Translations under genes and position numbers: made by a program
Notes under the pieces: generated by a model
What the model was told of the DNA's origin: nothing
The model's database searches: none
Seen by the model: only the letters and a program-made list of their open reading frames with translations
Part shown: positions 1 through 64,000 of the stretch, piece after piece
Layout: each line of letters begins with the position of its first letter
How positions within the stretch are numbered: the first letter of the stretch is position 1
Assembly (NCBI GenBank): GCA_040755005.1
Contig: JBFMBV010000007.1
Coordinates: 1,181-65,180, forward strand
Reading direction: 5' to 3'
Source: Bacillota bacterium
Lineage (GTDB): Bacteria; Bacillota; Sulfobacillia; JBFMBV01
Length of the DNA: 64,000 nucleotides

Positions 1-448
1 CCGGGCGGGTGTAGTCCTCCTCGAAGCGGATGTCGCGGTTGGTGAGGATGCCGATGAGCTTGTGGGAGGAGTCCACGATGGGCACACCGGAGATGTGGTA
101 GCGCGCCATCATGTCCAGGGCTTCATTGACTAAGGCGTCTGGGCCCAGCCAGATGGGGTCGGAGATGACCCCGTGCTCGGACCGCTTGACTTTGTCGACT
201 TCAGCCGCCTGTATTTCCGGGGGCATGTTCTTGTGGATGACGCCGATGCCGCCCTCGCGGGCGATAGCTATGGCCATGCGCGCCTCGGTGACTGTGTCCA
301 TGCCGGCGCTGGCCAGGGGGATATTGAGCCGGATGTTGCGGGTGAAGTTGGTTGCGATGTCCACGTCGCGCGGTAAGACGTCCGATGGGCCGGGCACCAG
401 GAGCACGTCGTCAAAGGTGAGTCCTTCGCGGTCGAAGCGGCCGGTCAC
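1..448 (-). CDS. guaB: IMP dehydrogenase, 5' part (runs off the window start)
   Basis: Manual translation from GTG at 448 (RBS GGAAGGAGG): [68 protein letters not shown], followed by CBS-domain [20 protein letters not shown]. Not in the ORF track. Confidence 0.96.
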
Positions 449-485
449 GACGGCGTCCCTCCTTCCCTGGGGTGGGCTTTGCCAC

Positions 486-514
486 AGTATAGCAATGGGC
501 ATAATTGGTGTCAA
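486..514 (-). promoter_or_regulatory. SigA-type promoter for guaB
   Basis: Minus strand TTGACA-17 nt-TATACT with a TG extension, about 40 nt upstream of the guaB start. Confidence 0.75.
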
Positions 515-540
515 GCGGACTTGGACGGGACGGCCCGCAC

Positions 541-1059
541 TCAGTCACCCTTCAGGTAGCCGGCTGCCAGTCGGGCGTAGCCCTCGGCCCAGGCTACGCC
601 TCGTTCCACTTCCTCTTCGGCCAACTCCCGTACCACTTTGGCGGGGGTGCCAAGCGCCAACACCCTGGGGGGGATCTCCCTGCCCTGGGGCACCACGGCC
701 CCGGCGCCGATCACCGCCCCCTCGCCGATCTTAGCGCCGTTCAGGATGATCGCCCCCATGCCGATGAGGGCGCCGTCGCCGACGGTGCAGCCATGCAAGA
801 CCGCTCTGTGCCCCACCGTTACATGCTGCCCCACCGTCAACGGAGAGCCTGCGTCCACATGCAGGATGCAGCCGTCCTGGATGTTGCTGGCTTCGCCTAC
901 GGTGATGCTGTCGATATCCCCGCGGATGACGGCGGTGAACCACACGCTGGCTCGCGGGCCGAGGCTGACGTCGCCGATGAGGACGGCGGTGGGGGCGACG
1001 AAGGCACCCTCGTCGATCTGTGGGGATTTGCCCCGGTAGGGCCTCAACAGGGCAGCCAT
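541..1059 (-). CDS. Gamma carbonic anhydrase family protein (YrdA/CaiE-like hexapeptide repeat)
   Basis: [38 protein letters not shown], with the Zn-ligand histidines. Start at 1059 or 1065. Confidence 0.92.
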
Positions 1060-1140
1060 GTCCATCCCATCCTTTCGCGGTTCACTTCTGCCCGCAGGGC
1101 CGCCTTCCTGCCCCTCAGGGCAGTGCCCGTGTCGGCAAGA

Positions 1141-1178
1141 TTGACACGCCAAGACAGCTTAGTTTAAACTTACTCTAA
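1141..1178 (+). promoter_or_regulatory. SigA promoter overlapped by a Per-box-like operator
   Basis: TTGACA (1141-1146) with TAAACT (1165-1170). TTAAACTTACTCTAA (1164-1178) has 2 mismatches to TTANAATNATTNTAA and lies upstream of the PerR-like gene. Confidence 0.55.
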
Positions 1179-1192
1179 GGTGGCGCGAAGGG

Positions 1193-1618
1193 TTGAAGGC
1201 CATGACCGACCGGGAGCATCGCGAACTGCTGCACAGGCATGGGCTGAAAGCCACGCCTCAGCGTCTCGCTGTGCTCAAGGCGCTGTCTGAGACCGTAGCC
1301 CATCCTACCGCCGAAACGGTGCACAGGGCTGTGCAGCCGTTGAGGCCTGGCACAAGTCTGGCTACGGTCTACAACGTCCTGAACCTGCTGGCGCGGGAAG
1401 GGCTGATCATGGAACTGACCATGGCCGACGCGGCCAGCCGCTTTGACTACACGGTGCAGCCCCACGCCCATATCGTCTGTACCGGGTGCGGCCGGGTGGC
1501 CGATATCCAGGTACCGGTGCCAGCGGAGGCAGGCAGCCAGGCGGAGAGCGTCTCTGGTTTCAGGGTGGACAAGGTGCGGCTGGAGTTCCGCGGGCTCTGT
1601 CCAGACTGCCTCAGATGA
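1193..1618 (+). CDS. perR: Fur family transcriptional repressor, PerR-like
   Basis: TPQRLAVL, HPTAE, SLATVYNVL, RFD..HAHIVCTGC..D and C-terminal CPDC (PerR metal-ligand pattern). Confidence 0.85.
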   Translation: MKAMTDREHRELLHRHGLKATPQRLAVLKALSETVAHPTAETVHRAVQPLRPGTSLATVYNVLNLLAREGLIMELTMADAASRFDYTVQPHAHIVCTGCGRVADIQVPVPAEAGSQAESVSGFRVDKVRLEFRGLCPDCLR

Positions 1619-2918
1619 GCCAGACCCGGCCTACCCAGGCCGCCGCAACCTCCGTCCAGCTCGCGCCAAACAGGTCCCGACCGGAGGAGCCGTAAGCGAC
1701 AGCAGGTAAGATGAGCGTCCCGCCGCCCTCCCGTGGCAGCGCCGCCAGAAAGTCGGCGGTGGTCAGCAGGCCCGCGCTGCCAATAGAGCCCCCGAAAGCC
1801 CGCGACGGCACCGGGACAAGACGCACCCGCCCGCAGTCAAGCTCGGGCTGTAGGGCCAGGGCCAAGGCCCTGAGCCCCAACTCCGACGCTAGGACCGTGA
1901 CCCGCTCTCGGCGGGCAGCCCTGCGGATCCGCGCGATCTGTGCCATGTCCACGTCCCGCACGAACACAGCCCCGGAGGGCGCCTCCGGGGCTTTGCGCAC
2001 GCTCACTGACCGAAGGCCGGCGCCGGACCGTACCACCACTGACGGAGCGGTCCCTGCGGTGAGTAGGTCATAGGCCTCCAAGCGGCAGCGCGGCCGCACC
2101 CCACTCACCTCAAGCAGTTCGTCCCCGGCCCCGAGGCCTGCGGCTTCCGCCGGCGACCCCTTCACCACCCCGGCCAGCGTGGGCCGGAGATCCCGCACTT
2201 CCCCAGGCTCGGGCACCACCGGCAGTCCGTACGCGAGGGTCCAACCCTCGCAACGCCGCGTCAACTCGCTCAGAGTGCCGGGAGAGTGCCGCAGGTAAGC
2301 GGGGGCCAGGCTCGTGTACCCGGGCAGGAAGGCCCGGATGGACCTGGCGCCGTGGGAGGCAAGGAAGCCCACGGTCCCGGCGGCGTCGTCCCAACCGGTG
2401 ACATGGGGCATGGCCACGAGGCTGCCGTGGAAAGGTACGCCCTCCCCGGCCAGCATTGCCACGGCCTCCAGCGCCCGGTCAGGCGACTCGTCGCCGAGCA
2501 GGGAGCGCCGAACAGTCCTGTCGACTGTGTTGAGGGAAACTGTCAGCTCGATGGGCGCCAGGCGCGCCAGAGCCCGTACGGCGGCCTGGTCAAGCAGGGT
2601 CGCGTTGGTCGTAACCCGCAAGCTTGCGCCGGTCGCGCGCCGCACCGCCTGGAGAATCTCGAGCACCGCCGGGTGGCAGAATGGTTCGCCCTCATCCACG
2701 CGCGTGGCGGATTCGCCGATGGTGACTGCGCCACGTGTTGCTGCCAGGGGCGCCTCGCTGACGACGGTCACGGGGTCACGATGGCCCAGGCGGTAGGTCC
2801 GCAGCCCGGGGGGGTTCCACTTCAGGTTGCAGAAGGCGCAGCCCAAGTTACAGGCGGAAGTAAGCGGCAAGACCCCAGCCAGGTTGGCGGACCTAAGCTC
2901 AGCTGCGGGTGCTGTCAC
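1611..2918 (-). CDS. Radical SAM protein with PDZ-like and DUF512-like domains
   Basis: CNLGCAFC motif, GEPF, TTNATLL; PDZ-like GSPAEAAGLGAGDELL; C-terminal FGGSIGSAGLLT. Confidence 0.8.
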   Translation of the reverse strand: MTAPAAELRSANLAGVLPLTSACNLGCAFCNLKWNPPGLRTYRLGHRDPVTVVSEAPLAATRGAVTIGESATRVDEGEPFCHPAVLEILQAVRRATGASLRVTTNATLLDQAAVRALARLAPIELTVSLNTVDRTVRRSLLGDESPDRALEAVAMLAGEGVPFHGSLVAMPHVTGWDDAAGTVGFLASHGARSIRAFLPGYTSLAPAYLRHSPGTLSELTRRCEGWTLAYGLPVVPEPGEVRDLRPTLAGVVKGSPAEAAGLGAGDELLEVSGVRPRCRLEAYDLLTAGTAPSVVVRSGAGLRSVSVRKAPEAPSGAVFVRDVDMAQIARIRRAARRERVTVLASELGLRALALALQPELDCGRVRLVPVPSRAFGGSIGSAGLLTTADFLAALPREGGGTLILPAVAYGSSGRDLFGASWTEVAAAWVGRVWLI

Positions 2919-3423
2919 GGGCGATGGTCTCCCTGATGGTCCGACGACCGGTCAGGACCCGGACCGGAACCCCCCCGGCGAAGCACCCGGCGGGGACGTC
3001 CTTGTTGACCAGGGAGGCGGCGGACACTACGGCTCCTTGCCCCACCGTCACCCCGGCCAGAATCGTGCAGTTCGCGCCGATGACCGCGCCCTCCCCTATG
3101 ACCACTGGGCCTGTCCGCCATTCCACGCGTAGGAACTCGTGGGCCAGGATGATGCTGTTGAACCCGATGATGCAGTCGTCCTGCAGCGTGATGAGCTCCG
3201 GCCACATGATGTCGAACCCCGCCTTGAACCCTACCGAGACGTTGCGGCCGACCTTCATCCCAGTCAGCCTGAGCACGCGCGCCTTCCACTCTAGACTGGG
3301 CAGGAAGCGCTGCAGTTCGATCAGGAGGAAGTTCCTGACCACCCGCCAGGGCGGGATGATGCGCGGCCAGTGCCGCAGGGAGTTCGGCCCATGGACGGGA
3401 TGGCTCACCAGCCGGCGCCTCAT
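2899..3423 (-). CDS. Hexapeptide-repeat acyltransferase, YvoF-like
   Basis: HPVHGPNSL..VVRNFLLI..DIMWPELITL..IIGFNSIILAHEFL..GPVVIG closely follows B. subtilis YvoF as recalled. Confidence 0.8.
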   Translation of the reverse strand: MRRRLVSHPVHGPNSLRHWPRIIPPWRVVRNFLLIELQRFLPSLEWKARVLRLTGMKVGRNVSVGFKAGFDIMWPELITLQDDCIIGFNSIILAHEFLRVEWRTGPVVIGEGAVIGANCTILAGVTVGQGAVVSAASLVNKDVPAGCFAGGVPVRVLTGRRTIRETIARDSTRS

Positions 3424-4415
3424 GAGGCCCACCCTGTGAGCGGCAGGTTGGCGACGGCATTGAGGTGTAGGTCAGCCGTCTTCCCCGCCAGCCGTTTGTG
3501 GTGGCCGGCGGCCGCCACCATGGCCCCGTTGTCGGTACAGAGTTCCTTCGGGGGTATCAACACCGTCATGCCTTCCTGCCTGCATACCTCCCGCAGCTGA
3601 CTGCGGAGGGTGTCATTGGCTGCCACACCTCCTGCCAACGCCACCGTCCCGACCCGGCAGGCCTTCGCCGCCGCCACGGTCTTATCCACCAGGGCAGTGA
3701 CGACGGCCAGCTGGAACGAGGCGGCCAGGTGCGCATCACCGTACTGCCCCCGGCGCGTCAGGGTGGCGGTCTTGAGGCCGCTGAAGCTGAAGTCGAAGCT
3801 CCCCTCTTCCAGCCGGGCCACAGGCAGCACGAGGGCTGAGGGGTCGCCCTGGGCGGCCAACCGCTCGAGGGCCGGACCGCCGGGGTATGACAACCCAAAA
3901 GCCCGGGCCACCTTATCGAAAGCTTCTCCGGCCGCATCGTCCCGGGTCCTGCCCAGGCGGGCGTAGTCGCCGTGGCCCCTGACCAGGATGAGCTCCGAGT
4001 GCCCACCTGAGGCCACCAGGCACACCCAGGGGAACGCCGGAGGGCTGGGGCGCAGGAGGTTGGCGTAAATGTGAGCCTCGATGTGGTGCACGGCCACGAG
4101 CGGCTTGTTCAAGGCGTAGGCCAGTGCCTTGGCCGCGGCCACACCGACCAGCAGGGCGCCAACCAACCCGGGTGCGTGGGTCACCGCCACCGTGTCAACC
4201 TGCGCAAGGCCGAGGCTGGCCCTGCGCAGGGTCTCCGCCAACACGGGCAGGAGGTTGGTCAGGTGCCGCCTGGAGGCCAGTTCGGGAACGACGCCGCCGT
4301 ACGCCTGGTGCAACTCGACCTGGGATGAGATCAAGCTGGCCAGGATCGACTCCCCACCCTCCACTAGGGCTACCGACGTTTCATCGCAGCTGGTCTCGAG
4401 GCCCAGCGTCACCAA
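3420..4415 (-). CDS. tsaD: tRNA N6-adenosine threonylcarbamoyltransferase TsaD
   Basis: LGLETSCDET, YGGVVPELASRRH, HHIEAH, SGGHS, DDAAGEAFDK, CTDNGAMVA. Confidence 0.97.
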   Translation of the reverse strand: MVTLGLETSCDETSVALVEGGESILASLISSQVELHQAYGGVVPELASRRHLTNLLPVLAETLRRASLGLAQVDTVAVTHAPGLVGALLVGVAAAKALAYALNKPLVAVHHIEAHIYANLLRPSPPAFPWVCLVASGGHSELILVRGHGDYARLGRTRDDAAGEAFDKVARAFGLSYPGGPALERLAAQGDPSALVLPVARLEEGSFDFSFSGLKTATLTRRGQYGDAHLAASFQLAVVTALVDKTVAAAKACRVGTVALAGGVAANDTLRSQLREVCRQEGMTVLIPPKELCTDNGAMVAAAGHHKRLAGKTADLHLNAVANLPLTGWAS

Positions 4416-4875
4416 GGGAGACGCCCCCCTTCAGTTCATGCTTCCACATGATGAGCGCGTCCTCACCCGTGTCGCTGTAGTACCGGTGCCTGACCCCGGC
4501 CCTGACGAAGCCGTGGGCTTCATAGAGCTTCAGCGCCGCTGTGTTGCTTGGGCGGACCTCGAGGGTCATGCGGGTGGCCCCGCGGCTGGCGGCCTCGGCA
4601 GTGAGTCCTCCCAGGAGCAGGTTCCCGGCGCCACCTCGCCGGTGGCGGGGATCCACGGCGATGTTGGTCACGTGCGCTTCGTCGATGATTAACCACATGC
4701 CGCCGTAGCCCACCACGCGACTGTCACAGCAACAGACCAGGTAGACCGCGAACAGATTGGACTTGAGCTCACGCGCGAAGGCTTCCCTGGTCCAAGGGGT
4801 CGAGAAGCTCTCGGTCTCGATGGCCAGCACCTGGTCCAGGTCAGCCGGGGTCATCGCTCGCAGGTAGTATGCCAC
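4381..4875 (-). CDS. rimI: Ribosomal protein S18 alanine N-acetyltransferase
   Basis: IETESFSTPW, EAHVTNIAV, RRGGAG, LEVRPSN..A..LY, RYYSDTGEDALIMW. GTG start at 4875. Confidence 0.93.
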   Translation of the reverse strand: MAYYLRAMTPADLDQVLAIETESFSTPWTREAFARELKSNLFAVYLVCCCDSRVVGYGGMWLIIDEAHVTNIAVDPRHRRGGAGNLLLGGLTAEAASRGATRMTLEVRPSNTAALKLYEAHGFVRAGVRHRYYSDTGEDALIMWKHELKGGVSLGDAGPRDQLR

Positions 4876-4879
4876 GCTT

Positions 4880-5509
4880 CTAGCCTCTTTGGCAGCCAGC
4901 CCGGGCCTGAGCCAAGGGTTGTCGCAAGTACACAGGTTCCACTGACAAGGGGTCGGCGCCGCGGCCCGCCTTGAGCAGTTCCGCGCCAACTGCCGCCACG
5001 GCGGCAGCGCTGGACTGTGCTTCGCCAGCGAACAGGGTGGCAGGGGGCAGGGCCGTGAGCAGCCGGCTGAACTGCTCCCGGGACAGGACCTCGTCAGGAC
5101 CATGCCGCTTCCAGGCGCCGTCCCACCTGAAGCAAGCAGCGTAGACCTCGTCGCGCCTCCCGTCCAGGCTGGCACAGGCAGTCAGCCCCGGCGCCCCGGA
5201 CAGAGCTGTCGCCAAGGCCTCCAGAGTCGGAACGGCGGCTAGCTTCAGCCCCGCAGCAAAGGCTAGCGTCTTGGCGGTCATCACCCCGAGGCGCAGACCG
5301 GTGAAGCTCCCTGGCCCGATCGACACGGCGACCCCGTCCAGCTCCTTGAGCGCGAGCCCTGCCTGGGCCAGAGCGTAGCGGACCATGGGCATGAGCTGCA
5401 CCGAATGGAGGCGGGGGATGTGGAGGGATACCTGGCAAGCGGGTCGGTCCCCTGTCCACACGGCCACGCCGCAGACGGCCGTGGCCGTGTCCAAGGCGAG
5501 GAGCTTCAA
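4880..5509 (-). CDS. tsaB: t6A biosynthesis protein TsaB
   Basis: LALDTAT, HSVQLMP, GPGSFTGLRLG, VPTLEALA, DGRRDEVY, EPVYLR. TTG start overlaps the tsaE stop. Confidence 0.93.
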   Translation of the reverse strand: MKLLALDTATAVCGVAVWTGDRPACQVSLHIPRLHSVQLMPMVRYALAQAGLALKELDGVAVSIGPGSFTGLRLGVMTAKTLAFAAGLKLAAVPTLEALATALSGAPGLTACASLDGRRDEVYAACFRWDGAWKRHGPDEVLSREQFSRLLTALPPATLFAGEAQSSAAAVAAVGAELLKAGRGADPLSVEPVYLRQPLAQARAGCQRG

Positions 5510-5970
5510 GTTTCCACCCCCTCGACCAGGCTGCGCAAGGCAGCATCCGCACCCCTGAAAGTGAGCCGGCGCCTGCCGTCGTGGCCAGGCACCTGCTCCA
5601 GCTTGATCTCCAGGCGGCTGGGGAGCGGGAACGGGGCCTTGCCCGCCCACTCCACCAGGGTGAACCCATCGCCCTCCAGGTACTCCTCGAGTCCAAGCTC
5701 CAGAAAGTCATCTTCCCGGTCAAGGCGGTAGAAGTCCATGTGATAGACAGATCCGCGGGCCCCTGCGTACTCCTGGATCAGGGCGAAGGTGGGTGAGGTG
5801 ACCCTCCCCTCGATTCCCAACCCTGCTGCGATGCCCTGGGCCAGACTGGTCTTGCCTGCGCCTAAGGGGCCCTCTAGCAGGACCACGTCTCCCGGCCGGA
5901 GCCAGCTGGCGACGGCCAATCCGATCGCCCTGGTGTGCCCGGCACCCTGCGAGAGCACCTCCAACGTCAT
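5506..5970 (-). CDS. tsaE: t6A biosynthesis ATPase TsaE
   Basis: LLEGPLGAGKT, VTSPTFALIQEY, YHMDFYRL, LVEWA. Confidence 0.95.
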   Translation of the reverse strand: MTLEVLSQGAGHTRAIGLAVASWLRPGDVVLLEGPLGAGKTSLAQGIAAGLGIEGRVTSPTFALIQEYAGARGSVYHMDFYRLDREDDFLELGLEEYLEGDGFTLVEWAGKAPFPLPSRLEIKLEQVPGHDGRRRLTFRGADAALRSLVEGVET

Positions 5971-6548
5971 TCCCCCAGGTATCTTGCCCGCAGGGCCTTG
6001 AAGTCTTCCCACACGGGCCGCTTCTTGCTGCTGTCCCTCAACAGGGCGGCGGGGTGGAAGGTCGGCAGGTACAGCCGTCCGTCCCGCTCGAACCACTGGC
6101 CCCGGACGCGCGAGATCCGCGCCTCCGCATTCAGCAGAGCTTGGGTGGCCGCCGCGCCCAGACACACGACGATGCGGGGTTTGACCGCGGCGAACTGCCT
6201 GTCCAGCCAGGGCCTGCAGGCCGCCACCTCCTCGGGGAAGGGGATGCGGTTGGCAGGTGGCCGGCATTTTACGGCGTTCGTGATGTAGACCGACGCACGG
6301 CTGAAACCAGCCGCCTCCAAGATCCGGTCGAGGAGTTTGCCTGCAGCGCCGACGAAGGGCCTGCCCAGTTCGTCCTCGGTCCGCCCCGGCCCCTCTCCCA
6401 CCAGCACGATCGCGGCGTGGGGGTCGCCCTCGCCAAAGACCACACCTCTGCACCCTGCCCGCAGTCCACACCGCCTGCAGCCGGCGGCCTCCCGGGCCAA
6501 ATCCTCAAGGACCATGGGGGCTGGCGCCTCGTCGAACCTCTGCTGCAT
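5967..6548 (-). CDS. Family 4 uracil-DNA glycosylase (Fe-S)
   Basis: CRRCGL, VGEGPG..ED..GRPFVGAAGKLL, YITNAVKCRPP, TFHPAALLR. Confidence 0.93.
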   Translation of the reverse strand: MQQRFDEAPAPMVLEDLAREAAGCRRCGLRAGCRGVVFGEGDPHAAIVLVGEGPGRTEDELGRPFVGAAGKLLDRILEAAGFSRASVYITNAVKCRPPANRIPFPEEVAACRPWLDRQFAAVKPRIVVCLGAAATQALLNAEARISRVRGQWFERDGRLYLPTFHPAALLRDSSKKRPVWEDFKALRARYLGE

Positions 6549-7670
6549 TCAGCCCTCCAGGATCTCCACATTGGCCCTGGGAATGGTGACAACTTCGCCT
6601 CCGGGCAGCCTGGCCCTGAGGATACGGACCTTGGCTTCGGTTTCGATCACCTGGAGCTCTGGCGGCAGTTCCACGACCTGGGCCAGTGCCCCGAAGTAGG
6701 GCTCGCGGATGATACGGACGGTGGTGCCCGGCACCAATCCCTCGCTGGCGGCCAGCGTCTTAACTGCACCCTTGGCCATGTGCCCCGGCACGATGACCTC
6801 AGGCCGCATGACCCCGGCCCTGATCTGAGTGGCGCCGTTGACTGAGGCGAACTTCCCTTCCAGCTGCTTAAAGAGGCTGAAGGTCTTGTCGGCCATGTTC
6901 ATCTGTCCGAAGCCTTCAGTGACGATGATGGTGAGGGCAATGTCCTCCTGTCCAGTGATGGCGACGCCGATATCATAACCCAAGAGGTTGATCAGGTCTG
7001 TATCAATGATCCCACCGCCGACCAAGCCCTTTGCCCCTACCTCGATGGCGCGCTTGATAGCAGGGCCCGTGATGACGGAACCACCCACGACGATATCCCC
7101 TGCGTGCGCCGGGGTCAGGTGCCGGGCCTCCAGTGGCTCGTCGGCCGCCGATACGGCTACCCTAAGGGTCCCGCTGGTCTCGCCGCCGACGCCGAAGATT
7201 CCCTGGATGAATGCCCCTTCGGTCTCGACGACCACACCCTCACCGGCGATGACCTCGACGATGGTGCCGTGGACATAGGCTGACACATCCAGGGGTATGT
7301 CGGCTTCCCTGATGATGGCCTGACCGGTCACCGGAGACATGCTTTGGAGGGTCCCGGAAACGGGCGCGCGGCAGTAGACCTTCGACAGCCCGAACCAGGA
7401 GATGCTCTTGGCAATCACCTCGTCCTTGGCCACGGCTTCCCCCACCTTCTTGACGAGGTGCGGGGCCAGGTACTCTGCGGGCATCCCCATGATGTTGGCG
7501 ACGTTGATCGTGACAGGATTGCCCGGCAACTTGGTCCTGGCGACCACTGTGTCAGGAGCGACCTTGTCGCCGACCTTCACCAGGACGTCGCCGGGGATGG
7601 GCAGGCGCCTGACTCTGCGCACGACAATGTGCTCGGTCACTTTGAGACCGGGAGTGTATGCGTGGGCCAT
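6549..7670 (-). CDS. Uncharacterised protein with barrel-sandwich-hybrid repeats, a Rossmann-like middle and a C-terminal KOW-like motif (paralog 1)
   Basis: VLVKVGDKVAPDTVVA, LVKKVGEAVAKDEVIA..RAPVSG, TEGFG, NGATQIRAGVMRPE, GTTVRIIREPYFG. Paralogous to 10661..12010. Confidence 0.8.
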   Translation of the reverse strand: MAHAYTPGLKVTEHIVVRRVRRLPIPGDVLVKVGDKVAPDTVVARTKLPGNPVTINVANIMGMPAEYLAPHLVKKVGEAVAKDEVIAKSISWFGLSKVYCRAPVSGTLQSMSPVTGQAIIREADIPLDVSAYVHGTIVEVIAGEGVVVETEGAFIQGIFGVGGETSGTLRVAVSAADEPLEARHLTPAHAGDIVVGGSVITGPAIKRAIEVGAKGLVGGGIIDTDLINLLGYDIGVAITGQEDIALTIIVTEGFGQMNMADKTFSLFKQLEGKFASVNGATQIRAGVMRPEVIVPGHMAKGAVKTLAASEGLVPGTTVRIIREPYFGALAQVVELPPELQVIETEAKVRILRARLPGGEVVTIPRANVEILEG

Positions 7671-7683
7671 GTGCGCGCCTCCT

Positions 7684-9534
7684 CTACTGACGCCCCAGGT
7701 AGCGCTGTAAGGCCGCCTGGGGGTAGATATCAAGGGCCTTGATCCACTGCAGCAGCTTGGTGCGGCGAGTGGCCTCATCGCTGGGCAGCCTGAAAGGACG
7801 GCCGCGGCAATCGACGATGAGCCCGACCACTCCACCCTCAGCCTTCAGCCGCAGGCTCCGACCCCTGCCCGCGCCAGCATCCAGCAGTAGGGCTGGCCTC
7901 ACCTCAACCTCCGCAGTGGTGCCCTCAGGGATCGCGAAAGCGTGGATCTGACCGAAGTCAACCGTGAACTCAGCCGGTCCGTCGGGCAGGCTCACCTTGA
8001 CGGAGACCGCCCGCTCGCCGTCGCGCAACAGGCCGATGGGGGCGATGCACGTGCCCAGCTTGATGAGGCAGTCCCTGTCGAACACCTGGGCGGCCGCTTG
8101 GGCATGGACAGTCGACAGGACCCCAAGCTGAGGCATCATGAAAATGGAGTCCACGGCCAACCGTGTGACGCCTTCCGGCAGGAAGCTGTCGATTAGCATC
8201 AGGGCCGCCTGCGCGCGCCTGGGGGCGTGGGACAGGACCCCTCCTGACCCGACCAGCATGCCCAGCCCCCTCATGTCCACCAGGGAGACATCGGTGCCAG
8301 CGGAGTCGACGAGCCCTCCCTCGCCATACTCCTTCTGAATGCCCCTCAGGCCCACGGCCAGGCTCTTGTGGTGCTCAAACGCCAGCCGCATCGCTTCGCG
8401 CGCCAGCGCCTGCTCAACGATAAGCTCCTCGACGGTGTGGGGGATAGTGGTAGGCCTGATCATCTTATTGCGGATACGGTTCCTCAGGTCCGCCTCGTCA
8501 AGGGGGAATGGCAGCCAGCGGACGAGACTGGCCACACCTGCCTCCAACAGGACGTTGCAGATGGAGTAACTCATGCCGAGGTTGGCGCTGACCGTGCGGT
8601 TGAACTTCTCCTCGAACAGGGAGAACACATCGGTGGTGGCCCCGCCGATGTCGACGCCGATTATGCTCATGTCATTCTCTTTGCCCGTGGTTTCGATGAT
8701 CAGCCCTACGGCGCCTGGCGTGGGCATGATGGGGACGTCGGTCCAGCGCATCAGCTTGTCGTATCCGGGCGCCTGGGCCATGACATGTTCCATGAACAGA
8801 TTGTGGATTTCCTCCCGGGCCGGGCCTAGGACTTCCCGTTCCAGCACCGGCCTGAGGTTGTCCACGATGCGCAAGTCGGTCTTGGCGTCGAGGATATCTT
8901 TGATGTAGGTCCTGGCTGCAACGTTACCGGCATAGATGATGGGGAGCTTAAACCCGATGCCGAGCCGCGGCCTGGGCTCAGCCGCTGCGATCAGTTCGGC
9001 GATCTGGACCACATGGGACACAGTGCCCCCATCGATCCCCCCGGACAGGAGGATCATGTCCGGGCGCAGGTGGCGGATGCGCTCGATCTTCTGGTGGGGC
9101 TTACGGCCGTCGTCGATGGCGATAGCATCCATCACGATGGCGCCGGCGCCCAGCGCCGCCCGCTCGGCGCTCTGCGCCGTCATGATCTTGACCACGCCGG
9201 CGACCATCATCTGCAGGCCACCCCCCGCGCTGGAGGTGGACAGGTACAAGTCCACCCCACCCTCCTGCCCCTGGGGCGTGATGACGCCTCCCTCGGACAG
9301 GAACTTGCGGCCGGTGAGCTCCTCTACTTCACGGATGGCGTTCCTGGCGCCCATAGTCACGTCTTCGAACGGCTTCTCGACTGTCGTGGGCGCTTCACCG
9401 CGCACGACCAGCCTGTACGCGCCATCCACCTTGTCGATGAGGATGGCTTTGGTCGTCGTGCTGCCGCAGTCGGTCGCCAGGATGGACCTAATCTCCCGGT
9501 CCCCTTGGTTCTTGTGCTTCGTTCCCCCTGCCAA
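7684..9534 (-). CDS. Glutamate mutase L (GlmL/MutL)-like ASKHA ATPase (paralog 1)
   Basis: Actin-fold motifs ATDCGSTTTK, LSGGIDGG, MPTPGAV, VDIGGATTDVFS, RTVSANLGMSYS, VGSGGVLSHAP. Probable TTG start at 9534. Confidence 0.85.
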   Translation of the reverse strand: MAGGTKHKNQGDREIRSILATDCGSTTTKAILIDKVDGAYRLVVRGEAPTTVEKPFEDVTMGARNAIREVEELTGRKFLSEGGVITPQGQEGGVDLYLSTSSAGGGLQMMVAGVVKIMTAQSAERAALGAGAIVMDAIAIDDGRKPHQKIERIRHLRPDMILLSGGIDGGTVSHVVQIAELIAAAEPRPRLGIGFKLPIIYAGNVAARTYIKDILDAKTDLRIVDNLRPVLEREVLGPAREEIHNLFMEHVMAQAPGYDKLMRWTDVPIMPTPGAVGLIIETTGKENDMSIIGVDIGGATTDVFSLFEEKFNRTVSANLGMSYSICNVLLEAGVASLVRWLPFPLDEADLRNRIRNKMIRPTTIPHTVEELIVEQALAREAMRLAFEHHKSLAVGLRGIQKEYGEGGLVDSAGTDVSLVDMRGLGMLVGSGGVLSHAPRRAQAALMLIDSFLPEGVTRLAVDSIFMMPQLGVLSTVHAQAAAQVFDRDCLIKLGTCIAPIGLLRDGERAVSVKVSLPDGPAEFTVDFGQIHAFAIPEGTTAEVEVRPALLLDAGAGRGRSLRLKAEGGVVGLIVDCRGRPFRLPSDEATRRTKLLQWIKALDIYPQAALQRYLGRQ

Positions 9535-9583
9535 CGCGCAGCCCCCTTCCGCGTTACCTGGGCGTTCGCCCAATCCTAGCAGG

Positions 9584-9612
9584 TATTCGTCGGGGAGGAG
9601 CGCAAACCCTTC
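9584..9612 (-). promoter_or_regulatory. SigH-like promoter for the GlmL-like paralog 1 / tsa operon
   Basis: GAAGGGTTT-12 nt-GACGAATA on the minus strand. Confidence 0.45.
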
Positions 9613-9638
9613 CCGGCTGTGCCGGGAAGGGTTTGCGC
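9600..9638. terminator. Perfect 18-bp inverted repeat (probable terminator)
   Basis: GCGCAAACCCTTCCCGGC-TGT-GCCGGGAAGGGTTTGCGC, just downstream of the 9657..10022 stop. Confidence 0.6.
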
Positions 9639-9656
9639 AGTCCTGTTCAGTTCAAA

Positions 9657-10022
9657 CTACTTTGCCTGTTCCCTACGTTCCTGGAGGCGGCGCCGCCGCT
9701 CCTCGGCGGCTGCCTTGGCGCGATCCCGCTCTTCCTCGTTGGTCCGCTCCTGGGCTTCTTCGATGAAGGTGATGAGCACGTCTATGTTACGCCGGTCTTC
9801 CAGGAGCATGGCGAAGTCCTCGAGGTCCTGATAGGGAAGGAAGATCCCCGCTACAGGGTTGACGAAGTGCAGGAACTGGGATGCCAAGAACGCGAGGGGA
9901 CGGTTCGATTCCAGGAAGAAGATGGCGGCAGCCGTCAGCCCCCGCTTCGCCACTTGGTTGGCGATGAAACTGAAGAGCTCATTGCGGCGCACTTCCGAGA
10001 CTCTGGTGTCGATTGACCTCAC
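9657..10022 (-). CDS. Hypothetical protein with a charged coiled-coil C-terminus
   Basis: 121 aa ORF, FFLESNRPLAFLASQ motif, coding-like codon use. Confidence 0.7.
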   Translation of the reverse strand: MRSIDTRVSEVRRNELFSFIANQVAKRGLTAAAIFFLESNRPLAFLASQFLHFVNPVAGIFLPYQDLEDFAMLLEDRRNIDVLITFIEEAQERTNEEERDRAKAAAEERRRRLQERREQAK

Positions 10023-10194
10023 CCCGTCCGCGGGATTCGATTGAAGCGTGTTTCTACAACTGCGCGACCGTTTCCTGCCAGTAGCTTGGCTGGAACCACG
10101 TTCCGTATGCGCACTCAGCAGGAAATAGCCAGCGCTTGTGGAAATATGTCAGAATTGACACCGTTCAACACAGCCTGGACATTTTGGAGGGGGA

Positions 10195-10587
10195 ATGTCT
10201 GTGCGCAGACTGGTGGTGTGTGGCTTGATAGGCGCCTTGCTCCTGGCCGTCACCGGCTGCATGGCCACGGCAAACGCCGACGTCGTAGTGCGCGAGTATC
10301 TTGACCTGGTCATCAAGGACGACCTGGACAAGGCCTATGCCCTGCTGACCGCGGTGGCCAAGGCCGACTATCCCAAAGACAGATACCTGGCCGACATGGC
10401 AGCGACCGAGGCGGAGCTGGGCGCCCTGAGCTCCTACAAGGTCACCGGGCAGCGGATGCCTGGGTCGACTACAGCCTCGGTGACCGTGACGCTGACCTAC
10501 ACGAGAGACAACGCGACCAAGCAAGTCCCCTTCGTCTTCGGCTGCTTCAACGAGCGGGGCCAGTGGCGCATAGCCAACTACAAGTAG
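10195..10587 (+). CDS. Putative lipoprotein (NTF2-like/DUF4878-like)
   Basis: RBS GGAGGGGG; lipobox LLLAVTGC; YL..D..KAYALL and C-terminal ERGQWRI. Confidence 0.75.
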   Translation: MSVRRLVVCGLIGALLLAVTGCMATANADVVVREYLDLVIKDDLDKAYALLTAVAKADYPKDRYLADMAATEAELGALSSYKVTGQRMPGSTTASVTVTLTYTRDNATKQVPFVFGCFNERGQWRIANYK

Positions 10588-10605
10588 CGCCTGCCCTGCA
10601 CGCTT

Positions 10606-10636
10606 AGGGGGGGAGGGTCCATCGCCCTCCCCCCCT
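10606..10636. terminator. Hairpin between convergent genes
   Basis: AGGGGGGGAGGG...CCCTCCCCCCCT stem. Confidence 0.5.
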
Positions 10637-10660
10637 GTCTTCGTGGGAACCGGCCCTAGC

Positions 10661-12010
10661 TCAGAACACCTCCAGGTTTGCGCGGGGAACGACTGCCTGC
10701 GTCCCGCACTCCAGTTCGACCTCGGCCACGGGCACCTTGGCCTCAGTCTCGATGACCACGGGCTCGCGGGGGATGCCCACGATCTTGCCCAAGGCGCCGA
10801 AGTGCGGATCGCTGATGACGCGCACCATCTGGCCCAGCTTAAGGTCCTCCTCCACGGAGCGCTGGCTGACCAAGGCGCCCGCGTAGTCAGGATAGGCCAC
10901 GATGATCTCGGGGCGGATGGCCCCGGCCCTGATTTGGGTAGCCCCGTTAATCGAGCCGTCCTGCCCCTCCATGGCCTTGAGCAGGTCGAACACGCCCTGG
11001 CGCATGGCAAGGTGGCCGAACCCCTCCATCAACACCAGCGTCACGCTGGTGTCCTCTTGCCCGGTGATGCCGACGCCCAGTTTGACCCCCAGGGAGTGGA
11101 TGATGGCCAGATAGGAGGCGGTCGCGGCGATGATGCCCTTGACACCGACCCTGGCGGCCTTGGCCAGCGCCTCGTCGGCCACGTGGGCCCCGCCGACCAG
11201 GATGCAACCCGCGTGTTCTGCCGATATCCCGTCCTCGGTCAGGACGTCGCCTGGGCCGTCGACGACTACCCGCAAGGGCCCGTGAGTTTCCCGGCCAACA
11301 CCGAAGATGCCGGTGATACGGACGGCTGGCGCTTCTACCACCACTCCCCGGTGGGGCAACACCTCTGCGACCCGCCCGTGCATATAACCCTTAATTATGA
11401 CTTCCTTGAACGGCCTGGCAATGGTGACCAGCCCGGTCTGGGTGTTGACCTCAGCGATGATCCCGGAGATGGGCGCGCGTACGGCCTTAGTGAAAAAGGC
11501 AGCCTGCTCACCCTTCTTGGCAAAGATCTGCTCTTTCTTAACCTCATCCCCGACCTTGCGCAGCATGCACTTAGGCAGATCGGCCGGCTTGACCCCCAGT
11601 TCGAAGGCGGCATCCACCTTGACCGGCGGCTCTTCCTTGCCGAACTCCTCGCGGATGACCACCCGTCCCGATCGGGCCGAGATGTCCTCCACCACCCCAT
11701 CGGTGGGCGACTCCAGCTCCTTGCGCCCGTAGATGCCCCGCAGGGCTCTGGCATACACCTGCTTGTGGCCGACCCGGTCCCCGACCTTCACCGCCATGGC
11801 TTCGGGGAGGTCAGCGGGCTCGATGCCGAGCAGGCGTGCAGCCGGCACGACCCAGGGAATGCCGGGCCGCAGGCTGATCTTGGCTACCGGCGTGTCCGGG
11901 GCCACTAGGTCACCGTTGCCGACCAGCACATCGCCGGGGAGAGGCAGGCGCCTGACCTTCCTGACCAGTTCGATTGGCAGGCTACCGTCGGAACAGAGAG
12001 AAAACGCCAC
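10661..12010 (-). CDS. Uncharacterised barrel-sandwich-hybrid/KOW protein (paralog 2, one extra repeat)
   Basis: Repeats VLVGNGDLVAPD / AVKVGDRV..ESPTDG / LRKVGDEV..RAPISG; MEGFG; NGATQIRAGAIRPE; GQMVRVISDPHFG. Confidence 0.8.
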   Translation of the reverse strand: MAFSLCSDGSLPIELVRKVRRLPLPGDVLVGNGDLVAPDTPVAKISLRPGIPWVVPAARLLGIEPADLPEAMAVKVGDRVGHKQVYARALRGIYGRKELESPTDGVVEDISARSGRVVIREEFGKEEPPVKVDAAFELGVKPADLPKCMLRKVGDEVKKEQIFAKKGEQAAFFTKAVRAPISGIIAEVNTQTGLVTIARPFKEVIIKGYMHGRVAEVLPHRGVVVEAPAVRITGIFGVGRETHGPLRVVVDGPGDVLTEDGISAEHAGCILVGGAHVADEALAKAARVGVKGIIAATASYLAIIHSLGVKLGVGITGQEDTSVTLVLMEGFGHLAMRQGVFDLLKAMEGQDGSINGATQIRAGAIRPEIIVAYPDYAGALVSQRSVEEDLKLGQMVRVISDPHFGALGKIVGIPREPVVIETEAKVPVAEVELECGTQAVVPRANLEVF

Positions 12011-13895
12011 GCTTCTCGCCCCCCTTCTCCAGCTTGGCGGCGGCTTTCACAGGGCTCTTGGCCAGGTACTCCTCGAGTTTGTCCACGGGGTACAGTTCCA
12101 TGGTGCGGACCCACTCCATCAGCAGGGCCGAGCGCTGCTTGGGGTCGTCGGGCACGGCCAAGGGCCTGCCTCTGGTGTCGACCACGATGCCAACCAGCCC
12201 GCCGTGAACTTCGCGTTCCACCGGCTTGCCCTTGACTCCCCCAAGGTCGAAACCGGCGGCGGGTACAGCGACCACGTGGGCTTTCTCTCCCACCTTGAGC
12301 TCGTACCGCTTGAGCTCACCGAAGCCGACCTTCTCCTTCACTACCTTCCCATCGGGGAAAGTGATGGTCAGGTCAAGACAGGGCTGCTTAGGCCGCCCCC
12401 GCCCCAAGGGGGCGATGCACGTACCCAGACGCACGAGGCAGTCTTTATCGAACACCTCGGCGGCGATGTCGGGGTGAGTGGAAGCGAGCACGCCCAAATG
12501 TGGCATCATGAAGATGCTGTCAACCGCCAGCTGCGTGAACCCCTGGGGTTCAAAGGCGTCGATCAGCATCATCGCGGCCTGGGTCCGGCGGGGAGCATGG
12601 GACAGGACGCCGCCTGACCCCACCAGCATGTCCAGGCGCATCATGTCAATCAGTTCAACGCCCGTGACCCGCCACAGTTTGCCCTGGTTGGAAAAGCTGC
12701 CTACCAGGCTGGCATCCTGTTGCTCGATCTTCCTGGCCAGTTTCTTGTGGTGTTCGAAGGACAGGCGCAGGGCCTCCCTGGCCAACGCCTGCTCGAGGAT
12801 GAGCTTGTCCAAGGTCTGGGGGATGGTGGTGGGCCTGACCATCTTGTTGGATATCCAGTCCGACAACCCCTCCGAGTCGGTCTCGAACGGCACCCACCGG
12901 CGGATGTTCTCTTCCTTCGCTTCCTCCATCACGTTGCAGATGGAATAGCTCATGCCCAGGTTCGCACTGACCGTACGGGTGAAGTTGCCGTCAAAGTTGG
13001 AAAAGACATCGGTGGTGGCGCCGCCGATGTCCACGCCGATGATGTTAGCCGAGTATTTCTCCGCCATCAGTGAGATGATGCTGCCAACAGCGCCGGGGGT
13101 CGGCATGATGGTGCCATCCACCCACTGCATCAGCTCGCCGTACCCGGGCGCTTGCGCCATCACGTGGTTCATGAACAGATCATGGATCGCTTCCCGGGCC
13201 GGCCCGAGATTCTCCACATCGTGCCTAGGCCTGAGGTTCTCCACCAGGTGCACGTCGAGGTTCTCCCCGGCGATGCTCATGATCAGATCCTGGGCATCGA
13301 TATTCCCGGCATAAACCAAGGGGAGCTTGTAGGAGGCCCCGAAGCGCGGCTGGGGGTTGGCCTGGACGATGGTCTCGGCGATGGCCGCGATATACGCGAC
13401 CGACCCGCCGTCCACGCCGCCCGACATGAGGATGATGTCCGGCCGCAGTTCGGTGATGCGCGTGATCTGCTCCGACGTTGAGCGGCCGTCGTCCACGGCG
13501 ATCACGTCCAACACGACAGCGCCGGCGCCCAGGGCCGCCCTGTGGGCACTGATGGCGCTGATGGTCGAGACCAGGCCGGCGACCATCATCTGCAGGCCGC
13601 CCCCGGCGCTGGAAGTAGACACATAGTAGTCCACGCCCTTGCTCCCGGACAGGGGCCTAACCAACTTTCCGGACGCGTCCAAGATGGGGCGTTGGATTAG
13701 CTCCTCCACCCGCTTGACCGACTTGCGCACTCCGATCATCACATTATCCCACGGCGCCTCGACCGTAGTAGGCATCTCGCCGCGAGTAACCAACCGGTAT
13801 TCGTCCCCGCGCTTCTCGATGAGGATGGCCTTGGTCGTGGTGCTGCCGACGTCGGTGGCCAGAATGGACGTCGGAGCCCTGCTTGCCGCCATCAC
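11982..13895 (-). CDS. Glutamate mutase L (GlmL/MutL)-like ASKHA ATPase (paralog 2)
   Basis: ATDVGSTTTK, MSGGVDGG, MPTPGAV, VDIGGATTDVFS, GSGGVLSHAP; strong RBS AGGAGGGG. Confidence 0.85.
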   Translation of the reverse strand: MMAASRAPTSILATDVGSTTTKAILIEKRGDEYRLVTRGEMPTTVEAPWDNVMIGVRKSVKRVEELIQRPILDASGKLVRPLSGSKGVDYYVSTSSAGGGLQMMVAGLVSTISAISAHRAALGAGAVVLDVIAVDDGRSTSEQITRITELRPDIILMSGGVDGGSVAYIAAIAETIVQANPQPRFGASYKLPLVYAGNIDAQDLIMSIAGENLDVHLVENLRPRHDVENLGPAREAIHDLFMNHVMAQAPGYGELMQWVDGTIMPTPGAVGSIISLMAEKYSANIIGVDIGGATTDVFSNFDGNFTRTVSANLGMSYSICNVMEEAKEENIRRWVPFETDSEGLSDWISNKMVRPTTIPQTLDKLILEQALAREALRLSFEHHKKLARKIEQQDASLVGSFSNQGKLWRVTGVELIDMMRLDMLVGSGGVLSHAPRRTQAAMMLIDAFEPQGFTQLAVDSIFMMPHLGVLASTHPDIAAEVFDKDCLVRLGTCIAPLGRGRPKQPCLDLTITFPDGKVVKEKVGFGELKRYELKVGEKAHVVAVPAAGFDLGGVKGKPVEREVHGGLVGIVVDTRGRPLAVPDDPKQRSALLMEWVRTMELYPVDKLEEYLAKSPVKAAAKLEKGGEKRGVFSLFRR

Positions 13896-14028
13896 AAACC
13901 CCTCCTATGCTGTGTCCGTCCGGTGGCAGTCTCGCATGGTGGCATCGCTGAATGTGACAGTTTCCAGGGCAGAGGGCCCGCAGCCGTGAGTTGATGTTCA
14001 GTGCAATCCTGCCAGTTAGCTTCGCGGA

Positions 14029-14056
14029 AAGAGCCCACTCCGGAGAGTGGGCTCTT
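14029..14056 (-). terminator. Rho-independent terminator after the membrane-protein operon
   Basis: AAGAGCCCACTC-CGGA-GAGTGGGCTCTT perfect stem just after the stop at 14075. Confidence 0.75.
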
Positions 14057-14074
14057 GTGCCCGCGTAGCAGCGA

Positions 14075-14698
14075 TTACCTAAAGACCGTGTTGGGGAAGG
14101 TCTTCAGGAGGAAGAACGCGCGACCGTAGAAGGTAGCGGCACGAGATATCACCGTGCCACCGAAGCCTGCTCCTAGGGCCGCCATGATGGCGTACCTGCC
14201 GATGGTGGCAGCCACGTTCATCAACGGGTTCTCCCGCTTGATGGTGAAGAAGAAGTACGCGATCGAGCAGGTCAGGAAGATGAAGAACAGGATGTTATTA
14301 ACCGTGACGCCAGGCGTCTTCCCCTGGAACTTGATGAAGCTGTCGATGATCTGGCCGAGCATCGGGCGCGGGTCATAGGCGAAGCTGTACCCGATACCGT
14401 AGCCCACCCAGTACGACATGGGGATGCGGGCGATCCAGGCGATCTTGGGGAAGAACCTCGTGTAGATGAGGAGGCCGCCGACCACAGGAATAATGTAAAG
14501 CAGTTTCTGATCCTCGAGGATGTATTTCATGAGGATCATCTTCCCTGTGCCGTGCCAGCTCATGACCAAAATGTGCGCGGTGGATAGACCAAGCATCACG
14601 TGTTCCAGCAGCCTGAACACGGGGTTCTCCTTATAGAGATAGGAGAGAACGCCCAGCGTGACCAAGGTCGCAACCCAGGCCTGAATAGGTGTCAGCAC
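14075..14698 (-). CDS. Uncharacterised integral membrane protein (about 6 TM)
   Basis: Hydrophobic 207 aa; SYLYKENPVFRLLEH, YFFFT, GRYAIMAALGAGFG; RBS AGGAGGTGA. Confidence 0.8.
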   Translation of the reverse strand: MLTPIQAWVATLVTLGVLSYLYKENPVFRLLEHVMLGLSTAHILVMSWHGTGKMILMKYILEDQKLLYIIPVVGGLLIYTRFFPKIAWIARIPMSYWVGYGIGYSFAYDPRPMLGQIIDSFIKFQGKTPGVTVNNILFFIFLTCSIAYFFFTIKRENPLMNVAATIGRYAIMAALGAGFGGTVISRAATFYGRAFFLLKTFPNTVFR

Positions 14699-14748
14699 TC
14701 ACACTCACCTCCTTGCTTCAGAGTCGACAAGGTGGCCTTCCACCGTGG

Positions 14749-15588
14749 TTACTTCTTCTTGCTGAGCACGTAGCCGACATTGCCCAAGATGATGACGACA
14801 ATGATCAGCGCGTGGACAGCAGCCTGGGAATCCATGCCAGCCGTGCCGTCGCCGAGCCTGCCGACGAGCGACTCGTACTCAGCAGCGCCACTCATGCCCA
14901 CAACCAGGCCCTTATACTGGCCGGAACGGATGTAGGGCATCTTGCCGGGACCGCTGATGCCGGTGCAGACCACGACCATCGGCACGCCCTTCTCCTTGTC
15001 GGCATCGGGGCTTACCGTGGACAGATAGTCCGCATCTCCTGGACGCCCCGTGGTCAGATCGACCACCAGCTCCACATACGGACGGGTCAGCTGCGGCACA
15101 GCCTGGATGAGAGGCATCGTGGACAGCGGCCTGCCCATGATGTCCGAGTCGGACGCGGCAGCGACGATCCCCTGGGTCATGTTGCGGAGCACCGTGGCGG
15201 CCATGGGCTTCCAGCCCAGGTCGACCCAGTCGACCCCATACTCCTTGTTGAACTCCTTGGCGATTGCGCTCAGCCAAGCATTGTTCAGCATCGCGCCGGT
15301 CTCCCACATGGAGTAGAGGATGACCTTGTGCCCGCTCTTGAAGAGCTGCCTGGCGATGGCCTGGCCGGTCGGGGTCAGCTCAGGGGCGGATGACATGTCA
15401 TAGTCGCCGCCGAGCCACACCACGGAGTTCGGGGGCAGCTTCTCGATGTACTCGAAAGCCTGCCGCGTCTCCGCCGAAACCGAGACGGGCAACCCAATGG
15501 GCCTTAGCATCGGGACAGCGATCGCGGCAAATACCACCAGGTAGATGATCCGCGCATCGATTTTCTGCAGCTTCTCGAAGATGTTCAC
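14749..15588 (-). CDS. Uncharacterised membrane-anchored protein (N- and C-terminal TM, large soluble domain)
   Basis: PIGLPVSVS, SSAPEL, YGVDWVDLGW, SGQYKGLVVGMSGAAEYE, MDSQAAVH; RBS GGAGGAGGTG. Confidence 0.8.
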   Translation of the reverse strand: MNIFEKLQKIDARIIYLVVFAAIAVPMLRPIGLPVSVSAETRQAFEYIEKLPPNSVVWLGGDYDMSSAPELTPTGQAIARQLFKSGHKVILYSMWETGAMLNNAWLSAIAKEFNKEYGVDWVDLGWKPMAATVLRNMTQGIVAAASDSDIMGRPLSTMPLIQAVPQLTRPYVELVVDLTTGRPGDADYLSTVSPDADKEKGVPMVVVCTGISGPGKMPYIRSGQYKGLVVGMSGAAEYESLVGRLGDGTAGMDSQAAVHALIIVVIILGNVGYVLSKKK

Positions 15589-15642
15589 CTGCGTACACCT
15601 CCTCCCTTAAGAGGTCAGATACTTAGCTGGCGTCCGGTAGGC

Positions 15643-16275
15643 CTAATGCATGCTGCCACCGAGACCACCCAGGTGCGAACGCTCGAGGCCAAGCAACAGG
15701 CGAAGAGACACGGCAAACATGCCGATATAGCCGCCTAGGTCGATGGCGCGGAAAGCCGCGCTAGCGGGCACCCTCAACAGCCAGTTGCCGGCATTGGGAA
15801 TCTCGGACCAGATCATCTTGCCCAGGGCAACCCTGGTCAGCATGACCGTGATACCGCACAGCAGCAGCACGGTGGCTTCCTTGGTCCGAATGCGGAACGC
15901 ACGGTACGCAGCCGATGCGACATAGAAGATGAGTAGCGAGAAGATCGTGGAGTTGATCGGAGTCCAGATCGCATCGAAGATCCACTTGTAGGTTACGCCC
16001 TGATTGGTCGTCCTCCACCCAAGCAGTGTGTAGAAGACCAAACAGGCCAGCGCTACGACGCTGAAGATCCAACCTTCCTTGCGGCGCCTGATGTGGCCCA
16101 AGTGGATGCGGAAGATGTTGATCGCACCTACGAACATGGCGGCCACACCGGTAGTGGTGAACGCCAGGCTGAAGGTCTGCAGGAACTTAGTATCCCAGCC
16201 CCACTGGGTCATGCGGAACACCACGACCGTCAGCGCCGTAACGAAGGTGAGGAGAAGCGGCAACTCCTTGCGCAC
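15643..16275 (-). CDS. Uncharacterised integral membrane protein
   Basis: Multi-TM 210 aa; PINSTIFSLLIFYVASAAYRAFRIR, LRLLLGLERS. Confidence 0.8.
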   Translation of the reverse strand: MRKELPLLLTFVTALTVVVFRMTQWGWDTKFLQTFSLAFTTTGVAAMFVGAINIFRIHLGHIRRRKEGWIFSVVALACLVFYTLLGWRTTNQGVTYKWIFDAIWTPINSTIFSLLIFYVASAAYRAFRIRTKEATVLLLCGITVMLTRVALGKMIWSEIPNAGNWLLRVPASAAFRAIDLGGYIGMFAVSLRLLLGLERSHLGGLGGSMH

Positions 16276-16322
16276 AGGTACACCCCCTTTGCCCCTGGAT
16301 TGGAGCCATGGTAGTCATGGGG

Positions 16323-17135
16323 CTACCTCCTCAGGAAGTCGGCCAGGACGTTCTTGGCCTGGACGTTCTGAAGGATGGTGCCGACGAAGATGAGCACGAA
16401 GACCAGGATGCGGACCATGTCCTGCCCGATGACGGATCCGACCAGCACGGGCTCCCTGGAAACGTAGGCGCCCGCCGCGAAGATCTCCTCACCGATCAGC
16501 GTGTAGTCGCAGGCGGTGATGAACCACGGCAGCTGGAAGGTGGACAGGGTGCCGGCGATCTGGACGGCCCCGGCGTTGTGCGCGCCTTCCGCGAGCAGCA
16601 TGGCCTCGGCCATGAAGTGGCCAATCATGATATTGGCCGCGATCTTCTCGCGCTGGAAGATACCGAGGCAGGCAGCGGTGTAGGTGAACTGCCAACCCGA
16701 GAGGTAGCGCACATCGTCTGCGTTGAAGGCGTCGGGACGGCCAGCCTCAAGATACGACTGTTTGATGATCTCCTCGTTGACAGTCAACACCTGGTAGTCA
16801 TTGTTGGTGTTGATCAGCCGGGTGTCGTACTTGGCGCAGAGCTTCGCCACGTGGGCCAGGATCGCCCAGAACGCGAAAGTGGACGGGGTGCTCACGTAGC
16901 CAAGTCCAGAGGTGGTATGCACCGGGCGCCCCATTTCCGTGGCGCGGCCCACCGCCTCGTCAATGGCCTCGAGGCCGTTGATCTTGCGGATGGGGGGAAC
17001 GGGCATTCCAGCCTTGGCCCTGCTGATGAAGAAGTACACGAAGGCGAGTACGACCATGAGGAAGATGAACGGAACCATCTGACCCTTCACCCAGAACGTC
17101 TTCGGAGCCGCCGCAGCAGCCAGTTGAAACAACAT
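16323..17135 (-). CDS. DUF6754-like membrane-anchored protein
   Basis: IRKINGLEAIDEAVGRATEMGRPVH, AEAMLLAEG, GAVQIAGT..QLPWFITACDYTLIGEEIFAAGAY (family recognised from memory). Confidence 0.75.
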   Translation of the reverse strand: MLFQLAAAAAPKTFWVKGQMVPFIFLMVVLAFVYFFISRAKAGMPVPPIRKINGLEAIDEAVGRATEMGRPVHTTSGLGYVSTPSTFAFWAILAHVAKLCAKYDTRLINTNNDYQVLTVNEEIIKQSYLEAGRPDAFNADDVRYLSGWQFTYTAACLGIFQREKIAANIMIGHFMAEAMLLAEGAHNAGAVQIAGTLSTFQLPWFITACDYTLIGEEIFAAGAYVSREPVLVGSVIGQDMVRILVFVLIFVGTILQNVQAKNVLADFLRR

Positions 17136-17210
17136 CTATCTTTCACCTCCTTCCCCACTTGGGGGTTATAAGCAGCAGGCCCGAATCTGGGCCCCGCTTG
17201 CTTGGGCAGG

Positions 17211-17240
17211 ATATTCGCCCAAGGTGACTGTAATTCCTTC
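17211..17240 (-). promoter_or_regulatory. SigH-like promoter of the DUF6754 operon
   Basis: GAAGGAATT-13 nt-GCGAATAT on the minus strand, about 75 nt upstream of the ATG at 17135. Confidence 0.55.
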
Positions 17241-17299
17241 TTTCGACAGGCAATTTTTCGTGAGATAGCCAATCGCGTAACCACTCTGCACAGCTGCGC

Positions 17300-17788
17300 T
17301 TAGTGCCGGCGCCTCGGTGCCCGCGCCTCATTCGCCGGCAGCTTTGTCCCGGCCGGCCGCTCCAGCTTCCGAGCAACGATGGCCATGATCGCCTCCCGGT
17401 GACCTCCATAGTACAGGAACACGCCTTTCAGGATGCGGCCGCGCAGATCCTGCGGAAAGGCCAGCAGGACCCCGTCGGGGTAGGCCGTGTAGCCAATGAA
17501 GCGCGACCATTTCTTGTACTCCGGGGCGATGAAGTTCATCCAGGTCACCCCGGCCTCGCTCAGCTGGTAGCGGTTGGGGAACAGATAGGGCGCCAACGCC
17601 CCCATCAGCCCCACCGTAGCTGCGAGCGTGTAGGACCAGTGCCCATACAGCACCTGTACCACCGCCAGCAACGCAATCACGCCCACAATCACCGCCGCAG
17701 CCGTCACCGGCCTCTTTGTCAGCGGATGGTGGCTCCATTTCAGCAGAGGCCGGGTATCCTCGTCCGGCCTCGCCTCTGGTCGTGTCAC
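17300..17788 (-). CDS. Two-TM protein with a C-terminal soluble (YcxB/bacterial PH-like) domain
   Basis: LKWSHHP, two TM helices, PYLFPNRYQLSEAGV..KKWSRF..GVLL. GTG start overlaps the upstream stop. Confidence 0.65.
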   Translation of the reverse strand: MTRPEARPDEDTRPLLKWSHHPLTKRPVTAAAVIVGVIALLAVVQVLYGHWSYTLAATVGLMGALAPYLFPNRYQLSEAGVTWMNFIAPEYKKWSRFIGYTAYPDGVLLAFPQDLRGRILKGVFLYYGGHREAIMAIVARKLERPAGTKLPANEARAPRRRH

Positions 17789-18975
17789 CTCAAGTCCTCC
17801 CCCCGTGACCTCTGCTTGCGTCCAAATGCGGACAGGACTAGACCCATCAGCGGATAACGGTACTGAAGCCGCATGGCCCGTTGCGGGCACAGCTCGTGGC
17901 AGCACAAGCAGCCAATGCAGCGCCTAAGCTGTAGCTCCGGGCGGCCTCGCTGCATCGTCACGGCACTGACCGGGCAGTTCGCTACGCAGGCCGCACACCC
18001 GTTGCACCCCGGGCCAGGCACAGGGTCGCTCTTAATCAACCCCCACCCCAGCCGCATCAGCCAGGGCGGTATTCGGGCTATGGCGCTGTTCGGCAGCTTC
18101 AGCGGCCGGCAAACCGAGGCCAGGGGCACCCCAATCAACTCAATGCCCTCCAGCGAGACTGGCCCCAGACCACGCGCGGCTGCCCGCCGCAGGACAGGCA
18201 CGCGCCCCGGGTCCACGCCAGCCATGGCCGCAGCCACCGTGTCCAGGGCGATGCCGTCCCTGGACGCGACCAGGCAGCGTGTCCACACCGGCGCACCGGC
18301 CGAGGGCCCATCCCCTTCCATGGCCAGGACGGCGTCGAGGATGTTCAACCGGGGCCGCACGGCGAAATAGATATCGAGCAGGCAGTCGGCGAAGTCGTCC
18401 ACAACCGGGCACAGCCTGTGATACTCGCCCTTGCCCACTCCGGGCACGGTACCGAACATGTTCTTGACGGCCGCGCTCAACAGGGTCAGCGTATGGGTCT
18501 TCAGCTTGGGGAGGTTGATGATGGCCTGTGCCTCCACCGCCGCCCTGGCTAGATGCAGGACGCGCACCCTGGCCCCAGGCCTCCCTACCTCCACAGCCAC
18601 GGCCCTGTCGCCGTCGAAGTTGACCGGCTGCCCCCCAGCCCTGGCCAGGGCAGCATTCATCCCGCTGCCGCTGTACACGGCCCGGGCGCGGTTCGGGTTG
18701 GTCAGGCCTCCGCCGGGGCTGTCCCCACCGAGGGGAATGCCCCCGGCGGCGGCCACTGCGCGTGCAACAGCTTCGATCACGGCCGGGTGCGTCGTCACTG
18801 CAGTCTCCCACGGCCGGGAAGATAGCAGGTTAGGTTTGAGCAGCACGGTCTCCCCGGGCAGGACGATGTCCTGCAGCCCTCCGGTGAGTGCGATGCAATC
18901 CGCGACGGCGGAGGCGACTGCCTCCTGGTTGTAGTCGTTGCAGCGGACGATAGCGACGATCGGCTTGCCGCTCAA
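17785..18975 (-). CDS. DUF362 domain protein with C-terminal 2x[4Fe-4S] ferredoxin
   Basis: VLLKPNLL..VTTHP, INLPKLKTH..AVKNMFG, EGDGP; CNGCAACVANCP and CIGCLCCHELCP. TTG start with GGAGGT. Confidence 0.88.
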   Translation of the reverse strand: MSGKPIVAIVRCNDYNQEAVASAVADCIALTGGLQDIVLPGETVLLKPNLLSSRPWETAVTTHPAVIEAVARAVAAAGGIPLGGDSPGGGLTNPNRARAVYSGSGMNAALARAGGQPVNFDGDRAVAVEVGRPGARVRVLHLARAAVEAQAIINLPKLKTHTLTLLSAAVKNMFGTVPGVGKGEYHRLCPVVDDFADCLLDIYFAVRPRLNILDAVLAMEGDGPSAGAPVWTRCLVASRDGIALDTVAAAMAGVDPGRVPVLRRAAARGLGPVSLEGIELIGVPLASVCRPLKLPNSAIARIPPWLMRLGWGLIKSDPVPGPGCNGCAACVANCPVSAVTMQRGRPELQLRRCIGCLCCHELCPQRAMRLQYRYPLMGLVLSAFGRKQRSRGEDLR

Positions 18976-19061
18976 GCGGACCTCCATGTGTCGGGATGGC
19001 GGAGGTATTCGCCGCTGGCTGCGGCTGCTCCTCTTGGTACACACCCTCAGCATCCCTGCAG

Positions 19062-20543
19062 CTAGGCTTCGGTCTGTCCCAGCACCACGATGGTGCTCTC
19101 CCGCATGGCGCGCAGCGCCGGCCAGATCCCGAAAGCTAGGGAGACGCCCACCGTCCAGCTCAGGATGCGGGCGCCCACCCGCAACGTCTCCAGGGCGATT
19201 TGGCTGAAGGAGGCGGTGGTGAAAGCCAGCAGACCGACCCAGACCAGACGCATGCAGACAAACCCCGCCGTGGCGCCGACGAGCCCAAACACCAGGGCCT
19301 CGGTGAGCAAGAGGATGAACAGCTCGAGGCCGCTGGCGCCTATGGCCTTGAGCACGCCGAGTTCGCGGCGGCGTTGCAGCGCCAGGACGTGCATATTGCC
19401 CGCCAACAGCAGGCCGGCCACGAGCCAGCACAGGGCGACGATGTACCTGGTGGCGTCCCAGGCCGCCAAGGCTTGCCCGCGGCGGGTCAGCATGCCGCCG
19501 GCTGCCTCGGGTACGGTAATCACCGTCACGCCGGGCAGGGCCCGTTGCAGCTCGGCCGCCACCAGTTTGGACTGGAGCATGTCGTCCACGGTCACACCGA
19601 AGGCAGGGACAGCCTGCAGCGGCTCACCGTTGACTTCCTCAAACAGGGCGAGCCACGTGGAGGCGGGGACGAACACATCCTCGCCGCTCCAGTAGAACTG
19701 GATGACAGGCGCAGGCAACTCATCTGCTCCGCTCAAGCCCGGCACCCCGAACCCAGAGATAGGACGGTCTGCAGGCAGAAGCTCTGTGGGCGCCTGGTAG
19801 CGCCCCACGGCCAGCAACTCTAACTCGCTGACACGGCTGAAATCGAAGCTTGGGGCCCCCTGCCAGTACCCGGCCAGGGCAGGCAGTAAGAGGTCCAACT
19901 GGTCGCCGACCTTGGTCTCCGGCTGGGGAGCGTAGACGTTGACCAGGGCCACCCGCGACCCTGCGTCCGCGACAGTCAGGGACCGCCCGTAAGACCTCGT
20001 GCCGGTCACACCGGGGACCAGCGTAGCCAAGGCCTCGGCGCCACCGCCCTCAAGATGGCGGCCGATCAGGCGGACCGGCCTCAACCCGATGACCGCACCG
20101 GTCTCGTCATCTGCTACGACGCGCAAGGCGGGCCAGATCAACCGTGGGGTGACGGCAGCCACTCCAGGGACTGCAGCCGCCCGTGCCAGCAGCCCATCCA
20201 GGGGTAGGCCGAGGCGGCGCTCTTCCAGCCGGCGCAGCTGGCCCTCGACGATGATGTTGGGGTAGAAGAACGTCAGCTCAGGAGGGGCGGCCAAGGTAGG
20301 CCAGTCACACACGAGCGCGGGGTCAGAGTCTGCGTGGGTGAAGCGGAACTCACCCGGGAAGACGAAGATGTCCGCGCCGAAGAGGACACGGTAGCGAGCG
20401 TAGGCGCCCGTGGTGTAGCCTGTCGGCATGGCCGTCGCCCCCGTGAGGATTGCTGCCGCCAAAGCCATGGCCAGTATCGCCAGGAGGCTACGGTTCACGT
20501 TCAGGGTGACGTTACGCCAGGCCAAACGCAAGAGGATCGTCAT
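19062..20543 (-). CDS. ABC transporter permease, FtsX/MacB family
   Basis: LRLAWRNV..RSLLAIL; QRRRELGVLKAIGAS; LTEALVFG; WPALRAMR. Confidence 0.85.
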   Translation of the reverse strand: MTILLRLAWRNVTLNVNRSLLAILAMALAAAILTGATAMPTGYTTGAYARYRVLFGADIFVFPGEFRFTHADSDPALVCDWPTLAAPPELTFFYPNIIVEGQLRRLEERRLGLPLDGLLARAAAVPGVAAVTPRLIWPALRVVADDETGAVIGLRPVRLIGRHLEGGGAEALATLVPGVTGTRSYGRSLTVADAGSRVALVNVYAPQPETKVGDQLDLLLPALAGYWQGAPSFDFSRVSELELLAVGRYQAPTELLPADRPISGFGVPGLSGADELPAPVIQFYWSGEDVFVPASTWLALFEEVNGEPLQAVPAFGVTVDDMLQSKLVAAELQRALPGVTVITVPEAAGGMLTRRGQALAAWDATRYIVALCWLVAGLLLAGNMHVLALQRRRELGVLKAIGASGLELFILLLTEALVFGLVGATAGFVCMRLVWVGLLAFTTASFSQIALETLRVGARILSWTVGVSLAFGIWPALRAMRESTIVVLGQTEA

Positions 20544-20552
20544 GGCGCCCTC

Positions 20553-21722
20553 CTAGAACCCGCCGCAGCGGCCGCACTGCGCGCAGGAAGGGTTCGTGTC
20601 CAGGTACACCCGCCGGTTGTGCAGAAGCTGGTCGACAGTGGCGTCGCGGCAGAGGCGGCCGGGGATCTGGCCCGCCAGCATGCCGATGCCAACGGTGAAC
20701 ATGACCGCCAGGCTGACGGAGGCAGGGGTCAGCCGGTAGTCCCCGCCCACGGCTGAGGCGCGGAGCAGCGCTATCCCGGCTGCGCTGCCAGCCAGCCCTA
20801 GGGAGGCCCCGGCGACCGACGTCACTGCCGCTTCAAGCATCAGCACTGCCCGGGCCTCGTTGTGGCTGGCGCCCAGGGCCTTGAGGATGCCGAAACTGCG
20901 CTTGCGCTGGAGGAAACCCAGGAGCAGGATGTTGAGGGCGCCCAATCCGGACATGAGGAAGATCAACATCGCCAGCGGGACCCCACCGGCCAGGGCCGCC
21001 TTGGCCAGGTTGCCTGCCAGGTAGTGCCCATGGCCTGATGTATACATGAGTGTGGCATCGAGCCGCGTGTAGATCTGCTGGAGAGTGCGTTCAGGGATGC
21101 TGACCGCGCCGCCGCCGACGATAAGCAGGTTCGGCCCGCGGACGCCTGGCCTGAGCTTGGCATCCAGGGCACTGTACACCGGGGTCTCCAGCAGGCCGAA
21201 GCCCGTGGTGAACAGCGCTACCACCTGGTGCCTGACCGGCATTAGGTACCCGCCGGGCGGCGCCGGGATGAAAGTGGTGAACCGGTCCCCGACGGATAGC
21301 CCGGTCTGGCGGGCAAGGCTGAGGGGCAGCATGACCTGGCCCGGCTCGGCAGGCCATGCCCCCTCCGACAAGGGCAGCACCCCAGCGGCCATGCTCTCGG
21401 GAGCCAGGGCCACCGCACGGTGCATACCCGCACTAGTGTAGGCATCGAAGACGTAGCCGGCTTCGAACTTAGTGATAGCTCCCCAAATTCGCTGCAATGA
21501 CGCGATCTCAGCCGCGTCAAAGAAGCGGCTGGTGACGTACATCGCCTCGCCCGGTACGGCCACAGGCTGTGCCGTACCCGCCATGCGGCGTGAGGTGAGG
21601 TCGATGTGGGACTGGATGAGCAGGAAGACCGCCATGCCCGCGGCCAGGGACAGGGCGATGAGGGCGGAGGCCAGCCAACGGCGTCTCAGGTGCCGCCCGG
21701 CCAGGGCCAGGACCGGGCTCAC
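20553..21722 (-). CDS. ABC transporter permease, FtsX/MacB family, with a C-terminal CxxCxxC tail
   Basis: LAGRHLRRR; QRKRSFGILKALGAS; ends NPSCAQCGRCGGF. Confidence 0.85.
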   Translation of the reverse strand: MSPVLALAGRHLRRRWLASALIALSLAAGMAVFLLIQSHIDLTSRRMAGTAQPVAVPGEAMYVTSRFFDAAEIASLQRIWGAITKFEAGYVFDAYTSAGMHRAVALAPESMAAGVLPLSEGAWPAEPGQVMLPLSLARQTGLSVGDRFTTFIPAPPGGYLMPVRHQVVALFTTGFGLLETPVYSALDAKLRPGVRGPNLLIVGGGAVSIPERTLQQIYTRLDATLMYTSGHGHYLAGNLAKAALAGGVPLAMLIFLMSGLGALNILLLGFLQRKRSFGILKALGASHNEARAVLMLEAAVTSVAGASLGLAGSAAGIALLRASAVGGDYRLTPASVSLAVMFTVGIGMLAGQIPGRLCRDATVDQLLHNRRVYLDTNPSCAQCGRCGGF

Positions 21723-22411
21723 GTCGCTTTCACCTCGATGTCACCGATGACCCCGTCGGTCATCCGCACGACGCGGTGCGCGTAGTCGGCAAAGACGCCA
21801 TCGTGGGACACGACCACGAAGGTCTGACCGTTTTCCACGTTGAGTTTGCGGAAGAGGCGCCGGATCTCCTCGCTGTTCTTGGTGTCCAGGTTGCCTGTGG
21901 GTTCGTCCGCCAGCACCAGCGCAGGCTGGTTCGCCAAGGCCCTGGCGATGGCTACCCGCTGCTGCTCACCGCCGGACAGCTCATGGGGTGAGTGATTCGC
22001 CCGGTGCAGCATGCTCACAGTCCCCAGCAGCTCCTCGATGCGGGCGTTGATGACGGCCGGCCTGGCCCCTGCCAGGCGCATTGGCAGGGCGATGTTTTCC
22101 GCGGCGCTGAGGTCATTGAGCAGGTTGAAGAACTGAAAGACGAACCCCAGCTGCCGCCGGCGCAGGCGGGCCAGACCCGTCTCTCCCAGCTTGCTGTAGC
22201 GTTGTCCGTTGAGGACCACGTCGCCATGGGTCGGCTTGTCGAGTCCGCCCAGCAGGTTGAGCAGGGTGGTCTTGCCACAGCCTGACGGGCCCACAATGAC
22301 TACGAACTCACCGGGGATCACGTCGAGGCTGACATTATGCACGGCGAACACGCCGTCGCCGATGCCGAACCACTTGGTCAGGTTGATGCCCTTGAGCAGC
22401 GCATGGCTCAA
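21719..22411 (-). CDS. ABC transporter ATP-binding protein (LolD/MacB-like)
   Basis: [46 protein letters not shown]. Confidence 0.95.
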
Positions 22412-22547
22412 TCGCCGCACCTCCGTCAGCGTCCCCGGGCTGCGCGGCCCGGTTCACCCTTATTACGACAGAGCGTAAGGATTGGTTCCAGGACCGAAAG
22501 ACATGGGCGGTGCCGTGGCACCGCCCGCAGCTCGTTGCTTCCGGACG

Positions 22548-23411
22548 TCAGCGGCGGTCCAGGTGGCAGGCGATGTTCGCCTCCGCAACGACCACTGGCT
22601 CGAGCAGGGACTTGTCGCCCGTGAGCAGGCAGGTCACCCCGGGTCCGTGGCCCGCGATGTGCGAATCGCAATGGATCACCACGCCGATGGTGACGGCGCC
22701 CTGGCGGTAACTCCGGCCAAAGCTGGCCGAGTGGTCCCTGATGGCCACGACATCCCCCAGGCGCAGCTTGCCCAAGCCGTACTCGGCGATGGATGCTTCG
22801 TCCTGGGTGGTGATGTCGTAGTCGCCCCGCTCGGCGGAGGGGGCCCCCAGGCCTGAACCCATCACCACGGCCGGGACCACCGCCGTGACAGGCACCACCA
22901 GCTTCCGGCCGTCTTGTTGCGCAATCGCCTCGAGCAGGCCCGGATCCAGGTTCATCACCTTGATCTCCGGAAAGTCCAGCAACTCCAAGCCCTGGCCGTA
23001 CCCCTTGATCTGGATCTTGTCGCCAATGGCCAGCTTGTCCAGGTCCTCCGGGACAAAGTCGATGAGGACGTGTTCGATCCCGCCGTGCTTCCCTGTGACC
23101 ACCCCGCGGGCGCCTGTGGCCGCGCCGGACATGGCCGTAGCCGCGTTCCCGATGCAGGCCAGCAGGTTGTACCCGGCGTTGGCCAGTTCATCCTTGTGTT
23201 TTGTGCTGACCCCCGGTTCCACATGGTCCCCGGCCCAGCCGACGGCGCGGTCGCCCACCCTCACATTGTAGGTGATGCCCCCCGTGCCCGGGCCCGCCCG
23301 GGAGACCCCGTCATGGCCGGTGCGGTACGGGGCCCGGACTATGGGTGGCGCCACTTCACCCTGCACGGACACCATCACCAGCCTGTCGACGTTGGTCCTT
23401 AGCTTCCCCAC
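22548..23411 (-). CDS. DUF4438 family protein
   Basis: LRTNVDRLV..VQGEV, PGTGGITYNVRVGD, GDHVEPGVS, ACIGN, VTGKHGG, MGSGLG..GDYDI, GHGPGVT. Confidence 0.8.
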   Translation of the reverse strand: MGKLRTNVDRLVMVSVQGEVAPPIVRAPYRTGHDGVSRAGPGTGGITYNVRVGDRAVGWAGDHVEPGVSTKHKDELANAGYNLLACIGNAATAMSGAATGARGVVTGKHGGIEHVLIDFVPEDLDKLAIGDKIQIKGYGQGLELLDFPEIKVMNLDPGLLEAIAQQDGRKLVVPVTAVVPAVVMGSGLGAPSAERGDYDITTQDEASIAEYGLGKLRLGDVVAIRDHSASFGRSYRQGAVTIGVVIHCDSHIAGHGPGVTCLLTGDKSLLEPVVVAEANIACHLDRR

Positions 23412-23437
23412 TACCCCCACACCCTTCCCGTAGGCTC

Positions 23438-24271
23438 TCACATCCCGTAGTACGACGCCATCGCGATGCAGGTGCGGACAGCGTTGAACACCACCCGGTA
23501 GTCATCGGCGGAGTAAGCGACGCTGACATGTCCGGTCCGCACAGCCCCAGGGACGATGGCGGCCCCGTCCGCCATCACCGTGCGGTTGAAATCCAGCTCC
23601 GCGGTGATGGGGGACTGCAGCCGCCAGGGGCCAGGGCCCTTGCCCGCGATGCGGGCCGCAGCAGCCCGTTTGGCCGCCGCCTTGATCAGCGCCCGGGATG
23701 CCGTTGGGGACAGGCAGTTGGCGGCGGACCGGGTGATGGGGATCTTCACGGCCGCGGTCTCGATCTCGCCCAGCAGTTCCCGGGCCTCCTCACAGAGCAG
23801 GGTGTCGCCGGTCACCAGGACGACGGGCACGTTGTAGACGCCGGCCAGGGCTGCGTTCATCCCCACCTCCCCGACAGGGGCGCCGTTTAGCCTGAGTTCG
23901 CGGACGCTGCGCCCCGAGTAGGTATGATTGAGCACGCCGGGGAGGCCGGCGCGCGCGTGATAGCCGACGAAGCCGGCCATGGCGAAGGTATCATCGACTC
24001 CTTCCATCATGCTCCAAGGCTTGGCGCTCCCCGTGATCAGCCGGGCCCGCTGGTCCAGCTTGTCTGGGAAGAGGTTACGCATGTCGCCGTGGCTGTCGTT
24101 CACGGTGACTTCCTTGGCCCCGCCGGCGTAGAACCCCTCGATGGCCGCATTCACCTCAGCGGTCATCAGTTCCTTCGCCATGACGAGGAACTCGGCGCTG
24201 CTCCCGCCTGTCTGGTGGTCATGCACGACCCCGCTGACTCCCTCAAGGTCCGCCGATATATATACCTTCAC
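23438..24271 (-). CDS. dppA: M55 family D-aminopeptidase (DppA-like)
   Basis: KVYISADLEG, VNDSHG, GYHA, LNHTYS, GEVGMNA, VTGD. Confidence 0.9.
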   Translation of the reverse strand: MKVYISADLEGVSGVVHDHQTGGSSAEFLVMAKELMTAEVNAAIEGFYAGGAKEVTVNDSHGDMRNLFPDKLDQRARLITGSAKPWSMMEGVDDTFAMAGFVGYHARAGLPGVLNHTYSGRSVRELRLNGAPVGEVGMNAALAGVYNVPVVLVTGDTLLCEEARELLGEIETAAVKIPITRSAANCLSPTASRALIKAAAKRAAAARIAGKGPGPWRLQSPITAELDFNRTVMADGAAIVPGAVRTGHVSVAYSADDYRVVFNAVRTCIAMASYYGM

Positions 24272-25287
24272 TTCCAGTCCCTCCTCCGCTTTGCCTCGTC
24301 CAGCTGTATCTCTGCGGCGACGTCGCCGCACACCTCATTCCGGTTGTTCTTGACAGGCCCTGCAAACTCCGCCAGCAGCGGCTCCGCCTCCGCTAGGCTG
24401 ATAGCCTTGAGCTTCAGCAGGCTCCCCAGCACCGCTGGGGCGACCGCGCGGCTGGCGCCGTCCTCCACCTTCACCGCCATCCCCCAACCCCTGTCCGTCA
24501 CCGCCACCCCGTAGACGCCCTCATGCCCGGACTTGGCAACCAGCCGCCCGCCGGTGGCCTGCATGAGGCCGGTGCACAGCCTGCCCGTACCTGCCACCAA
24601 GAAAGGGTAGGAGGTCATCGCCCCGGCCACCCGGTCCAGGGCAGCAGCGCTGGCCCCCGCAGCGGCGGGCTGGGCCAGCAGCGCATAGGCCCGCGCCATC
24701 CCGCTCAAGGGTAGGGCGAACACCGGCACCCCGCAGCCGTCCACGCCGATGCCCACAGCGGACCGCTGCACTCCGCACAGGTCGGCTATCTGGGTCAGGT
24801 AGGCCTGCTGGAGCGGATGCTCAGGCCGCTCATACCCGTCGCGGGTCACGCCTAGGTGCTCGGCAAAGGCCAGCATCCCCGCATGCTTCCCAGAGCAGTT
24901 AGAATGGAGGGCCGTAGTGGGCTCCCCCGCCCTCACCATGGCCTGAGCGGTAGGCTTGTGCAGCGGCGGATGGGTCCCGCAGCACAGCGCCCTTTGATCC
25001 ACGCCCAGCCTGGCCAAGAGGGAGGCCACCGCGGCGATGTGTTCAGCCTGGCCGTTGTGGGAAGCCGACATGATCGCCAGGTCCATGTCGGTCAACCCCA
25101 AGCCTTCGGCGGCGCCCGCCCTGACCGCTGTGGCGGTCTGGAAGGGCTTGGCCGCTGACCGCCAGTAGGTGTAGTAGTGTGGGTCCCCCGCTGACCACAG
25201 CAGGCCGTCCGCATCAGCGACGGCCACATGCACGCGGTGTATGGCCTCGATGATGGTCCCCCGTCTAAGCAGCACCCGGACAGTCAA
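24268..25287 (-). CDS. Rhizobium-type (class 3) L-asparaginase family protein
   Basis: RSAAKPFQ, ASHNG, NCSGKHAGML, DGCGVP, KSGHEG, KVEDG. Confidence 0.88.
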   Translation of the reverse strand: MTVRVLLRRGTIIEAIHRVHVAVADADGLLWSAGDPHYYTYWRSAAKPFQTATAVRAGAAEGLGLTDMDLAIMSASHNGQAEHIAAVASLLARLGVDQRALCCGTHPPLHKPTAQAMVRAGEPTTALHSNCSGKHAGMLAFAEHLGVTRDGYERPEHPLQQAYLTQIADLCGVQRSAVGIGVDGCGVPVFALPLSGMARAYALLAQPAAAGASAAALDRVAGAMTSYPFLVAGTGRLCTGLMQATGGRLVAKSGHEGVYGVAVTDRGWGMAVKVEDGASRAVAPAVLGSLLKLKAISLAEAEPLLAEFAGPVKNNRNEVCGDVAAEIQLDEAKRRRDWK

Positions 25288-25293
25288 CTCAGC

Positions 25294-26352
25294 TCACTCC
25301 TCCCGGCTGGCACCTCTGTGTTGAGCCCACACCTGCAGTTCAGCGAGGGGCAGCCCGTAGCGGACATGTCCATCCCTGCCCGTCATGGTCTCTGCCCCGC
25401 ACAGGGCATTCAGCACCGCTTCCTCAGTGGCCTCGGCCGCAGCGCCGAAAGCCTCGGCGAGGTCCACGTCGTGGACCCGCTCCCTGCCGGGCGTCGCGAA
25501 GGCCAGGACGAAGTCGCCGCTACCGTGGGCCAACCCGGAACCGACCCTTGCCAGACCCACGACAGCCCGCCGTGCCACCCGGCCCAGCTGCCTGGCGTCG
25601 GCCCCCAGGTTTGTGGCCAGGACGACGATGACCGAACCGTCGCCCGGGCGAACGGCCCCCGGACCGCGCGGCGGGCTAAGTGGCACCAGCTCGCCGTCGA
25701 GCCGCAACTCCCCGGCCCGCCCGAAATTGGCCAGGACCAGGCAGCCAACCACAGCGTCGGAGCTCAGCCGGCGGGAGCTGGTGCCGATGCCCCCTTTGTA
25801 ACCGAAGGCGGACATCCCGGTCCCCGCCCCGACGTTCCCTTCGGCGGTCTCGTCTGAGGCCTGGGCGAGGGCTTGCTGCACATGGCGCGCCTTGACGTGG
25901 CGGCCCTGGATGTCGTTGAGGTAGCCGTCATTGCATTCGAGGACTACCGGGTTGACGGTCGGCAGGTCGATGCCGAGGCGCGGGTTGGCGGCGAGCATCC
26001 AGGTGACCAGGGCATCGGCCACCAGCCCCACATTGAGGGTGTTGGTGAGCAGGATGGGAGTCTCCAGCTCGCCGAGTTCGGCGATCTGAGCGAGACCGAT
26101 GGCCTTGCCGAAGCCGTTGATGACCTCGACGGCAGCGGTCACTTTGTCTGTGTAGGGGTTGCCGGGGTGGGGCAGGATGGCTGTGACGCCGGTTCGAACC
26201 GGACCGGACCCAGGGACAAGCGCCCCTTCCCCATGGATCAAGGTCGAATGGCCCACCCTGACACCGGGGACATCGGTGATGGCGTTGCGCGGGCCCGGAG
26301 GGAGCAGGCCGACGGCTACGCCGAGCTCGCGCAAGCGGCTGCGGCCGTTCAC
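25294..26352 (-). CDS. P1/S58 family aminopeptidase (DmpA-like)
   Basis: NAITDVPGVRVGH, RTGVTAILP, NGFGK..GL, ECNDGYLNDI, EGNVGAGTGM, KGGIGTSSR, GDGSVIVVLAT autocleavage site, HGSGD. Confidence 0.9.
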   Translation of the reverse strand: MNGRSRLRELGVAVGLLPPGPRNAITDVPGVRVGHSTLIHGEGALVPGSGPVRTGVTAILPHPGNPYTDKVTAAVEVINGFGKAIGLAQIAELGELETPILLTNTLNVGLVADALVTWMLAANPRLGIDLPTVNPVVLECNDGYLNDIQGRHVKARHVQQALAQASDETAEGNVGAGTGMSAFGYKGGIGTSSRRLSSDAVVGCLVLANFGRAGELRLDGELVPLSPPRGPGAVRPGDGSVIVVLATNLGADARQLGRVARRAVVGLARVGSGLAHGSGDFVLAFATPGRERVHDVDLAEAFGAAAEATEEAVLNALCGAETMTGRDGHVRYGLPLAELQVWAQHRGASREE

Positions 26353-27053
26353 CGGCACGCCTCGATCAAGGCCCGGAATAGCGGTAGGAACGTGCCCTCC
26401 CGCCACATGCACTCTGGGTGCCACTGCACGCCGACGCAAAACCTGTATTCCCCGGCCTCGACGGCCTCGATGACGCCGTCAGGAGCGGTTGCCGTGACGG
26501 CGAAGCCCGCGGGTGGCGTCTTCACCGCCTGATGGTGGAAGCTGTTGACACGGATGGATCCCGGCCCGAACAGTCCAGCCAGGCGGCTCCCCGGGGCGAG
26601 AGACACGGTATGGGTAGGATAGGCGCGTGGCGCCTCTTGCCGGTGCTTGATGGTCCGGGCAGGAAACTCCTCGGCCAGGTCCTGGTAGAGCGTGCCCCCT
26701 GTAGCCACGCAGATGGCCTGCGCCCCTCGGCAGATGCCCAGCATCGGGAGGCCGGTAGCCAGTCCCTGCCTGACCCAGCTGAGTTCGGCGGCATCCCTCG
26801 TCGGTGTGATCGTGCCTAAGCGGCGGTGGGGCTCGGCGCCGAACTGCGCTGGATCCACATCGTGCCCTCCGCTTAGGAGCAGCCCATCCATGGCGGCGAG
26901 GGCCGCGGCCCGCTGACCCTCGTCGGGTGGGTAAGGAAGCATCAGGGGCAGGCCCCCGGCCGCCAGGACGGAACGCACGTAGGCCTCGTCTAACCGATAA
27001 GACCGCGCCTGTTCGTCATAGGCAGGGGTCACCCCGATCACTGGACACCGCAT
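26349..27053 (-). CDS. Peptidase C26 / gamma-glutamyl-GABA hydrolase family
   Basis: LLLSGGHDVDP, GICRGAQ, VNSFHHQAV, GVQWHPE. Confidence 0.9.
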   Translation of the reverse strand: MRCPVIGVTPAYDEQARSYRLDEAYVRSVLAAGGLPLMLPYPPDEGQRAAALAAMDGLLLSGGHDVDPAQFGAEPHRRLGTITPTRDAAELSWVRQGLATGLPMLGICRGAQAICVATGGTLYQDLAEEFPARTIKHRQEAPRAYPTHTVSLAPGSRLAGLFGPGSIRVNSFHHQAVKTPPAGFAVTATAPDGVIEAVEAGEYRFCVGVQWHPECMWREGTFLPLFRALIEACR

Positions 27054-27056
27054 GGT

Positions 27057-28049
27057 TCACGCCCCTCCCCGGAAGGCATCGGCATAGGCAGGGAGCGCGG
27101 CGACGCCTCCGGTGTGCCAGAAGGCAACACGCTCGCCGGCCAGGCGCCCGGACCTCGCCAGGCCGATCAACCCCGCCATGGCCTTGCCCGTATAGACGGG
27201 ATCCAGCAAGGCCCCTTCCGTCCGCGCCGTCAGCCTGATCGCTTCGAGCGAGGCCTCAGTCACCGCTCCGTACTTCTCCCCCACGTAGCCGTCGAGTACA
27301 TCCACGTCGGCCTCGGCCAGGGTCATCGGGCAACCCGCCAAGGCAGCCCCCGCGCGGACCAGGCTGGCGATGGTGGGCCGGAGCCGTTCAGGGGCGCGGC
27401 TGACAGTCACGCCGGTCACCTTGATCCCGCTGCCGCTGGCCAGGGCCCCAAGCATCAGACCAGCCTGAGTGCCCCCTGAGCCCGTCGCGAAGATGAACCG
27501 GTCGAAGCTCAGCCCCAGGTCATTGGCCTGCGAGATGAACTCGTAGACGGCCAGGGCGTAGCCTACCGTGCCCAGGGGGCTGGAACCCCCGAGGGGGATG
27601 ACATAGGGCCTGCGCCCGGCGCTGCGCAAGCGCTCCGCAGTCTCCTCCAGCACAGCGACGGCGCCCTCGGCGTCGTCATGACCGCTGAAGACGACCTTGG
27701 CCCCGAGGATGCCGTCCAACAACAGATTCCCTGTCACCGCCGCCGGCCGTTCCCCATACAGCACCAGCACGGCCTCCAGCCCCAGCCTTGCGGCTACGGC
27801 CGCCGTGACGCGGCAATGGTTGGACTGCTGCCCGCCGACGGTCAGGAGCACATCGGCCCCTTGCTCCAGGGCCTGGGCCGCCAGGAACTCGAGTTTCCTG
27901 GCCTTGTTACCTCCGAGGCCGACACCGGTGTAGTCATCCCGCTTCAACCACAGGTCGACGCCGTCCAGGGCCTCCCCCAGACGGCGAGCCGGTTCCAGGG
28001 GGGTCGGCAACGCCGCCAGCCTTACCCTGGGCAAGTGCCCTGTCTGCAT
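27057..28049 (-). CDS. D-cysteine desulfhydrase / ACC deaminase family PLP enzyme
   Basis: PTPLE, LKRDD, GGNKARKLEF, QSNHCR, GSGGTQAG, LDPVYTGKAMAG, FWHTGG. Confidence 0.9.
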   Translation of the reverse strand: MQTGHLPRVRLAALPTPLEPARRLGEALDGVDLWLKRDDYTGVGLGGNKARKLEFLAAQALEQGADVLLTVGGQQSNHCRVTAAVAARLGLEAVLVLYGERPAAVTGNLLLDGILGAKVVFSGHDDAEGAVAVLEETAERLRSAGRRPYVIPLGGSSPLGTVGYALAVYEFISQANDLGLSFDRFIFATGSGGTQAGLMLGALASGSGIKVTGVTVSRAPERLRPTIASLVRAGAALAGCPMTLAEADVDVLDGYVGEKYGAVTEASLEAIRLTARTEGALLDPVYTGKAMAGLIGLARSGRLAGERVAFWHTGGVAALPAYADAFRGGA

Positions 28050-28077
28050 CTCCCGTCACCCCTCCCGCCTGCACACC

Positions 28078-28107
28078 AAAAAGGGACAGCCGATCCCGCT
28101 GCCCTGT
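28078..28107 (-). terminator. Putative terminator after ndoA
   Basis: Minus strand AGGGCAGC..GCTGTCCC stem followed by TTTTT. Confidence 0.55.
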
Positions 28108-28115
28108 GGGTTAGA

Positions 28116-28466
28116 TCAGAACTCGCGCAAGCCTATGCTGACGGACAGGGCGTCATTCACCCGGTCCAGCAATCCGGGGTCCAGGTGGGCGACCCGCTCG
28201 CGCAAGCGGCGCCTGTCGATGGTGCGGATCTGCTCCGCCAGGATGACGGAGTTCCTGCCCAGGCCGCTCTCCTCGCCACTCAACTCTACATGGGTAGGGA
28301 GCCGGGCCTTGTCAATCTGGCTGGTGATAGCCGCCACGATGGTAGTCGGGCTGTACTTGTTCCCCACGTCATTCTGGATGACGATGACCGGCCGGATCCC
28401 GCCCTGCTCTGACCCAATCACTGGACTAAGGTCGGCGTAGTAGATGTCGCCCCGTCTCAGGTTCAA
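28116..28466 (-). CDS. ndoA: MazF/PemK endoribonuclease toxin
   Basis: RRGDIYYADLSPVIGSEQGGIRPV..IQNDVGN..SPTTIVAAITS..LPTHV..EQIRTID. Confidence 0.96.
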   Translation of the reverse strand: MNLRRGDIYYADLSPVIGSEQGGIRPVIVIQNDVGNKYSPTTIVAAITSQIDKARLPTHVELSGEESGLGRNSVILAEQIRTIDRRRLRERVAHLDPGLLDRVNDALSVSIGLREF

Positions 28467-28467
28467 C

Positions 28468-28704
28468 TCAGCTCTCCTCGGCGCTCGCCTCCGCCCGCAT
28501 GGCTTCCTCGGCCAGGGCCAGGTTGATGGCGCCCATGGCTGTGTAGCCGGCCTTCAGCTGCGCGCGCATGCGCTGCCGCTGCCTGACCCTGAGGTACAGC
28601 CTGACCGCTTCGCGGATAGCCGCGTTCCGGTCGGGGCCCTGGCCGTCCAAAGCTTCGAGCATATCGGCAGGCAGGCTCACGACGATGCGCCGCTGACCGT
28701 TCAC
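28468..28704 (-). CDS. ndoAI: Ribbon-helix-helix antitoxin (EndoAI/MazE)
   Basis: RIVVSLP..LD..RNAAIREAVRLY..LKAGYTAMGAINLALAEE; located between alr and ndoA. Confidence 0.88.
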   Translation of the reverse strand: MNGQRRIVVSLPADMLEALDGQGPDRNAAIREAVRLYLRVRQRQRMRAQLKAGYTAMGAINLALAEEAMRAEASAEES

Positions 28705-29840
28705 TGAGCAGTCTCCTCCCGTTCCCCGGCGTAGATCCGGGGAACTCTGCCGCTAATGGCCGTCACCACTTCGTAGTTGATGGTGCCTGCGTGCCGGGCG
28801 AGAGCGTCCGCCGTGACGGTGGACCTGCCCTGGCTGCCAATGAGGGCTGCCTCGTCCCCGATGGCGTAGTCTCCGGGCCCTGCCTCACCGTCCCAGGCCA
28901 TGGTCTGGTCCATGCACACCCGTCCGACCACCCGCAGGCGCTTCCCCTTGACCACTACCTCCGCACCCGAGTAGCCCCTCCGGTAGCCGTCGGCGTAGCC
29001 GAGGGGCAAGGTCAGGACCGTGCCCTCGGCGGGCGCCGAAAACTCGCAGCCGTAGCTCACCGTCGTCCCAGCCGGCACCCGCTTGACGAAAGCCAGCTTG
29101 GCCTTCCAGGCCAAGGCCGGCCTCAGGCCCTCGTGCCATCCCGTCTCGGCGGAGGGGCGCAACCCGTACAGGCTGATCCCTGCCCGCACCATGTCCAGAT
29201 GGGTCTCGGGCAAATCCAGGATGGCCGCGCTGTTGGCGCAGTGGCGCCAGCGCCAGCCTATGTCTTCAGTCTGCCGCAAAAACCCCTGGAATAGACCGAA
29301 CTGCCGCCGGGCAGCAGTCTTGTCCGCAGCGTCCGCGGCGGCAAAGTGGGTGAAGACCCCTTCTAGGCTCAGGCCTTCGATGGCGGACAGCTCCCTGGCT
29401 AGGGCCACCCCCGCGGCCGTAGGCAGGATCCCGAGCCTGCCCATGCCGGTGTCGACCTTGATGTGAACACGAGCGCGGCGGCCCGCCGCCCGTCCAGCCT
29501 GCCCGAGGGCTGCGCCGGTGTGGAGGTCATAGACCGCCTGGATCAGATCGTGGGCGACCACCACCGGCGCCTGATCCGCAGGGGTGTGGCCGAGGATGAG
29601 GATGGGGGCCGTGAGACCTGCCTGCCTAAGCTCCAGCGCTTCCCCCAAGGTGGCGACGCCCAGCCAGTCAGCGCCCGCCGCCAGGGCAGCCCTGGCCACG
29701 GGCACAGCTCCATGGCCGTATGCGTTGGCCTTGACCACGGCCATGAAGGCTTCGGACCGGGCCAACCGCCGCAGGATCCCGACGTTGGCGCGGATGACCG
29801 AGAGGTCGACCTCCACCCAGACCGGACGTAACGAGGGCAC
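28701..29840 (-). CDS. alr: Alanine racemase
   Basis: AVVKANAYGHG, HIKVDTGMGRLG, FTHFA, ANSAA, VSYG, GYADG, GRVCMDQ. Confidence 0.97.
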   Translation of the reverse strand: MPSLRPVWVEVDLSVIRANVGILRRLARSEAFMAVVKANAYGHGAVPVARAALAAGADWLGVATLGEALELRQAGLTAPILILGHTPADQAPVVVAHDLIQAVYDLHTGAALGQAGRAAGRRARVHIKVDTGMGRLGILPTAAGVALARELSAIEGLSLEGVFTHFAAADAADKTAARRQFGLFQGFLRQTEDIGWRWRHCANSAAILDLPETHLDMVRAGISLYGLRPSAETGWHEGLRPALAWKAKLAFVKRVPAGTTVSYGCEFSAPAEGTVLTLPLGYADGYRRGYSGAEVVVKGKRLRVVGRVCMDQTMAWDGEAGPGDYAIGDEAALIGSQGRSTVTADALARHAGTINYEVVTAISGRVPRIYAGEREETAQ

Positions 29841-29858
29841 ACCGTCCCCTCCAGTGCC

Positions 29859-30884
29859 TCACCGCAACGAGTTTGCCACCTTGACCAAGTCAGCCTGGCT
29901 GGCCTCGCCAGCCAAGAGGAACTCGACGCCGCCGCGGCTCCAGTACAACAGCGTCAGGTGGCCCGCCGCCATGACCTGCGCGGTCACGCCCGCGATGCCC
30001 ACCGTGGGCAGACCGCCCAAGAGGGGTGCCTCCCTGGGTAGGCTCTCAGTGAGGGTGATGCTGGCTGTGCCGTTGCTATACTCCAGCAATACCGCCAATT
30101 CCTTCCCCTCGCCCAAGGTGGCGACAGAGCGGAGGGTGAACCCCTGGGGCAGCTCGGTCGGGACGACCAGGTTGAAGCGGGCGGCCCGGCGCGCTTCCTC
30201 CAGGGATGCTACCCGTTCGGCCAAGGGCGAAGGCACCAGGACTGCGCCCGGAGGTGGCGTGAAGGCGAAGTCTGCCTCGGTCAAGCCCCGGTTGATGACG
30301 AAGTCGTAAAAGGCGATGCCCAGTAGGGCCTTACCGCCGCGGTCGAAGGCCTCCAGCCGCACCGGCAGGCCGTGGCGGCGCTCCAGGAACACTACCTGCC
30401 GTGCGACGGAGCCCGCAGCGCGCAACCCCGTAAGCTCGATGACATCGCAGATGACGCCTGCCCAGCGTTGCCGCCCCAGGCTCCTCAGCTTAGCCTCGTC
30501 GGCGATCCGCCGCACCAGTCCGGACAAGAGGGCGACCTGGTCTTCTTCCTCCACGAAGATGCCACCGCCCCGCAGCATGTGGACCTCATTGTCGGCAGGG
30601 CTGTAGAACCAGGTCGTGCGGCCGTCGAATACGGTGAGCTGCCCCTTCATGGACGGCGGCGCCAGCACCTCGACGCGGTAGAACTGCGGGCGCCTGAACC
30701 TCTGACCCAGGGTCAGCTGTTCGACCCCGTCTTTGCTGTGCAGGGTCAGCTCGACCGTCGCTGTGTAGTCGTGGACCTGCGCGTAGGCCGTCCCGACCCT
30801 GTCCACGACGGCCCCGGGACGGCGGCAAGCGGTCGCCCCGAGGGCGACCCCTAGGCAGAGCACGAGCAAGGCGCGCTGGGACAA
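29859..30884 (-). CDS. LolA-fold lipoprotein, YdcC/SsdC-like
   Basis: Lipobox ALGATAC, FRRPQFYRVE, VFDGRTTWFY, FAFTPPPGA, VPTELPQGF; ydcC position upstream of alr. Confidence 0.75.
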   Translation of the reverse strand: MSQRALLVLCLGVALGATACRRPGAVVDRVGTAYAQVHDYTATVELTLHSKDGVEQLTLGQRFRRPQFYRVEVLAPPSMKGQLTVFDGRTTWFYSPADNEVHMLRGGGIFVEEEDQVALLSGLVRRIADEAKLRSLGRQRWAGVICDVIELTGLRAAGSVARQVVFLERRHGLPVRLEAFDRGGKALLGIAFYDFVINRGLTEADFAFTPPPGAVLVPSPLAERVASLEEARRAARFNLVVPTELPQGFTLRSVATLGEGKELAVLLEYSNGTASITLTESLPREAPLLGGLPTVGIAGVTAQVMAAGHLTLLYWSRGGVEFLLAGEASQADLVKVANSLR

Positions 30885-30918
30885 CGCTGTCGACCTCCCG
30901 TCGGGCTGTCCCCTGATT

Positions 30919-32397
30919 CTATGCGTACCCCGTCCCGGCAATGCTGGCCAGCGCTTGCGGCAGGGCCTGAGCGATGTCCCCGGCGGTGGCGCCCCAAGGC
31001 CGGATGGACCCGAGGACTTCTCCCGCCAACCCGTGGATGAACGCGCCCAGGGCCGCGGCCTCGGTGGAAGGCAGGAAGTTGAGGTAGGCTGCGACCACCC
31101 CTGACAGCACATCGCCCGAACCGGCCGTGGCCAGGACAGGGTGACCTGACAAGTTGACCATGGCCTTGCCGTCAGACCCGGAAGTCACGGTGCCTGCGCC
31201 TTTCAGCACCACCGTGCAGCCGTGCTTCCGGGCGAGGGTTCGCGCCGTCCCGATCCGATCAGCCTGGACAGCCTCGACGCTGAGGCCGCACAGGCGGGCC
31301 ATCTCTTTGGGATGGGGGGTGAGCACCCTGAGGCCTGCGCTGCCGCCCACACGCCCGCCGCCCGCCTCGGCCATAGCGTTGAGTGCGTCTGCATCAACCA
31401 CCACCGGACCTGGGTACTGCGCCAACACGCCCAGGCACAGGGCCTTCGCCTCGGGGGAGCTGCCCGCGCCCGGCCCCACCACTACGGTCCCGTCGGCCGC
31501 CGCCAGGCATGCCTCCAAGGTCCCATCGGTCTCGACGGCCATCAGCTCCGGCGGCAACATGACACGGCCCAGCACGCCCGCAGGGACAACCAGCCGCACC
31601 AGGCCTGCCCCGGCCCTGAGGGCGCCCAGGCCCGCTAACACCGGCGCCCCCGGCATGGAGCGGCTGCCACCGATGACGGTGACGAGTCCGCCGCGGCCTT
31701 TGTGCCAGTCAGCGGGACGCCGGGGCAGCCTAGGACGGGCCCACGCCAGATCAGCGAGTTCCAAGCGGTCAGGTTCATCCTGCTGGACAGCCTCCAGACC
31801 GATGTCGGCCACGCTGAGCCTGCCTGCCAGCTCCCTACCAGGATAGAGAAACAACCCGGGCTTCAGGGGAGAGAGCGCCACCGTCAGGGTGGCGCGCACC
31901 GCCTCCCCTGGCGCCTGCCCGGTATCGGCCTCCACCCCCGACGGCAAGTCGCAGGAGACCACGCCCTTGCCCGAGGAGTTGATCGCGGCCGCGGCCAAAG
32001 CGAGGTCCCCGCGCAAGGGGCCCTGGAGGCCGGTGCCCGCCAGGGCATCGACGATGACGGCGGCTCCCCTCACCGCTACAGCCAATCCGGTCAGGGGCTG
32101 GGGCTGTAGCTCGCACCGGAGCCGTGCCAGGTGCCAAGCCGCCGGGCTGCCCGGAGCAGGCTCCCCCTGGAGCAGCGCCGACACCGGATAGCCCCAGCTC
32201 TTCAGCCAGGCAGCCGCGACTAGCCCGTCACCGCCGTTGTTCCCCTTCCCGCAGGCCACGACCACTGCTCCGGCCCGGGCGCGGGCCAGATCCCGCACCT
32301 GTACGCCCAGGGCTCGGCCAGCCCGGGCCATGAGTTCCTCCGGCGCCCCGCACCTTCGCTCCAGCGCACGGGTGGTCTGCGTATCGGCGAGCCTCAT
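30919..32397 (-). CDS. nnr: Bifunctional NAD(P)H-hydrate epimerase/dehydratase
   Basis: GKGNNGGDG, VDALAGTG, DLPSG; HKGRGG, GAGLV, VVDADAL, LTPHPKE, LKGAGT, LATAGSGDVLSG. Confidence 0.93.
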   Translation of the reverse strand: MRLADTQTTRALERRCGAPEELMARAGRALGVQVRDLARARAGAVVVACGKGNNGGDGLVAAAWLKSWGYPVSALLQGEPAPGSPAAWHLARLRCELQPQPLTGLAVAVRGAAVIVDALAGTGLQGPLRGDLALAAAAINSSGKGVVSCDLPSGVEADTGQAPGEAVRATLTVALSPLKPGLFLYPGRELAGRLSVADIGLEAVQQDEPDRLELADLAWARPRLPRRPADWHKGRGGLVTVIGGSRSMPGAPVLAGLGALRAGAGLVRLVVPAGVLGRVMLPPELMAVETDGTLEACLAAADGTVVVGPGAGSSPEAKALCLGVLAQYPGPVVVDADALNAMAEAGGGRVGGSAGLRVLTPHPKEMARLCGLSVEAVQADRIGTARTLARKHGCTVVLKGAGTVTSGSDGKAMVNLSGHPVLATAGSGDVLSGVVAAYLNFLPSTEAAALGAFIHGLAGEVLGSIRPWGATAGDIAQALPQALASIAGTGYA

Positions 32398-32780
32398 GCC
32401 GGCCCTCCCCTGAACCCCAGGGCCACTGCCGCGGCCACGCCCCGGTCGTGGGTCAGGCTGACGGCCACCCCCGCAAGGCCCAAGCTGGCAGCGGCAGCGG
32501 CACACGCCCCGGACAGCCTGACCCGGGGCCGTTCCCCCGGCTGCCTGGTTACTTCGATATCGCGCCAGCTCACTCCGCTCAACCCCAACCCCAGGCTCTT
32601 CAGGACTGCTTCCTTAGCCGCGAACCGGGCCGCCAGCCTCGCCGCATCCCCTCGGCATTCGCGCAGTTCAGCGCCGGTGAACAGCCGCTGGGACAGCCGT
32701 CCCCCCCACCTGGCCAGGGCATGGCGGAAGCGCTCCAGCTCGACCACGTCCAGTCCAAGACAAGCCTCCAGATGGACCAC
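32394..32780 (-). CDS. acpS: Holo-[acyl-carrier-protein] synthase
   Basis: LGLDVVELERF, LFTGAE, LAARFAAKEA, VSLTHD. Confidence 0.93.
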   Translation of the reverse strand: MVHLEACLGLDVVELERFRHALARWGGRLSQRLFTGAELRECRGDAARLAARFAAKEAVLKSLGLGLSGVSWRDIEVTRQPGERPRVRLSGACAAAAASLGLAGVAVSLTHDRGVAAAVALGFRGGPA

Positions 32781-32919
32781 CCCCTCCCTAAGGCTTCGCC
32801 GGACCTGGAGGTTTCCCTACTCCCTAGCCTTTCCAGAGAAATCTCCTCCATAAGCAGGAAGTAGAGGAAAAATAGCTAATATCGCAAACGCTACTTCCCG
32901 TTGAAAGGAAAGTCGCAGG

Positions 32920-34239
32920 ATGCATCTGGGTGAACGTATCAGGCGTTGCCGGCTGAGACTGGGCATGACCCAGCGGCAGCTGGCAGGGGATGACTTCTCG
33001 CCTGCCTTCATCAGCCAGGTCGAGCGGGGCGTCATCACCCCTTCCATCACATCGTTGCGCGTGATAGCCAGCCGTCTGGGCAAGGCAGCCAGCTACTTCG
33101 TGGACGATGATCAAGATGAGCGCCGCAAGGAACTCGATTTGATCCTGGCCAAAGGCCGGATCGCCTTCGGCCGGGGGGAGGCCGCCAAAGCCACTTCCTG
33201 TTTCCGCAAGGTCCAGCGCCTGGCCGAGGAGGGCGGCGACCGCCTGCGTCTAGCCCAAGCCACCGTGTGCCTGGGCTGGCTCGCATTGCGCCAGGGTGAG
33301 CCACAGTCCTGCCTCGACCAGATCGGGACCGCCTGGCCTACGCTGGCCGACCACCGCGCGACATCCCTGATGGCCCTCGCCCTTTTTTGCCAGGCTGAGG
33401 CCTACGCCGCCCTGCAGAGCCATGGCCAAGCGGTGCAGGTGGGCGAAGAGTGCCTGCGCCTGCTGGGCAACATCGACGCCAGCGACATCCTGTTCGAGGT
33501 ACGGGCGAGGCATGCCGCCGCCCGCTCCTACCAGGCCCTGGGCGACACGGCCCAAGCTTTGAGGCATCACGCCCAAGCCGCAGAACTCGCGGGGCGTATC
33601 GGCGGCCTGCTGGCCCTCAGCGAGGCGTGCCTACAACAGAGCACCAAGTGCGAGATCGAGGGGGAGCTCGACCAGGCCTTGGTCTGGGTCGACCGCGGCC
33701 AGACCTTCCTGGACGCCCTGGAAGGCAGCCGTGTCGCCGCCGAGATCCAGCATGGCATGGCTACGGCCTTAGCCGATGCAGGACGCTGGCCGGAAGCCGA
33801 CGCCCGTTTCCGGGAGGCCCTCCGCCTGAGGCGGCGAGCCGACGACCAGGCCGGCGAAGTCCGTACGCTGCTCGCCTTCGCCGGCGCCGCCCTTAAGGCT
33901 GAGCAGCTCGACCTAGTAGAACCAGTGCTGAGGCAGGCGCTGGACCTCGTCACCGGCACAGCCATGCAGGCCGAACAGGGCGTGTGCCACTATCTGCTAG
34001 GCGCCCTCGCGCGGTTGACAGGCGACAGGCCCATGGCCCATGCTCAGCTGGAGCAAGCCCTCACCTTGCTCGAGCCCAGGCAAGGCATGGACCTGGCCCA
34101 GGTCTACTACGAACTGGGCGAACTGCTGGCTGGAGAGGACCAGGAGCGGTCTTTGCAGTGCCTCCAGAAAGCCGCTGCCCTGTTCCGCGAGAGTGTCGGC
34201 GGCGGCTTCCGCGAGGCCGCGGCTGCTCGTTTGCCCTAG
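32920..34239 (+). CDS. XRE-HTH + TPR transcriptional regulator (RRNPP-like, copy A)
   Basis: N-terminal LGERIRRCR..MTQRQLA..SPAFISQVERG..PS..L..IASRL, then TPR-like helical repeats. Confidence 0.88.
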   Translation: MHLGERIRRCRLRLGMTQRQLAGDDFSPAFISQVERGVITPSITSLRVIASRLGKAASYFVDDDQDERRKELDLILAKGRIAFGRGEAAKATSCFRKVQRLAEEGGDRLRLAQATVCLGWLALRQGEPQSCLDQIGTAWPTLADHRATSLMALALFCQAEAYAALQSHGQAVQVGEECLRLLGNIDASDILFEVRARHAAARSYQALGDTAQALRHHAQAAELAGRIGGLLALSEACLQQSTKCEIEGELDQALVWVDRGQTFLDALEGSRVAAEIQHGMATALADAGRWPEADARFREALRLRRRADDQAGEVRTLLAFAGAALKAEQLDLVEPVLRQALDLVTGTAMQAEQGVCHYLLGALARLTGDRPMAHAQLEQALTLLEPRQGMDLAQVYYELGELLAGEDQERSLQCLQKAAALFRESVGGGFREAAAARLP

Positions 34240-34284
34240 GCCTGCAGGTCCCCTGCCCCAGGATGGACGGTAGGAGGAATTGGT

Positions 34285-35658
34285 GTGAGCCTGGGTGCCA
34301 AGATACGCATGGCCCGCAAGGGGCTGCGCATGACCCAGAAGGCGCTGGCCGGCGATGATTTTTCCCCTGCCCTGGTCAGCCAGCTCGAGCGCGACCAGAT
34401 CACCCCGTCCCTCGCCTCCCTGCGCGTGATCGCCACGAGGCTGCGTCGGCCAGTCAGCTACTTCCTGGAAGAGGAGATCACCAACCGGGAGCTAGAGCTG
34501 GACCTGCTGATCAGCCTAAGCGGGGTCTACCTAGCCCGAAAGGAATATGCGGACTCCCTGAACACCCTGGACCGGGCCATCACCGGGGCCCAGGAGATCG
34601 GCGATGCCTGGCGGCTGCTGGCCGCCAAGAAGGCGGCCGCCCAGGTGTACTTCGCCTGCCATGAGTACGATCAATCCATCACGTTCTATCTGGAGTGCCG
34701 CCGGGCCTATGAGCAGTTGGACGCCTGGCACGAGGCGGCCAGCTGCGCCTTCTCCATCGGGGTGATCCACCAGTGCAGGTCCGACCCCAGGCAGGCTATC
34801 GCGGCCTACGAGGAAGCCCTGGTGCTGGTGGACCGGGCCCCGAACCCCGACACCATGCTCAGGCTGAGGATCCTGGGGAACCTGGGCGGGTGCCTGTGTC
34901 GGCTAGGCCAGTATGAGCGCGGCATCACCCTCCACGAAGAGGCCATGGCCCTCGCCAAGCGCGTCGACGACTTTCAGCGCATCGCCCAGAACTACTTGTG
35001 GATGGGCCTAGCCCACCGCGACCGCGGCGACCTGAGAAACGCCCTCGATTACACCCGCCGCAGCCTGGACATCTTCAACTCCTTGGACAGCATCCGCTAC
35101 GTAGCCGACACCCACACCAACCTAGGCATCATCCTGGCGGAGCAAGGGGACTGGGAGAAGGCCTATCCGCACCTGGTGGAGAGCCTCCGCCTGCAGCGGC
35201 AGGTGGAGAACCCCCGCGGCGAGTGCCACGCCTTGTCGGAGGTTGCCGCCTACTACCTGCTCCATGACCGGGTAGCCAAGGCTGAGGACCATGCCAGCCG
35301 CGCGCTGCATATCGCGGTGCAGATCGGGGACCAGTTTGAGATCGCCCGGTGCCGTCAGGTCCTGGGCGGGATCCGCAGCAAGCAGGGTCAGCACGAAGCT
35401 GCCGTCGAGGAGCTCACGCAAGGGCTCAGAGTGATCGAGGCCCTAGACGCGCCTGCCCGGACGGCCAGGTTCCACCACGACCTCGCGGAGGAATACACAC
35501 ATTTGGGCCGCCCGTCAGAGGCCAGGGCCCACTACGAGGCTGCGGTGGAGCTGTACAAACAAGCGGCCGTGAAAGGAGGAGGTTCAGGTGAGGAAGATCT
35601 GCGCCTGGTTGCTGGCGGCGGTCCTCTGCCTGGGGGTGCTTGTCCCAGCGGCGCTTAA
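34285..35658 (+). CDS. XRE-HTH + TPR transcriptional regulator (RRNPP/NprR-PlcR-like, copy B)
   Basis: Same HTH; TPRs with ILGNLGG, AQNYLWMG, THTNLGII; RBS AGGAGG. Confidence 0.9.
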   Translation: MSLGAKIRMARKGLRMTQKALAGDDFSPALVSQLERDQITPSLASLRVIATRLRRPVSYFLEEEITNRELELDLLISLSGVYLARKEYADSLNTLDRAITGAQEIGDAWRLLAAKKAAAQVYFACHEYDQSITFYLECRRAYEQLDAWHEAASCAFSIGVIHQCRSDPRQAIAAYEEALVLVDRAPNPDTMLRLRILGNLGGCLCRLGQYERGITLHEEAMALAKRVDDFQRIAQNYLWMGLAHRDRGDLRNALDYTRRSLDIFNSLDSIRYVADTHTNLGIILAEQGDWEKAYPHLVESLRLQRQVENPRGECHALSEVAAYYLLHDRVAKAEDHASRALHIAVQIGDQFEIARCRQVLGGIRSKQGQHEAAVEELTQGLRVIEALDAPARTARFHHDLAEEYTHLGRPSEARAHYEAAVELYKQAAVKGGGSGEEDLRLVAGGGPLPGGACPSGA

Positions 35659-35785
35659 GCCCGCAGTGGAGAGCGCCACCCTCGAGTCAGCCGGGACCGT
35701 GCTGGCCCAAATCACGATCTGCGGTCCTAACGAACCCATCGAACCCCCCGACGGCCCACTGCCCCCGCGCGGGAACGTAACTTAA
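35588..35785 (+). CDS. Small secreted propeptide, candidate RRNPP signalling-peptide precursor
   Basis: Strong RBS AAAGGAGGAGG; MRK + hydrophobic signal peptide; 65 aa; directly follows the TPR regulator and precedes a terminator. Confidence 0.75.
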   Translation: MRKICAWLLAAVLCLGVLVPAALKPAVESATLESAGTVLAQITICGPNEPIEPPDGPLPPRGNVT

Positions 35786-35799
35786 CTCCGCAGTACACA

Positions 35800-35828
35800 A
35801 GGCACGGCCCCGGGCCGTGCCTCTTGTT
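35800..35828 (+). terminator. Terminator after the propeptide gene
   Basis: AGGCACGGCC-CCG-GGCCGTGCCT followed by CTTGTT. Confidence 0.65.
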
Positions 35829-35896
35829 GCCACGGGTCGGTCGTCTGCCGTGGTATAATGCTCTCGAACGGCCGGAGCCCGAGAGGAGCAGCCTCA

Positions 35897-36709
35897 ATGA
35901 ACCCTAGCCGGCCCCAACTCCTCGTCCAGTGCTCCACCGGGGCGCTGCCCTCCATCTGCCTGGGCGAGCGCAGCACACCAGCCACCGTCGCCGCCGCCGT
36001 GCAGCTGCTCGCCTGGGACGCGGTGGAGCTGAAACTGGAGGGTGCGTGGTGGAGCCCGTCCGAGTTCGTGGAAGCAGCCCGCCGGCTGGTGGACGCGGGG
36101 GTCTCCGTGGCCACGGTGCATGCACCCAACCGCTTCGAACGGCTGTTGGGGTTCCCCGGCCGTACCGGCGAAGCCCTCGCCCTCCTGCAGGCCTGCCTGG
36201 CGACAGCCTCAACTGCGGGGGCGTCCACCCTGGTCCTGCATGGCTGGGACCTGCGCCTGCCGGGCTTCGACCCGGAACAGATGGTAGCCGGCATCAATGC
36301 CTGCGCTGAGGCGTCCGGCCAAGTGACGCTTAGCATTGAAGCCCTGCCCGGATTCACCCGCATGCTGCCCTTGATAGTGCAAGCCTGCCCTGCGGTTACC
36401 TGGACGGCCGACACGAAGTGGGCTACCGTGGACGGCGGTTGGGAGAAGCTGTTCGGACTCGCTGGCCGCATCGACAACGTCCATGTCCAGAGCAGGATCG
36501 AACCGGTTGGGGAAAACGGGGTCGTCCTCGGCCAGACGGAGGCAGGCTACTGTGATGTCCCTGCCACCCTGGCCCGCCTTGCCGCCAGCGGCTGTGGCGG
36601 CGCCATCACCTTTGAGCCAAACGGGGTGCGGCCGGGAGAGGCGGCGTCCGTGCACAGGGCCCTCAGAGCGCTGGCGAGCGCCCTGCATGCGCTGCCCCCG
36701 GCCCCCTGA
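35897..36709 (+). CDS. Sugar-phosphate isomerase/AP-endonuclease-2 TIM-barrel protein
   Basis: DAVEL, VATVHAP, LVLHG, LSIEAL, TADTKW, IDNVHV, ITFE; RBS AGGAG; upstream TG-TATAAT at 35851-35859. Confidence 0.7.
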   Translation: MNPSRPQLLVQCSTGALPSICLGERSTPATVAAAVQLLAWDAVELKLEGAWWSPSEFVEAARRLVDAGVSVATVHAPNRFERLLGFPGRTGEALALLQACLATASTAGASTLVLHGWDLRLPGFDPEQMVAGINACAEASGQVTLSIEALPGFTRMLPLIVQACPAVTWTADTKWATVDGGWEKLFGLAGRIDNVHVQSRIEPVGENGVVLGQTEAGYCDVPATLARLAASGCGGAITFEPNGVRPGEAASVHRALRALASALHALPPAP

Positions 36710-36751
36710 CCAGTGCGGGCCTCCGCCGCACCGACGGGAGGTACGACTAGC

Positions 36752-37528
36752 GTGACCGATGACCAGCTGTGCGAGATCCTGGCAAGCTTCGTCGCTGCCG
36801 ATCGAGGCAATGCGCTGTCCATCGACGGCACACGCATCTACGCCGCGCCAATCCTGGGAGTGGCCACAGCCGGCGATCCCCTGTTCGAACAGCTGCGGGA
36901 ACCCGCCGTGGTGGGCCCCCGCCACCTGCTCCCCTCCGACTGGCTGCCCGGCGCCCGTTCCGTGCTCAGCTACTTCTTGCCCTTCAGTCCAGCCATCCGC
37001 GAGAGCAACCGCTGCCCGGGCCTGCCTTCCCGTGCCTGGGCCCAGGCGCGGATCGACGGGGAGGCATTCAATGACGCCGCGCGCCTGCGCCTCACCGGCT
37101 TGATGCGGGAGCTGGGCGAAGACGCCCTGGCGCCGGGCCTGGATCCCAGACTGGCCGTGGTGGACCTGCGGTCCAACTGGAGCGAGCGGCATGTGGCCTA
37201 TGTTACGGGCCTGGGGACCTTTGGCCTGTCGCGCTCCCTCATCACGCGCCTGGGCGCGGCCGGGCGGCTGGGCAGCGTGGTCACCACCCTCCCCCTGCCA
37301 CCGACGCGGCGCCAATACTCAGGCCCGTTCGCCTACTGCCCGTCACTGAGCGGCGGCGCCTGTGAGGCCTGCGTTCAGCGCTGCCCTTCCGGCGCTGTCA
37401 CCCCGGCCGGGAAGGACGTGCCCACTTGCCGCAGGCATCTCCATGACGTGGTACGCCCCCAGTTCGCCCCAGCCTATGGCTGTGCCAAGTGTCAGACTGG
37501 TGTGCCATGTGAGGCGGGTGTCCCCTGA
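36752..37528 (+). CDS. QueG-like (epoxyqueuosine reductase family) Fe-S protein
   Basis: SNWSERHVAYVTGLGTFGL..LIT..G..GRLGSVVT; CEACVQRCP and CAKCQTGVPC. Confidence 0.75.
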   Translation: MTDDQLCEILASFVAADRGNALSIDGTRIYAAPILGVATAGDPLFEQLREPAVVGPRHLLPSDWLPGARSVLSYFLPFSPAIRESNRCPGLPSRAWAQARIDGEAFNDAARLRLTGLMRELGEDALAPGLDPRLAVVDLRSNWSERHVAYVTGLGTFGLSRSLITRLGAAGRLGSVVTTLPLPPTRRQYSGPFAYCPSLSGGACEACVQRCPSGAVTPAGKDVPTCRRHLHDVVRPQFAPAYGCAKCQTGVPCEAGVP

Positions 37529-37555
37529 CCACTCTGGCATTAGGAGGGTTGTATC

Positions 37556-38404
37556 CTGCCGAGTCCGGAAGACAGCGCTGACCACCGCCTGGGTCCCCTG
37601 CTGGGGAAGGGCCTGCGGGCCGAGACCTATGCCTGGGGGGACGACCGCGCACTGAAGCTGTATCTCGCCGGCTGGCCTGAACGGGCGGTCGCCAGGGAGT
37701 CCGCAGACACTGCCGCCGTCCATGCCCTCGGGCTGCCGGTCCCTGCCGTCTATGGGACGCTCGACGTAGACGGCAGGCATGGGATCATCTTCGCACGGGT
37801 TGACGGCCCGGACCTGGCCGACTGGGTCAAGCGGGGCCCGTGGCGGGCTGTCGCGGCAGGGCGCCTGATGGCCCGGCTGCATGCGGACATGCATGCGCTC
37901 CCCGTGCCTGAGGCCTCCTGCTACCATGACCTACTGGCCCGGCGCATCAACGGCGCCCGGGACCTGCCCGTGACGTTGCGCGAGGCCGTCCTCGAGCAGC
38001 TAGGGAGCCTCCCCAAGGGAAACTCCCTCTGTCACGGCGATTTCCATCCCCTGAACATACTGATGGGCCCGCTAGGTCCTGTCGTCATCGATTGGGATTC
38101 CCCCGCCCGGGGCAACCCCTTAGCAGATGTGGCCAGGACCCTGCTCATCCTGGAGGCGGTGGGCTGGCATACCAAGGGTCCCCAGGGGATGGCCCTGAAG
38201 GCGTTAGTCCGGGTCCTGCGCGCCGCATACCTGCGCGAATACCTGCGCCTAACCGGGGCTCAGGCCGGGCAGCTCCGGGCGTGGCGTGCCCCCATGGCCG
38301 CAGCCCGGCTAGGCGAGGGGATCGCTGTGGAGCACGGGTGGTTGCTGAGCCAGGTGCGCCGCTGCCTGTCTGGGAAGTGTGCGCGATGTCAGGCGACAGA
38401 CTGA
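37556..38404 (+). CDS. Aminoglycoside phosphotransferase (APH)-family kinase, probable CTG start
   Basis: In-frame upstream of the ATG at 37868: LGKGLRAETYAW..ALKLY..LPVPAVY..IIFARVDGP; catalytic CHGDFHPLNIL and VIDW. Confidence 0.8.
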   Translation: MPSPEDSADHRLGPLLGKGLRAETYAWGDDRALKLYLAGWPERAVARESADTAAVHALGLPVPAVYGTLDVDGRHGIIFARVDGPDLADWVKRGPWRAVAAGRLMARLHADMHALPVPEASCYHDLLARRINGARDLPVTLREAVLEQLGSLPKGNSLCHGDFHPLNILMGPLGPVVIDWDSPARGNPLADVARTLLILEAVGWHTKGPQGMALKALVRVLRAAYLREYLRLTGAQAGQLRAWRAPMAAARLGEGIAVEHGWLLSQVRRCLSGKCARCQATD

Positions 38405-38799
38405 AGGTCCTCTTCCTCTGCACGGCTAACTCCAGCCGGAGCCAGATGGCCGAAGGGCTCGCCCGGGCGCTGCGGGCCGCCGACGTGGAGGCGCATTCGG
38501 CGGGGAGCGACCCTGCCAGCGTCAATCCCTACGCCGTGCAGGCCATGGCTGAGGCGGGCATCGACATCTCGGGTCAGCGGGCCAAGCACGTCCACGAGTT
38601 CCTGGGCCAGCCCTTCGACCTGGTGGTGACGCTGTGCGACTCCGCCAGGGAGGCCTGCCCCGTCTTCCCGGGGGCCAAGGCCATCATCCACCGGGGCTTC
38701 CCCGACCCGGCGGCCGCCCAGGGGTCGCCTGAGGAGGTCCTCGCGGAGTTCCGCCGCGTCAGGGACATGCTGCGGGAGTTCATCCTGCAGCTGCCCTAG
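38386..38799 (+). CDS. arsC: Arsenate reductase / LMW protein-tyrosine phosphatase family
   Basis: LFLCTANSSRSQMAEG, SAG, TLCDSAREACP, FPDP, FRRVRD. Confidence 0.85.
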   Translation: MSGDRLKVLFLCTANSSRSQMAEGLARALRAADVEAHSAGSDPASVNPYAVQAMAEAGIDISGQRAKHVHEFLGQPFDLVVTLCDSAREACPVFPGAKAIIHRGFPDPAAAQGSPEEVLAEFRRVRDMLREFILQLP

Positions 38800-38873
38800 C
38801 CAAAGACGCCGGCGGCTAGGGCGGTTCCTGGCCTGGACAGCGTTCACCGAGTAGCCACGGACGTACCATCGAA

Positions 38874-38902
38874 GCAGGCCAGGCTGACAAAGCCTGGCCT
38901 GC
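38874..38902. terminator. Hairpin between convergent arsC and glmS
   Basis: GCAGGCCAGGCT-GACAA-AGCCTGGCCTGC. Confidence 0.65.
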
Positions 38903-38921
38903 CTGTGTGGTTCGGCGAACC

Positions 38922-40745
38922 CTACTCCACCGTCACGCTCTTCGCGAGGTTGCGCGGCTGATCCACATCGCAGCCCCGGCCGGTACCCGCCAGATAGGCC
39001 AGCAGCTGCATGGGCACCGCTGCGGCGACAGGCGCCAGCAGAGGGTGGACCCTCGGCAGCAGCAGGATCTCATCCACGTGCTTGGCGAGGTCGCCGGCGC
39101 CTTCCATCCCTACCCCCAGCACATAGGCGTCCCTGGCTTTGACCTCGGTGATGTTGGACACCATCTTGTCGAGCAGGTCGGACTGGGTGGCCAGGGCCAC
39201 CACCGGTACGTCCTTCACCACCAGCGCCAGGGTCCCGTGCTTCAGCTCGCCCGCGGCATAGGCCTCGGCGTGGATATAGGAGATCTCCTTCAGCTTCAGC
39301 TGGGCTTCCTGGGCCACCGCGTAGTCCAGGCCGCGCCCGATGAAGAAGACATCATCATGGCCCGCGCACCTGGCGGCGAAGCGCCTAATCGCTGTGTCAT
39401 CGGCCAGGATCGTCTCGATGGCTTCCGGCAGCTGCAGCAGCTCCCCGGCCAGCTGGGCTTCGTGCGCCTCGGGCAGCGTCCCCCTGGCCCGGCCGAGGCC
39501 GAGGGCGAGGAGGAACAAGGCCACCAGCTGCGTAGTATAGGCTTTGGTCGAGGCGACGGCGATCTCCGGGCCGGCCCAAGTGTACAGCACCCGTTCGGCC
39601 TCCCGGGCCACGCTGGAGTCCACCACATTGGTGATAGCCAACGTGCCCGCCCCGCGCCGGGCGGCCTCGTGCATGGCGGCCCGGGTGTCCGCCGTCTCCC
39701 CCGACTGGCTGATGGCCAGCACCCAGTCGCCTTGGCCGACGATGGGGTCGCGGTAGCGGAACTCCGAGGCCAGGTCCACCTCGACAGGGAGCCGGGCCAG
39801 ACGTTCGATGAGGTACTTGCCGACAAGGCCAGCGTGGTACGCGGTGCCGCAGGCGACGATGCGCAGCCGGGACAGGGACTGGGCCTCGGCGGGGGTGAAC
39901 CCGGCTTCGCCGAGGTCGACCCGCCCGTCCGTCACCCTGCCTTTGAGCGTATCGCGGATGGCCCTGGGTTGGTCGAAGATCTCCTTGAGCATGTAGTGGG
40001 GATACCCGCCCTTACGGGCCTGGACGAGGTCCCACTTGACGTCATAGACCCGCTTGGCCACCGGGTTCCCATCGCCGTCGAAGACTTGGACGGCCTCGGG
40101 GGTCAGGACGGCGGTTTCCCCGTCCTCCAGGATGTACACCTGCCTGGTGTGCTCCAGCAGCGCGGGGATGTCCGAGGCGAGGAAGTTCTCGCCCTGGCCG
40201 AGTCCGACGATGAGCGGGCTGTCCTTGCGGACGGCCACGATCTTGCCCGGCGCACTCCTGTCCAGGATGGCCAGGGCGTAACTACCGTGCAGTTTGGCCA
40301 CTACGCGCTGGATCGCCGCCAGGGGGTCGGCATCGCCCGCCTCCTCCAACAGGTGGGCGATGACTTCTGTGTCGGTCTGGGACATGAACCTGTGACCGGC
40401 CTTCACCAATCCCTCCCTCAGGGGGAGAAAGTTCTCGATGATGCCGTTGTGGATGACCGCGTACCGGCCGCTGCAGTCGCCCTGGGGGTGGGCGTTCTCA
40501 TCGGACGGCCGCCCGTGGGTGGCCCATCTGGTGTGGCCGATGCCCGCGTGCCCTGGGAGCTGGGCCCCGGCCACGCGGCCGATCAGGCCCGACAGCTTCC
40601 CCACGCACTTGACGGTGCTGATGGTCCCATTATGGGCCAACGCCACGCCCGCCGAATCGTACCCGCGGTACTCCAGCATCTTCAAGCCATCAAGCAGGAT
40701 GGGCAGGGCTTGGCGTGGCCCTGTATAGCCGACAATGCCGCACAA
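38922..40745 (-). CDS. glmS: Glutamine-fructose-6-phosphate transaminase (isomerizing)
   Basis: MCGIVG, EYRGYDSAG, GHTRWATHG, SQSGETAD, ELKHG, PRNLAKSVTVE. Confidence 0.98.
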   Translation of the reverse strand: MCGIVGYTGPRQALPILLDGLKMLEYRGYDSAGVALAHNGTISTVKCVGKLSGLIGRVAGAQLPGHAGIGHTRWATHGRPSDENAHPQGDCSGRYAVIHNGIIENFLPLREGLVKAGHRFMSQTDTEVIAHLLEEAGDADPLAAIQRVVAKLHGSYALAILDRSAPGKIVAVRKDSPLIVGLGQGENFLASDIPALLEHTRQVYILEDGETAVLTPEAVQVFDGDGNPVAKRVYDVKWDLVQARKGGYPHYMLKEIFDQPRAIRDTLKGRVTDGRVDLGEAGFTPAEAQSLSRLRIVACGTAYHAGLVGKYLIERLARLPVEVDLASEFRYRDPIVGQGDWVLAISQSGETADTRAAMHEAARRGAGTLAITNVVDSSVAREAERVLYTWAGPEIAVASTKAYTTQLVALFLLALGLGRARGTLPEAHEAQLAGELLQLPEAIETILADDTAIRRFAARCAGHDDVFFIGRGLDYAVAQEAQLKLKEISYIHAEAYAAGELKHGTLALVVKDVPVVALATQSDLLDKMVSNITEVKARDAYVLGVGMEGAGDLAKHVDEILLLPRVHPLLAPVAAAVPMQLLAYLAGTGRGCDVDQPRNLAKSVTVE

Positions 40746-40779
40746 GGTGCAGCCCTCCTGTCATATGCACGTTGTCTGC

Positions 40780-40922
40780 CACCAGTCCCGGCTGTTGTCC
40801 CCGGCGTTGCCGCCGATCTTTGCCCGGGACCTGACGGAGTGGCCGCCGCGGGGTATCCGCCGAAGAGCTCGATGCACCCCGTCCTCGTCGACCCCACGTA
40901 GCCGGTGGGGTCCAGGCGCTAA
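40780..40922 (-). ncRNA. glmS glucosamine-6-phosphate-activated ribozyme
   Basis: Minus strand AGCGCCTGGAC-CCCAC..GTGGG-GTCGACGAGGACGGGGTGCATCGAG..TCGGCGGATACCCCG in the glmS leader, matching the conserved core. Confidence 0.92.
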
Positions 40923-40973
40923 CCGTCCCTAGCTCTGTCCAGGACCTCCTCTCAGCCCGCTCGCCAGCCCGGT

Positions 40974-42305
40974 TTAAGCCAGCTCGCGCTCGATCACAGC
41001 CGCCAACTCGCCAGCGATTTCGCGCACCACCTCCTCTGCGGCCCCCTCCACCATCACCCGCACCAAGGGTTCCGTCCCCGACGGACGGACCAACACGCGG
41101 CCCTCGGCGCCCAGCCGCGCCTCCTGCCTGGCGATGGCCGCCAGCAGTGCCTGGTTGCGCGGCAAATCGCCCTTGCGGGCGGCTGTGACGTTCACGAGCA
41201 CCTGGGGATAGGGCACAAGCACTGCCAGCTCCGACAAGCGCTTGCCGGTGCGCAGCATCGCCCCCAGCAGCAGGAGCGCGGTCACCAGGCCGTCGCCGGT
41301 GGTGTTGTGGGCGAGGGAGATGATATGCCCAGACTGCTCCCCGCCCAGCATTAGGCCCTTAGCCCGCATGGCGTCCAGCACATACCTGTCCCCGACCCTG
41401 GTGGAGACGACGCCGATGCCGGCGTCCTGGAGCAGCTTGGTCAGAGCGAGGTTGCTCATGACCGTGATGGCCAGGCTGTCGCCGACCAGGCGGCCGGTGC
41501 CCTTGAACTCCAGGGCGAGGATGGCCATGATCTGGTCGCCGTCGAGGATGCGGCCGCGTTCGTCGACGGCGATGAGCCTGTCTCCGTCGCCATCGAAGGC
41601 GAACCCCGCGACAGCCCCCTCGGCCAGCACCCGGCGGGCCAGATCCCCGGGGGAAGTCGACCCGCACCCGCGGTTGATGTTGACGCCATCGGGAGTGCAG
41701 TGAATCGACGTCACCCGGGCTCCCAGCCTGGCCAGAACCGCCGGCGCGATCACGCTGGCGGAGCCGTTGGCCCCATCGACGACCACAGGCACCCCGGCCA
41801 GGGCCCCCTGGGGTAGCAGCGTCACCGCATAGTCGAGGTAGCGCTGCACGGCCCCCTCATCCCGGCGCACGGCGCCGACGGCGGCCCCCTCGGGCCGGGC
41901 GGTCCCGCCGCCGACGGTCACTGACCGCTCGAGGGCATCCTCCACCTCATCGGGCAGCTTGAAACCATCCCTGGCGATGAACTTGATGCCGTTGTCCTCA
42001 AAGGGGTTATGGGAAGCCGAGAGCATGGCCCCCGCGCCCGCGCCGTCCCTGCGGACAAGATGCGCCAGGGCAGGCGTCGTGACTACCCCGGCGAGCACCA
42101 CCTCGGCCCCGGCCGAGCAGGCCCCGGCGGCCAAGGCGCCCTCCAACATCGTGCCGGAGCGGCGGGGGTCCCTGCCAATGAGCAGCGGGGCCCTTCCACG
42201 GACCAGCGTCTGCGCAGCTGCCCGCCCAAGCCCTATGGCCAGCTCAGGGGTAAGCTCCGCATTGGCACGGCCTCGCACTCCATCTGTCCCAAACAGCCTG
42301 GGCAT
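40974..42305 (-). CDS. glmM: Phosphoglucosamine mutase
   Basis: LFGTDGVRG, SASHNP, FDGDGDR, GGEQSGH, RPSGTEP. Confidence 0.97.
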   Translation of the reverse strand: MPRLFGTDGVRGRANAELTPELAIGLGRAAAQTLVRGRAPLLIGRDPRRSGTMLEGALAAGACSAGAEVVLAGVVTTPALAHLVRRDGAGAGAMLSASHNPFEDNGIKFIARDGFKLPDEVEDALERSVTVGGGTARPEGAAVGAVRRDEGAVQRYLDYAVTLLPQGALAGVPVVVDGANGSASVIAPAVLARLGARVTSIHCTPDGVNINRGCGSTSPGDLARRVLAEGAVAGFAFDGDGDRLIAVDERGRILDGDQIMAILALEFKGTGRLVGDSLAITVMSNLALTKLLQDAGIGVVSTRVGDRYVLDAMRAKGLMLGGEQSGHIISLAHNTTGDGLVTALLLLGAMLRTGKRLSELAVLVPYPQVLVNVTAARKGDLPRNQALLAAIARQEARLGAEGRVLVRPSGTEPLVRVMVEGAAEEVVREIAGELAAVIERELA

Positions 42306-42341
42306 AAGTCCTCCCGGATTGCACAGCGTAGCCGTGCAGTA

Positions 42342-43541
42342 TCATATGCGTTTGAGGATGACAGTGACGGCGGACGGGGTAACGACTGGCACCTGGACCC
42401 CTTCGGGGACCCGGACAAAGACCTCCAGGGTGAACTGGCCGGAGCTGCCTTGGTTCACGGCCACATAGGCGAAGACCTGCTCCGTGGTAAGGCCCCACAC
42501 AAGGTCCCGGGGACCCCACACAGTGACGTCCACAGCGGCGGGGATGACTTGGGCGGTGTGGCCCTCGGGCACCCCTTCCACGTAGACCCGCATGTTGTTG
42601 AAGGTCTTGGTCAAGCCGGGCAGGGTGATGGGCACCGTCGCAGTCAGCCGGTCGGGTTCGATTGACAGCGCGCCCTCGGGCCGGCCCAAGGTGAAGGTCT
42701 GGGTCACGTTGGTCCTGGCCCCGGTGATGTCGATGGTCCCTGCGGACAACTCCGTTATCTGTGCGAGCACCGCGAGGGGACCGCGCACGCGCACAGCGTG
42801 GGGGTTGAGGATCGGGTCACCCGCGTAGAACCCAGGCTCCGGCGCGCCCCTCACTGCCACTGTCACGGGCACCAACTTGGATGGGGGCAAAGCCACCACC
42901 GGGACCGATACGTCGACGGTCGCTGGCCTGATGGTGATACCCGCCACCTCCTGGCCCCTGGCGTCCACGGCCCGGAGGGCCACAGCGCGGGTGACCAGTC
43001 CCTGCGCCCCGCTGATATCCAGCTCAGCAACGCACCTGTCCACGATCTGCGCCCGGGTGCGAGGTCCCTCGACCACCACGTCGGTGGGGCGGACCTGAGC
43101 GGCGGTGGCTGCGAAATCTTCCCCCAGCCTGCCGCGGACGAGGACTTCCACGCTGACCTGGGCATCCATCAGGACATCCAAGGTGACCGTGACCTGGGGC
43201 GGAGACACCTCGACGAACTGAACCCCCTTCGGCACTGACACATGTAGGGGGTACTTGGCCCGGCCCGCACCCGCCCCGCTGAGGTCGACGGACGCCTTCA
43301 GATCCTTGGCAGACAGCCCGCCTACGGCGCGGGCAGCCCCCCGGATGCCTATGGACACAACCTGCGGCTCCTGAGCAAGGACCACGAGCCCGGCGGGGAT
43401 GTTGGCGATCTGTACCGGCACGTCGGCCACCTGCATGGTCGCTCCGGCAGTCTGGTCCGTGAAGACCTGGTACCACAGGATCACTGCCAGCAGCAGCGAC
43501 AGGAGCTTGAGGGTGGCGTCCCTTTCCAGTAGTCTATCCAC
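42342..43541 (-). CDS. cdaR: YbbR-repeat regulator of diadenylate cyclase
   Basis: KLLSLLLAVILW anchor and four YbbR-like repeats; between cdaA and glmM. Confidence 0.9.
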   Translation of the reverse strand: MDRLLERDATLKLLSLLLAVILWYQVFTDQTAGATMQVADVPVQIANIPAGLVVLAQEPQVVSIGIRGAARAVGGLSAKDLKASVDLSGAGAGRAKYPLHVSVPKGVQFVEVSPPQVTVTLDVLMDAQVSVEVLVRGRLGEDFAATAAQVRPTDVVVEGPRTRAQIVDRCVAELDISGAQGLVTRAVALRAVDARGQEVAGITIRPATVDVSVPVVALPPSKLVPVTVAVRGAPEPGFYAGDPILNPHAVRVRGPLAVLAQITELSAGTIDITGARTNVTQTFTLGRPEGALSIEPDRLTATVPITLPGLTKTFNNMRVYVEGVPEGHTAQVIPAAVDVTVWGPRDLVWGLTTEQVFAYVAVNQGSSGQFTLEVFVRVPEGVQVPVVTPSAVTVILKRI

Positions 43542-44346
43542 TCATCCTGCCCCCCGGTTGCAGCGGTCCAGGGCGGAGACGCCACAGCGCAGTCAACATC
43601 TCCTGCAGCGTGCGCTCGTCCAGGTGCCGGATGAGTTTGCCGGCATTGGCCAGGGAGATGACCCCAGTCTCCTCGCTGACGGTCAGGGCCAAGGCATCCG
43701 ATTGCTCGGTGATGCCGATGGCCGCCCGGTGACGGGTACCCAGTTCCTTGGACAGGTCGGGGTTCTCGGTGAGGGGGAGGACGCAGCCGGCGGCCAGGAC
43801 GCGATTGCCCCGGACGATGACGGCCCCATCGTGGAGTGGCGTCTTGGGAATGAAGATGTTCACTAGGAACTCTGAGGATAGCAGGCCATCTAGTTTGGTG
43901 CCGGTGTCCAGCACCTCGCCGAGACGGGTCTCGCGCTCGAGTACGATGAGGGCCCCAATCCGGTTGCGGGTGAGCACTTGGACGGCCTTGATGATCTCGC
44001 CGACGAGCCGCTGGAACTCGGCCTCCCCCAACACCGGTGGGGGCGAGCGGAACAGCCGTCCCCGGCCGAGCTGCTCCAGGGCGCGCCTGAGCTCAGGCTG
44101 GAAGACGACGGGGAGCGCGACGATGAGCGCCACCTGGGCCTGGGCCAGCAGCCAGTTGACCGTGTACAGCCTGAGCCAGCGGCTGAGGGTGCTCACCGCC
44201 AGCAGGACGATGACGCCCTTGAGCAACTGCACCGCCCGGGTGCCGCGGATGAGGACAAAGAGCCTGTACAATACATAACTGACGACGGCTATGTCCACGG
44301 CCGCCGCGATGACGTCGAGCAGGCCCAAATTGGTCAGGTAGGGCAT
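43534..44346 (-). CDS. cdaA: Diadenylate cyclase
   Basis: GTRAVQLLKG, FQPELRRALE, PLHDGA, GTRHRAA, VSEETG. Confidence 0.96.
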   Translation of the reverse strand: MPYLTNLGLLDVIAAAVDIAVVSYVLYRLFVLIRGTRAVQLLKGVIVLLAVSTLSRWLRLYTVNWLLAQAQVALIVALPVVFQPELRRALEQLGRGRLFRSPPPVLGEAEFQRLVGEIIKAVQVLTRNRIGALIVLERETRLGEVLDTGTKLDGLLSSEFLVNIFIPKTPLHDGAVIVRGNRVLAAGCVLPLTENPDLSKELGTRHRAAIGITEQSDALALTVSEETGVISLANAGKLIRHLDERTLQEMLTALWRLRPGPLQPGGRMSG

Positions 44347-44454
44347 AGCTGACCCAAGCCTCCGCCGAGTTCGTCCATGCAGCTACTGTGTCTTCGTCGC
44401 GGGCGCCGCAATGACCTGCCGTGATTATGTTTACCGATTGGGCCGCAGTCGCGG

Positions 44455-45369
44455 CTAACTGACAATTCCTGCGCCCCAGTCTGCTACCTCTACTATGCGC
44501 CAGTCTGCCCCGGTGCCGCACCCGGCGAGCCGGGCGACGGCTTCGTCGCCCGCAGTCCCCGGGTCGGAGCCGGGTGGGACGAACGCCAGCAGGGACGGGC
44601 CACTGCCGCTCACGACCGCCGGCAAGCCCGCGTCCCTCAGCGCTGCCAGCGCCTGGGCCAGCCCTGGGACCAATCGCAGCCGGGTCGCCTGGTGGAGGGC
44701 ATCCTCGGTGGCCAGGGTGAGCAGGTCCCAATCCCCCGCCCGCAGGCAAGTGAGCAGCAGGGCCGTCCGGGACAGGTTATGCACTGCGTCGGCCAGGGAG
44801 ACCCTCCCCGCCAGTGCGCTACGGGCGGCCTCAGTGGAGACCGGGGCGCTGGGGATGACCAGGAGCGCCCTCAGCCCGGGCGGGTAGGGGGCGCTACGCG
44901 CCACCGGCCCCCCGGCGGTCGTAACCGCCACTGTAAGCCCGCCATACAGCGCCGCGGCAAGGTTGTCGGGATGGCCCTCCAGGCAGGTGCCCATCCCCAA
45001 GAGGGTAGCGGTGTCAAAGGGGCAGCCCGCCAGATGGTTCCCGGCCACCAACCCCACAGCGATCGCGGCGCTGCTGGAGCCAAGCCCCCGGCCGGGCGGG
45101 ATGCTGACTGCGGAGGCCAAGGATAGACCTTGCGCCGGGGCCCCTGCCCGCTCCAGCACCCTCCGCAGCGCGCGGACGGTCAGGTTGTCGTCCCCCACGG
45201 AAGTGACCTGTCCGGCGAACGGCCCGGTCAGGGACAGGCTGAGCGTGTCGCCCCCCGGGGTGACCGTCACAGTGTTGTGCAGGCTCAGGGCCAGGCCCAG
45301 GCAGTCGAAACCCGGGCCCAGGTTGGCCGAGGTCGCCGGGGCGCGCACGGTGAACGACGGGCCGCTCAT
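44455..45369 (-). CDS. thrB: Homoserine kinase
   Basis: PATSANLGPGFD, PPGRGLGSSSA, EGHPDN, SGSGPS. Confidence 0.95.
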   Translation of the reverse strand: MSGPSFTVRAPATSANLGPGFDCLGLALSLHNTVTVTPGGDTLSLSLTGPFAGQVTSVGDDNLTVRALRRVLERAGAPAQGLSLASAVSIPPGRGLGSSSAAIAVGLVAGNHLAGCPFDTATLLGMGTCLEGHPDNLAAALYGGLTVAVTTAGGPVARSAPYPPGLRALLVIPSAPVSTEAARSALAGRVSLADAVHNLSRTALLLTCLRAGDWDLLTLATEDALHQATRLRLVPGLAQALAALRDAGLPAVVSGSGPSLLAFVPPGSDPGTAGDEAVARLAGCGTGADWRIVEVADWGAGIVS

Positions 45370-46421
45370 GCCAGGCCCGCCGCCCGCGCCACGGAACCGA
45401 TGTCTGCCTCCACTTGCTCCACCTGCCCGGTGGCCCCGAAGGCCGCCTCAGGGTCTTTGAGGCCATGGCCGGTAAGGACGCATACGACCTGCCGGGCCCC
45501 GGCCAGGCGGCCTGCGCGACTGGCCTTGAGCAACCCTGCCACACTGGCGGCGGAGGCCGGCTCAGCGAAGACCCCTTCCTCCCTGGCCAGCAGGATCCAG
45601 GCCTGACGGATCTCCTCATCGGTGACGGAGTCGATCAACCCGCCGGATTCGTCCCGGGCGGCCAGCGCCCCCTCCCGGCTGGCCGGAGCGCCGATGCGGA
45701 TGGCCGTGGCGAAGGTCTCGGGCTTGAGAACCGGGGCGCCGGTCACCAGCGGGGCAGCGCCCGCCGCCTGGAACCCGAGCATCCGGGGAAGCGAGGCTGC
45801 CCGCCCTGCGGCGTGGTACTGCTTGAACCCGGCCCAGTAGGCCGTGATGTTGCCGGCATTGCCCACTGGCAGGCATAGGCAGTCCGGGGCGCAGCCGAGG
45901 TCGTCGACGACCTCGAAGGCCGCCGTCTTCTGGCCCTCAAGCCGGAACGGGTTGACCGAGTTCACCAGCGTGACCCCATGGCCCTCCGCCAGCTCGCGCA
46001 CGATGGTGAGGGCTTGGTCGAAGCTGCCCCGGACGGCGACGGCCTTCGCCCCGCAGACCATCGCCTGCGCAAGCTTGCCCATGGCGATGTGGCCGGCCGG
46101 TACCACCACCAGGCACTTGAGCCCGAAGCGGGCCGCATAGGCCGCCGCTGAGGCCGCCGTGTTGCCGGTGGAAGCGCAAGCCACCGCCCGGCTGCCGGAT
46201 TCCAGCGCCTTGGCGATGGCCAACACCATCCCCCGGTCTTTGAAGGACCCGGTGGGGTTAGCCCCTTCCCACTTCAACCAGACCTTGATGCCCCCTCCAA
46301 CAGCACGGGCCACTGCCGGCGCCGGCAGAAGGGGCGTTTCGCCCTCACCCAGGCTGATGCGGGGAGTCTGACCGGTGAGGGGTAAGCAGTCGGCGTGTAC
46401 TGCCAGGACACCACGGCGCAC
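45366..46421 (-). CDS. thrC: Threonine synthase
   Basis: EGANPTGSFKDRG, CASTGNT, NSVNP.RLEGQKT, PVGNAGN, LTGHGLKD. GTG at 46421 has RBS GGAGGT (alternative ATG at 46439). Confidence 0.95.
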   Translation of the reverse strand: MRRGVLAVHADCLPLTGQTPRISLGEGETPLLPAPAVARAVGGGIKVWLKWEGANPTGSFKDRGMVLAIAKALESGSRAVACASTGNTAASAAAYAARFGLKCLVVVPAGHIAMGKLAQAMVCGAKAVAVRGSFDQALTIVRELAEGHGVTLVNSVNPFRLEGQKTAAFEVVDDLGCAPDCLCLPVGNAGNITAYWAGFKQYHAAGRAASLPRMLGFQAAGAAPLVTGAPVLKPETFATAIRIGAPASREGALAARDESGGLIDSVTDEEIRQAWILLAREEGVFAEPASAASVAGLLKASRAGRLAGARQVVCVLTGHGLKDPEAAFGATGQVEQVEADIGSVARAAGLA

Positions 46422-46449
46422 GTCGGACACCTCCGGCATAGTGGCTCAC

Positions 46450-46478
46450 ATTCTACCACCATCCAGCTGGACGGTCAA
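46450..46478 (-). promoter_or_regulatory. SigA promoter for thrCB
   Basis: TTGACC-17 nt-TAGAAT with a TG extension on the minus strand. Confidence 0.65.
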
Positions 46479-46501
46479 ACCGAGTGGCGTGGCTACGGGT
46501 T

Positions 46502-46885
46502 CTACGGGACCACCGTGGCGGCGACGACTCTGAGGCCGCTGACAATGGCATCGGAAAAGAACCCGTTCTGGAAGGCGACGAACAGCTCGATCACCACGGG
46601 GTCACGGTCACTGAGGCCCAGCTTGCGATAGACCAGCGGGAAGATCACCGCGCCGGTCACGCAGGCCGCAACGAGCTGGCCGAAATCCAGGCCTGCCAGG
46701 CTAAGGCCGCCGGTCTCCGTCGCCCTGCGGGCCAGCACCCCAAGGACCACCGCCGCGTACAAGACGGCCGTCCACGCGGCATCGCGCCTGGCTTCCGCCG
46801 CCAGCGTCCCCCTCCCCCACGCCAACGACACCTGCGTTGGCCTGCGCAGGGTGAAGTACGCGCGAACCGTTCTAATGGCGCTCAT
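46502..46885 (-). CDS. Hypothetical membrane protein
   Basis: 127 aa with hydrophobic helices; RBS AAGGAGG; LFVAFQNGFF motif. Confidence 0.65.
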   Translation of the reverse strand: MSAIRTVRAYFTLRRPTQVSLAWGRGTLAAEARRDAAWTAVLYAAVVLGVLARRATETGGLSLAGLDFGQLVAACVTGAVIFPLVYRKLGLSDRDPVVIELFVAFQNGFFSDAIVSGLRVVAATVVP

Positions 46886-46944
46886 GCCCTCATCCTCCTT
46901 CGGGCCCGCCTATAGTGTATGAGCTGGCCCGGCCGGCGATGTGC

Positions 46945-47322
46945 CTATGTCACCCCGGCCGGCTTGGGCGGGACCTGGTCCCTCATGGCGCAGCCGTCCA
47001 AGCGGTTGCACCACGGGCACAGGTGCCCCAGCTTCGGGCGGAACTCGCGGTCGGCACGGATCTCGGCGGCCGCCCGCTTGACCGCGTCGAGGGCCCGCCC
47101 CACGTCTGCGGCGGCGCCAGGCTTCGCGGAAGAAGCGTTCAGCCGCCTCAAGGCTGCGGCCCTCCGGAGGCAGCCGGTGCAGCAGGGCCAAGGCGTCATG
47201 CACGCAGTTGCCCATGTACATGGGCAGGCTGGGCGGTTCCGGGACATGGTCGATGTATGTGAGCTTGTACCTTAACGGGCATTGGCGGTAGGCCTTGAGC
47301 TTGGAAGCGCTCAGGGTGATAC
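46945..47322 (-). pseudogene. Internally deleted, frameshifted PD-(D/E)XK (RecB/Cas4/AddB-like) nuclease remnant
   Basis: N-part ITLSASKLKAYRQCPLRYKL..MGNCVHDAL in one frame; C-part EFRPKLGHLCPWCNRLDGC in another; catalytic core absent. Confidence 0.7.
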
Positions 47323-47324
47323 CC

Positions 47325-47443
47325 TGACGCCGCCTCGCGCGCCGCCCAGACCGCCACCCGCTTGCCGGCTTGGCGCAGCCGGCCGACGGCATCGCGGAAA
47401 TCCCGGTCGCCGCTGACAATGATCACCCAGTCAAGGTCATGCA
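47325..47443 (-). pseudogene. NYN/LabA ribonuclease domain C-terminal fragment
   Basis: DWVIIVSGDRDFRDAVGRLRQAGKRVAVW matches the NYN SGDxDF motif; N-terminal half missing. Confidence 0.6.
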
Positions 47444-47494
47444 GTGGGAACCCTGCCCCTCGGCCCACTGGCTAGGGCTATCCTAGCCTCCCCC

Positions 47495-48952
47495 CTATCT
47501 GTCTTTGCTTGGTTCGGGGATCTCCACTTCAATCCCGGCCAGCCGCCGGGCGTAGGCGGCGTACTCCTCCCATGGCGTCAGGGCCCGCAGCACAAGCCGG
47601 GCCCCGTCAGGGCTGCCGCCCCCGTGCATGCAGCCGGGGACCCCAGCCCCGATGGTCAGCCACTCGGCCAGGCGCGCCGCCCGGGCACGGGGCTCGGCGG
47701 GCACGGCGGCCTTCACGTACTTGGCGACCTTGCCCCCCAGCTCCGGAGCGGTGAGGTCGCGACAGGAGGGGAGGCAGCCGGTCTCGACGATACCCCCGCC
47801 GATCTCCTGGCAGAGACGCTTAGTCTCGTAGGGCAGCGTACCGACCAGGATCTTGTTGGTGTGCGCCAGCAGGGCGTCGGACAGCCAGACGCCGCTGGGG
47901 TGGGCCCTGCCCATGGCGATGGCGCCGATGCCCAGCCCGTAAGTGGTCTCGTTGTGCTGTACCATCTGCACCAGCTTGTCCTGGAAGGTGCGCTGGGACA
48001 ACCCGTTGGCGCGGGCCATCAACAACGCGGCCCCGATCATCACGTCCCCTTGGCCGGCCACACATGCCCCGATACAGGCCCGGTAGGTCGCCGTGAAGTA
48101 GCTGATGACCTTCCCCGTAGCGCCGTGTTCCCCGCACAGGAAGACCCGCTCGTTGGGAACGTAGACGTCATCGAAGATGAGGTAGGCCTGGGTGATGCCT
48201 GTGTCCGGGACGTCGAACCCATCCTCCAGTTCCCTGCAGTCGCTGGGGCGCCTGGTCTCGATAATGGTAAGCCCGTCGGCGTCCCGGGGGATGACGAAGG
48301 CCACCGCGTAAGCGCGGTCGGCCTCCTTATAGGCCGCGCCCGGCAGGACAAAGATCTCGTGGCTGGCGGCTACCCCGCAGATCATGGCCTTGGCCCCGCG
48401 GACGATGATCCCGCCCGTACGCTCCCCAGCGATGTGCACGTTCATATCCGGGTCGTCCTGCAGGGACGGGGGTTTGGAGCGGTCCCCCTTGGGATCGGTG
48501 AGGGCGCCAGCCACCATCAGCCCGCGCGCCTCCGCGTACAGGGCCCATGCCTTCAGACGCTCGTGGTAGCCGGTGCCCGCCTGGGCATCCAGCTCGTGGG
48601 TGACCGCCCACAGGGTGTTGAGGGCGTTCCACCCAACGCAGGCGCCGCCCGTGCAGGTGCCAGTCAGCCGGTACATCGTCCGCTTCAGCCGGGCATTGGC
48701 GATCACGTCAGCCTGGGTCGCCATCAGCGTGTTGAACCGATGGCAGACGCCACCGCTCAAGTGCGAGGTCGCGGTGAAGAGGCTGGCATTGGCGGGGTCA
48801 TGGGCCGCATCGTAAACCCGGGCGTGGCTCTCCACAGTTCGCCGGGTGGCGGGATGGGTCGTGACGTCCTCGAGCAGTGCGCCGAACTTGTACAGGTTGG
48901 GCCGCAGCGCACGCAGGGAAGCAAGATAGTCGTCGCGCGTCCTCAGTGCCAT
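47495..48952 (-). CDS. 4-hydroxybutyryl-CoA dehydratase / 4-HPA 3-hydroxylase family flavoprotein
   Basis: DYLASLR, TGTCTGGACVG, GALTDPKGDRS, IIVRGAKA, IFDDVYVPNERVF, MHGGGSP. Confidence 0.85.
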   Translation of the reverse strand: MALRTRDDYLASLRALRPNLYKFGALLEDVTTHPATRRTVESHARVYDAAHDPANASLFTATSHLSGGVCHRFNTLMATQADVIANARLKRTMYRLTGTCTGGACVGWNALNTLWAVTHELDAQAGTGYHERLKAWALYAEARGLMVAGALTDPKGDRSKPPSLQDDPDMNVHIAGERTGGIIVRGAKAMICGVAASHEIFVLPGAAYKEADRAYAVAFVIPRDADGLTIIETRRPSDCRELEDGFDVPDTGITQAYLIFDDVYVPNERVFLCGEHGATGKVISYFTATYRACIGACVAGQGDVMIGAALLMARANGLSQRTFQDKLVQMVQHNETTYGLGIGAIAMGRAHPSGVWLSDALLAHTNKILVGTLPYETKRLCQEIGGGIVETGCLPSCRDLTAPELGGKVAKYVKAAVPAEPRARAARLAEWLTIGAGVPGCMHGGGSPDGARLVLRALTPWEEYAAYARRLAGIEVEIPEPSKDR

Positions 48953-49067
48953 GGGGGGACCTCCTCGCAACGCAGTTGGGTGCGGGGCAAGGAGCAATTC
49001 GGCCCGCCGCGGGCGGTTACCTGCTCACAGCGGGCCGGCCAGCTCTTGAGGAGGATGGCGTCGGCGG

Positions 49068-50063
49068 TCAGTCGTCGTCCAGCGTGCGTTCGGGCGACAG
49101 CAGTTTCGCAACGGTCAGGAATCGGTACCCCTGGCCTCTGAGCCTGGGGATGATCCGGGCCAGCGCCGGGGCCGTCTGCTGGGTCGGGTGACAGAGGATC
49201 ATCCCGCCGGGGACGGCGTTGGCCGTGATCTTGGCCACCATCTTGTCTACCCCCGGCAGGCTCCAGTCGACTGTGTCCAGGCTGCGGGGAGACTGGGTCC
49301 AAAGGACGGTGCCGAGCCCCAGCTCATGGGCTGCTGCGACCACGTCCAGGTTCACATCGCCGGCGGGCGGCGTGAACCAGGTCTCTGTCACCCCGGTGGC
49401 CTTGTGGATCTGCTCGCTCGTCCGGCGGATGCTCTCCCGGCGCGCGTCAGGCTGCTGCTTAGTCATGATCGGGTGATTGTAGGCGTGGTTGCCCAGTTCA
49501 TGACCGTGGTCCCGGATGGCACGGGCGAGATCAGGGAAGCGCGCCACCCAATAGCCGTCCAGGAAGAAGGTTGCCTTGACGTTCTCCTCGCGCAGCAGCT
49601 CCAGCAGGCCTGGTAGATACTCGTTACCCCACGCCACGTTGATCAGCAACGTCACCGCCTTGCGGGCGGGGTTACCCCGGTAGATCGGCCTAGGCCCGAA
49701 GCTGGAGCGGGTGACGGCCGCCCGGACCTGGAGGAGCGCAGGCTCGAGCTTGGTGCCTGGCCTGGCCTTAAGTAGCGCTTCCTGAGTGGCGGCGACATCG
49801 AGGGCTATCCCGTTGAGGTCAGGGACCACGCCCTCACCCACCCGTTCACGCACGGCGTCGATCGGAGCCCTCGCTAAGTCCTGGGCCAGCTTGGCCAAGA
49901 TGGGGTCAAGGGCCGGACGGTCCAAGCCCCCAACGGGCAAGAGGCCGAGCATCACTCCAGCGGCCACCCTGGGGGCGGGCAGCTTCGACTGATCCAGATC
50001 TAGTTCGCACGCAGGCGCCGACAACAGCAGGACGAAGACAGCGACGATACTGAGTGTACGCAA
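49068..50063 (-). CDS. Polysaccharide deacetylase, YlxY-like
   Basis: PIYRGNP..VTLLINVAWGNEY, ATFFLDG, HELGNHAYNHP, WFTPPAG, DTVDW, ILCHPT. Confidence 0.88.
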   Translation of the reverse strand: MRTLSIVAVFVLLLSAPACELDLDQSKLPAPRVAAGVMLGLLPVGGLDRPALDPILAKLAQDLARAPIDAVRERVGEGVVPDLNGIALDVAATQEALLKARPGTKLEPALLQVRAAVTRSSFGPRPIYRGNPARKAVTLLINVAWGNEYLPGLLELLREENVKATFFLDGYWVARFPDLARAIRDHGHELGNHAYNHPIMTKQQPDARRESIRRTSEQIHKATGVTETWFTPPAGDVNLDVVAAAHELGLGTVLWTQSPRSLDTVDWSLPGVDKMVAKITANAVPGGMILCHPTQQTAPALARIIPRLRGQGYRFLTVAKLLSPERTLDDD

Positions 50064-50176
50064 GAGCGAGCAGCCCTCCTCTTACAGGTAGGACTGCCCA
50101 GGTGGCTGCGAGGCTATGCCGCGGTAGCTGGCTGCGCAGCAGACCGCCCGCTGCAACCAGTTGCTGGGCGCCCCTC

Positions 50177-53100
50177 TCATGCAGTGGCCCATTCCGCGGA
50201 CAGTAGCGCCGCCTGCTCCAGCACCGTCGCCGTCGCCTTCTCTTGCTTGTCCGGCGGGTAGCCATACTTGCGCAGGATGCGCTTCACTAGCACGCGCAAC
50301 TGGGCGCGGACGTTCTCCCGTAGGGTCCAGTCGATCGTCACGTTCCTCCGTACCGTCTCGACCAGCTCGCGTGCGATCGTGCGGAGCGTGTCGTCGCCTA
50401 GTACCTTCACTGCGCTGTCGTTGGTCTCCAGGGCGTCGTAGAACGCCAACTCGTCTTCGGTGAGCCCCAACACCTCGCCGCGCGCCCGGGCCTCGCGCAT
50501 CTCCCTCGCCAGCGCGATCAGCTCCTCGATCACCTGCGCTGCCTCGATGGCCCGGTTCTGGTAGCGACGGATGGTCTGCTCCAGCATCTCGGCGAACGAT
50601 CTGGCCTGCACTACGTTCTTGCGGCGAAGGGTCGCCAGCTCTCCCTTGAGCAGCTTCTGCAGGAGTTCCACGGCCAGGTTCCGCTGCGGCATCCCGCGCA
50701 CGTCGGCCATAAACTCCTCCGACAGGATGGAGATGTCGGGCTTGTGCAGCCCCGCAGCGGCGAAGATGTCCAGGACCCCTTCCGGGGCGACGGCCCGGGA
50801 GATGATCTGGCGTACCGCGTGGTCCAACTCCGCCTCGGGGCGCGTCTCACCCGGCGCGCGCTTGGCGAGCACCGCCTGCACGGCCTGAAAGAACGCCACG
50901 TCGTCGCGGATGCGCAACGCCTCCGTGTGAGGCACGGCCAGCGCGAAGGCCTGCGAAAGCTCGCGCACCGCTTGGAGGCAACGGTCCTTGCCGTTCCCCT
51001 GTGAAAGGATGTGCTCCTGCGCCGCGGTCAGAAGCGCGAGGCGCTCGGCCGACGCGCCGGTCGCCCACTTCGCCCAGTCAAGGCCCTCCGTGGCGCCGGT
51101 CGGCGTGGTAATCGGCCCGAACAGGCCGCGGCAGACCTCGTGCTTTTCCAGCATCAGCGCCACCGCTTCCTCCTGGTCGAGCGCGGTGCGGCCAGTGCCG
51201 CCGCTTTCGGTGTAGGTGGCCAGCGCGGCCTTGAGCTCCTGCGCGAGACCCAGGTAGTCTACTACCAGGCCGCCGGGCTTGTCCTTGAACACGCGGTTGA
51301 CGCGCGCGATGGCCTGCATCAGCCCGTGCCCGCGCATGGGTTTGTCTACGTACATGGTGTGCAGGCTCGGCGCGTCAAAGCCCGTGAGCCACATGTCGCG
51401 CACCAGCACCAGGTTGAGCGGGTCGGCGGGACTGCGGAAGCGTTTGGCCAGCTTCTCGCGCCGAGGCTTGTTGCGGATGTGCGGTTGCCAGTCCGCGAGG
51501 TCGGAGGCCGAGCCAGTCATCACCACCTTCACCGCCCCCTGCGCGTCGTCTTCAGCAGCCCATGTCGGCCGCAGCTTCACCAACTCGCGATACAACTCCA
51601 CGCAGATGCGCCGACTCATGCAGACGACCATCGCCTTGCCGTCGATGGCCTCGAGCCGCTTCTCGAAGTGCTCCACGATGTCCCGCGCCACCAGTGCCAG
51701 CCGTTTCTCGGCGCCAACCACGGCCTCCAGCTGCGCCCACCTGGTCTTGAGCTTCTCCTTGCGCTCGACCTCCTCACCCTCGGTCGCTTCCTCGAAGTCG
51801 GGGTCGATCTTCGGCCGCTCGGCCTCGTCGAGCGCCAGCTTGGCAAGCCGGCTTTCGTAGTAGATCGGTACTGTCGCGCCGTCTTGGACAGAGCGCTGGA
51901 TGTCGTAGACGCTGATGTAGTCCCCGAACACCTGGCGCGTGTTGGCGTCGGCCAGTTCGATGGGCGTGCCGGTGAAGCCGATAAAAGAGGCGTGCGGCAG
52001 CGCGTCGCGCATGTGACCGGCGAAGCCGTCGGCGAAGTCGTACTGGCTGCGGTGCGCCTCATCGGCGATTACCACAATGTTGCGCCGATCTGAGAGCTTG
52101 GGGTGCCGGTCGCCTTTCTCTTCGGGGAAAAACTTGTGGATCGTGGTGAACACCACGCCGCCCCCCACCACCGAGAGCAGTTCGCGGAGGTGCGCGCGGC
52201 TCTCGGCCTGCACGGGGGGCTGGCGGAGCAGCTCCTGGCAGCGCGAGAACGTGCCGAAAAGCTGGTCGTCGAGGTCGATGCGGTCGGTGAGCACGACCAG
52301 CGTGGGGTTCGCCATCGCCGGCTCGCGGATGATGCGGCCCGCGTAGAACGCCATGGTCAGGCTCTTGCCTGAGCCCTGCGTGTGCCACACCACGCCCACG
52401 CGCCGGTCACCGGGCTTGCCGCCGGGTTTGTGCCCCGCCTCGTAGCGCCCGGCCTCGGCAACGCGGTCAACCCGGGCCAGCTCCGCCGCGCGGAGGGTCT
52501 CGCGCACCGCCACGTGAACCGCGTGGAATTGGTGGTAGCCGGCCATCTTCTTGTCGAGCTGGCCGCTGCCGTCGTCCTCGAAAACGATGAAATCGCGCAC
52601 CAAGTCGAGGAAGCGCCGCTTCTCAAATAGCCCCTCGATGACGACCTGTAACTGCGGCACCGTTTCGGGCGCGAGCATCTCGCCGCCGACGGTGCGCCAC
52701 GGCTTGAACCACTCCCGGCCGGCAGTGAGCGTCCCGACGCGGGCCTCGACGCCGTCGGAGACGACCAGCACCGCGTTCGGCGCAAACAGCGACGGAATCT
52801 CGGCCTTGTAGGTCTGAAGCTGCTGGAAGGCCGTCCAGATGGTCGCGTCTTCGTCCGCCGCGTTCTTGAGCTCGATCACCGCCAGCGGCAGGCCGTTGAC
52901 GAACAGCACCACGTCCGGGCGACGGCTGTGCTTGTTTTCGACCACCGCGAACTGGTTGACGGCGAGCCAATCGTTGTTGCCGGGATCGTCGAAGTCAAGC
53001 ACCTGCGCCTGCGCGCCGCGGATCGCACCGTCCGCCGCGCGATATTCCATGGTTACGCCGTCCACGAGGATAAGATGGAGCGCCCGGTTGCGCTGGATCA

Positions 53101-53350
53101 GGTCCGCCCCTTCGGGCCGCGTGAGCTTGCGGAAGGCGTCGTCCAGCGCTTCGGCCGGAAGGTGCGGGTTGAGGCGGGCGAGCGCATCTCGCAGGCGCTG
53201 GGTAAGCACCACCTCGCCGTAGTCGCGCCGCTCGGCCAAGAGCTGATCCGGCGCGATCTCCGGACCGTGCGCGATGCGCCAGCCCATGGCCTCCAGCCAG
53301 GCCAGCGCGGCTTGCTCGACGACGGATTCGGTGACCCCACGTTCGGTCAT
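50177..53350 (-). CDS. hsdR: Type I restriction endonuclease subunit R
   Basis: [59 protein letters not shown]. Confidence 0.96.
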
Positions 53351-55029
53351 GGTTTCCCCTTGCGGGACTTTGCCTCGGACGCGCTGAGGCCCGTCGCTCC
53401 CGTACCCTTCTTGTTCTTCGGTTTGCTCGCAGTTCCCGCGGATTCGCTCACAGGTGCGAACGCGACTTTGAAGCCCAACTCCTGTAGTAGCTTCGTATGC
53501 TGCATGAGGTTCAACTGACTGAAGAAAGGCAACGCATCCGCCTCCGTGCCGCTCTTCGTGATTACTGCATATACGACCTCCCACTCGCCTGGAGTGGGGC
53601 GAGTAGAATCATCGGGAATCACGCTCTGCCACGTCGCAGTCAGCTTTGCCCGTAAGTTGTTTCGTACGCTTCCGTCACCAAGAAACACTCGTGCCCCAAC
53701 GGTTCCTTGCGAGAAGAGATGACTTAGGGTTGAGGACCGCGACTTCCGTTTCACATGCACAAAACGATTACGGCGTCCGAGCAGGTCGCAGAACTCGATT
53801 TCTGTGGCCGCATCCAGTGGCTTGAATAACTCGCCATCCAAACAGAAATAGTCGCTCACGTGCGCCTCAGCTACACGTCCGTTGTAGTCGCCTTCCTTCT
53901 CCTCTGGACGTGCCGCCGGTAGTGTGCCAAACACAGGGACGTTCCGCACAAACTGCTTGACGGTCTGTGCAAAGCTGGTCTCCACCTGAAACCACTTGCC
54001 TTCAACCAGCACGTGCAGGCTGCCGTCCGTCTCGGTTTCCCAGACGATGCAAGAGAAAAGCGACCACTTATCCTGAAACTGTCCGGACTCGCTATGTCGC
54101 AACGAGACGCGATAGGACTTGATCTTTTCAATCGTCAGGGCAGTGACGTCATCGTTGGCAAGCTGGCTCAGATAGTCGTCGATGTCCAGGTCGTTGTACT
54201 CGTGCCTGCGCGTTCCGGTGATCTGAAAGCAATCGACGTTCTGCCAATCCAGCGGCTCCGGTGCGGCAAGATGGAGCCTCTCGGTCTGCTTGTTGCGAAT
54301 GGCTTCTATGAGTCTGTCGTTAAGCTTGTCCAACAGTCCTTGGTCTCGCACTTCCTGCAGGTTATCGATCCAAGCAAAGTTCGTCTTGTACGTGCTCTCT
54401 TGCGACTTTGCGAGAAGTTGCCTGCACTTATCTTCGAGATCGCGCGCTCTGATTGGAAGGTTTATCGTGACGGCATCGGCGCCAGTCACGCGCTTGGCGA
54501 AGCCCTGATCGGTCGGTTCGCCAGTGATCGCGCGGAGCATGTCCCTAGAAATATCGAGGCCAAACGGCGTCAGGTCTGCGCTTCGGCTTGCCTGCTTTCT
54601 CGTGGACATCGCGAACTCTTCGTAGGTTCGGATGTCCATGCTTCGGAGCTGCTTGTGATCGATCGTGTTTAGTGCCACCTTTAGTCCGAACCCAAGTTCG
54701 TAGCAAGCGGGCTTGAGGAGGTTGCGGCCGTAGCCGAAGGTGATCGCAAAGAGCCGCGCGGCAGCCCTAACGAATAGGACCGCTGCAACCGTGGTCCCCT
54801 TGATGTCCTTCGGACAATGTTCGAGGGCATCGTCGATGAACGAAATCCAAGCGGGCGTTCGACTCCGGGGCATTGCGTGCCAGAACTCACCTGTGAATCC
54901 CGCGTCGTTCTTGAGCTTGACGAGGCTTAAATTCTCAGGGTCTTGAAGCCCCGCCTCGCAGGATTTCACGGAGTCCTTGAGAAGCAGGATCGTGAGCTTG
55001 CGCGTCTTCTCTTTCGCCTCTCTTGCCAT
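53347..55029 (-). CDS. TIGR04141/DUF6119-like sporadically distributed protein (putative nuclease)
   Basis: [52 protein letters not shown]; lower GC; coupled to hsdS and hsdR. Confidence 0.75.
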
Positions 55030-56258
55030 CAGACAGCCCTCGCGATGAACTTCTCGGCATCCCTCACCCGCAACTTCCCAGAGATGAGTTTGGGGAGCAG
55101 CGCATCGCGCAGGGCGGCGAGGGTGCGGGATTCGCGGCGGCACTCAAGTAGCCGGTCTGCCAGAGGGCAGGCAAGTCGCTCGAAGGCGGCATTGATCGCT
55201 GCGGTGGGCATGACGATGGCCATTCCTAGGATGGCGCTTGGCTGCGCTCGCTGGTGGCTCTTCGATGTTCCAGTAACAAGCCCTTCGATGTCCTGCCGAA
55301 AGATAGGCGATCGCATGCCGCAGTACGCGTATGTCCGCCCATACCGTGAACGAGGCGCGAGAACAAGGAACTCCGTAGAGCACACAGCGCGATCACCCGG
55401 CTGGATGTCAACGAGCCATACGCGTTCGATCTCCGGATTGAGCTTGGAGAGCAAGACGACTCTTAGCGGAACTCGGAACTTCAGACTCTTTATGCTCGCG
55501 CCGTGCTCCAACGTCGGCCATTGGCCGTCGTCGAATGCGGGAATGCTGAAGTGTCGAAATACCGCGTCCGGAGAGTCAAGGGGATTCTCGCTGTCGCGCA
55601 AATGCTCGACCACATCGCCGAGCTTCCCCACCTCCCATCCCTCCGGGATCTCGCCGAGTTCGGAGTCGACGAGGCGTGCGGGGAAGAGGTCGGCGAGGGG
55701 CTTGGGGAGGCCGGGGTTACGGCCTTCGGCCTTAGCGCGGACGGGGGCGAAGTCCACGAACCACGACTTGAACAGCGCCCGCGCCATCTCCTCCAGCGTC
55801 TCGCTCATCCGCCGGTTCAACTCGATCTTGTCGTCCAGCGTTCCGAGGATGTGGGCGATGGCGCGCTGTTCCGCTGGCGGGGGAACGAGGACCGGCAGGT
55901 TGTAGAACGCTTCGCGGCTTGTGGAAGGAATCGCCGAGCCGCTGTCCATCCCGTTGATGTCTTGGGTCAGTAGTTCGTAGTAGGCCCAGCGAGCATCGAT
56001 CTCGCTCTTTGGCTCCAGGTAGAAGGCGGTGTCGATCACGAAAAAGGGTGCGGGAGAGTAATGAACGCCCCGATAGGCACCCTTCCGGCCAATGATGACG
56101 CTGGGGTGACAGCATAGTGCTTCGTCATACCAGCCTACGGGGCCATTTGTTCCAAAGACGCGAAACCGACCCTTGCTCTCCGCATAACCTCGCAGCGCCC
56201 GGCCGTACTCAAGGGTTGCGAGGTCTCCCCACGTCAGCTCACGCCACTCACCCGCCAT
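55029..56258 (-). CDS. hsdS: Type I restriction specificity subunit S
   Basis: Two TRDs with conserved PPPAEQRAIAHILGTLDDKIELN, ELGEIPEGW, LAALRDALLPKLISG. Confidence 0.95.
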   Translation of the reverse strand: MAGEWRELTWGDLATLEYGRALRGYAESKGRFRVFGTNGPVGWYDEALCCHPSVIIGRKGAYRGVHYSPAPFFVIDTAFYLEPKSEIDARWAYYELLTQDINGMDSGSAIPSTSREAFYNLPVLVPPPAEQRAIAHILGTLDDKIELNRRMSETLEEMARALFKSWFVDFAPVRAKAEGRNPGLPKPLADLFPARLVDSELGEIPEGWEVGKLGDVVEHLRDSENPLDSPDAVFRHFSIPAFDDGQWPTLEHGASIKSLKFRVPLRVVLLSKLNPEIERVWLVDIQPGDRAVCSTEFLVLAPRSRYGRTYAYCGMRSPIFRQDIEGLVTGTSKSHQRAQPSAILGMAIVMPTAAINAAFERLACPLADRLLECRRESRTLAALRDALLPKLISGKLRVRDAEKFIARAV

Positions 56259-56298
56259 ACCCAAGCTCCTTCGGGTTGGCGGCCTCGGCCCATTGCTT
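56248..56298 (-). repeat. Degenerate copy of the hsdM 3' tail (copy 3), supplying the hsdS RBS/start
   Basis: Reads KQWAEAANPKELGYGG*, compared with hsd[23 protein letters not shown]. Confidence 0.75.
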
Positions 56299-56318
56299 GG
56301 CAGTATTCTCGATGCCCC

Positions 56319-56663
56319 TCACGCCTTCCCCTCCAGTCGCAGCAGGAGTTGCCCGATGCGGGGCCTGAGCGCCATGGCGTCTCGGCTGGCGGCTTCCCAG
56401 ACAATCCCGGTATCGATGTCGAAGTATCCGTGCACCAGCACGTTGCGCATCCCAATGATCTTGGGCCATTCGATCTCCGGCGCCAGCGCACGCACCTCCT
56501 CGGGCAGCCCCCAGGCTGCCTCTCCGATGATTTGAAGGTTGCGGACGAACCAGCCTTGCAACAACTCGTCCTGCTCGAAGGCGGCCTTGCCGCGGTGAAG
56601 ATGGCGCTCGATGGCTGCGATGGCCTCGAGCATGTCACGCAACCGTTCCTTGGGGTCCCTCAT
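56319..56663 (-). CDS. HEPN (DUF86/HepT) ribonuclease toxin
   Basis: IIGEAA, IEWPKIIGMRNVLVHGY (R-x4-H-x-Y). Confidence 0.9.
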   Translation of the reverse strand: MRDPKERLRDMLEAIAAIERHLHRGKAAFEQDELLQGWFVRNLQIIGEAAWGLPEEVRALAPEIEWPKIIGMRNVLVHGYFDIDTGIVWEAASRDAMALRPRIGQLLLRLEGKA

Positions 56664-56950
56664 AACGGCACGGCACCCTGGAGCACTCGGTCGCGGATGC
56701 GCGCCTTGAGCCCTCGCTCGGTCATGACGTCTACGGGACGGCCAAGCAGACGCTCCAACTCGTACTGAAGACCTCCCAGGTCGAAGAGGCTGCGTCCCGG
56801 CTCCATCTCAACCAAGAAATCAACATCGCTCCGGGCGTCGGCTTCCCCGCGCGCGACGGAACCGAAGACCCGCGGGTTGCGCGCGCCGTAGGTTGCGCAA
56901 AGACCCAGGATTTCCTCGCGCTTCTCTTTCAACCGTTCGTCAATAGCCAT
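56660..56950 (-). CDS. Minimal nucleotidyltransferase (MNT/MntA) antitoxin
   Basis: VFGSVARGEA..SDVDFLV, SLFDL, LLGRPVDV. Confidence 0.9.
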   Translation of the reverse strand: MAIDERLKEKREEILGLCATYGARNPRVFGSVARGEADARSDVDFLVEMEPGRSLFDLGGLQYELERLLGRPVDVMTERGLKARIRDRVLQGAVPL

Positions 56951-57001
56951 ACCCCAGCTCCTTTAGGTTGGCGGCGATGGCGGCGTCGAGCCCGCGGCCT
57001 C
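56940..57001 (-). repeat. Degenerate copy of the hsdM 3' tail (copy 2), supplying the MNT RBS/start
   Basis: GAGGCCGCGGGCTCGACGCCGCCATCGCCGCCAACCTAAAGGAGCTGGGGTATGG = (EAA)LDAAIAANLKELGYGY*. Confidence 0.8.
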
Positions 57002-57113
57002 AGTAGATGTGTCTTTGGACACCGTCAATGCGACTTGCACGCGCGCAGACGGGAAGTGCGCGCGCGGTCTTATTTTAAGACCGCGGTCAAACGCAGTAAG
57101 ACTGCGGCTATAT

Positions 57114-58804
57114 TTATAAACGCGGGCCATACCATGCCCCTTTTCGCGTGCCGTGCAACACGATCTTCCCTTCCCGTGTGAACCTGGCCAGGAGTCGCCC
57201 CGCCTGACGGATGCCAAGTTGGCAAAGTTCGGCGGCCTCCGTCCGGGTAATTCGACCGTGTCTTTGCACGAATTGCAGGAGCATCTGCTCCTGCTGCAGC
57301 GGCTCGAAGCCGCGCTGGCGCACGTAGGCGGCCGGCTGCCCCAGGCGGCGATAGGTGGCGGCGGAGAGGTGCCAGGTTCGGCCCTTGCGCTCGCCACGCG
57401 GTTCGACGAGGCCGAGTTCGACCAACCGGTTCAGCATCGCACGTGCCTCGGCATCCGGCTTCTGGGTGAGGCGGGTGGCTTCTTCCGTCGTCAGCCGCCG
57501 ATCGTGCCAGAGCGCGTTCAGGATCAGGAGATCATCCAAGCCGAGGTGGCGCCCGGCTCGGGATTCCTCGGCGAGGAGACGAACGAACTCCAGATTGGCC
57601 TCCCCGCCGGGCAGAACCAGGACGACGCCGGCCTCGTTACTGCGGTCGTAGGAGGGTGCGGGCCGGCCGTTGCGGAGCTGCTCGTAGAAGATCGTGTCGA
57701 TGCCGCGCGCAGTGCGTTCGACGATCCCGGCGCGCTTGAAGGCGTCGGCCAGAAGAGGGTTGCGCGGGCGGGGTGCGGTGACGAAGAGATTGTCCAGCCG
57801 CACGCCTTCGGGAAAGCTGCCCGGGTTGGAGATCTCGAGGCGATCGGCGTGCCATTGGATATGGACGGCACCGAGGCGGGTGTAATCGCGATGGATCAGC
57901 GCGTTGGCCAGGGCCTCGCGGAACGCCGGCGGCGGATGGTCCGGCACGGCTACCCGCAGGAGCCCCACCAGGACCTCCTGTTCGCGGTTGCGGGCGGCAA
58001 AGCGTTGCTCGCACTCCTCCATGACGCGCAAGAGCGGCCAGCGGAAGAACTCGTTGACTTCTACCCTTTGCCCGGCCAGCACCTGAAAAGCGACCTCGTG
58101 CGTAGGCAGAAGTCGCCGGAGCGCGTGCTCCTTGCCGAAGAGAAGCAGGCCCAGGACCCGGACGCTCCGGACCTGGCCGTTGGCTTCCACGGCACCCAGC
58201 GCCTTGGCCAATTCCAGGTCCGGCAGGGTGAGCAATGAGGAATCGCCGCTACGGCGTTCGCGGATGCTGCGGCGGAATCGTTCGAACTCCAGAGGATCTA
58301 GGTCTTCCCATGTGGCATCCGGGAGGACTAACGCGGAGTAATCCTCGGCGCCACGGTCGGCCTGCCGGGCCTGCATTTCGTGGAAAACATCGGCAGGCAG
58401 CAGGGCTTGCCGTCGCCGCCGAGCGCCCGTCGCAGGTACTTGCCGGCCGTCGTGCCCACGGGGGCGGACATCGGCGGAACTTCGATCGCGATAACCTCCC
58501 TCCCCTGCAAGGGGACCAAGGCAATACGCGGGATCAACGACGGTCGGGTGCGATTGGCAATGAGGGCGGCAAGCCGCGGCGAATCGGTCCGGCCGGATTC
58601 ATGTCGTGGACGCGCGCCAGTCACACGGCCGTCGTCTTCCACGCCGACCAGCAGCCAGGCCGGTGAATTCGACGAACGATTCACCAGGCAAGCGATGGCC
58701 TCGACCAACTCGTCGTCCGACAGGGGCTTTTGTTCTTCCCCCTTGAACTCGACGTCGACCGATTCACCTACATCGATCAGGCCCTGAAGCCGCTCAGGCA
58801 TCAT
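57114..58804 (-). pseudogene. AlbA_2/Schlafen-like + HATPase_c_4 + HTH protein split by a frameshift near 58385
   Basis: N-ORF GESVDVEFK..LLVGVEDDG; C-ORF FREALANALIHRDY, LEISNPG, PRNPLLA, VERTARGI, tandem HTHs. Junction ATG TTTT CCACGAAATG needs one more T. Confidence 0.75.
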
Positions 58805-60417
58805 GGCTGCGTCTCCCAGAAGCCAAGTTCCTTCAGATTGGCTTCGATCGCGGCATCGAGCTTCGCGGCCTCGGCCTGCTGCTCGCGCAGCGCAGCGGTG
58901 AGCCGCTTCATCTTCTCCGCGAAGGGTTCACCGTCGTCCTCCTGGGCCTCGGCGCCGACGTAGCGGCCGGGCGTGAGCACATGACCGTGTTTGCGCACTT
59001 CCTCCAGCGTGGTGCTCTTGCAGAAGCCGGGAATGTCCTCATAGGTGGTTCGGCCGTCCACGGCCTCGGGGGGGACGTCCTTCTCGCCACGCCAGAGGTG
59101 ATAAGTGCCGGCGATGCGAGCGATGTCCGCATCGGTGAGTTCGCGATGCGTGCGGTCCACCATGCGGCCCATCTTGCGGGCGTCGATGAAGAGCACCTGC
59201 CCGCGCCGGTCGCGGAACTTCCCGTTCTTCCTGTCCCGCCCCAGAAACCACAGGCACGCCGGGATCTGTGTCGAGTAGAAGAGCTGCCCCGGCAACGCGA
59301 CCATGCAGTCCACGAGGTCAGCCTCGATCAGCTTCTTGCGAATCTCGCCCTCTCCCGACTGATTGGACGACATCGAGCCGTTGGCGAGCACGAATCCGGC
59401 CACGCCCGCGGGCGCGAGGTGGTGCACGATGTGCTGCACCCAGGCGAAGTTGGCGTTGCCGGTCGGCGGTACTCCGTACTGCCAGCGCTTGTCGCCGCGC
59501 AAGCGCTCGCCGCCCCAATCGGAGACGTTGAACGGGGGGTTGGCGAGGATGAAGTCGGCCCTGAGATCGGGGTGGCGGTCGTTGTGGAAGGTGTCGCCGT
59601 GAGCGATCTGGCCATCGATGCCGCGGATGGCAAGATTCATCTTGGCGAGCCGCCAGGTGGTGTAGTTCGACTCCTGGCCGTAGATGGAGATGTCCGCCTG
59701 CGCCTTGCCGCCGTTGCCGTTCCCGTTGGCATGCGCGCGGACAAACTCTACCGACTGCACGAACATGCCCGAGGATCCACAGCAGGGGTCGTACACGCGG
59801 CCGCGGTAAGGCTCCAGCATCTCGACCAGCAGCTTGACGACGCAACGCGGCGTGTAGAACTCGCCGCCCTTCTTGCCCTCAGCGTTGGCGAACTGCGAGA
59901 GGAAGTACTCGTATACGCGGCCGAGCACGTCCTTGGCGCGGCTCGCCTCGTCTCCGACCTTGATGTTGCTGACCAGGTCGATCAACTGGCCGAGGCGCAT
60001 CCTGTCGAGCGTGGGTCGGGCGTAGTCTTTAGGCAGTACGCCCTTGAGGGCCGGGTTGTCGCGCTCGATGCCAGCCATGGCGTCGTCGACGAGTTGGCCG
60101 ATGGTGTTCTGGCGGGCCTGGGCCTTGAGGTGCTGCCAGCGCGCGTCGGGTGGAACCCAGAAGATGGACAGTGCGCGGTACTCATCCGGATCCTCGGGGT
60201 CGGCGCCCTGGCTTTCCTCCGTGATGAGCTTCGCGTGCTGCTCCTCGAAGGCATCGGAGATGTACTTGAGGAAGACCAGGCCGAGGACTACGTGCTTGTA
60301 CTCGGCGGCGTCCATCGAACCGCGTAGGGCGTCGGCCATTTGCCACAGCTGGGACTCGTATCCGACGGTGGCGCCGTTCGTTTCTGGTGCCCTGGTGTGG
60401 TTCTTCCGCTTGGCCAT
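58801..60417 (-). CDS. hsdM: Type I N6-adenine DNA methyltransferase subunit M
   Basis: [42 protein letters not shown]. Confidence 0.97.
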
Positions 60418-60709
60418 GTTCCACCTCGCAGGTTCGTCTCCGGACTGTGGTCGCGCCTACCGAGTCCGTTCGAGCCGCAGGTTAGGCCATCGCGGCGCGC
60501 TTGCCCGACCCTGGCAGGATTCGGTATCGCACCGAGAGAACCCTGCTGGCGGCGGAAGCCGCCCGGCCGTAGGGCGCGGAAAAGCGAGTCGGCCATCACC
60601 TAGCGCAAGGAGTGCCAGGCCTGGGGCGATCTGCGGTGGCATTAACATCATCGGGTAACTCTCCCCGCGGATGTTGAGATCATGATCGGGATGCTGATTG
60701 GCCGTGGTC

Positions 60710-62374
60710 TTACCCCAGCAGGGCTCTGACCTCGTCCCCCGACGTGCACCGCAGCGCCTCAGCGGCCAGCCGCCTGCACTCGGGCATCGTGTAGCGCCCC
60801 AGGCTGTCCCTTACCCGGGCTAGGGCCGCGGGCCCGGCGCTGAGCGAAGTCACCCCGAGCCCTACCAGCAGCGGTGCGGCCGGTGCATGCCCGGCCAGTT
60901 CCCCGCAGGCGCCGCAGGGCTTGCGGGCAGCAGCAGCTGCGTCGCAGGTGCCGCCGATGAGCGCCAGCACCGCCGGGTGGAGCGCATCGGCCAAGCTGGC
61001 CACGGCCGGGTTGGTGCGGTCAGCGGCCAGGGTATACCCGGCCAGGTCGTTGGTGCCCAAGCTGAAGAAATCGACTCCGGGCGCAAGCTGCCCTGCGAGG
61101 ATAGCGGCCGAGGGGAGCTCCACCATGATGCCCTGCCGGGCCTCCCGCCAGCCGCTCCCCCGCTGGGACAGGGCAGCGCACGCACGGCTGTAAGCTGCCT
61201 TCAGTTGCCCGACCTGAGGCAGGTCGTGGACCATCGGGTACATGAGGCTAAGGTTCCCGTGGGCAGACGCCCGCAATAAGGCTCGTAGCTGGGTGTCGAG
61301 CAGCTCGCTGCGCGCCAGCAGCAACCTCGCCCCCCTGACACCCAGGAATGGGTTGGCCTCGGGCGCCAAGCCCAGGCCAGGCAAGGGCTTGTCCCCCCCG
61401 ATGTCCAGGAGCCTGGCGATCACCGGCCGCCCCTCCATCCGCTCCAGCAGGCGCCGGTAGGTCAGGTACTGCTCCTCCTCGCCTGGGGGTACCTCCCTGC
61501 CCAGGAACAGGAACTCGGTACGCAAGAGCCCGATGCCACAAGCGCCCGCCCTGAGGGCTGCGGTCACCTCGGCCGCCCCTCCGACATTGGCCAGCAAGGG
61601 CACTTCCAGTCCGTCCCGGGTCCTGGCGGGGCCGGCGCCACAAGGGCCCTCGCGGCCCGCCCATGCGCGGGCCCGTGCCCTGAGGGTGCGCTCGATACCC
61701 CCCTCCGGGCCGATGACCACCAGGCCCTCTTCGCCGTCCACAGCGACCTCACACCCCTCGACTCCGGACGGGAACGGACCTGTCCCGACGACCGCAGGCA
61801 TCCCCAGGGCGCGCGCGATGATGGCGGTGTGAGACGTGGGCCCCCCTTTGGCTGTCACCACCGCCTGAACTTGGCCCGGATCCATGTCGAAGGTGTCCAG
61901 GGGAGTGAGTTCCTCAGCGAACACGACCACCGGACCTTGGCCGGCCAGCGCAGTGGCCAGGGTATGGCCTACCCCGGCCAGCTCCCGGGTCAACTGCGCC
62001 GCCACCTGGCGCACATCGGTGGCGCGTGCGCGCAGGTACTCATCCTTGAGGGCCTCCAGCTTGCCGGCATACTCCTCCCCCGCCGCTATCACGGCAGCAG
62101 TCAGCGCCATGCCCGAGCCGGTCAGCGTCCGCACCCGCTTGGCGAAGGCAGGGTCCGCGGCCAAGGTTCGCTGGGCGGCGAAGATGGCTGCCGCCTGTGC
62201 GCCTGCCGACGCCCCTGCGGAGGCTGCAGCGCGTTCCAGCCTGTCGCGGACTCTGGCTACGGCCTCCTCCAAGTCACGGGCAGGCTCACCCCCTGCGGCC
62301 TCACGGCCCCCGAACAGAAAGGCCCGCCCGGTGACCACACCGGGCGAAGCCCCTTCCCCCCTGAGTATGTACAT
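60710..62374 (-). CDS. ptsI: PTS enzyme I (PEP-protein phosphotransferase)
   Basis: GGPTSHTAIIAR, GIGLLRTEFL, DIGGDK, EANPFLGVRG, MVELP, SLGTNDL, CGELAG. Confidence 0.95.
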   Translation of the reverse strand: MYILRGEGASPGVVTGRAFLFGGREAAGGEPARDLEEAVARVRDRLERAAASAGASAGAQAAAIFAAQRTLAADPAFAKRVRTLTGSGMALTAAVIAAGEEYAGKLEALKDEYLRARATDVRQVAAQLTRELAGVGHTLATALAGQGPVVVFAEELTPLDTFDMDPGQVQAVVTAKGGPTSHTAIIARALGMPAVVGTGPFPSGVEGCEVAVDGEEGLVVIGPEGGIERTLRARARAWAGREGPCGAGPARTRDGLEVPLLANVGGAAEVTAALRAGACGIGLLRTEFLFLGREVPPGEEEQYLTYRRLLERMEGRPVIARLLDIGGDKPLPGLGLAPEANPFLGVRGARLLLARSELLDTQLRALLRASAHGNLSLMYPMVHDLPQVGQLKAAYSRACAALSQRGSGWREARQGIMVELPSAAILAGQLAPGVDFFSLGTNDLAGYTLAADRTNPAVASLADALHPAVLALIGGTCDAAAAARKPCGACGELAGHAPAAPLLVGLGVTSLSAGPAALARVRDSLGRYTMPECRRLAAEALRCTSGDEVRALLG

Positions 62375-62377
62375 GGC

Positions 62378-62638
62378 TCAGTCCTCCAACGCCGCGATGA
62401 GTGCCGCCAGGGCCTCCACCGCTGCCAGCTCATCCTGGCCCTCGGCGACCACCCGCACGATCTCCCCTACGACAGCCCCGAGGCCCATGAGCTCCATGGG
62501 GCTCCGAGCATCAGCACGCTCGCCGCCCTTCTCCAAGAAGAGGTCGCAGGCGTAAGCCGAGGCCAGCTGGACCAACTGGGCGGCCTGTCTTAGGTGCAGG
62601 CCGTGGGCATTGCGGATCATAGCTTCGCGCGTCACCAT
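62378..62638 (-). CDS. ptsH: HPr family phosphocarrier protein
   Basis: NAHGLHLRQA (His15), ADARSPMELMGLG (Ser46), EGQDE. Confidence 0.85.
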   Translation of the reverse strand: MVTREAMIRNAHGLHLRQAAQLVQLASAYACDLFLEKGGERADARSPMELMGLGAVVGEIVRVVAEGQDELAAVEALAALIAALED

Positions 62639-62661
62639 CGGGGCTCCCTCCTGGTGTACCT

Positions 62662-62690
62662 GATTCGCCCCCCCGCCAAGCGCTTCCTCC
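62662..62690 (-). promoter_or_regulatory. SigH-like promoter for ptsHI
   Basis: GGAGGAAG..GGCGAATC on the minus strand upstream of the RBS. Confidence 0.4.
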
Positions 62691-62794
62691 CAACAGGGGT
62701 TATGGCCTAACGGCGGGAGGGAATCTTCTGCGCACGGAGAAGGTGTGACCTGACCCAGCGCCGCTGGCAGACAGGGTCGAGGAGGGGTATCAGA

Positions 62795-63052
62795 GTGAAG
62801 ACTCAGAAGGAACCGTACCTGGCGTTGCTTCTATCGTTCATCGTCCCCGGCGTGGGCCAGTTCTACAACGGGGACATGAACAAGGGTTTCATCATGCTCG
62901 GCACGGCCGTGGCCTGCATGATCCTGAACTTCACGATCATCGGTCTGATCCTAGGGATTCCCGGTGGGTTCGCGGTCTGGGTCTGGGGCATGTATGACGC
63001 CTACAAGGGCGCCCAGAAGGTTAACGCGGAACTGGACGGCGCAGGCGCCTAG
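62795..63052 (+). CDS. Small TM2-like membrane protein
   Basis: KEPYLALLLSFIVPGVGQFYNG..KG..WVWGMYDAY; RBS GGAGGGG. Confidence 0.8.
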   Translation: MKTQKEPYLALLLSFIVPGVGQFYNGDMNKGFIMLGTAVACMILNFTIIGLILGIPGGFAVWVWGMYDAYKGAQKVNAELDGAGA

Positions 63053-63130
63053 CTCCCCAAGGAGTTGATTGATGCGTTGAGCGGGACCGGCACAAGCCGG
63101 CCCCGCTTCGCTATCTCCTAGAGGTATGGC

Positions 63131-64000
63131 TCACACCACCGGCGTGGGCGGCAGACGGCCTTCCAACACTGCCAGCAAGTTGTCCACGGCTAACATGGCC
63201 ATGGCCGTCCTGGCCTCCACCGTGGCGCTGGCGATATGTGGCGCCAGAACTGCGTTCTCCAGGGCGAGCAGCCCGGGATGGACCTCCGGTTCCCGCTCAT
63301 AGACGTCCAACCCTGCGCCGGCCAGTCTGCCACTGGCAAGCGCCTCCACCAGGGCGGCCTCATCCACGACCGGCCCCCTGGCCGTGTTGATCAGGTAAGC
63401 CCCTGTCTTCATCCTGCTGAGGCGTTCGGCGTTGAGCAGGTGATGGGTGGAGGGCAGGTAGGGTACATGCAGGGAGACGAAGTCCGCCGTGTGCAGGAGC
63501 TCGTCCAGGCACACCGCGCGGGCGTCAGTCTGGCCCGGGGCGCCGGCCCCATCCGCCGGGTCGTGGTAGATCACACGCATGTCAAACCCGGTAGCCCGCT
63601 TGGCCAGGGCCCGCCCGATGCGCCCGTAGCCGATCAGCCCCAGGGTCTTCCCGTAAACGTCAGTCCCCAGGAGCATGGCGGGGCCCCAGCCCTTGAACTC
63701 ACCCCTCCGCAGCAGGCGTTCCCCTTCCCCGAGGCGGCGGGCGCAGGCCATCAGCAAGGTCCAGGCGAAGTCGGCGGTGGCCTCGGTCAGTACCCCGGGG
63801 GTGTTGGTCACGGTGATGCCCCTGGCCTTGGCGGCCTTAACGTCGATGTTGTTGAACCCGACAGCGTAGTTGGCGATGACCTTGAGCCCCGGCGCCCCGT
63901 CCAGCAAGTCCGCGTCAATGGTGTCGGTGAGCAAGGAGACGAGTCCCACAGCCCCTGCGATGCCCTGGCGAAGCTCAGCCGGCGAGAGGACGCGGTCGTC
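63131..64000 (-). CDS. D-glycerate dehydrogenase / glyoxylate reductase (5' end outside the window)
   Basis: YAVGFNNID, NTPGVLT, LGLIGYGRIG, LINTARG, GLDVYEREP, PHIASA. Confidence 0.93.
   Translation of the reverse strand, partial: DDRVLSPAELRQGIAGAVGLVSLLTDTIDADLLDGAPGLKVIANYAVGFNNIDVKAAKARGITVTNTPGVLTEATADFAWTLLMACARRLGEGERLLRRGEFKGWGPAMLLGTDVYGKTLGLIGYGRIGRALAKRATGFDMRVIYHDPADGAGAPGQTDARAVCLDELLHTADFVSLHVPYLPSTHHLLNAERLSRMKTGAYLINTARGPVVDEAALVEALASGRLAGAGLDVYEREPEVHPGLLALENAVLAPHIASATVEARTAMAMLAVDNLLAVLEGRLPPTPVV

Follow-up and report, generated by a model that had tools for sequence, protein, structure and literature searches.

Two-module organization of DUF6754 membrane cassettes and long GlmL-family ATPases in Bacillota: a candidate shared-ATPase uptake system

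GlmL is an accessory protein of glutamate (methylaspartate) mutase, and Or-4 is a protein of ornithine fermentation. Diol dehydratase reactivase (DdrAB) combines an actin/Hsp70-fold ATPase, a swivelling-type domain and a small subunit, and acts on another protein complex. Among membrane systems, the group II ECF transporters rely on a common energizing module that serves many substrate-specific membrane components. To our knowledge, no described transporter class uses the actin/Hsp70 fold for power, and our search of the literature on DUF6754, PF13941 and GlmL found no paper describing a system of the type considered here.

The stretch of DNA analysed in this study (the window; 64,000 nucleotides from a Bacillota genome) contains a block of membrane protein and ATPase genes that a first-pass annotation had described as co-directional. 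ORF translations recovered every gene listed for this block on the minus strand at the coordinates in Table 1. Strict co-directionality does not hold, because a plus-strand ORF encoding a lipoprotein-like protein of 130 aa (10195-10587) occupies the 638 nt that separate partner-2 from the small ORF. The block is composed of two modules rather than being a single operon-bound complex, and each module has a fixed internal composition. Module A consists of four membrane genes, those for the DUF6754 protein and for the proteins of 210, 279 and 207 aa. Module B comprises the 2-TM protein, the small helical protein and the long GlmL-family ATPases, each with a barrel/KOW partner. None of the ten block proteins has an ABC, BPD_transp or ECF match in Pfam or NCBIfam, and membership of the ABC/ECF transporters was rejected on this basis.

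Table 1. Genes of the block, with positions counted from the first nucleotide of the window.
Feature	Module	Position	Strand	Basis
2-TM protein	B	17300..17905	-	ORF; C-terminal beta-rich domain
DUF6754 protein	A, subunit 1	16323..17135	-	PF20539
210-aa polytopic membrane protein	A, subunit 2	15643..16275	-	ORF, hydropathy
279-aa protein	A, subunit 3	14749..15588	-	ORF, AF2 model
207-aa polytopic membrane protein	A, subunit 4	14075..14698	-	ORF, hydropathy
ATPase-2, 637 aa, long GlmL/MutL-family ASKHA ATPase	B	11982..13895	-	PF13941
Partner-2, 449 aa	B	10661..12010	-	RnfC_N, weak KOW
Small helical protein, 121 aa	B	9657..10022	-	homologues, hydropathy
ATPase-1, 629 aa as longest ORF, long GlmL/MutL-family ASKHA ATPase	B	7684..9573	-	PF13941
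Partner-1	B	6549..7670 probable (373 aa, MAHAYTPG start); longest ORF 6549..7835	-	

The first subunit of module A, initially labelled DUF6754-like, matches PF20539 above the gathering score (302.9 bits, E 2e-90, profile positions 8-252 of 257). By a crude hydropathy scan, this protein and the 279-aa protein carry two strong TM segments each, and the 210-aa and 207-aa proteins about five to six each. In the DUF6754 protein, TM helices at the N- and C-terminus flank a highly conserved core of ~200 aa, and mean column identity for DUF6754 among 22 homologues is 52%. There are at least 1161 long DUF6754 proteins, and in all eight that were examined the DUF6754 part is C-terminal and preceded by fn3, BamB-like propeller or OmpA-like domains. 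Because the N-terminal additions are of an extracytoplasmic type in all eight, the conserved core is predicted to lie in the cytoplasm, on the same side of the membrane as module B.

The remaining subunits of module A are less easily assigned. The 210-aa protein has invariant Arg residues and no sequence match in Pfam, NCBIfam or PDB. No match was found for the 207-aa protein in Pfam, NCBIfam and the other databases searched, and the two proteins show no detectable kinship (hhalign probability 1%). In the 279-aa protein, N- and C-terminal TM helices surround an alpha/beta domain (AF2 model, pLDDT 92.8). Its sequence has a basic N-terminus and a C-terminal KKK tail, and the alpha/beta domain is presumably extracytoplasmic. 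This protein had been regarded as a substrate-binding-like subunit, an assignment that found no support. It has no Pfam or NCBIfam match, and the listed Foldseek matches in PDB are only generic Rossmann/short-chain dehydrogenase (SDR)-type folds (TM 0.2-0.34), with no bilobed binding-protein fold among them. Its neighbours in the Atlas are clusters without a name, drawn from several phyla, and their labels also include one archaeal phylum.

The proposal that the membrane proteins form a translocon coupled to the adjacent ATPases is upheld in part, in that the four genes of module A are a conserved unit. The same gene order is present in 21 of 21 cassettes from 20 loci of class relatives, one cassette being truncated where its contig ends. 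Of another 41 cassettes, from 40 loci, 36 share this order, and the other five are located at contig ends or affected by ORF-calling ambiguities. A one-to-one complex of ATPase plus translocon does not stand. No ATPase gene is near the cassette at 14 of the 20 class-relative loci, or at any of the 40 loci in the second set, which was picked away from MutL matches. DUF6754 was found in 19 of the 41 class-relative genomes searched, with 1-28 matches per positive genome, and copy number in one module is independent of that in the other: by our own reading there are ~2-8 long ATPases per genome versus 1-28 cassettes, and one relative has ~6 long ATPases and a single cassette. Because most cassettes lack a nearby ATPase gene and the copy numbers are independent, the ATPase unit is at best shared among cassettes.

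Genes near the cassettes are consistent with a peptide or amide substrate, in line with the earlier suggestion of peptides or amino acids. Amidohydrolases are the commonest family (5/139 and 9/141 neighbours in the two locus sets), although this excess is modest (14/280 neighbours, 5%, in genomes that hold 10-55 such matches each). Ten genes directly downstream on the same strand include seven of peptidase or amidase types (Amidohydro_3 twice, M81, DUF885, MA, M14 and a beta-lactamase fold) and one encoding a peptide-binding lipoprotein. By eye and hydropathy, none of these seven has a signal peptide. GntR-type regulators are also encoded beside cassettes.

Both ATPases of module B have intact DxGSTTTK, DIGGATTD and GSGG motifs in their translations, as first reported, and belong to the Pfam MutL family (PF13941), with scores of 403 and 416 bits against a cut-off of 27 over profile positions 1-450 (ATPase-1, E 2.2e-124, residues 31-502; ATPase-2, E 1.7e-120, residues 11-486). 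On the GlmL model NF040745, which has an equivalog cut-off of 475 bits, ATPase-1 scores 212, ATPase-2 scores 223.3 and a third long copy on contig C4 scores 245.8. The first two likewise remain below the cut-off of 600 bits for the Or-4 model NF040744 (213 and 217). Sequence and profile searches with ATPase-1 yielded no solved relative. A Hydantoinase_A match in ATPase-1 spans residues 289-332 only (25 bits, ~44 of 291 profile positions) and is accompanied by a weak Hydant_A_N match, and neither partner has a Pfam match to Hydantoinase_B. Given the partial match and the lack of a HyuB-type partner, we rejected membership of the hydantoinase/oxoprolinase (HyuA/HyuB) type.

NCBI records label such proteins 'glutamate mutase L'. 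The window contains no B12-binding or GlmE match, in agreement with the first-pass annotation, and a search of the 97%-complete genome for GlmE gave no PF06368 match above the cut-off. The sole B12 aminomutase found in the genome is OraE (1324 bits, contig C14), and its gene is directly followed by a short GlmL-type gene whose product scores 589.9 bits on the Or-4 model. In addition, B12 families are absent from the 25 commonest families near ATPase-partner pairs in 39 metagenome loci.

In 28 mapped loci, a partner ORF comes after every ATPase ORF, the only exceptions being at contig ends. Partner-1 is modelled (AF2, pLDDT 89.3) as three domains, of which one is a lipoyl-like barrel, the central one combines a barrel with an alpha/beta domain, and the C-terminal one is a KOW-like barrel. 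Its PDB matches are exclusively NusG/Spt5 KOW and lipoyl/biotinyl barrels. The matches listed from the whole-chain fold search include neither a PEP-utiliser nor a DdrA chain. Partner-2 has an RnfC_N match of 27.7 bits and a weak KOW match in Pfam, and an alignment of 40 homologues reveals an extra barrel-sandwich insert of ~75 aa compared to partner-1. Neither this alignment nor the PDB matches show evident catalytic residues or recognisable catalytic motifs. Partner relatives form 2429 clusters at 50% identity (E <= 1e-3). PF13941 is carried by 69 of 70 long relatives of ~1000 aa, which identifies these as ATPase-partner fusions, and one fusion is also present at locus L170. About a dozen partner homologues occur alone, beside AccA and Era.

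The 2-TM protein precedes ATPase-partner pairs in 12 class loci and 16 metagenome loci. It is hydrophobic over one long stretch that covers residues 67-85 and extends further, and because its 12 homologues align only from about residue 45, its start is uncertain and probably lies downstream of 17905. Its description as PH-like could not be substantiated, as no Pfam or NCBIfam family matches at E <= 0.01 and its likeness to the bacterial PH (bPH) 2-TM proteins is in topology only. By hydropathy, the small protein is weakly hydrophobic over one stretch, and its tail is charged. Fourteen homologues are located between or before ATPase-partner pairs, and tblastn gives matches in many metagenome loci.

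The presumed association of the ATPase genes with the membrane genes is borne out, since the two co-occur across genomes and are repeatedly found side by side in various gene orders. Among 201 genomes of the phylum, 12 carry both DUF6754 and the partner and 186 carry neither, with DUF6754 alone in two (one 78% complete, one a weak partial match) and the partner alone in one. Long-type MutL matches are present in 19/19 DUF6754-positive class relatives versus 1/22 negatives by our reading. Related genomes are not independent, and these co-occurrence counts therefore overstate the evidence. Among metagenome loci, which were found by using the partner as query, cassettes are present in 10 of the 25 ATPase-bearing loci with >=6 kb of flank. 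The orders there are unlike that of the window: 2-TM protein, small protein, ATPase and partner followed by one to three cassettes, a cassette upstream, or divergent cassettes. Within the class, module B occupies the same syntenic place without a cassette at six loci, and adjacency there may thus reflect a single insertion event.

Pairs also have other recurring neighbours. In the class they are surrounded by a conserved peptidase/amidase island (S58, M55, M20, C26, asparaginase II and amidohydrolase). FtsX-type ABC genes adjoin pairs in 5 of the 28 loci, and such genes include an ATPase of their own; in the window, FtsX/ABC genes are located at 19062-22420, upstream of the block. MacB-type FtsX and HlyD genes adjoin some pairs, and MotA/ExbB and ExbD genes make up 4 and 3, respectively, of 150 neighbours in metagenome loci.

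We tentatively propose, with a probability of roughly 0.4, that the block exemplifies a two-module system, widespread but undescribed, in which modular uptake is served by a shared ATP-driven unit. With its DUF6754 protein, its two polytopic subunits and a fourth subunit exposing an alpha/beta domain outside the cell, module A would represent a family of channels, each taking up particular peptide-like or other amide nutrients. In some genomes this cassette is multiplied, and every copy would work with cytoplasmic hydrolases of its own. Module B would be a cytoplasmic actin-fold GlmL-family ATPase bound to a three-domain adaptor (fused to it in other phyla) and held at the membrane by the 2-TM protein and the small helical protein. 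It might dock on the conserved cytoplasmic DUF6754 core and, as a shared ATP-driven unit, power or gate any cassettes that are produced. In this it would most closely parallel the shared energizing module of group II ECF transporters. The more specific proposal of a new class of ATP-driven nutrient importer, in which an ASKHA ATPase plus barrel/KOW adaptor is the shared motor for interchangeable four-subunit cassettes (up to 28 per genome), each bringing a different peptide or amide to a cytoplasmic hydrolase of its own, is conceivable but doubtful.

Several observations count against the two-module uptake system. Most cassettes have no nearby ATPase gene and copy numbers do not track; pairs have FtsX-type ABC neighbours, and lone partners reside beside AccA and Era. 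The amidohydrolase excess is modest, and the 279-aa subunit has no binding-protein fold.

Some of these features would suit a chaperone or reactivase-like maintenance factor. By analogy with GlmL and diol dehydratase reactivase, module B would then not be a motor but would spend ATP on assembling, opening or repairing cassettes and other membrane clients, with the cassettes acting as secondary transporters or membrane enzymes. A single ATPase unit that serves many cassettes and varies in copy number independently of them is suited to a catalytic helper, as are adaptor-type barrels without recognisable catalytic motifs and pairs beside FtsX-type systems that already have an ATPase. Moreover, canonical members of the GlmL/MutL family accompany B12 mutases, as in the OraE cluster of this genome. 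We consider this reading unlikely, because no cofactor-bearing client is evident and strict co-occurrence with DUF6754 fits a dedicated subunit equally well.

It is less likely still that the modules are functionally separate, such that the pair forms a soluble, ATP-dependent enzyme with two subunits that acts in peptide/amide catabolism and is of the hydantoinase/oxoprolinase type, and the cassette is a transporter of the same pathway. The weak Hydantoinase_A and Hydant_A_N matches, the peptidase/amidase island, high sequence conservation across metagenomes (49-63%) and the absence of the pair near most cassettes would accord with such an enzyme. However, the Hydantoinase_A match covers ~44 residues only with no HyuB-like partner, the partner has no evident catalytic residues, and the pair always travels with the 2-TM protein and the small hydrophobic protein. 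Its presence in 12/14 and 19/19 cassette-bearing genomes is not predicted for an optional pathway enzyme.

A similarly low probability attaches to a cell-envelope machine in place of an importer, which could be an exporter/inserter or a wall-anchored, stator-like device driven from the cytoplasm. The OmpA-like (peptidoglycan-binding type), fn3 and BamB-like propeller additions to DUF6754 and the recurrent MotA/ExbB (4/150) and ExbD (3/150) neighbours fit an envelope machine equally well and count against the importer, and MacB-type FtsX and HlyD genes point the same way. In contrast, up to 28 paralogous cassettes with different cytoplasmic hydrolases and GntR-type regulators exhibit the pattern of substrate-specific uptake, and such multiplication is unlike that of a single envelope machine. 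Finally, the possibility that the ATPases simply assist, in the usual GlmL manner, a B12-dependent mutase whose gene lies elsewhere, as PF13941 membership and the NCBI name suggest, is exceedingly improbable and already contradicted by the lack of GlmE in the 97%-complete genome, by the short gene adjoining OraE (589.9 bits on Or-4, versus 212-246 bits for the long copies on the GlmL and Or-4 models) and by the lack of B12 families among the 25 commonest near pairs, which agrees with the initial view that they do not assist an adjacent or orphan B12 mutase.

Should the two modules cooperate as a shared-ATPase uptake system, a membrane system with an actin/Hsp70-fold power unit would extend across many bacterial phyla, and if its proposed mode of action is correct, it would be the first family of transporters to draw its power from an ASKHA ATPase rather than from a P-loop ATPase or an ion gradient. 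The numbers of partner clusters (2429) and long DUF6754 proteins (at least 1161) indicate that the system is common. Because the ATPase is labelled 'glutamate mutase L' and the membrane subunits have either no name or a DUF name in databases, metabolic reconstructions of sediment and bioreactor organisms probably overlook a major way of using peptides or amides. Cassettes in many copies next to different cytoplasmic hydrolases offer direct, testable transporter-substrate pairings.

Compared to known systems, the window ATPases are most similar to GlmL/MutL and Or-4 (PF13941; NF040745, NF040744), which belong to the same ASKHA family and which they match over the full length with intact nucleotide-binding motifs. 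They differ in scoring less than half the NCBIfam cut-offs, in having an extra C-terminal region of ~125-150 aa, and in having an obligatory partner gene, often fused to that of the ATPase, and no mutase neighbour; the genome also keeps a separate canonical copy beside OraE. Unlike DdrAB, the locus encodes its domains on separate chains in a membrane-linked context with no B12 client, and partner searches gave no sequence or fold match to DdrAB among the PDB matches listed. Hydantoinase/oxoprolinase A proteins (PF01968, PF05378) resemble the window ATPases in weak local matches around the phosphate-binding motifs of the ASKHA fold and in neighbouring genes of amide catabolism, but most of the profile is uncovered (~44/291) and a HyuB-type partner is absent. 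The group II ECF transporters resemble this system by analogy only, in that many interchangeable membrane units are encoded apart from the genes of a few cytoplasmic ATPase units, whereas the arrangement described here has a four-subunit cassette, no P-loop ABC ATPase and no homology to EcfT or S-components.

All genes listed in the block by the first-pass annotation were recovered, each on the minus strand, and the three actin-fold motifs claimed for both ATPases are found in the translations of both proteins. However, the block is not the single co-directional run that had been described. The 638-nt gap between the partner-2 gene and the small ORF is occupied by a plus-strand ORF that was overlooked earlier, and this interruption probably divides the block into at least two transcription units. 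A scan of positions 6000-19600 for consensus promoters and terminators gave counts that were not above those of shuffled sequences. For positions 8000-17900, a search for matching sequencing runs yielded five DNA runs from two studies and no RNA runs. The G+C content of the window is 59-71%, and its genome (G000, which carries the window on contig C7) comprises 1.89 Mb in 57 contigs and is 97.4% complete. When the DUF6754 protein alone was used as the query, the closest contig record was a single locus from a Bacillota MAG (L001) at 67% identity. The longest ORF of the 2-TM gene is overlapped by the gene immediately upstream, which lies on the minus strand (17785-19431) and encodes a DUF362 protein carrying a 4Fe-4S dicluster domain at its C-terminus. 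Homologues of this protein are found at the equivalent place in L047 and near a cassette in L182.

Genes of the membrane protein and ATPase block and the ORF that interrupts it, in window positions
Feature	Position	Strand	Length and matches
2-TM protein	17300-17905	-	201 aa as longest ORF; no Pfam or NCBIfam match
DUF6754 protein	16323-17135	-	270 aa; PF20539, E 2e-90
Membrane protein	15643-16275	-	210 aa; no Pfam/NCBIfam family
Membrane protein	14749-15588	-	279 aa; no Pfam/NCBIfam family
Membrane protein	14075-14698	-	207 aa; no Pfam/NCBIfam family
ATPase-2	11982-13895	-	637 aa; PF13941, E 1.7e-120
Partner-2	10661-12010	-	449 aa; RnfC_N barrel 27.7 bits, weak KOW
Lipoprotein-like ORF	10195-10587	+	130 aa; lipoprotein-type signal sequence; weak DUF3887/DUF4019 matches, E about 0.003
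Small ORF	9657-10022	-	121 aa; no Pfam/NCBIfam family
ATPase-1	7684-9573	-	629 aa; PF13941, E 2.2e-124
Partner-1	6549-7835 as longest ORF	-	428 aa; probably 373 aa from MAHAYTPG start at 7670

The block consists of two modules and not of one unit. The first is a cassette of four membrane genes, which encode the DUF6754 protein and the proteins of 210, 279, and 207 aa. DUF6754 is present in 19 of the 41 searched genomes of the same class, several of which hold many copies (28, 11, 10, 8, and 7 per genome). Twenty loci around DUF6754 genes of these class relatives were compared with the window proteins by tblastn, and the order of the membrane genes was identical in all 21 cassettes, one of which is truncated by a contig end. 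Only six of these 20 loci carry ATPase-partner genes. A second set of 40 loci, picked from DUF6754 matches that are not near MutL matches, yielded 41 cassettes. Of these, 36 were fully labelled in the same order, and the other five are located at contig ends or involve ORF-calling ambiguities. Neither an ATPase nor a partner gene is present at any of the 40 loci of this set, which was chosen away from MutL.

The second module is formed by the 2-TM protein, a small helical protein, and long ATPases of the GlmL/MutL family (PF13941), each with a barrel/KOW partner. Clustering of the ORFs from 40 loci and two regions of G000 gave 41 ATPase ORFs and 43 partner ORFs, with a partner directly after every ATPase unless the contig ends. 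The recurring order is 2-TM protein, ATPase-2, partner-2, small protein, ATPase-1, and partner-1, and it occurs without a cassette at five loci (L065, L066, L068, L069, and L070); L071 has the 2-TM protein and a single pair, likewise with no cassette. In the window, in L047 to L050, and also in L054, a cassette is inserted after the 2-TM gene, followed in L054 by two small-protein genes and a single pair. Within the class, this module lies in a conserved island, in which it is preceded by genes for a PALP enzyme, C26, S58 and M55 peptidases, DUF4438, M20, and asparaginase II, and is followed by genes for an amidohydrolase and uracil-DNA glycosylase. FtsX-type ABC genes lie beside the pairs in the window and at four other loci (L046, L067, L073, and L074). 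ATPase and partner are also fused in some lineages. PF13941 is carried by 69 of 70 long partner relatives, which are about 1000 aa in length, and NCBI records for such fusions name Planctomycetota, Neomarinimicrobiota, Aegiribacteria, and Fermentibacteria; L170 is an example in a class relative. Proteins of 1209-1355 aa from five further loci of class relatives (L165 to L169) have an internal MutL-like domain that is 25-32% identical to the window ATPases, but these were rejected as fusions of this type.

The distribution of the two modules across genomes indicates that they are linked. In our reading, long-type MutL matches, defined as open frames no shorter than about 600 aa that score 300-431 bits, are present in all 19 DUF6754-positive class relatives compared with only one (G008) of 22 negatives. 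In 11 of the 19, a MutL match is located within 15 kb of a DUF6754 match. Among 201 genomes sampled evenly across the phylum, 14 are positive for DUF6754 and 13 for the partner, with both present in 12 and neither in 186; these counts are descriptive only, as related genomes are not independent. The two genomes with DUF6754 alone are G056, which is 78% complete, and G140, which has a weak partial match. A single genome (G047) has the partner alone.

A metagenome scan with an alignment of the partner identified at least 483 relatives, and the 80 loci that it returned range from 33 to 73% in G+C content. The usual order in these loci is 2-TM protein, small protein, ATPase, and partner, and then one to three cassettes (for example L096, L099, L101, L120, L129, L142, L160, and L164). 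Other arrangements include a cassette upstream (L102), divergent cassettes (L131), and the order seen in the window (L091). The ATPase gene is directly upstream of the partner in 36 of the 57 cases with at least 2 kb of upstream sequence, and in 25 of the 41 loci that have a flank of 6 kb or more on one side. Within the latter group, DUF6754 is held by 10 of the 25 loci with the ATPase directly upstream versus one of 13 without it. Six loci (L113, L123, L131, L133, L149, and L153) carry an extra gene of 256-282 aa between ATPase and partner, which may encode a further subunit in some lineages; the one representative examined (L113) matches no Pfam family. About a dozen metagenome partners stand alone, several of them followed by a 293-aa gene of unknown function, AccA, and Era. 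L100, L107, L109, L121, L122, and L156 encode partner homologues that are about 50% identical, with no adjacent ATPase and a protein of ~293 aa next. In L121, the series continues with AccA and an Era-type GTPase, and a LarA-like gene is upstream; the genes upstream of other lone partners include LpxB (L156) and DnaK (L100).

The metagenome protein P0126 (707 aa) reads from a partner through a signal-peptide-like stretch and an fn3-like segment into DUF6754. It may be a genuine membrane-threading fusion, or else two neighbouring genes that are read through as one. Given the signal-peptide-like junction, it was treated as adjacency only and was not counted as a partner-DUF6754 fusion. Complex prediction for partner-1 with the DUF6754 core (residues 38-238) gave a score of 0.06 against a mark of 0.32, which speaks neither for nor against binding.

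Structurally, the partner is a multi-barrel protein. The model of partner-1 (pLDDT 89.3) combines a lipoyl-like and a KOW-like barrel with additional barrels and an alpha/beta domain, and the family has the conserved motifs GIFGVGGE, TEGFG, and NGATQIRAGVxRPE. Profile searches of the PDB matched KOW and lipoyl/biotinyl barrels only, and Foldseek returned NusG/Spt5 KOW domains and a weak BesA match, with no relative of the whole chain. Searches of the PDB by sequence and profile gave nothing meaningful for the ATPase, the 210-aa and 207-aa proteins, or DUF6754. A pseudo-symmetric Rnf/Nqr-like pair formed by the 210-aa and 207-aa subunits had also been considered, its only grounds being the sizes of the subunits and the partner's RnfC_N/NqrA_N barrel match. 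This idea was removed because hhalign detects no relationship between the two families.

The DUF6754 core is strongly conserved (mean column identity of 52%), and at least 1161 longer relatives exist. All eight long relatives examined carry the DUF6754 part at the C-terminus, behind N-terminal additions that consist of fn3 repeats, BamB-like propellers, or an OmpA-like domain. Because these added domains are extracytoplasmic, the core that follows the first TM helix should face the cytoplasm, where the second module is located. In the model of the 279-aa subunit (pLDDT 92.8), a Rossmann-like alpha/beta domain is flanked by one TM helix at each terminus, and the basic N-terminus and KKK tail would place this domain outside the cell. 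Its proposed role as a binding-protein-like subunit is not borne out by Foldseek, which gives generic Rossmann matches only (TM 0.2-0.34). Its neighbours in the Atlas belong to unnamed clusters only, in which the commonest phyla include Bathyarchaeota, Fidelibacterota, Latescibacterota, Planctomycetota, and Chloroflexota.

The genes beside the cassettes point to possible substrates. Amidohydrolases are the commonest family, accounting for 5 of 139 and 9 of 141 proteins within a few genes, and are followed by M20, C26, asparaginase II, PALP, DAO, GntR/FCD regulators, and MFS. The excess of amidohydrolases is at most about three- to four-fold, and the host genomes are already rich in them, with 10-55 matches each. 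G012, G037, and G028, which are unusually rich in such genes with 55, 48, and 38 Amidohydro_1 matches in 2.9-3.8 Mb, also have the highest numbers of DUF6754 cassettes among class relatives. More informative are the ten same-strand genes that come immediately after a cassette; they encode Amidohydro_3 (twice), an MlrC-like M81 protein, DUF885, an MA-clan peptidase, an M14 carboxypeptidase, a beta-lactamase fold, a peptide-binding SBP_bac_5 lipoprotein, a molybdopterin oxidoreductase, and one unknown protein. Only the SBP has a signal sequence. Cytoplasmic hydrolases in line with a multiplied membrane unit form the pattern expected of substrate-specific uptake.

The best-supported account, to which we assign a probability of roughly 0.4, is a modular system in which the many four-subunit cassettes would form channels that take up peptide-like or amide substrates, and a shared, membrane-tethered ATPase-adaptor unit would serve them by docking on the cytoplasmic DUF6754 core. 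The original proposal, which combined a single translocon, ASKHA ATPases belonging to it, and a binding-protein subunit, thus holds only in part. Reading the block as a chaperone-like helper seems unlikely, and a separate soluble enzyme plus its transporter and an envelope machine are each somewhat less probable again. Much more certain than any mechanism is that the block is part of a real, conserved, and undescribed system, which we regard as very probable. In the literature searched, no paper naming DUF6754 or PF13941 was found, and the portion on GlmL, MutL, glutamate mutase, and ASKHA proteins that was consulted contains no description of such a system; descriptions may exist elsewhere.

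The remaining possibility, that the ATPases are canonical helpers of a B12 mutase, is highly improbable, in agreement with the view of the first-pass annotation that they act without such an enzyme. ATPase-1 and ATPase-2 reach only 212-223 bits on the NCBIfam GlmL and Or-4 models, far under the respective cut-offs of 475 and 600 bits, and no GlmE above its cut-off is found anywhere in G000. A weak match to a B12-binding domain (22.5 bits versus a cut-off of 32.1) lies just before the window start (C7, 729-956), within an open frame of 516 aa, and some 6.8 kb separate it from the block's end. Besides the two in the window, the genome has two other PF13941 genes. The third long ATPase, on contig C4, scores 245.8 bits on the GlmL model and is likewise followed by a 450-aa partner. 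This pair (L213, 42277-47527) comes immediately after EtfB and a ferredoxin-fused EtfA, with two ABC exporter-type genes behind it. No Etf neighbours are seen at the related loci L080 and L082; the gene before the pair there is of the SBP_bac_5 type. The short copy, on contig C14, falls just under the Or-4 cut-off with 589.9 bits and resides in a complete-looking ornithine fermentation cluster (L212, 17963-25733) with Ord, OrtB, OraE (1324 bits, B12-binding domain present), and an Orr-like racemase that scores below the cut-off of its model. Thus, the only B12 aminomutase found in this genome, OraE, has its own canonical short helper, and the long ATPases represent a different subfamily that is defined by its partner.

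Follow-up and report, generated by a model that had tools for sequence, protein, structure and literature searches.

A candidate NprR-like receptor-propeptide pair with a diverged co-operonic paralog in a deep-branching Bacillota-like bacterium

The window, a 64,000-nt stretch of DNA from an uncultured sediment bacterium of a deep-branching Bacillota-like lineage (genome 1.89 Mb), contains two tandem genes for XRE-type regulators with TPR arrays, A and B, followed by a small gene, P, for an export-type pre-peptide. Our analysis supports the presence of the generic RRNPP signature at this locus: a TPR receptor, an HTH and a neighboring export-type small ORF. We lean toward the interpretation that B and P constitute an NprR-like RRNPP-type receptor-propeptide pair, accompanied in the same operon by A, a diverged paralog of B. 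The steps of export, processing, import and binding of a peptide, as well as the DNA targets and the interplay of A and B, are ones that we infer.

Layout of the A-B-P locus

The features of the locus, numbered by position in the window, are as follows.

32781-32919, no strand assigned: divergent intergenic region between an acpS-like gene (- strand) and A; AT-richer, candidate promoter/operator
32920-34239, + strand: gene A, 439 aa, ATG start; XRE-type HTH and TPR array
34285-35658, + strand: gene B, 457 aa, GTG start; XRE-type HTH and nine TPR-like repeats; candidate peptide receptor
35572-35582, + strand: Shine-Dalgarno site of P, AAAGGAGGAGG, within the 3' end of B and 5 nt ahead of the GTG
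35588-35785, + strand: gene P, 65 aa, GTG start; export-type pre-peptide
35723-35767, + strand: conserved core of P, G46-P60, GPNEPIEPPDGPLPP; candidate mature-signal region
35800-35829, + strand: terminator-like hairpin and CTTGTTG tail, closing the A-B-P unit

All three ORFs were found where an earlier note on this DNA had placed its tandem XRE-TPR genes and 65-aa ORF. B starts 45 nt behind A, and P overlaps the end of B by 71 nt and is not adjacent to A. The strong ribosome-binding site claimed for the small ORF is borne out by the AGGAGG within its Shine-Dalgarno site. The claimed terminator behind P also stood up: the hairpin at 35800-35822 has a 10-bp G+C-rich stem and a 3-nt loop and is followed by CTTGTTG, with a folding energy of -28.6 kcal/mol (z -2.77; an equally good fold in 1 of 200 shuffled sequences), although it was absent from the output of a consensus terminator scan. 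In related strains 1 nt is inserted within the hairpin sequence (behind 35807 or 35809). The search revealed no terminator-like site upstream of this hairpin within A-B-P. With the short A-B gap, the B-P overlap, the divergent acpS-like gene upstream of A and no earlier terminator-like site, the three genes probably form a single transcription unit. The gene order was retained in a ~97% identical strain; there, a single contig of 14,266 nt covers the stretch and shows 82 differences and 1 gap.

A sigma-70 consensus scan of 32400-36200 returned 0 sites. Upstream of A, the inverted repeat GGAAGTAG-N26-CTACTTCC flanks TAATAT (32857-32898); it occurs only once in the genome and therefore defines no regulon. 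The 10-mer AGCAGGAAGT was the only longer word common to the upstream region in the window and those of other family loci (locus L008), with a rough chance expectation of ~0.07. Comparisons of repeats, genome copies and upstream words identified no operator common to A and B. Behind the terminator, CCACGG-N12-CCGTGG is one of 2 exact copies in the genome; we rejected it as an operator candidate, as its count of one-mismatch copies (52 vs 24 in the reversed control) was uninformative.

The small gene P and its homolog

P is a genuine gene. Within the 71-nt overlap, GC3 was 0.88 in the P frame compared to 0.46 in the B frame, and the strain changes there, assigned by parsimony, were synonymous or V19I for the P frame and radical for the B frame. 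The product starts with the n-region MRK (+2), which leads into a hydrophobic run of 20 residues (residues 4-23, mean hydropathy 2.55); ~40 residues follow. A crude rule marks it as a candidate for export, and the candidate signal-peptidase cuts, after VPA, PAA or VESA, are ambiguous. Searches of Pfam and NCBIfam with P gave nothing credible. Only 16 ORFs of 30-100 aa in the 1.89-Mb genome, P included, passed our crude filter (an SD-like site and a positively charged N-terminus, then a hydrophobic run of 12-30 residues, and GC3 > GC2). At ~0.008 per kb, such ORFs are so rare that the position of P beside a candidate receptor gene exceeds chance.

A homolog of P (P0025, 64 aa; BLASTP E 9e-5) was found in a genome from a different family of the same class (G015), where a gap of 5 nt separates it from the one homologous XRE-TPR gene ahead of it. 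The receptor-peptide linkage is thus conserved in a second genome. The homolog shows a clear cleavage site, ANA|S. The two peptides have the core GPN(D/E)-PI(D/E)PPD in common, with G46, P47, N48, P50, I51, P53, P54, D55, P57 and P59 of P invariant between them. This core has been retained even though the TPR domains of the two neighboring receptors are only 28% identical. In many RRNPP systems the pherotype peptides diverge fast, so the constancy of the core counts against the RRNPP reading.

With a profile built from the two peptides, strong matches were confined to 2 of the 210 genomes of the class, the source genome and G015; weak class-wide matches at 19 places (E 0.006-0.1) were treated as noise. 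The same profile recovered only P and P0025 from a collection of 5.8 billion proteins. A genome-contig search beyond the class with the two-peptide alignment matched signal-peptide words and confirmed no homolog, and an ESM Atlas search for peptide homologs gave no usable match. Among 15 other family loci examined, some of them mutually close relatives, 13 were without a credible export-type small ORF beside the regulator; the nearest relatives of B (P0002/L048 and L005) have no space for one downstream. This indicates that many members of the family work without a neighboring peptide gene.

Candidate receptor B and its paralog A

B matched Pfam HTH_3 and many TPR models (TPR_12, 4.8e-40), and its predicted structure (pLDDT 90.7) consists of the HTH followed by nine helix pairs. 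Its last ~26 residues (432-457), disordered in the model, fall in the overlap with P. The top structural match was LGN/Pins (Z ~30), followed by RapJ, NprR and phage/plasmid Rap with Z of 25-28 over the whole TPR domain (RapJ 4gyo, Z 27.9; NprR 5dbk, Z 27.4 with 352 residues aligned at 12% identity). As a single sequence B matched NprR weakly (E 0.069); the family profile matched NprR at 3.3e-27 and PlcR at 5e-20, the latter in one stretch over PlcR 1-282 that includes the HTH and the TPRs. Designed TPRs, Pins/LGN and OGT outscored NprR in this profile search. By both fold and profile, generic TPR proteins, among them LGN/Pins and designed TPRs, reach scores that equal or exceed those of RRNPP receptors, so this likeness does not discriminate between them. 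No curated family model in Pfam or NCBIfam names A or B. A contig scan with B alone gave only two matches, both HTH-only; the smaller alignment A3 as query yielded 17 family loci.

A likewise matched HTH_3 and many TPR models (TPR_12, 6.6e-20). Its model (pLDDT 84.5) has the same helix pattern as that of B, with confidence dropping to 62-66 at approximately residues 220-270. BLASTP aligned A and B over 412 residues at 29% identity (E 3e-39), and by this measure the two are paralogs. Their HTHs had been called near-identical in the earlier note. The residues quoted there are present in both, but over 62 residues the HTHs are only 61% identical, less than the identity of either with P0002 from another genome (73% for B, 69% for A). 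Since each HTH is nearer to P0002 than to the other, the quoted motif is a family-wide consensus, and the likeness of the two HTHs provides no special evidence for one common operator. The description of the TPR domains as very divergent was accurate, with 21% identity between A and B.

In a quick tree, B clustered with single-copy homologs that lack a peptide gene, and A was placed elsewhere on a long branch (1.48 vs 0.97 for B). This indicates that they are neither sister copies nor recent duplicates. The contrast in TPR asparagines, kept in B and almost missing from A, was confirmed: B has nine Asn and A has one (N184). At the two best-kept Asn columns of the family, occupied in B by N199 (Asn in 12 of 23 sequences) and N279 (15 of 23), A has Ala199 and Gly279. 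N199, N236, N279 and N309 of B were invariant in 4 strain variants.

At the protein level A changes ~4 times faster than B, with 12 vs 3 amino-acid changes between two strains that are apparently the same pair for both genes. The frame of A is nevertheless intact in both strains, and its GC3 is 0.80. Among the at least 39 strain differences listed for A, 27 were at third positions, and the changed codons were synonymous in 26 of 36 cases and not in the other 10. By the listed differences, A is under purifying selection.

Proposed peptide signaling and competing explanations

The signature used by RRNPP_detector, as set out in PMC10075063, comprises a receptor of 250-500 aa with TPRs and an adjoining propeptide of 10-100 aa that leaves by Sec export (SignalP) or follows the SHP model. 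Both regulators lie within this size range and contain TPRs, by Pfam and by the nine helix pairs behind the HTH in the models, and P has the size and the position of the propeptide. The spacing counts against the reading: the reference RRNPP pairs given in the same source are -50 to 191 bp apart (PMC10075063), and the 71-nt overlap of B and P is outside this range. The overlap also exceeds the default window of the tool (-60 to 400 bp) and P starts with GTG, so RRNPP_detector at default settings might miss the pair.

In the mechanism that we favor, P would be exported via Sec through its N-terminal signal and trimmed extracellularly to a short peptide containing some of the GPNEPIEPPD core. 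An oligopeptide permease would then re-import the peptide. The genome contains 4 SBP_bac_5 (OppA/DppA-type) genes above the Pfam cut-off, a family that also holds dipeptide and nickel binders. Inside the cell, the peptide would bind to the concave face of the TPR superhelix of B, where asparagines, N199 and N279 among them, would hold its backbone, and binding would alter the interaction of B with DNA through the XRE-type HTH. In NprR, asparagines hold the peptide backbone, and according to PMC3763537 one of them, Asn275, is shared by all RNPP proteins. Equivalence of N199 and N279 with Asn194, Asn275 or Asn306 of NprR is suggested only by the aligned ranges of the structural match. One predicted complex of B (residues 60-432) with P (residues 24-65) yielded scores of 0.36, 0.02 and 0.03, where 0.32 was the mark, and carries no weight in our reading. 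A would be a paralog that diverged long ago and is translated from the transcript of B and P; it kept the HTH and the TPR scaffold and lost the groove asparagines of the family, and it most likely does not bind a P-derived peptide in the way proposed for B. A would modulate promoters that coincide or overlap with those of B.

The known system closest in build to B-P is NprR-NprX from the Bacillus cereus group (PDB 4GPK, 5DBK). B combines, as NprR does, an XRE-type HTH with nine TPR-like repeats, and both proteins are ~420-460 aa long. The gene for P, like that for NprX, follows its receptor gene immediately on the same strand and encodes a Sec-type signal (predicted for P), with the candidate core internal to the pro-region; the internal heptapeptide of NprX is SKPDIVG (PMC3763537). 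B-P differs from NprR-NprX in the low identity of the structural alignment, the unrelated peptide sequence, the 71-nt overlap and the extra receptor paralog upstream in the unit. PlcR-PapR of the same group (PDB 2QFC) also has an HTH-TPR regulator with a gene for a secreted propeptide (predicted here) just downstream, and the HTH of A alone matched PlcR with E 1.6e-3. B is larger than PlcR (285 aa, five TPRs), and we found no PlcR-box-like palindrome at the locus. For paralogous receptors competing on the same promoters, Rgg2/Rgg3 with SHP2/SHP3 of Streptococcus pyogenes have been described (PMC3509411). Of the known systems, they come nearest to the logic of two regulators proposed here, in which A and B would share sites. 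The Rgg2 and Rgg3 genes do not stand in tandem; a separate peptide gene belongs to each, both proteins bind peptide, and the peptides leave via PptAB rather than Sec. In Bacillus subtilis, orphan Rap proteins respond to Phr peptides encoded elsewhere, and Rap proteins are not known to carry an HTH. A resembles the orphan Raps as a receptor paralog without its own peptide gene, beside a receptor that has one; unlike them, it has an HTH, lies in the proposed transcript of the cassette and lost conserved groove asparagines.

If the favored reading is right, RRNPP-type signaling reaches a Bacillota-like class that is uncultured and deep-branching, and does so with a receptor subfamily that lacks a curated model. 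The locus would be a compact natural case for the role of a second, groove-altered receptor copy within one operon, and also for why the core of a signaling peptide persists over family-level distances. At 3 kb, it is small enough for transfer to a laboratory Bacillus. On the cautious part of the reading alone, the locus adds a further candidate cassette to a familiar type.

P could instead be a small exported or membrane-anchored partner of the regulator that gives rise to no diffusible signal, for example a regulated product or a tethered reporter of envelope state; we consider this unlikely, though the strongest of the alternatives. Given the ambiguous cleavage site, the hydrophobic segment of P could be an uncleaved anchor. 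A core motif kept beside deeply diverged receptors fits a structural or partner role, and most family members do without a neighboring peptide gene. On the other hand, the size of P, its place right behind the receptor gene and its overlap with the end of the regulator match the known receptor-propeptide pairs described in PMC10075063, and a short conserved proline-rich core in a variable pro-region is typical of propeptides, as compared with the internal NprX peptide reported in PMC3763537.

Returning to B and P as a receptor-propeptide pair, a more elaborate version has B switched by the P-derived peptide and A, which retains the DNA-binding head of the family without the asparagines that would hold the peptide, working against B in push-pull fashion. 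A would be permanently blind to the peptide and would either compete with B for its operators or join it there in mixed oligomers, with the A:B ratio from one transcript fixing the quorum threshold. The peptide core GPN-PI(D/E)PPD, found with receptors from two subclades that split deeply, would serve as an old, lineage-spanning signal rather than a strain-private pherotype. As a whole we think this rather improbable; were it true, the ratio of two proteins made from a single transcript would set the threshold of the quorum response.

It is more doubtful still that A and B both bind P-derived peptides, whether one common peptide or separate pieces of the ~40-residue pro-region, and act in opposite ways on shared promoters, as Rgg2/Rgg3 do. 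The two share an operon with one peptide gene, their recognition-helix regions are alike (FSPAFISQVERG in A, FSPALVSQLERD in B), A retains a full TPR scaffold under purifying selection, and antagonistic paralogs have the Rgg precedent (PMC3509411). However, A is without both family-conserved groove asparagines, its central TPRs are modeled at low confidence, and the likeness of the HTHs is family-wide rather than pair-specific.

That A and B are ordinary stand-alone XRE-TPR stress or developmental regulators, with P a functionally unlinked neighbor, appears very unlikely. In most of the genomes examined, family members do occur singly and in diverse housekeeping surroundings, and no shared operator was found, but the same peptide family stands right behind a homologous regulator in a distant genome and nowhere else among the 210 genomes of the class, and export-type small ORFs are rare.

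Finally, the long branch of A, its weaker TPR matches, its excess of amino-acid changes over B and a composition shifted to Ala, Gly and Arg might suggest a decaying duplicate on its way to a pseudogene, a view made barely credible by the intact frame in both strains, the GC3 of 0.80, the predominance of third-position and synonymous differences, and the coherent predicted fold.

The small gene P behind B

Five lines of evidence make P, the small export-type ORF behind the XRE-TPR regulator gene B, a gene. The locus is laid out as follows.

32394-32780, minus strand: acpS-like gene (a reading from translation only), divergent neighbour upstream of A
32920-34239, plus strand: A, ORF of 439 aa
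34285-35658, plus strand: B, ORF of 457 aa
35588-35785, plus strand: P, ORF of 65 aa with a GTG start and a 71-nt overlap with the end of B

The earlier note had described a signal-peptide ORF with a ribosome-binding site and a terminator, and both elements were located: AAAGGAGGAGG (35572-35582) lies 5 nt ahead of the GTG, and past the stop of P stands a 10-bp G+C-rich hairpin (35800-35822; dG –28.6 kcal/mol, z –2.77, equalled by 1 of 200 shuffles) with a CTTGTTG tail, which a simple terminator scan did not list. A separate gene follows after the hairpin. High third-position G+C marks real genes in DNA of 66% G+C (GC3 is 0.80 in A and 0.86 in B before the overlap), and within the 71-nt overlap it is the P frame that has it, with GC3 of 0.88 and GC2 of 0.46 compared to GC3 of 0.46 in the B frame. 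The last 26 residues of B (432-457) had pLDDT below 50 and were the sole unstructured part of the B model, which is consistent with the P frame in the overlap. Public B protein variants of near-identical strains (95-99% identity) show P449L, C453Y/H and S455C within the overlap; by parsimony, the underlying nucleotide changes, deduced from proteins and not from DNA, are synonymous in the P frame or give V19I. A crude export-ORF filter (30-100 aa, SD-like site, positive N-terminus, hydrophobic run of 12-30 residues, GC3 above GC2) passed 16 ORFs in the whole genome (1.89 Mb), P among them.

At 35807-35809, inside the terminator hairpin, related strains have one extra nucleotide (C or G), and two alleles coexist in two runs.

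Regulators A and B

A and B are paralogs (29% identity over 412 residues, E 3e-39), both with HTH_3 at the N-terminus and many Pfam TPR models behind it; neither matched a curated NCBIfam model at cut-off. They are the only full-length family members in the genome (1.89 Mb in 57 contigs, 97% complete), where two more matches cover the HTH only. The earlier note had set near-identical HTHs against very divergent TPR domains. The divergence of the TPR domains held (21% identity), as did the quoted pattern of shared HTH residues, but HTH identity was only 61% (38/62), lower than that of B (73%) or A (69%) to the HTH of P0002, a homolog from another genome. The shared pattern is a family-wide consensus, so the likeness of the two HTHs lends no special support to a common operator; similar DNA specificity is plausible for the family as a whole. 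A quick maximum-likelihood tree built from 25 family members clustered B with P0002 and L005, another homologous regulator (SH-aLRT 92), and left A unresolved on a long branch (1.48 vs 0.97) within the nine-member clade that also holds B (support 97). Thus A and B are not sister copies in this tree.

In the B model (pLDDT 90.7), an XRE head of five helices is followed by a long linker helix and then by nine helix pairs. The helix pattern recurs in the A model (pLDDT 84.5), where confidence is low at residues ~220-270 (62-66). TPR matches were much stronger in B (TPR_12, 4.8e-40 vs 6.6e-20 in A). In Foldseek and VIA searches with the B model, RapJ (4gyo, Z 27.9), NprR (5dbk, Z 27.4; 352 of 355 residues aligned, model 64-425 on chain 64-418), NprR with NprX (4gpk, Z 25.5), phage and plasmid Rap proteins, RapI and RapF all matched over the whole TPR domain. 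The eukaryotic peptide-binding TPR proteins LGN/Pins ranked first (Z ~30). With a profile of 21 family members, NprR scored 3.3e-27 and PlcR 5e-20, the latter in one stretch spanning its HTH and TPRs (PlcR 1-282), and designed TPRs, Pins/LGN and OGT outscored both. The predicted architecture and fold are thus compatible with the NprR/Rap branch of the RRNPP peptide receptors, and the higher scores of generic TPR proteins leave room for a generic TPR regulator.

The asparagine contrast pointed out from sequence was also borne out: A has one (N184, Asp in a variant strain) and B has nine. The best-kept asparagine columns among 23 family members were those of B N199 (12/23) and N279 (15/23); B, P0002, the G015 receptor and the L052 receptor (both from other genomes) have asparagine at both, and A has Ala and Gly. 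B N199, N236, N279 and N309 were unchanged across four strain variants. In NprR, Asn194, Asn275 and Asn306 form hydrogen bonds with the peptide backbone, and Asn275 is described as a residue that every RNPP protein conserves (PMC3763537); judged by the aligned ranges, B N199, N279 and N309 are plausible counterparts of these three. Composition may explain part of the asparagine loss in A, which has fewer residues with AT-rich codons and more Ala, Gly and Arg.

Sediment metagenome contigs from one study carry the entire A-B-P stretch at ~97% identity. One of them, 14,266 nt long, spans it with 82 differences plus a single inserted nucleotide in the terminator hairpin, and a groundwater run from another study contained parts of the stretch at low depth. 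A showed at least 39 differences; among those listed, 27 were at third codon positions and 26 of 36 changed codons were synonymous (the A variant P0079 has two amino-acid differences more than those listed). Between what are apparently the same two strains, since P0079 and the database protein P0174 are both recorded on one 23,051-nt contig, amino-acid changes numbered 12 of 439 in A and 3 of 457 in B. This synonymous bias, together with more amino-acid change than in B, indicates that A is maintained by selection under weaker constraint than B.

Peptide genes beside other family members

Regulator-gene flanks were scanned at 15 other loci, some of them close relatives of one another, including nine in other genomes of this class. 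At L008, in genome G015 of a different family of the class, a 64-aa ORF begins 5 nt past the stop of a lone XRE-TPR gene, the only family regulator there, and is also followed by hairpin-like sequence. Its product, P0025, aligned with P at 43% identity (BLASTP E 9e-5). Both have a signal-like N-terminus, with a clear ANA|S site in the G015 peptide, and a common core, GPN(D/E)-(G)-PI(D/E)PPD-P-P. A two-peptide profile run over 210 genomes of the class matched strongly in the window genome and G015 only, with 19 other places at weak E of 0.006-0.1, and a collection of 5.8 billion proteins yielded only these two peptides. The G015 receptor falls in the other main clade of the tree, so the homologous peptide goes with receptors of two deeply split subclades.

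At L052, in the MAG of a distant family member, a 41-aa ORF unrelated to P (2816-2941, plus strand) lies just upstream of the XRE-TPR gene (3001-4293); it has an SD site and a textbook signal peptide (AFA|G) with a tail of 14 residues behind it. By its sequence, this is a predicted second, independent peptide-receptor pairing in the family. No credible export-type small ORF was seen beside the regulator at the other 13 of the 15 loci (L005-L007, L009-L013, L047-L049, L051, L061), and the space downstream of B's closest relatives is taken up by convergent genes. The family therefore appears mixed, some members being peptide-paired and many not.

The single XRE-TPR genes at L006 (G019) and L007 (G011) are flanked by NAD-kinase-like and TlyA-like methyltransferase genes, judged by the starts of their translations, a housekeeping context without downstream room for a peptide gene.

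Proposed mechanism and flanking sequences

We lean slightly towards B and P acting as receptor and propeptide in the manner of NprR-NprX, for which we infer export, processing, import, binding and targets. Sec would export P, which would be processed outside the cell; a permease would take the P-derived peptide back up (the genome has four OppA/DppA-type binding-protein genes), and peptide bound in the TPR groove would alter DNA binding by B. A would be a co-transcribed, diverged paralog with an altered groove, and it may be peptide-blind, sense another signal, compete with B or form mixed assemblies with B.

Of the five criteria in the generic RRNPP signature (PMC10075063), the locus agrees in the size of the receptor, its TPRs, and the size and adjacency of the peptide; P has a Sec signal by a crude rule only. 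Neither the overlap of 71 nt nor the GTG start of P falls within the defaults of the signature tool (–60 to 400 bp, ATG; PMC10075063). The nearest known systems to the cassette are NprR-NprX and PlcR-PapR, and the nearest to a two-paralog logic is the antagonistic Rgg2/Rgg3 pair (PMC3509411, PMC3150281). We found no discussion of tandem receptors with one common propeptide in the passages searched of PMC10075063 and PMC9765709, the two papers checked for it.

A 10-mer, AGCAGGAAGT, is common to the upstream regions of A and the G015 receptor gene (rough chance expectation ~0.07), and AGCAGGAA is also common to L052; as a candidate operator half-site the 10-mer is only a lead. The divergent region upstream of A holds an inverted repeat, GGAAGTAG-N26-CTACTTCC (32857-32898), flanking AT-rich TAATAT and occurring once in the genome. 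Immediately past the terminator is an extended –10-like element, TGgTATAAT (35851-35859), which overlaps a CCACGG-N12-CCGTGG inverted repeat (35831-35854) and contains the first ATG (35858) of the downstream listed ORF. The ATG at 35898, with GAGGAG ahead, is a more plausible start for this gene, whose translation resembles a sugar-phosphate isomerase or TIM-barrel protein.

Follow-up and report, generated by a model that had tools for sequence, protein, structure and literature searches.

Remnants of the hsdM 3′ end precede cargo genes and hsdS in a type I restriction-modification operon of a Bacillota bacterium

Type I restriction-modification operons can carry embedded defence genes, PrrC in EcoprrI being one example, and nesting inside such operons now serves the discovery of new anti-phage systems. 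Payne et al. 2024 (bioRxiv 10.1101/2024.01.29.577857) described defence genes embedded in type I operons under the phrase "guilt by embedding"; further cases are TgvAB in VPI-2 of Vibrio cholerae (PMC11411939) and DarTG2 in the RptR island, where the hsdS/hsdR site was termed a "potential recombination hotspot" (PMC12255303). In the portions of these papers available to us, Payne et al. ascribe embedding solely to a "genomic sink" and use the word "recombination" not once, and none of the three mentions duplicated hsdM ends. That type I operons harbour defence genes is already published; the duplication of the hsdM tail was not found in print. The locus described here, in a window of 64,000 nucleotides from a Bacillota bacterium, has the layout of embedded defence systems, with same-strand accessory and defence genes nested among hsdM, hsdS, and hsdR; whereas the available text of the embedding papers treats what is embedded and not how, the window adds repeated hsdM ends.

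Two other type I arrangements bear comparison. In EcoKI, as far as the available text of PMC3510504 goes, the hsdM 3′ end overlaps the hsdS start and the genes are translationally coupled. The window likewise has downstream starts overlapping an hsdM end (ATGA at 58804-58801; ATGGCGGGTGA in the third tail copy), but the hsdM/hsdS overlap is 11 nt long (ATGGCGGGTGA) and the junction is repeated before other genes. In phase-variable type I systems (invertons; the pneumococcal tvr locus in the parts of PMC6265443 and PMC7672463 available), hsdS shuffling via inverted repeats and a site-specific recombinase alters specificity. Such systems resemble the window in holding repeated pieces of type I genes inside one locus, but the window has direct repeats of the hsdM end around unrelated cargo, without a recombinase.

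All features discussed here lie on the minus strand, in the order hsdM, a gene with AlbA_2, HATPase_c_4, and winged-helix domains, an hsdM-tail remnant, MNT-HepT, a second remnant, hsdS, a DUF6119 gene, and hsdR. By Pfam, the three type I genes form a restriction-modification operon within which the AlbA_2 gene, MNT-HepT, and the DUF6119 gene are nested as embedded defence cassettes. The methylase gene hsdM (58801..60417; 538 aa; N6_Mtase E 3.4e-106, HsdM_N E 2.5e-28) gave the single match in a genome search and is thus the sole hsdM of its genome. Cassette 1 consists of the gene with Schlafen/AlbA_2, HATPase_c_4, and winged-helix domains (57114..58804; SLFN_AlbA_2 E 3.6e-13, HATPase_c_4 E 1.9e-17, HTH_24 E 4.2e-5). 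Cassette 2 comprises an MNT-type nucleotidyltransferase, a predicted MntA-like antitoxin (56660..56950; NTP_transf_2 E 2.7e-13) that also matches the PADLOC candidate PDC-S09 (E 8.4e-39), which comes from the Payne et al. 2024 screen, and a HepT-like HEPN RNase, the predicted toxin (56319..56663; HepT-like E 1.1e-24), whose start overlaps the MNT end as ATGA. The HepT translation contains RNVLVH, which fits R-x4-H, presumably the HepT motif. Adjacent genes of these two kinds with an ATGA overlap recall the type VII toxin-antitoxin system MntA-HepT, but the putative pair, recognized from its translations, scores 38.7 (MntA) and 44.3 (HepT) bits, under the NCBIfam equivalog cut-offs of 60, and differs further in being operon cargo that begins inside an hsdM tail. 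Downstream follow hsdS (55029..56258; 409 aa from ATG 56258, N-terminus MAGEW; Methylase_S E 1.2e-13, PADLOC Specificity_I E 5.8e-81), the DUF6119/TIGR04141 gene (53347..55029; E 3e-154 and 7.4e-148, respectively), and hsdR (50177..53350; 1057 aa from ATG 53350; HSDR_N, SWI2_SNF2, T1RH-like_C). The DUF6119 gene has an ATGA overlap at either end, and no duplicated hsdS tail was found around it (Smith-Waterman score 8 for the hsdS end against the region before hsdR).

The sequence-only reading of this locus had reported three copies of the hsdM tail, of which the true one overlaps the AlbA_2 start and the other two carry the ribosome-binding site and start of the next gene; all of this is present, the repeated part being the final 50-70 nt of hsdM. 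Copy 1 is the true hsdM 3′ end (58801..58875; tail profile E 4.9e-19), its stop TGA sharing the ATGA at 58804-58801 with the ATG of the AlbA_2 gene. Copy 2 (56940..57001; E 3e-9 and 5.1e-9 in two profile scans) is a non-coding LGYG-type remnant whose frame is shifted by a 1-nt gap; 40 of 50 aligned nucleotides are identical to copy 1, with that single gap, and 7 of the 9 differing codons, as read off the alignment, are synonymous. Copy 3 (56248..56298; E 0.058), which shares 27 of 30 nt with copy 2, is short because of an internal deletion: in the alignment it lacks 24 nt relative to the 64- to 69-nt remnants at the equivalent place in three related loci (L082, L085, and L086). The end of each remnant coincides exactly with the AAGGAG-N7-ATG of the following gene, MNT (56950) for copy 2 and hsdS (56258) for copy 3, and copy 3 terminates in the canonical overlap of ...ELGYGG and its stop codon with the hsdS start. 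A contig of a public run, assembled independently, covers 56244-58891 at ~97% identity, so the array is no assembly artefact of the source MAG.

The direct match of copies 1 and 2, taken alone, is only modest evidence. In a scan of the genome cut into 4254 pieces of 1 kb, their Smith-Waterman score of 28 was tied by one unrelated piece on contig C31, where a coding AAIEAKLKELGI matched by chance, and the runner-up reached 22; the score of 24 for copies 2 and 3 was equalled by one gapped match on C4, and the highest other score for copy 3 was 19. With copy 2 as BLAST query, copy 3 was found in the whole 1.9-Mb genome at an E of about 1e-4. Decisive for the homology of the tail copies is the DNA profile of hsdM ends, for which the final 72 nt were taken from 78 hsdM genes outside the window; the repeated hsdM tails are confirmed as a genuine observation.

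The tail profile was also run, at E<1e-3, over 220 loci totalling 2.24 Mb, where all 166 matches fell on the operon strand and 0 on the opposite strand. As the sequence-only reading had anticipated, duplications flanking variable cargo exist elsewhere: 32 of the 220 loci have at least two tail copies (8/80 in the hsdM set, 7/59 in the MNT set, 16/80 in the AlbA set, and the window), and the proposed stacking of cassettes is evident in L085, a locus from another MAG, which has four tail copies and a cassette order unlike that of the window, every cassette retaining its own upstream tail type despite the difference. The cargo families associated with tails are DUF1016/YhcG, Fic, ORF6N, MNT-HepT, and AlbA_2. 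The layout is found again in many bacteria that are unrelated, a hint at how such genes can slot in with expression intact. The MNT ATG lies within a tail in 16 of 34 MNT relatives examined, and in 6 a further copy stands after HepT; among AlbA_2 relatives, 21/72 begin at a tail, and we counted about 17 in which the gene is followed by another copy. In the hsdM set, hsdS follows hsdM immediately in 36/80 relatives, with the canonical ATGGCGGGTGA overlap in which the tail ...LGYGG plus stop overlaps the hsdS start MAGEW, and a remnant before hsdS was detected in only 5/32 cargo-bearing loci, a minority feature at a threshold (E<1e-3) that remnants shorter than about 40 nt are unable to reach.

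Remnant length is continuous, from about 20 nt to more than 600 nt: 32 remnants are short (≤24 codons), partial ones span 21 to 207 codons, and some are long hsdM fragments of 60-207 codons. In 22 of the 32 short remnants, an ATG at the same tail position opens an ORF of at least 60 codons, which bears out the idea that the tail probably acts as a portable translation signal. In five loci (L089, L098, L100, L108, and L109), the HepT reading frame runs directly into ...ELGYGG plus stop while the hsdS start is retained, and only the last ~20 nt of the tail appear to be indispensable.

The suspicion that the copies derive from different hsdM alleles also held. Copy 2 shares 73% identity with the resident hsdM tail and as much as 91% with functional tails of other loci, and for copy 3 the corresponding values are 73% and 96%; by this comparison the remnants in the window stem from another hsdM allele than the resident gene, and at least some cargo would come together with a piece of foreign hsdM.

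We consider it probable that the extra hsdM tails are scars of foreign blocks spliced, by insertion or replacement, into the hsdM/hsdS junction, and that they are kept because their 3′ ends hold the signals from which translation of the following gene starts. In this hsdM family, the Shine-Dalgarno (SD) sequence and ATG of hsdS sit in the last ~20 nt of hsdM (...AAGGAGCTNGGNTATGGCGGGTGA), and an insertion that keeps both genes working therefore requires that stretch twice, the first completing hsdM and the second starting the following gene. Three results weigh against the scar reading: the 5/28 remnants best matched by the tail of their own locus, the partial co-inheritance of hsdM and cargo, and the scarcity of remnants before hsdS in cargo-bearing loci of the hsdM set (5/32). 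As to the order of events, and to recombination in hsdM as their driver, we infer an L086-like ancestral operon in which an hsdM of the LGYG type was followed by MNT-HepT, a remnant, and hsdS. This operon would have gained a foreign hsdM of the LGFW type together with its AlbA_2 gene, through recombination for which the hsdM body, being long and highly conserved, is a more plausible homology anchor than the short tail; a right-hand junction some 52 nt upstream of the former hsdM stop would have left copy 2 behind. Subsequent deletions would shorten remnants towards the indispensable SD and ATG, and cassettes, each with its own upstream tail, may have been exchanged between type I loci across many phyla. 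Repeated hsdM ends would then be a concrete, testable footprint of nesting, which marks cassette boundaries and explains how inserted genes are translated, and a tail profile could automatically delimit embedded cassettes and date and trace their exchange between phyla.

Alternatively, the tails could be working recombination sites, homologous recombination between them, whether inside one locus or, following gene transfer, across loci, adding, deleting, and reordering cassettes as in an integron analogue that needs no recombinase. We find this rather unlikely, although tails bracket cassettes on both sides in many phyla, the cassette order is permuted in L085 vs the window, the remnants of the window have an other-allele origin, and some within-locus copies are 92-98% identical across 62-99 nt and could recombine. 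The window shares with integron cassettes a one-directional stack of promoterless cassettes with a repeated element between them and an order that varies among hosts. Integrons, however, have an IntI integrase and attC hairpin sites, whereas the repeats of the window are direct coding remnants with no fixed boundary that provide an SD and a start codon, neither of which attC is known to provide. The four PF00589 integrase matches of the genome lie on contigs C10, C4, C35, and C17, and none on the contig of the window (C7); the folds of the three window tails are no more stable than those of shuffled sequences (z -0.32, +0.94, and -2.31), and no consensus structure was found across 54 aligned tails. 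Nor is there a defined recombination point in the repeat, remnant 5′ ends being spread across profile positions 1-34, and remnants of 60-207 codons point to junctions anywhere in hsdM. Identity as an integron was rejected on these three grounds. RecA usually requires roughly 20-30 nt of identity, and the longest exact matches among the window copies, which are 73-80% identical, are only 9-12 nt. hsdM and cargo are, moreover, partially co-inherited (Mantel r of 0.33 for AlbA_2, p 0.026, n 19; 0.56 for MNT, p 0.012, n 10; 0.61 for the MNT-HepT control), so exchange would be too infrequent to erase co-inheritance. Because remnant lengths vary, hairpins are lacking, no integrase is near, and exact matches reach only 9-12 nt, we read the tails as scars and not as an active integron-like site. 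Of the earlier proposal of integron-like stacking without an integrase, the stacking and the lack of an integrase on the contig stand, while the short tail as recombination site or anchor and the excision of cargo through it are not supported; no excised or direct-junction form was found in contigs from public runs.

Less likely still is an origin in which a cassette enters as free DNA and its very insertion copies 50-100 nt of the target, as template switching during replication or a staggered repair event might do, leaving tails that were initially identical and later diverged or were converted. Such an origin would account for near-identical own-allele duplicates (94/99 nt in L009, 55/59 in L063, and 62/66 in L073), and the own tail is the best match of 5/28 remnants, at 86-98% identity (L009, L073, L070, L157, and L087), and within the top 10% of matches for 14/28; for own-tail best matches, in-place duplication or gene conversion appears to fit better than import with a foreign hsdM. 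The window copies, however, resemble functional tails of foreign alleles more than they do the resident tail, and they differ mainly at synonymous positions, which argues that they diverged while coding; remnant lengths are also widely spread, and we know of no mechanism with target duplications of 50-100 nt. Highly improbable is chance or convergence, in which strong-SD gene starts after alanine-rich coding-like sequence in a GC-rich genome come to resemble an hsdM tail: the unrelated gene on C31 does equal the match of copy 2 to the hsdM tail in plain Smith-Waterman score, but the profile E of 3e-9 for copy 2 and the 0 opposite-strand matches refute chance for that copy, values for remnants in other loci go down to 1e-17, and homologous remnants occupy the same position of related cassettes.

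Beyond the reading of the tails as scars, the hsdM 3′ end could, as a tentative extension, be a general docking and exchange module. A gene acquiring a copy would gain a ribosome site, a start codon, and homology to every operon of a widespread, conserved hsdM family, and ordinary homologous recombination, with no dedicated recombinase, might let type I operons across phyla gain, lose, and reorder defence genes. If true, such a module would supply the mechanism that "guilt by embedding" has lacked.

Two minor observations concern cassette 1. Its gene is broken into two ORFs (58804..58328 and 58376..57114) by 1 absent base in the T run at 58384-58387, and the additional base after 58383 that restores the frame is seen in contigs from 4/4 public runs. 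The spacer 3′ of the gene (57010..57113) contains three hairpins, including the palindrome GACCGCGGTC (DNA fold z -4.46; 0/200 shuffles equally stable), and akin palindromes of at least 12 nt follow this AlbA_2 gene family in 36/81 loci, compared to 25/405 control windows.

The window carries, on its minus strand, one type I restriction-modification operon in which cargo genes are nested and in which the 3' end of the resident hsdM (copy 1, 58875..58801) recurs as two remnants, that is, as extra tail copies ahead of other genes. The operon reads hsdM (60417..58801), a Schlafen/AlbA_2, HATPase_c_4 and winged-helix gene (58804..57114, split by a frameshift in the window), a hairpin-rich spacer of 104 nt, the first remnant (copy 2, 57001..56940), MNT (56950..56660), HepT (56663..56319), the second remnant (copy 3, 56298..56248), hsdS (56258..55029), a DUF6119/TIGR04141 gene (55029..53347) and hsdR (53350..50177). 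Every junction without a remnant takes the form of an ATGA overlap, and the whole genome (1.9 Mb, 57 contigs) contains a single hsdM. The window's MNT matches PDC-S09, a candidate from Payne et al. 2024. Type I operons with embedded defence genes have been well documented (Payne et al. 2024, bioRxiv 10.1101/2024.01.29.577857), with further cases in TgvAB (PMC11411939) and the RptR island (PMC12255303); the accessible portions of these three texts make no mention of duplicated hsdM ends, and we found no description of them in the searchable full-text literature (which lies outside subscription papers and bioRxiv supplements). Tail duplication is a new architectural feature in an already known kind of system, and it is of moderate interest, since the origin of embedding thereby becomes testable.

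The similarity between copies 1 and 2 (40 of 50 aligned nucleotides identical, with one 1-nt gap) is not compelling evidence of a repeat by itself, and its Smith-Waterman score of 28 was equaled by that of a single unrelated coding match, on contig C31 of the same genome, among 4254 chunks. Copies 2 and 3 share 27 of 30 nucleotides, a match with an E value of ~1e-4 in a whole-genome BLAST search. The decisive test is a DNA profile built from the last 72 nt of hsdM in 78 loci other than the window, which recovers copy 2 at an E value of 3e-9 and copy 3 at 0.058, the latter score being weak solely because of a 24-nt internal deletion; three other loci (L082, L085 and L086) carry a remnant of 64 to 69 nt at the corresponding position behind the same HepT gene. 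Moreover, a contig from a public run spans 56244-58891 at ~97% identity, and the array is therefore present in an independent assembly. The profile confirms the repeated tails in the window, and the pattern generalizes across loci.

To place the array in a broader perspective, we surveyed relatives of the window's hsdM, MNT and AlbA_2 proteins (219 loci plus the window, 2.24 Mb). At E<1e-3, the tail profile gave 166 matches, all 166 on the operon strand and 0 on the opposite strand: 107 at the end of a full hsdM, 27 in partial hsdM genes (some truncated by the end of the locus, the genuine ones being 21 to 207 codons long) and 32 in short remnants of at most 24 codons. At least two tail copies occur in 8 of 80 loci of the hsdM set, 7 of 59 of the MNT set and 16 of 80 of the AlbA_2 set, in addition to the window, so that tail duplications around variable cargo are found elsewhere. 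Of 34 close MNT relatives, 16 have the MNT start codon inside a tail, at its ATG position, and 6 of these have a second tail copy after HepT; among AlbA_2 relatives, 21 of 72 loci start at an LGFW-type tail (named, like LGYG, by the C-terminal residues of HsdM) with an ATGA overlap by our script criterion, and about 17 loci, counted from the listing, have another tail copy just 3' of the AlbA_2-family gene. Further tail-flanked cargo includes DUF1016/YhcG (L063, L082), Fic and ORF6N (L025, L039) and a four-helix-bundle protein (L073). A remnant before hsdS reached E<1e-3 in only 5 of the 32 cargo-bearing loci of the hsdM set, a threshold that remnants shorter than ~40 nt are unable to reach. 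No tail at all was found in 46 of 80 AlbA_2 loci and 44 of 59 MNT loci, and both kinds of gene also occur outside type I operons. As a separate observation, hsdM 3' fragments of 60 to 207 codons stand as pseudogene remnants ahead of cargo in L096/L147 (same contig), L083, L084, L179 and L192, the first of these reading partial hsdM, MNT, second partial hsdM, AlbA_2.

The 80 relatives of the window's hsdM, drawn from many phyla at 65 to 87% protein identity, show what the tail may contribute. Their commonest HsdM ending is ...LDAAIAANLKELGYGG*, which contains the start of hsdS, ATGGCGGGTGAGTGG (MAGEW); thus, the downstream Shine-Dalgarno sequence (AAGGAG) and ATG are part of the last ~20 nt of hsdM. 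In EcoKI, hsdM and hsdS are described as overlapping in a comparable way, with translational coupling (PMC3510504). After hsdM, hsdS follows directly in 36 of the 80 loci, cargo lies between in 32, and hsdS was not found within reach in 12. That the tail serves as a portable translation signal, as the sequence-only reading had proposed, is upheld by 22 of the 32 short remnants, in which an ATG at the same tail position opens an ORF of at least 60 codons; among the remaining ten, the ATG is followed by a short ORF in two and is absent from eight. In five loci (L089, L098, L100, L108 and L109), the reading frame of HepT continues at its C terminus into the final six codons of the hsdM tail (...LEELGYGG*), with the overlap with the hsdS start kept and no separate remnant, and therefore only the last ~20 nt of the tail are indispensable. 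Two further candidates were rejected: a conserved RNA hairpin around the Shine-Dalgarno sequence and ATG, prompted by the fold of copy 3 (z of -2.3), gave no pairs in RNAalifold across 54 functional tails, and a cargo protein ending in the HsdM C-terminal peptide (an ORF running into a tail copy in L002) proved to be a spurious GC-rich frame, rich in R, A and P. A sigma-70 promoter scan of 56100-59000 returned 0 sites, which is uninformative for this organism.

The tail copies stem from different hsdM alleles. Copy 2 matches the resident tail at 73% identity, against up to 91% for functional tails elsewhere, and 44 of 106 foreign tails are closer to it than the resident one; for copy 3 the values are 73% versus up to 96%, and 41 of 106 are closer. 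Seven of the nine codons that differ between copies 1 and 2 do so synonymously, and the two therefore diverged while both were coding. Across the 28 remnants in loci with a full hsdM, the locus's own tail ranked first in 5 and within the top tenth in 14; remnants of both kinds, home-made and foreign, exist.

How the cassettes were exchanged is a separate matter, and here the sequence-only reading, which saw the tails as integron-like anchors for stacking and excision without an integrase, is only partly supported. Cassettes do stack: four tail copies are present in L085, a locus of another MAG, in the order hsdM, broken MNT-HepT, second MNT-HepT type, tail, MNT-HepT, LGFW tail plus AlbA_2 fragment, tail, hsdS. 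Compared with the window, its cassettes are permuted, and each of them retains its own upstream tail type. Active recombination or excision at the tail is not borne out and is unlikely for this locus. The window's contig has no tyrosine recombinase, the tails do not fold beyond shuffled sequences and show no consensus structure among 54 aligned tails, remnant 5' ends are scattered rather than fixed, and the window's copies have only 9- to 12-nt exact matches in common, all of which is evidence against an integron-like site. In public contigs, two joints bypass the whole array (55865>58823 and 56280>58946), each seen in one low-depth contig of run X3 with a short side of 27 and 38 letters, respectively; they possibly come from other organisms with a canonical junction. 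Co-inheritance of hsdM with AlbA_2 is weak (Mantel r of 0.33, p of 0.026, n=19), and that with MNT (r of 0.56, p of 0.012, n=10) is similar to the MNT-HepT control (r of 0.61, p of 0.0005, n=25); rank correlations of identities to the window, to which we prefer the Mantel test, gave rho of 0.09 for AlbA_2 (n=18) and 0.54 for MNT (n=10). The permuted cassette order, the foreign alleles and the weak hsdM/AlbA_2 co-inheritance are evidence for at least some modular exchange. We read the tails as probable scars, left where insertions or hsdM replacements took place at the hsdM/hsdS junction; selection would filter them because the Shine-Dalgarno sequence and ATG of the next gene sit inside hsdM, and they would later be trimmed. 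The homology that imports cassettes would more likely be provided by the hsdM body, which is long and very conserved, than by the short tail.

Several observations concern the neighboring genes. The DUF6119/TIGR04141 "sporadically distributed" gene (53347-55029) lies between hsdS and hsdR and overlaps each of them by ATGA; PADLOC gives no match to it, and a duplicated hsdS end sought at its boundary with hsdR was not found. In hsdS, the contigs of all four public runs go straight from 55871 to 56244, skipping the 372 nt of the first variable region (55872-56243), which suggests that the first target-recognition domain differs in related strains. In loci with an hsdM ending in LGF and an extension, a single continuous ORF encodes an MNT (Polbeta/NTP_transf_2) domain and then the Methylase_S domain of hsdS (L006:13286-14854, L012:13310-14839, L016:12890-15196, L020:11999-14566 and L021:11987-13702), and in most cases a HEPN (NTase_sub_bind) gene comes before it. 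Such ORFs may be genuine MNT-HsdS fusions, or may instead reflect stop/start overlaps that were missed.

A T run (58383-58387, minus strand) that is one base short (T4, not T5) breaks the AlbA_2-HATPase_c_4-wHTH gene into two ORFs. Contigs of all four public runs have the extra base, which restores a single frame of 560-odd codons, and the missing T is either an assembly homopolymer error or a strain-specific mutation. Directly 3' of the stop codon of AlbA_2-family genes (57010-57113 in the window; L141-L220) lie perfect palindromes of 12 to 22 nt with a CGCG/GCGCGC core, such as TATGAGCGCGCTCATA, ATAACCGCGCGCGGTTAT and AAATGCACGCGTGCATTT and, in the window, GACCGCGGTC, often with repeated half-sites. 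They occur in 36 of 81 loci compared to 25 of 405 control windows and also follow AlbA_2-family genes outside type I operons; their sequence varies between loci, as would be expected of putative operators of the protein's own winged helix. Finally, L182:3072-5800 has an AlbA_2-family gene followed by an MNT-HepT pair, the window's order, without hsdM or a tail match, and AlbA_2 and MNT-HepT cassettes can therefore adjoin outside type I operons.
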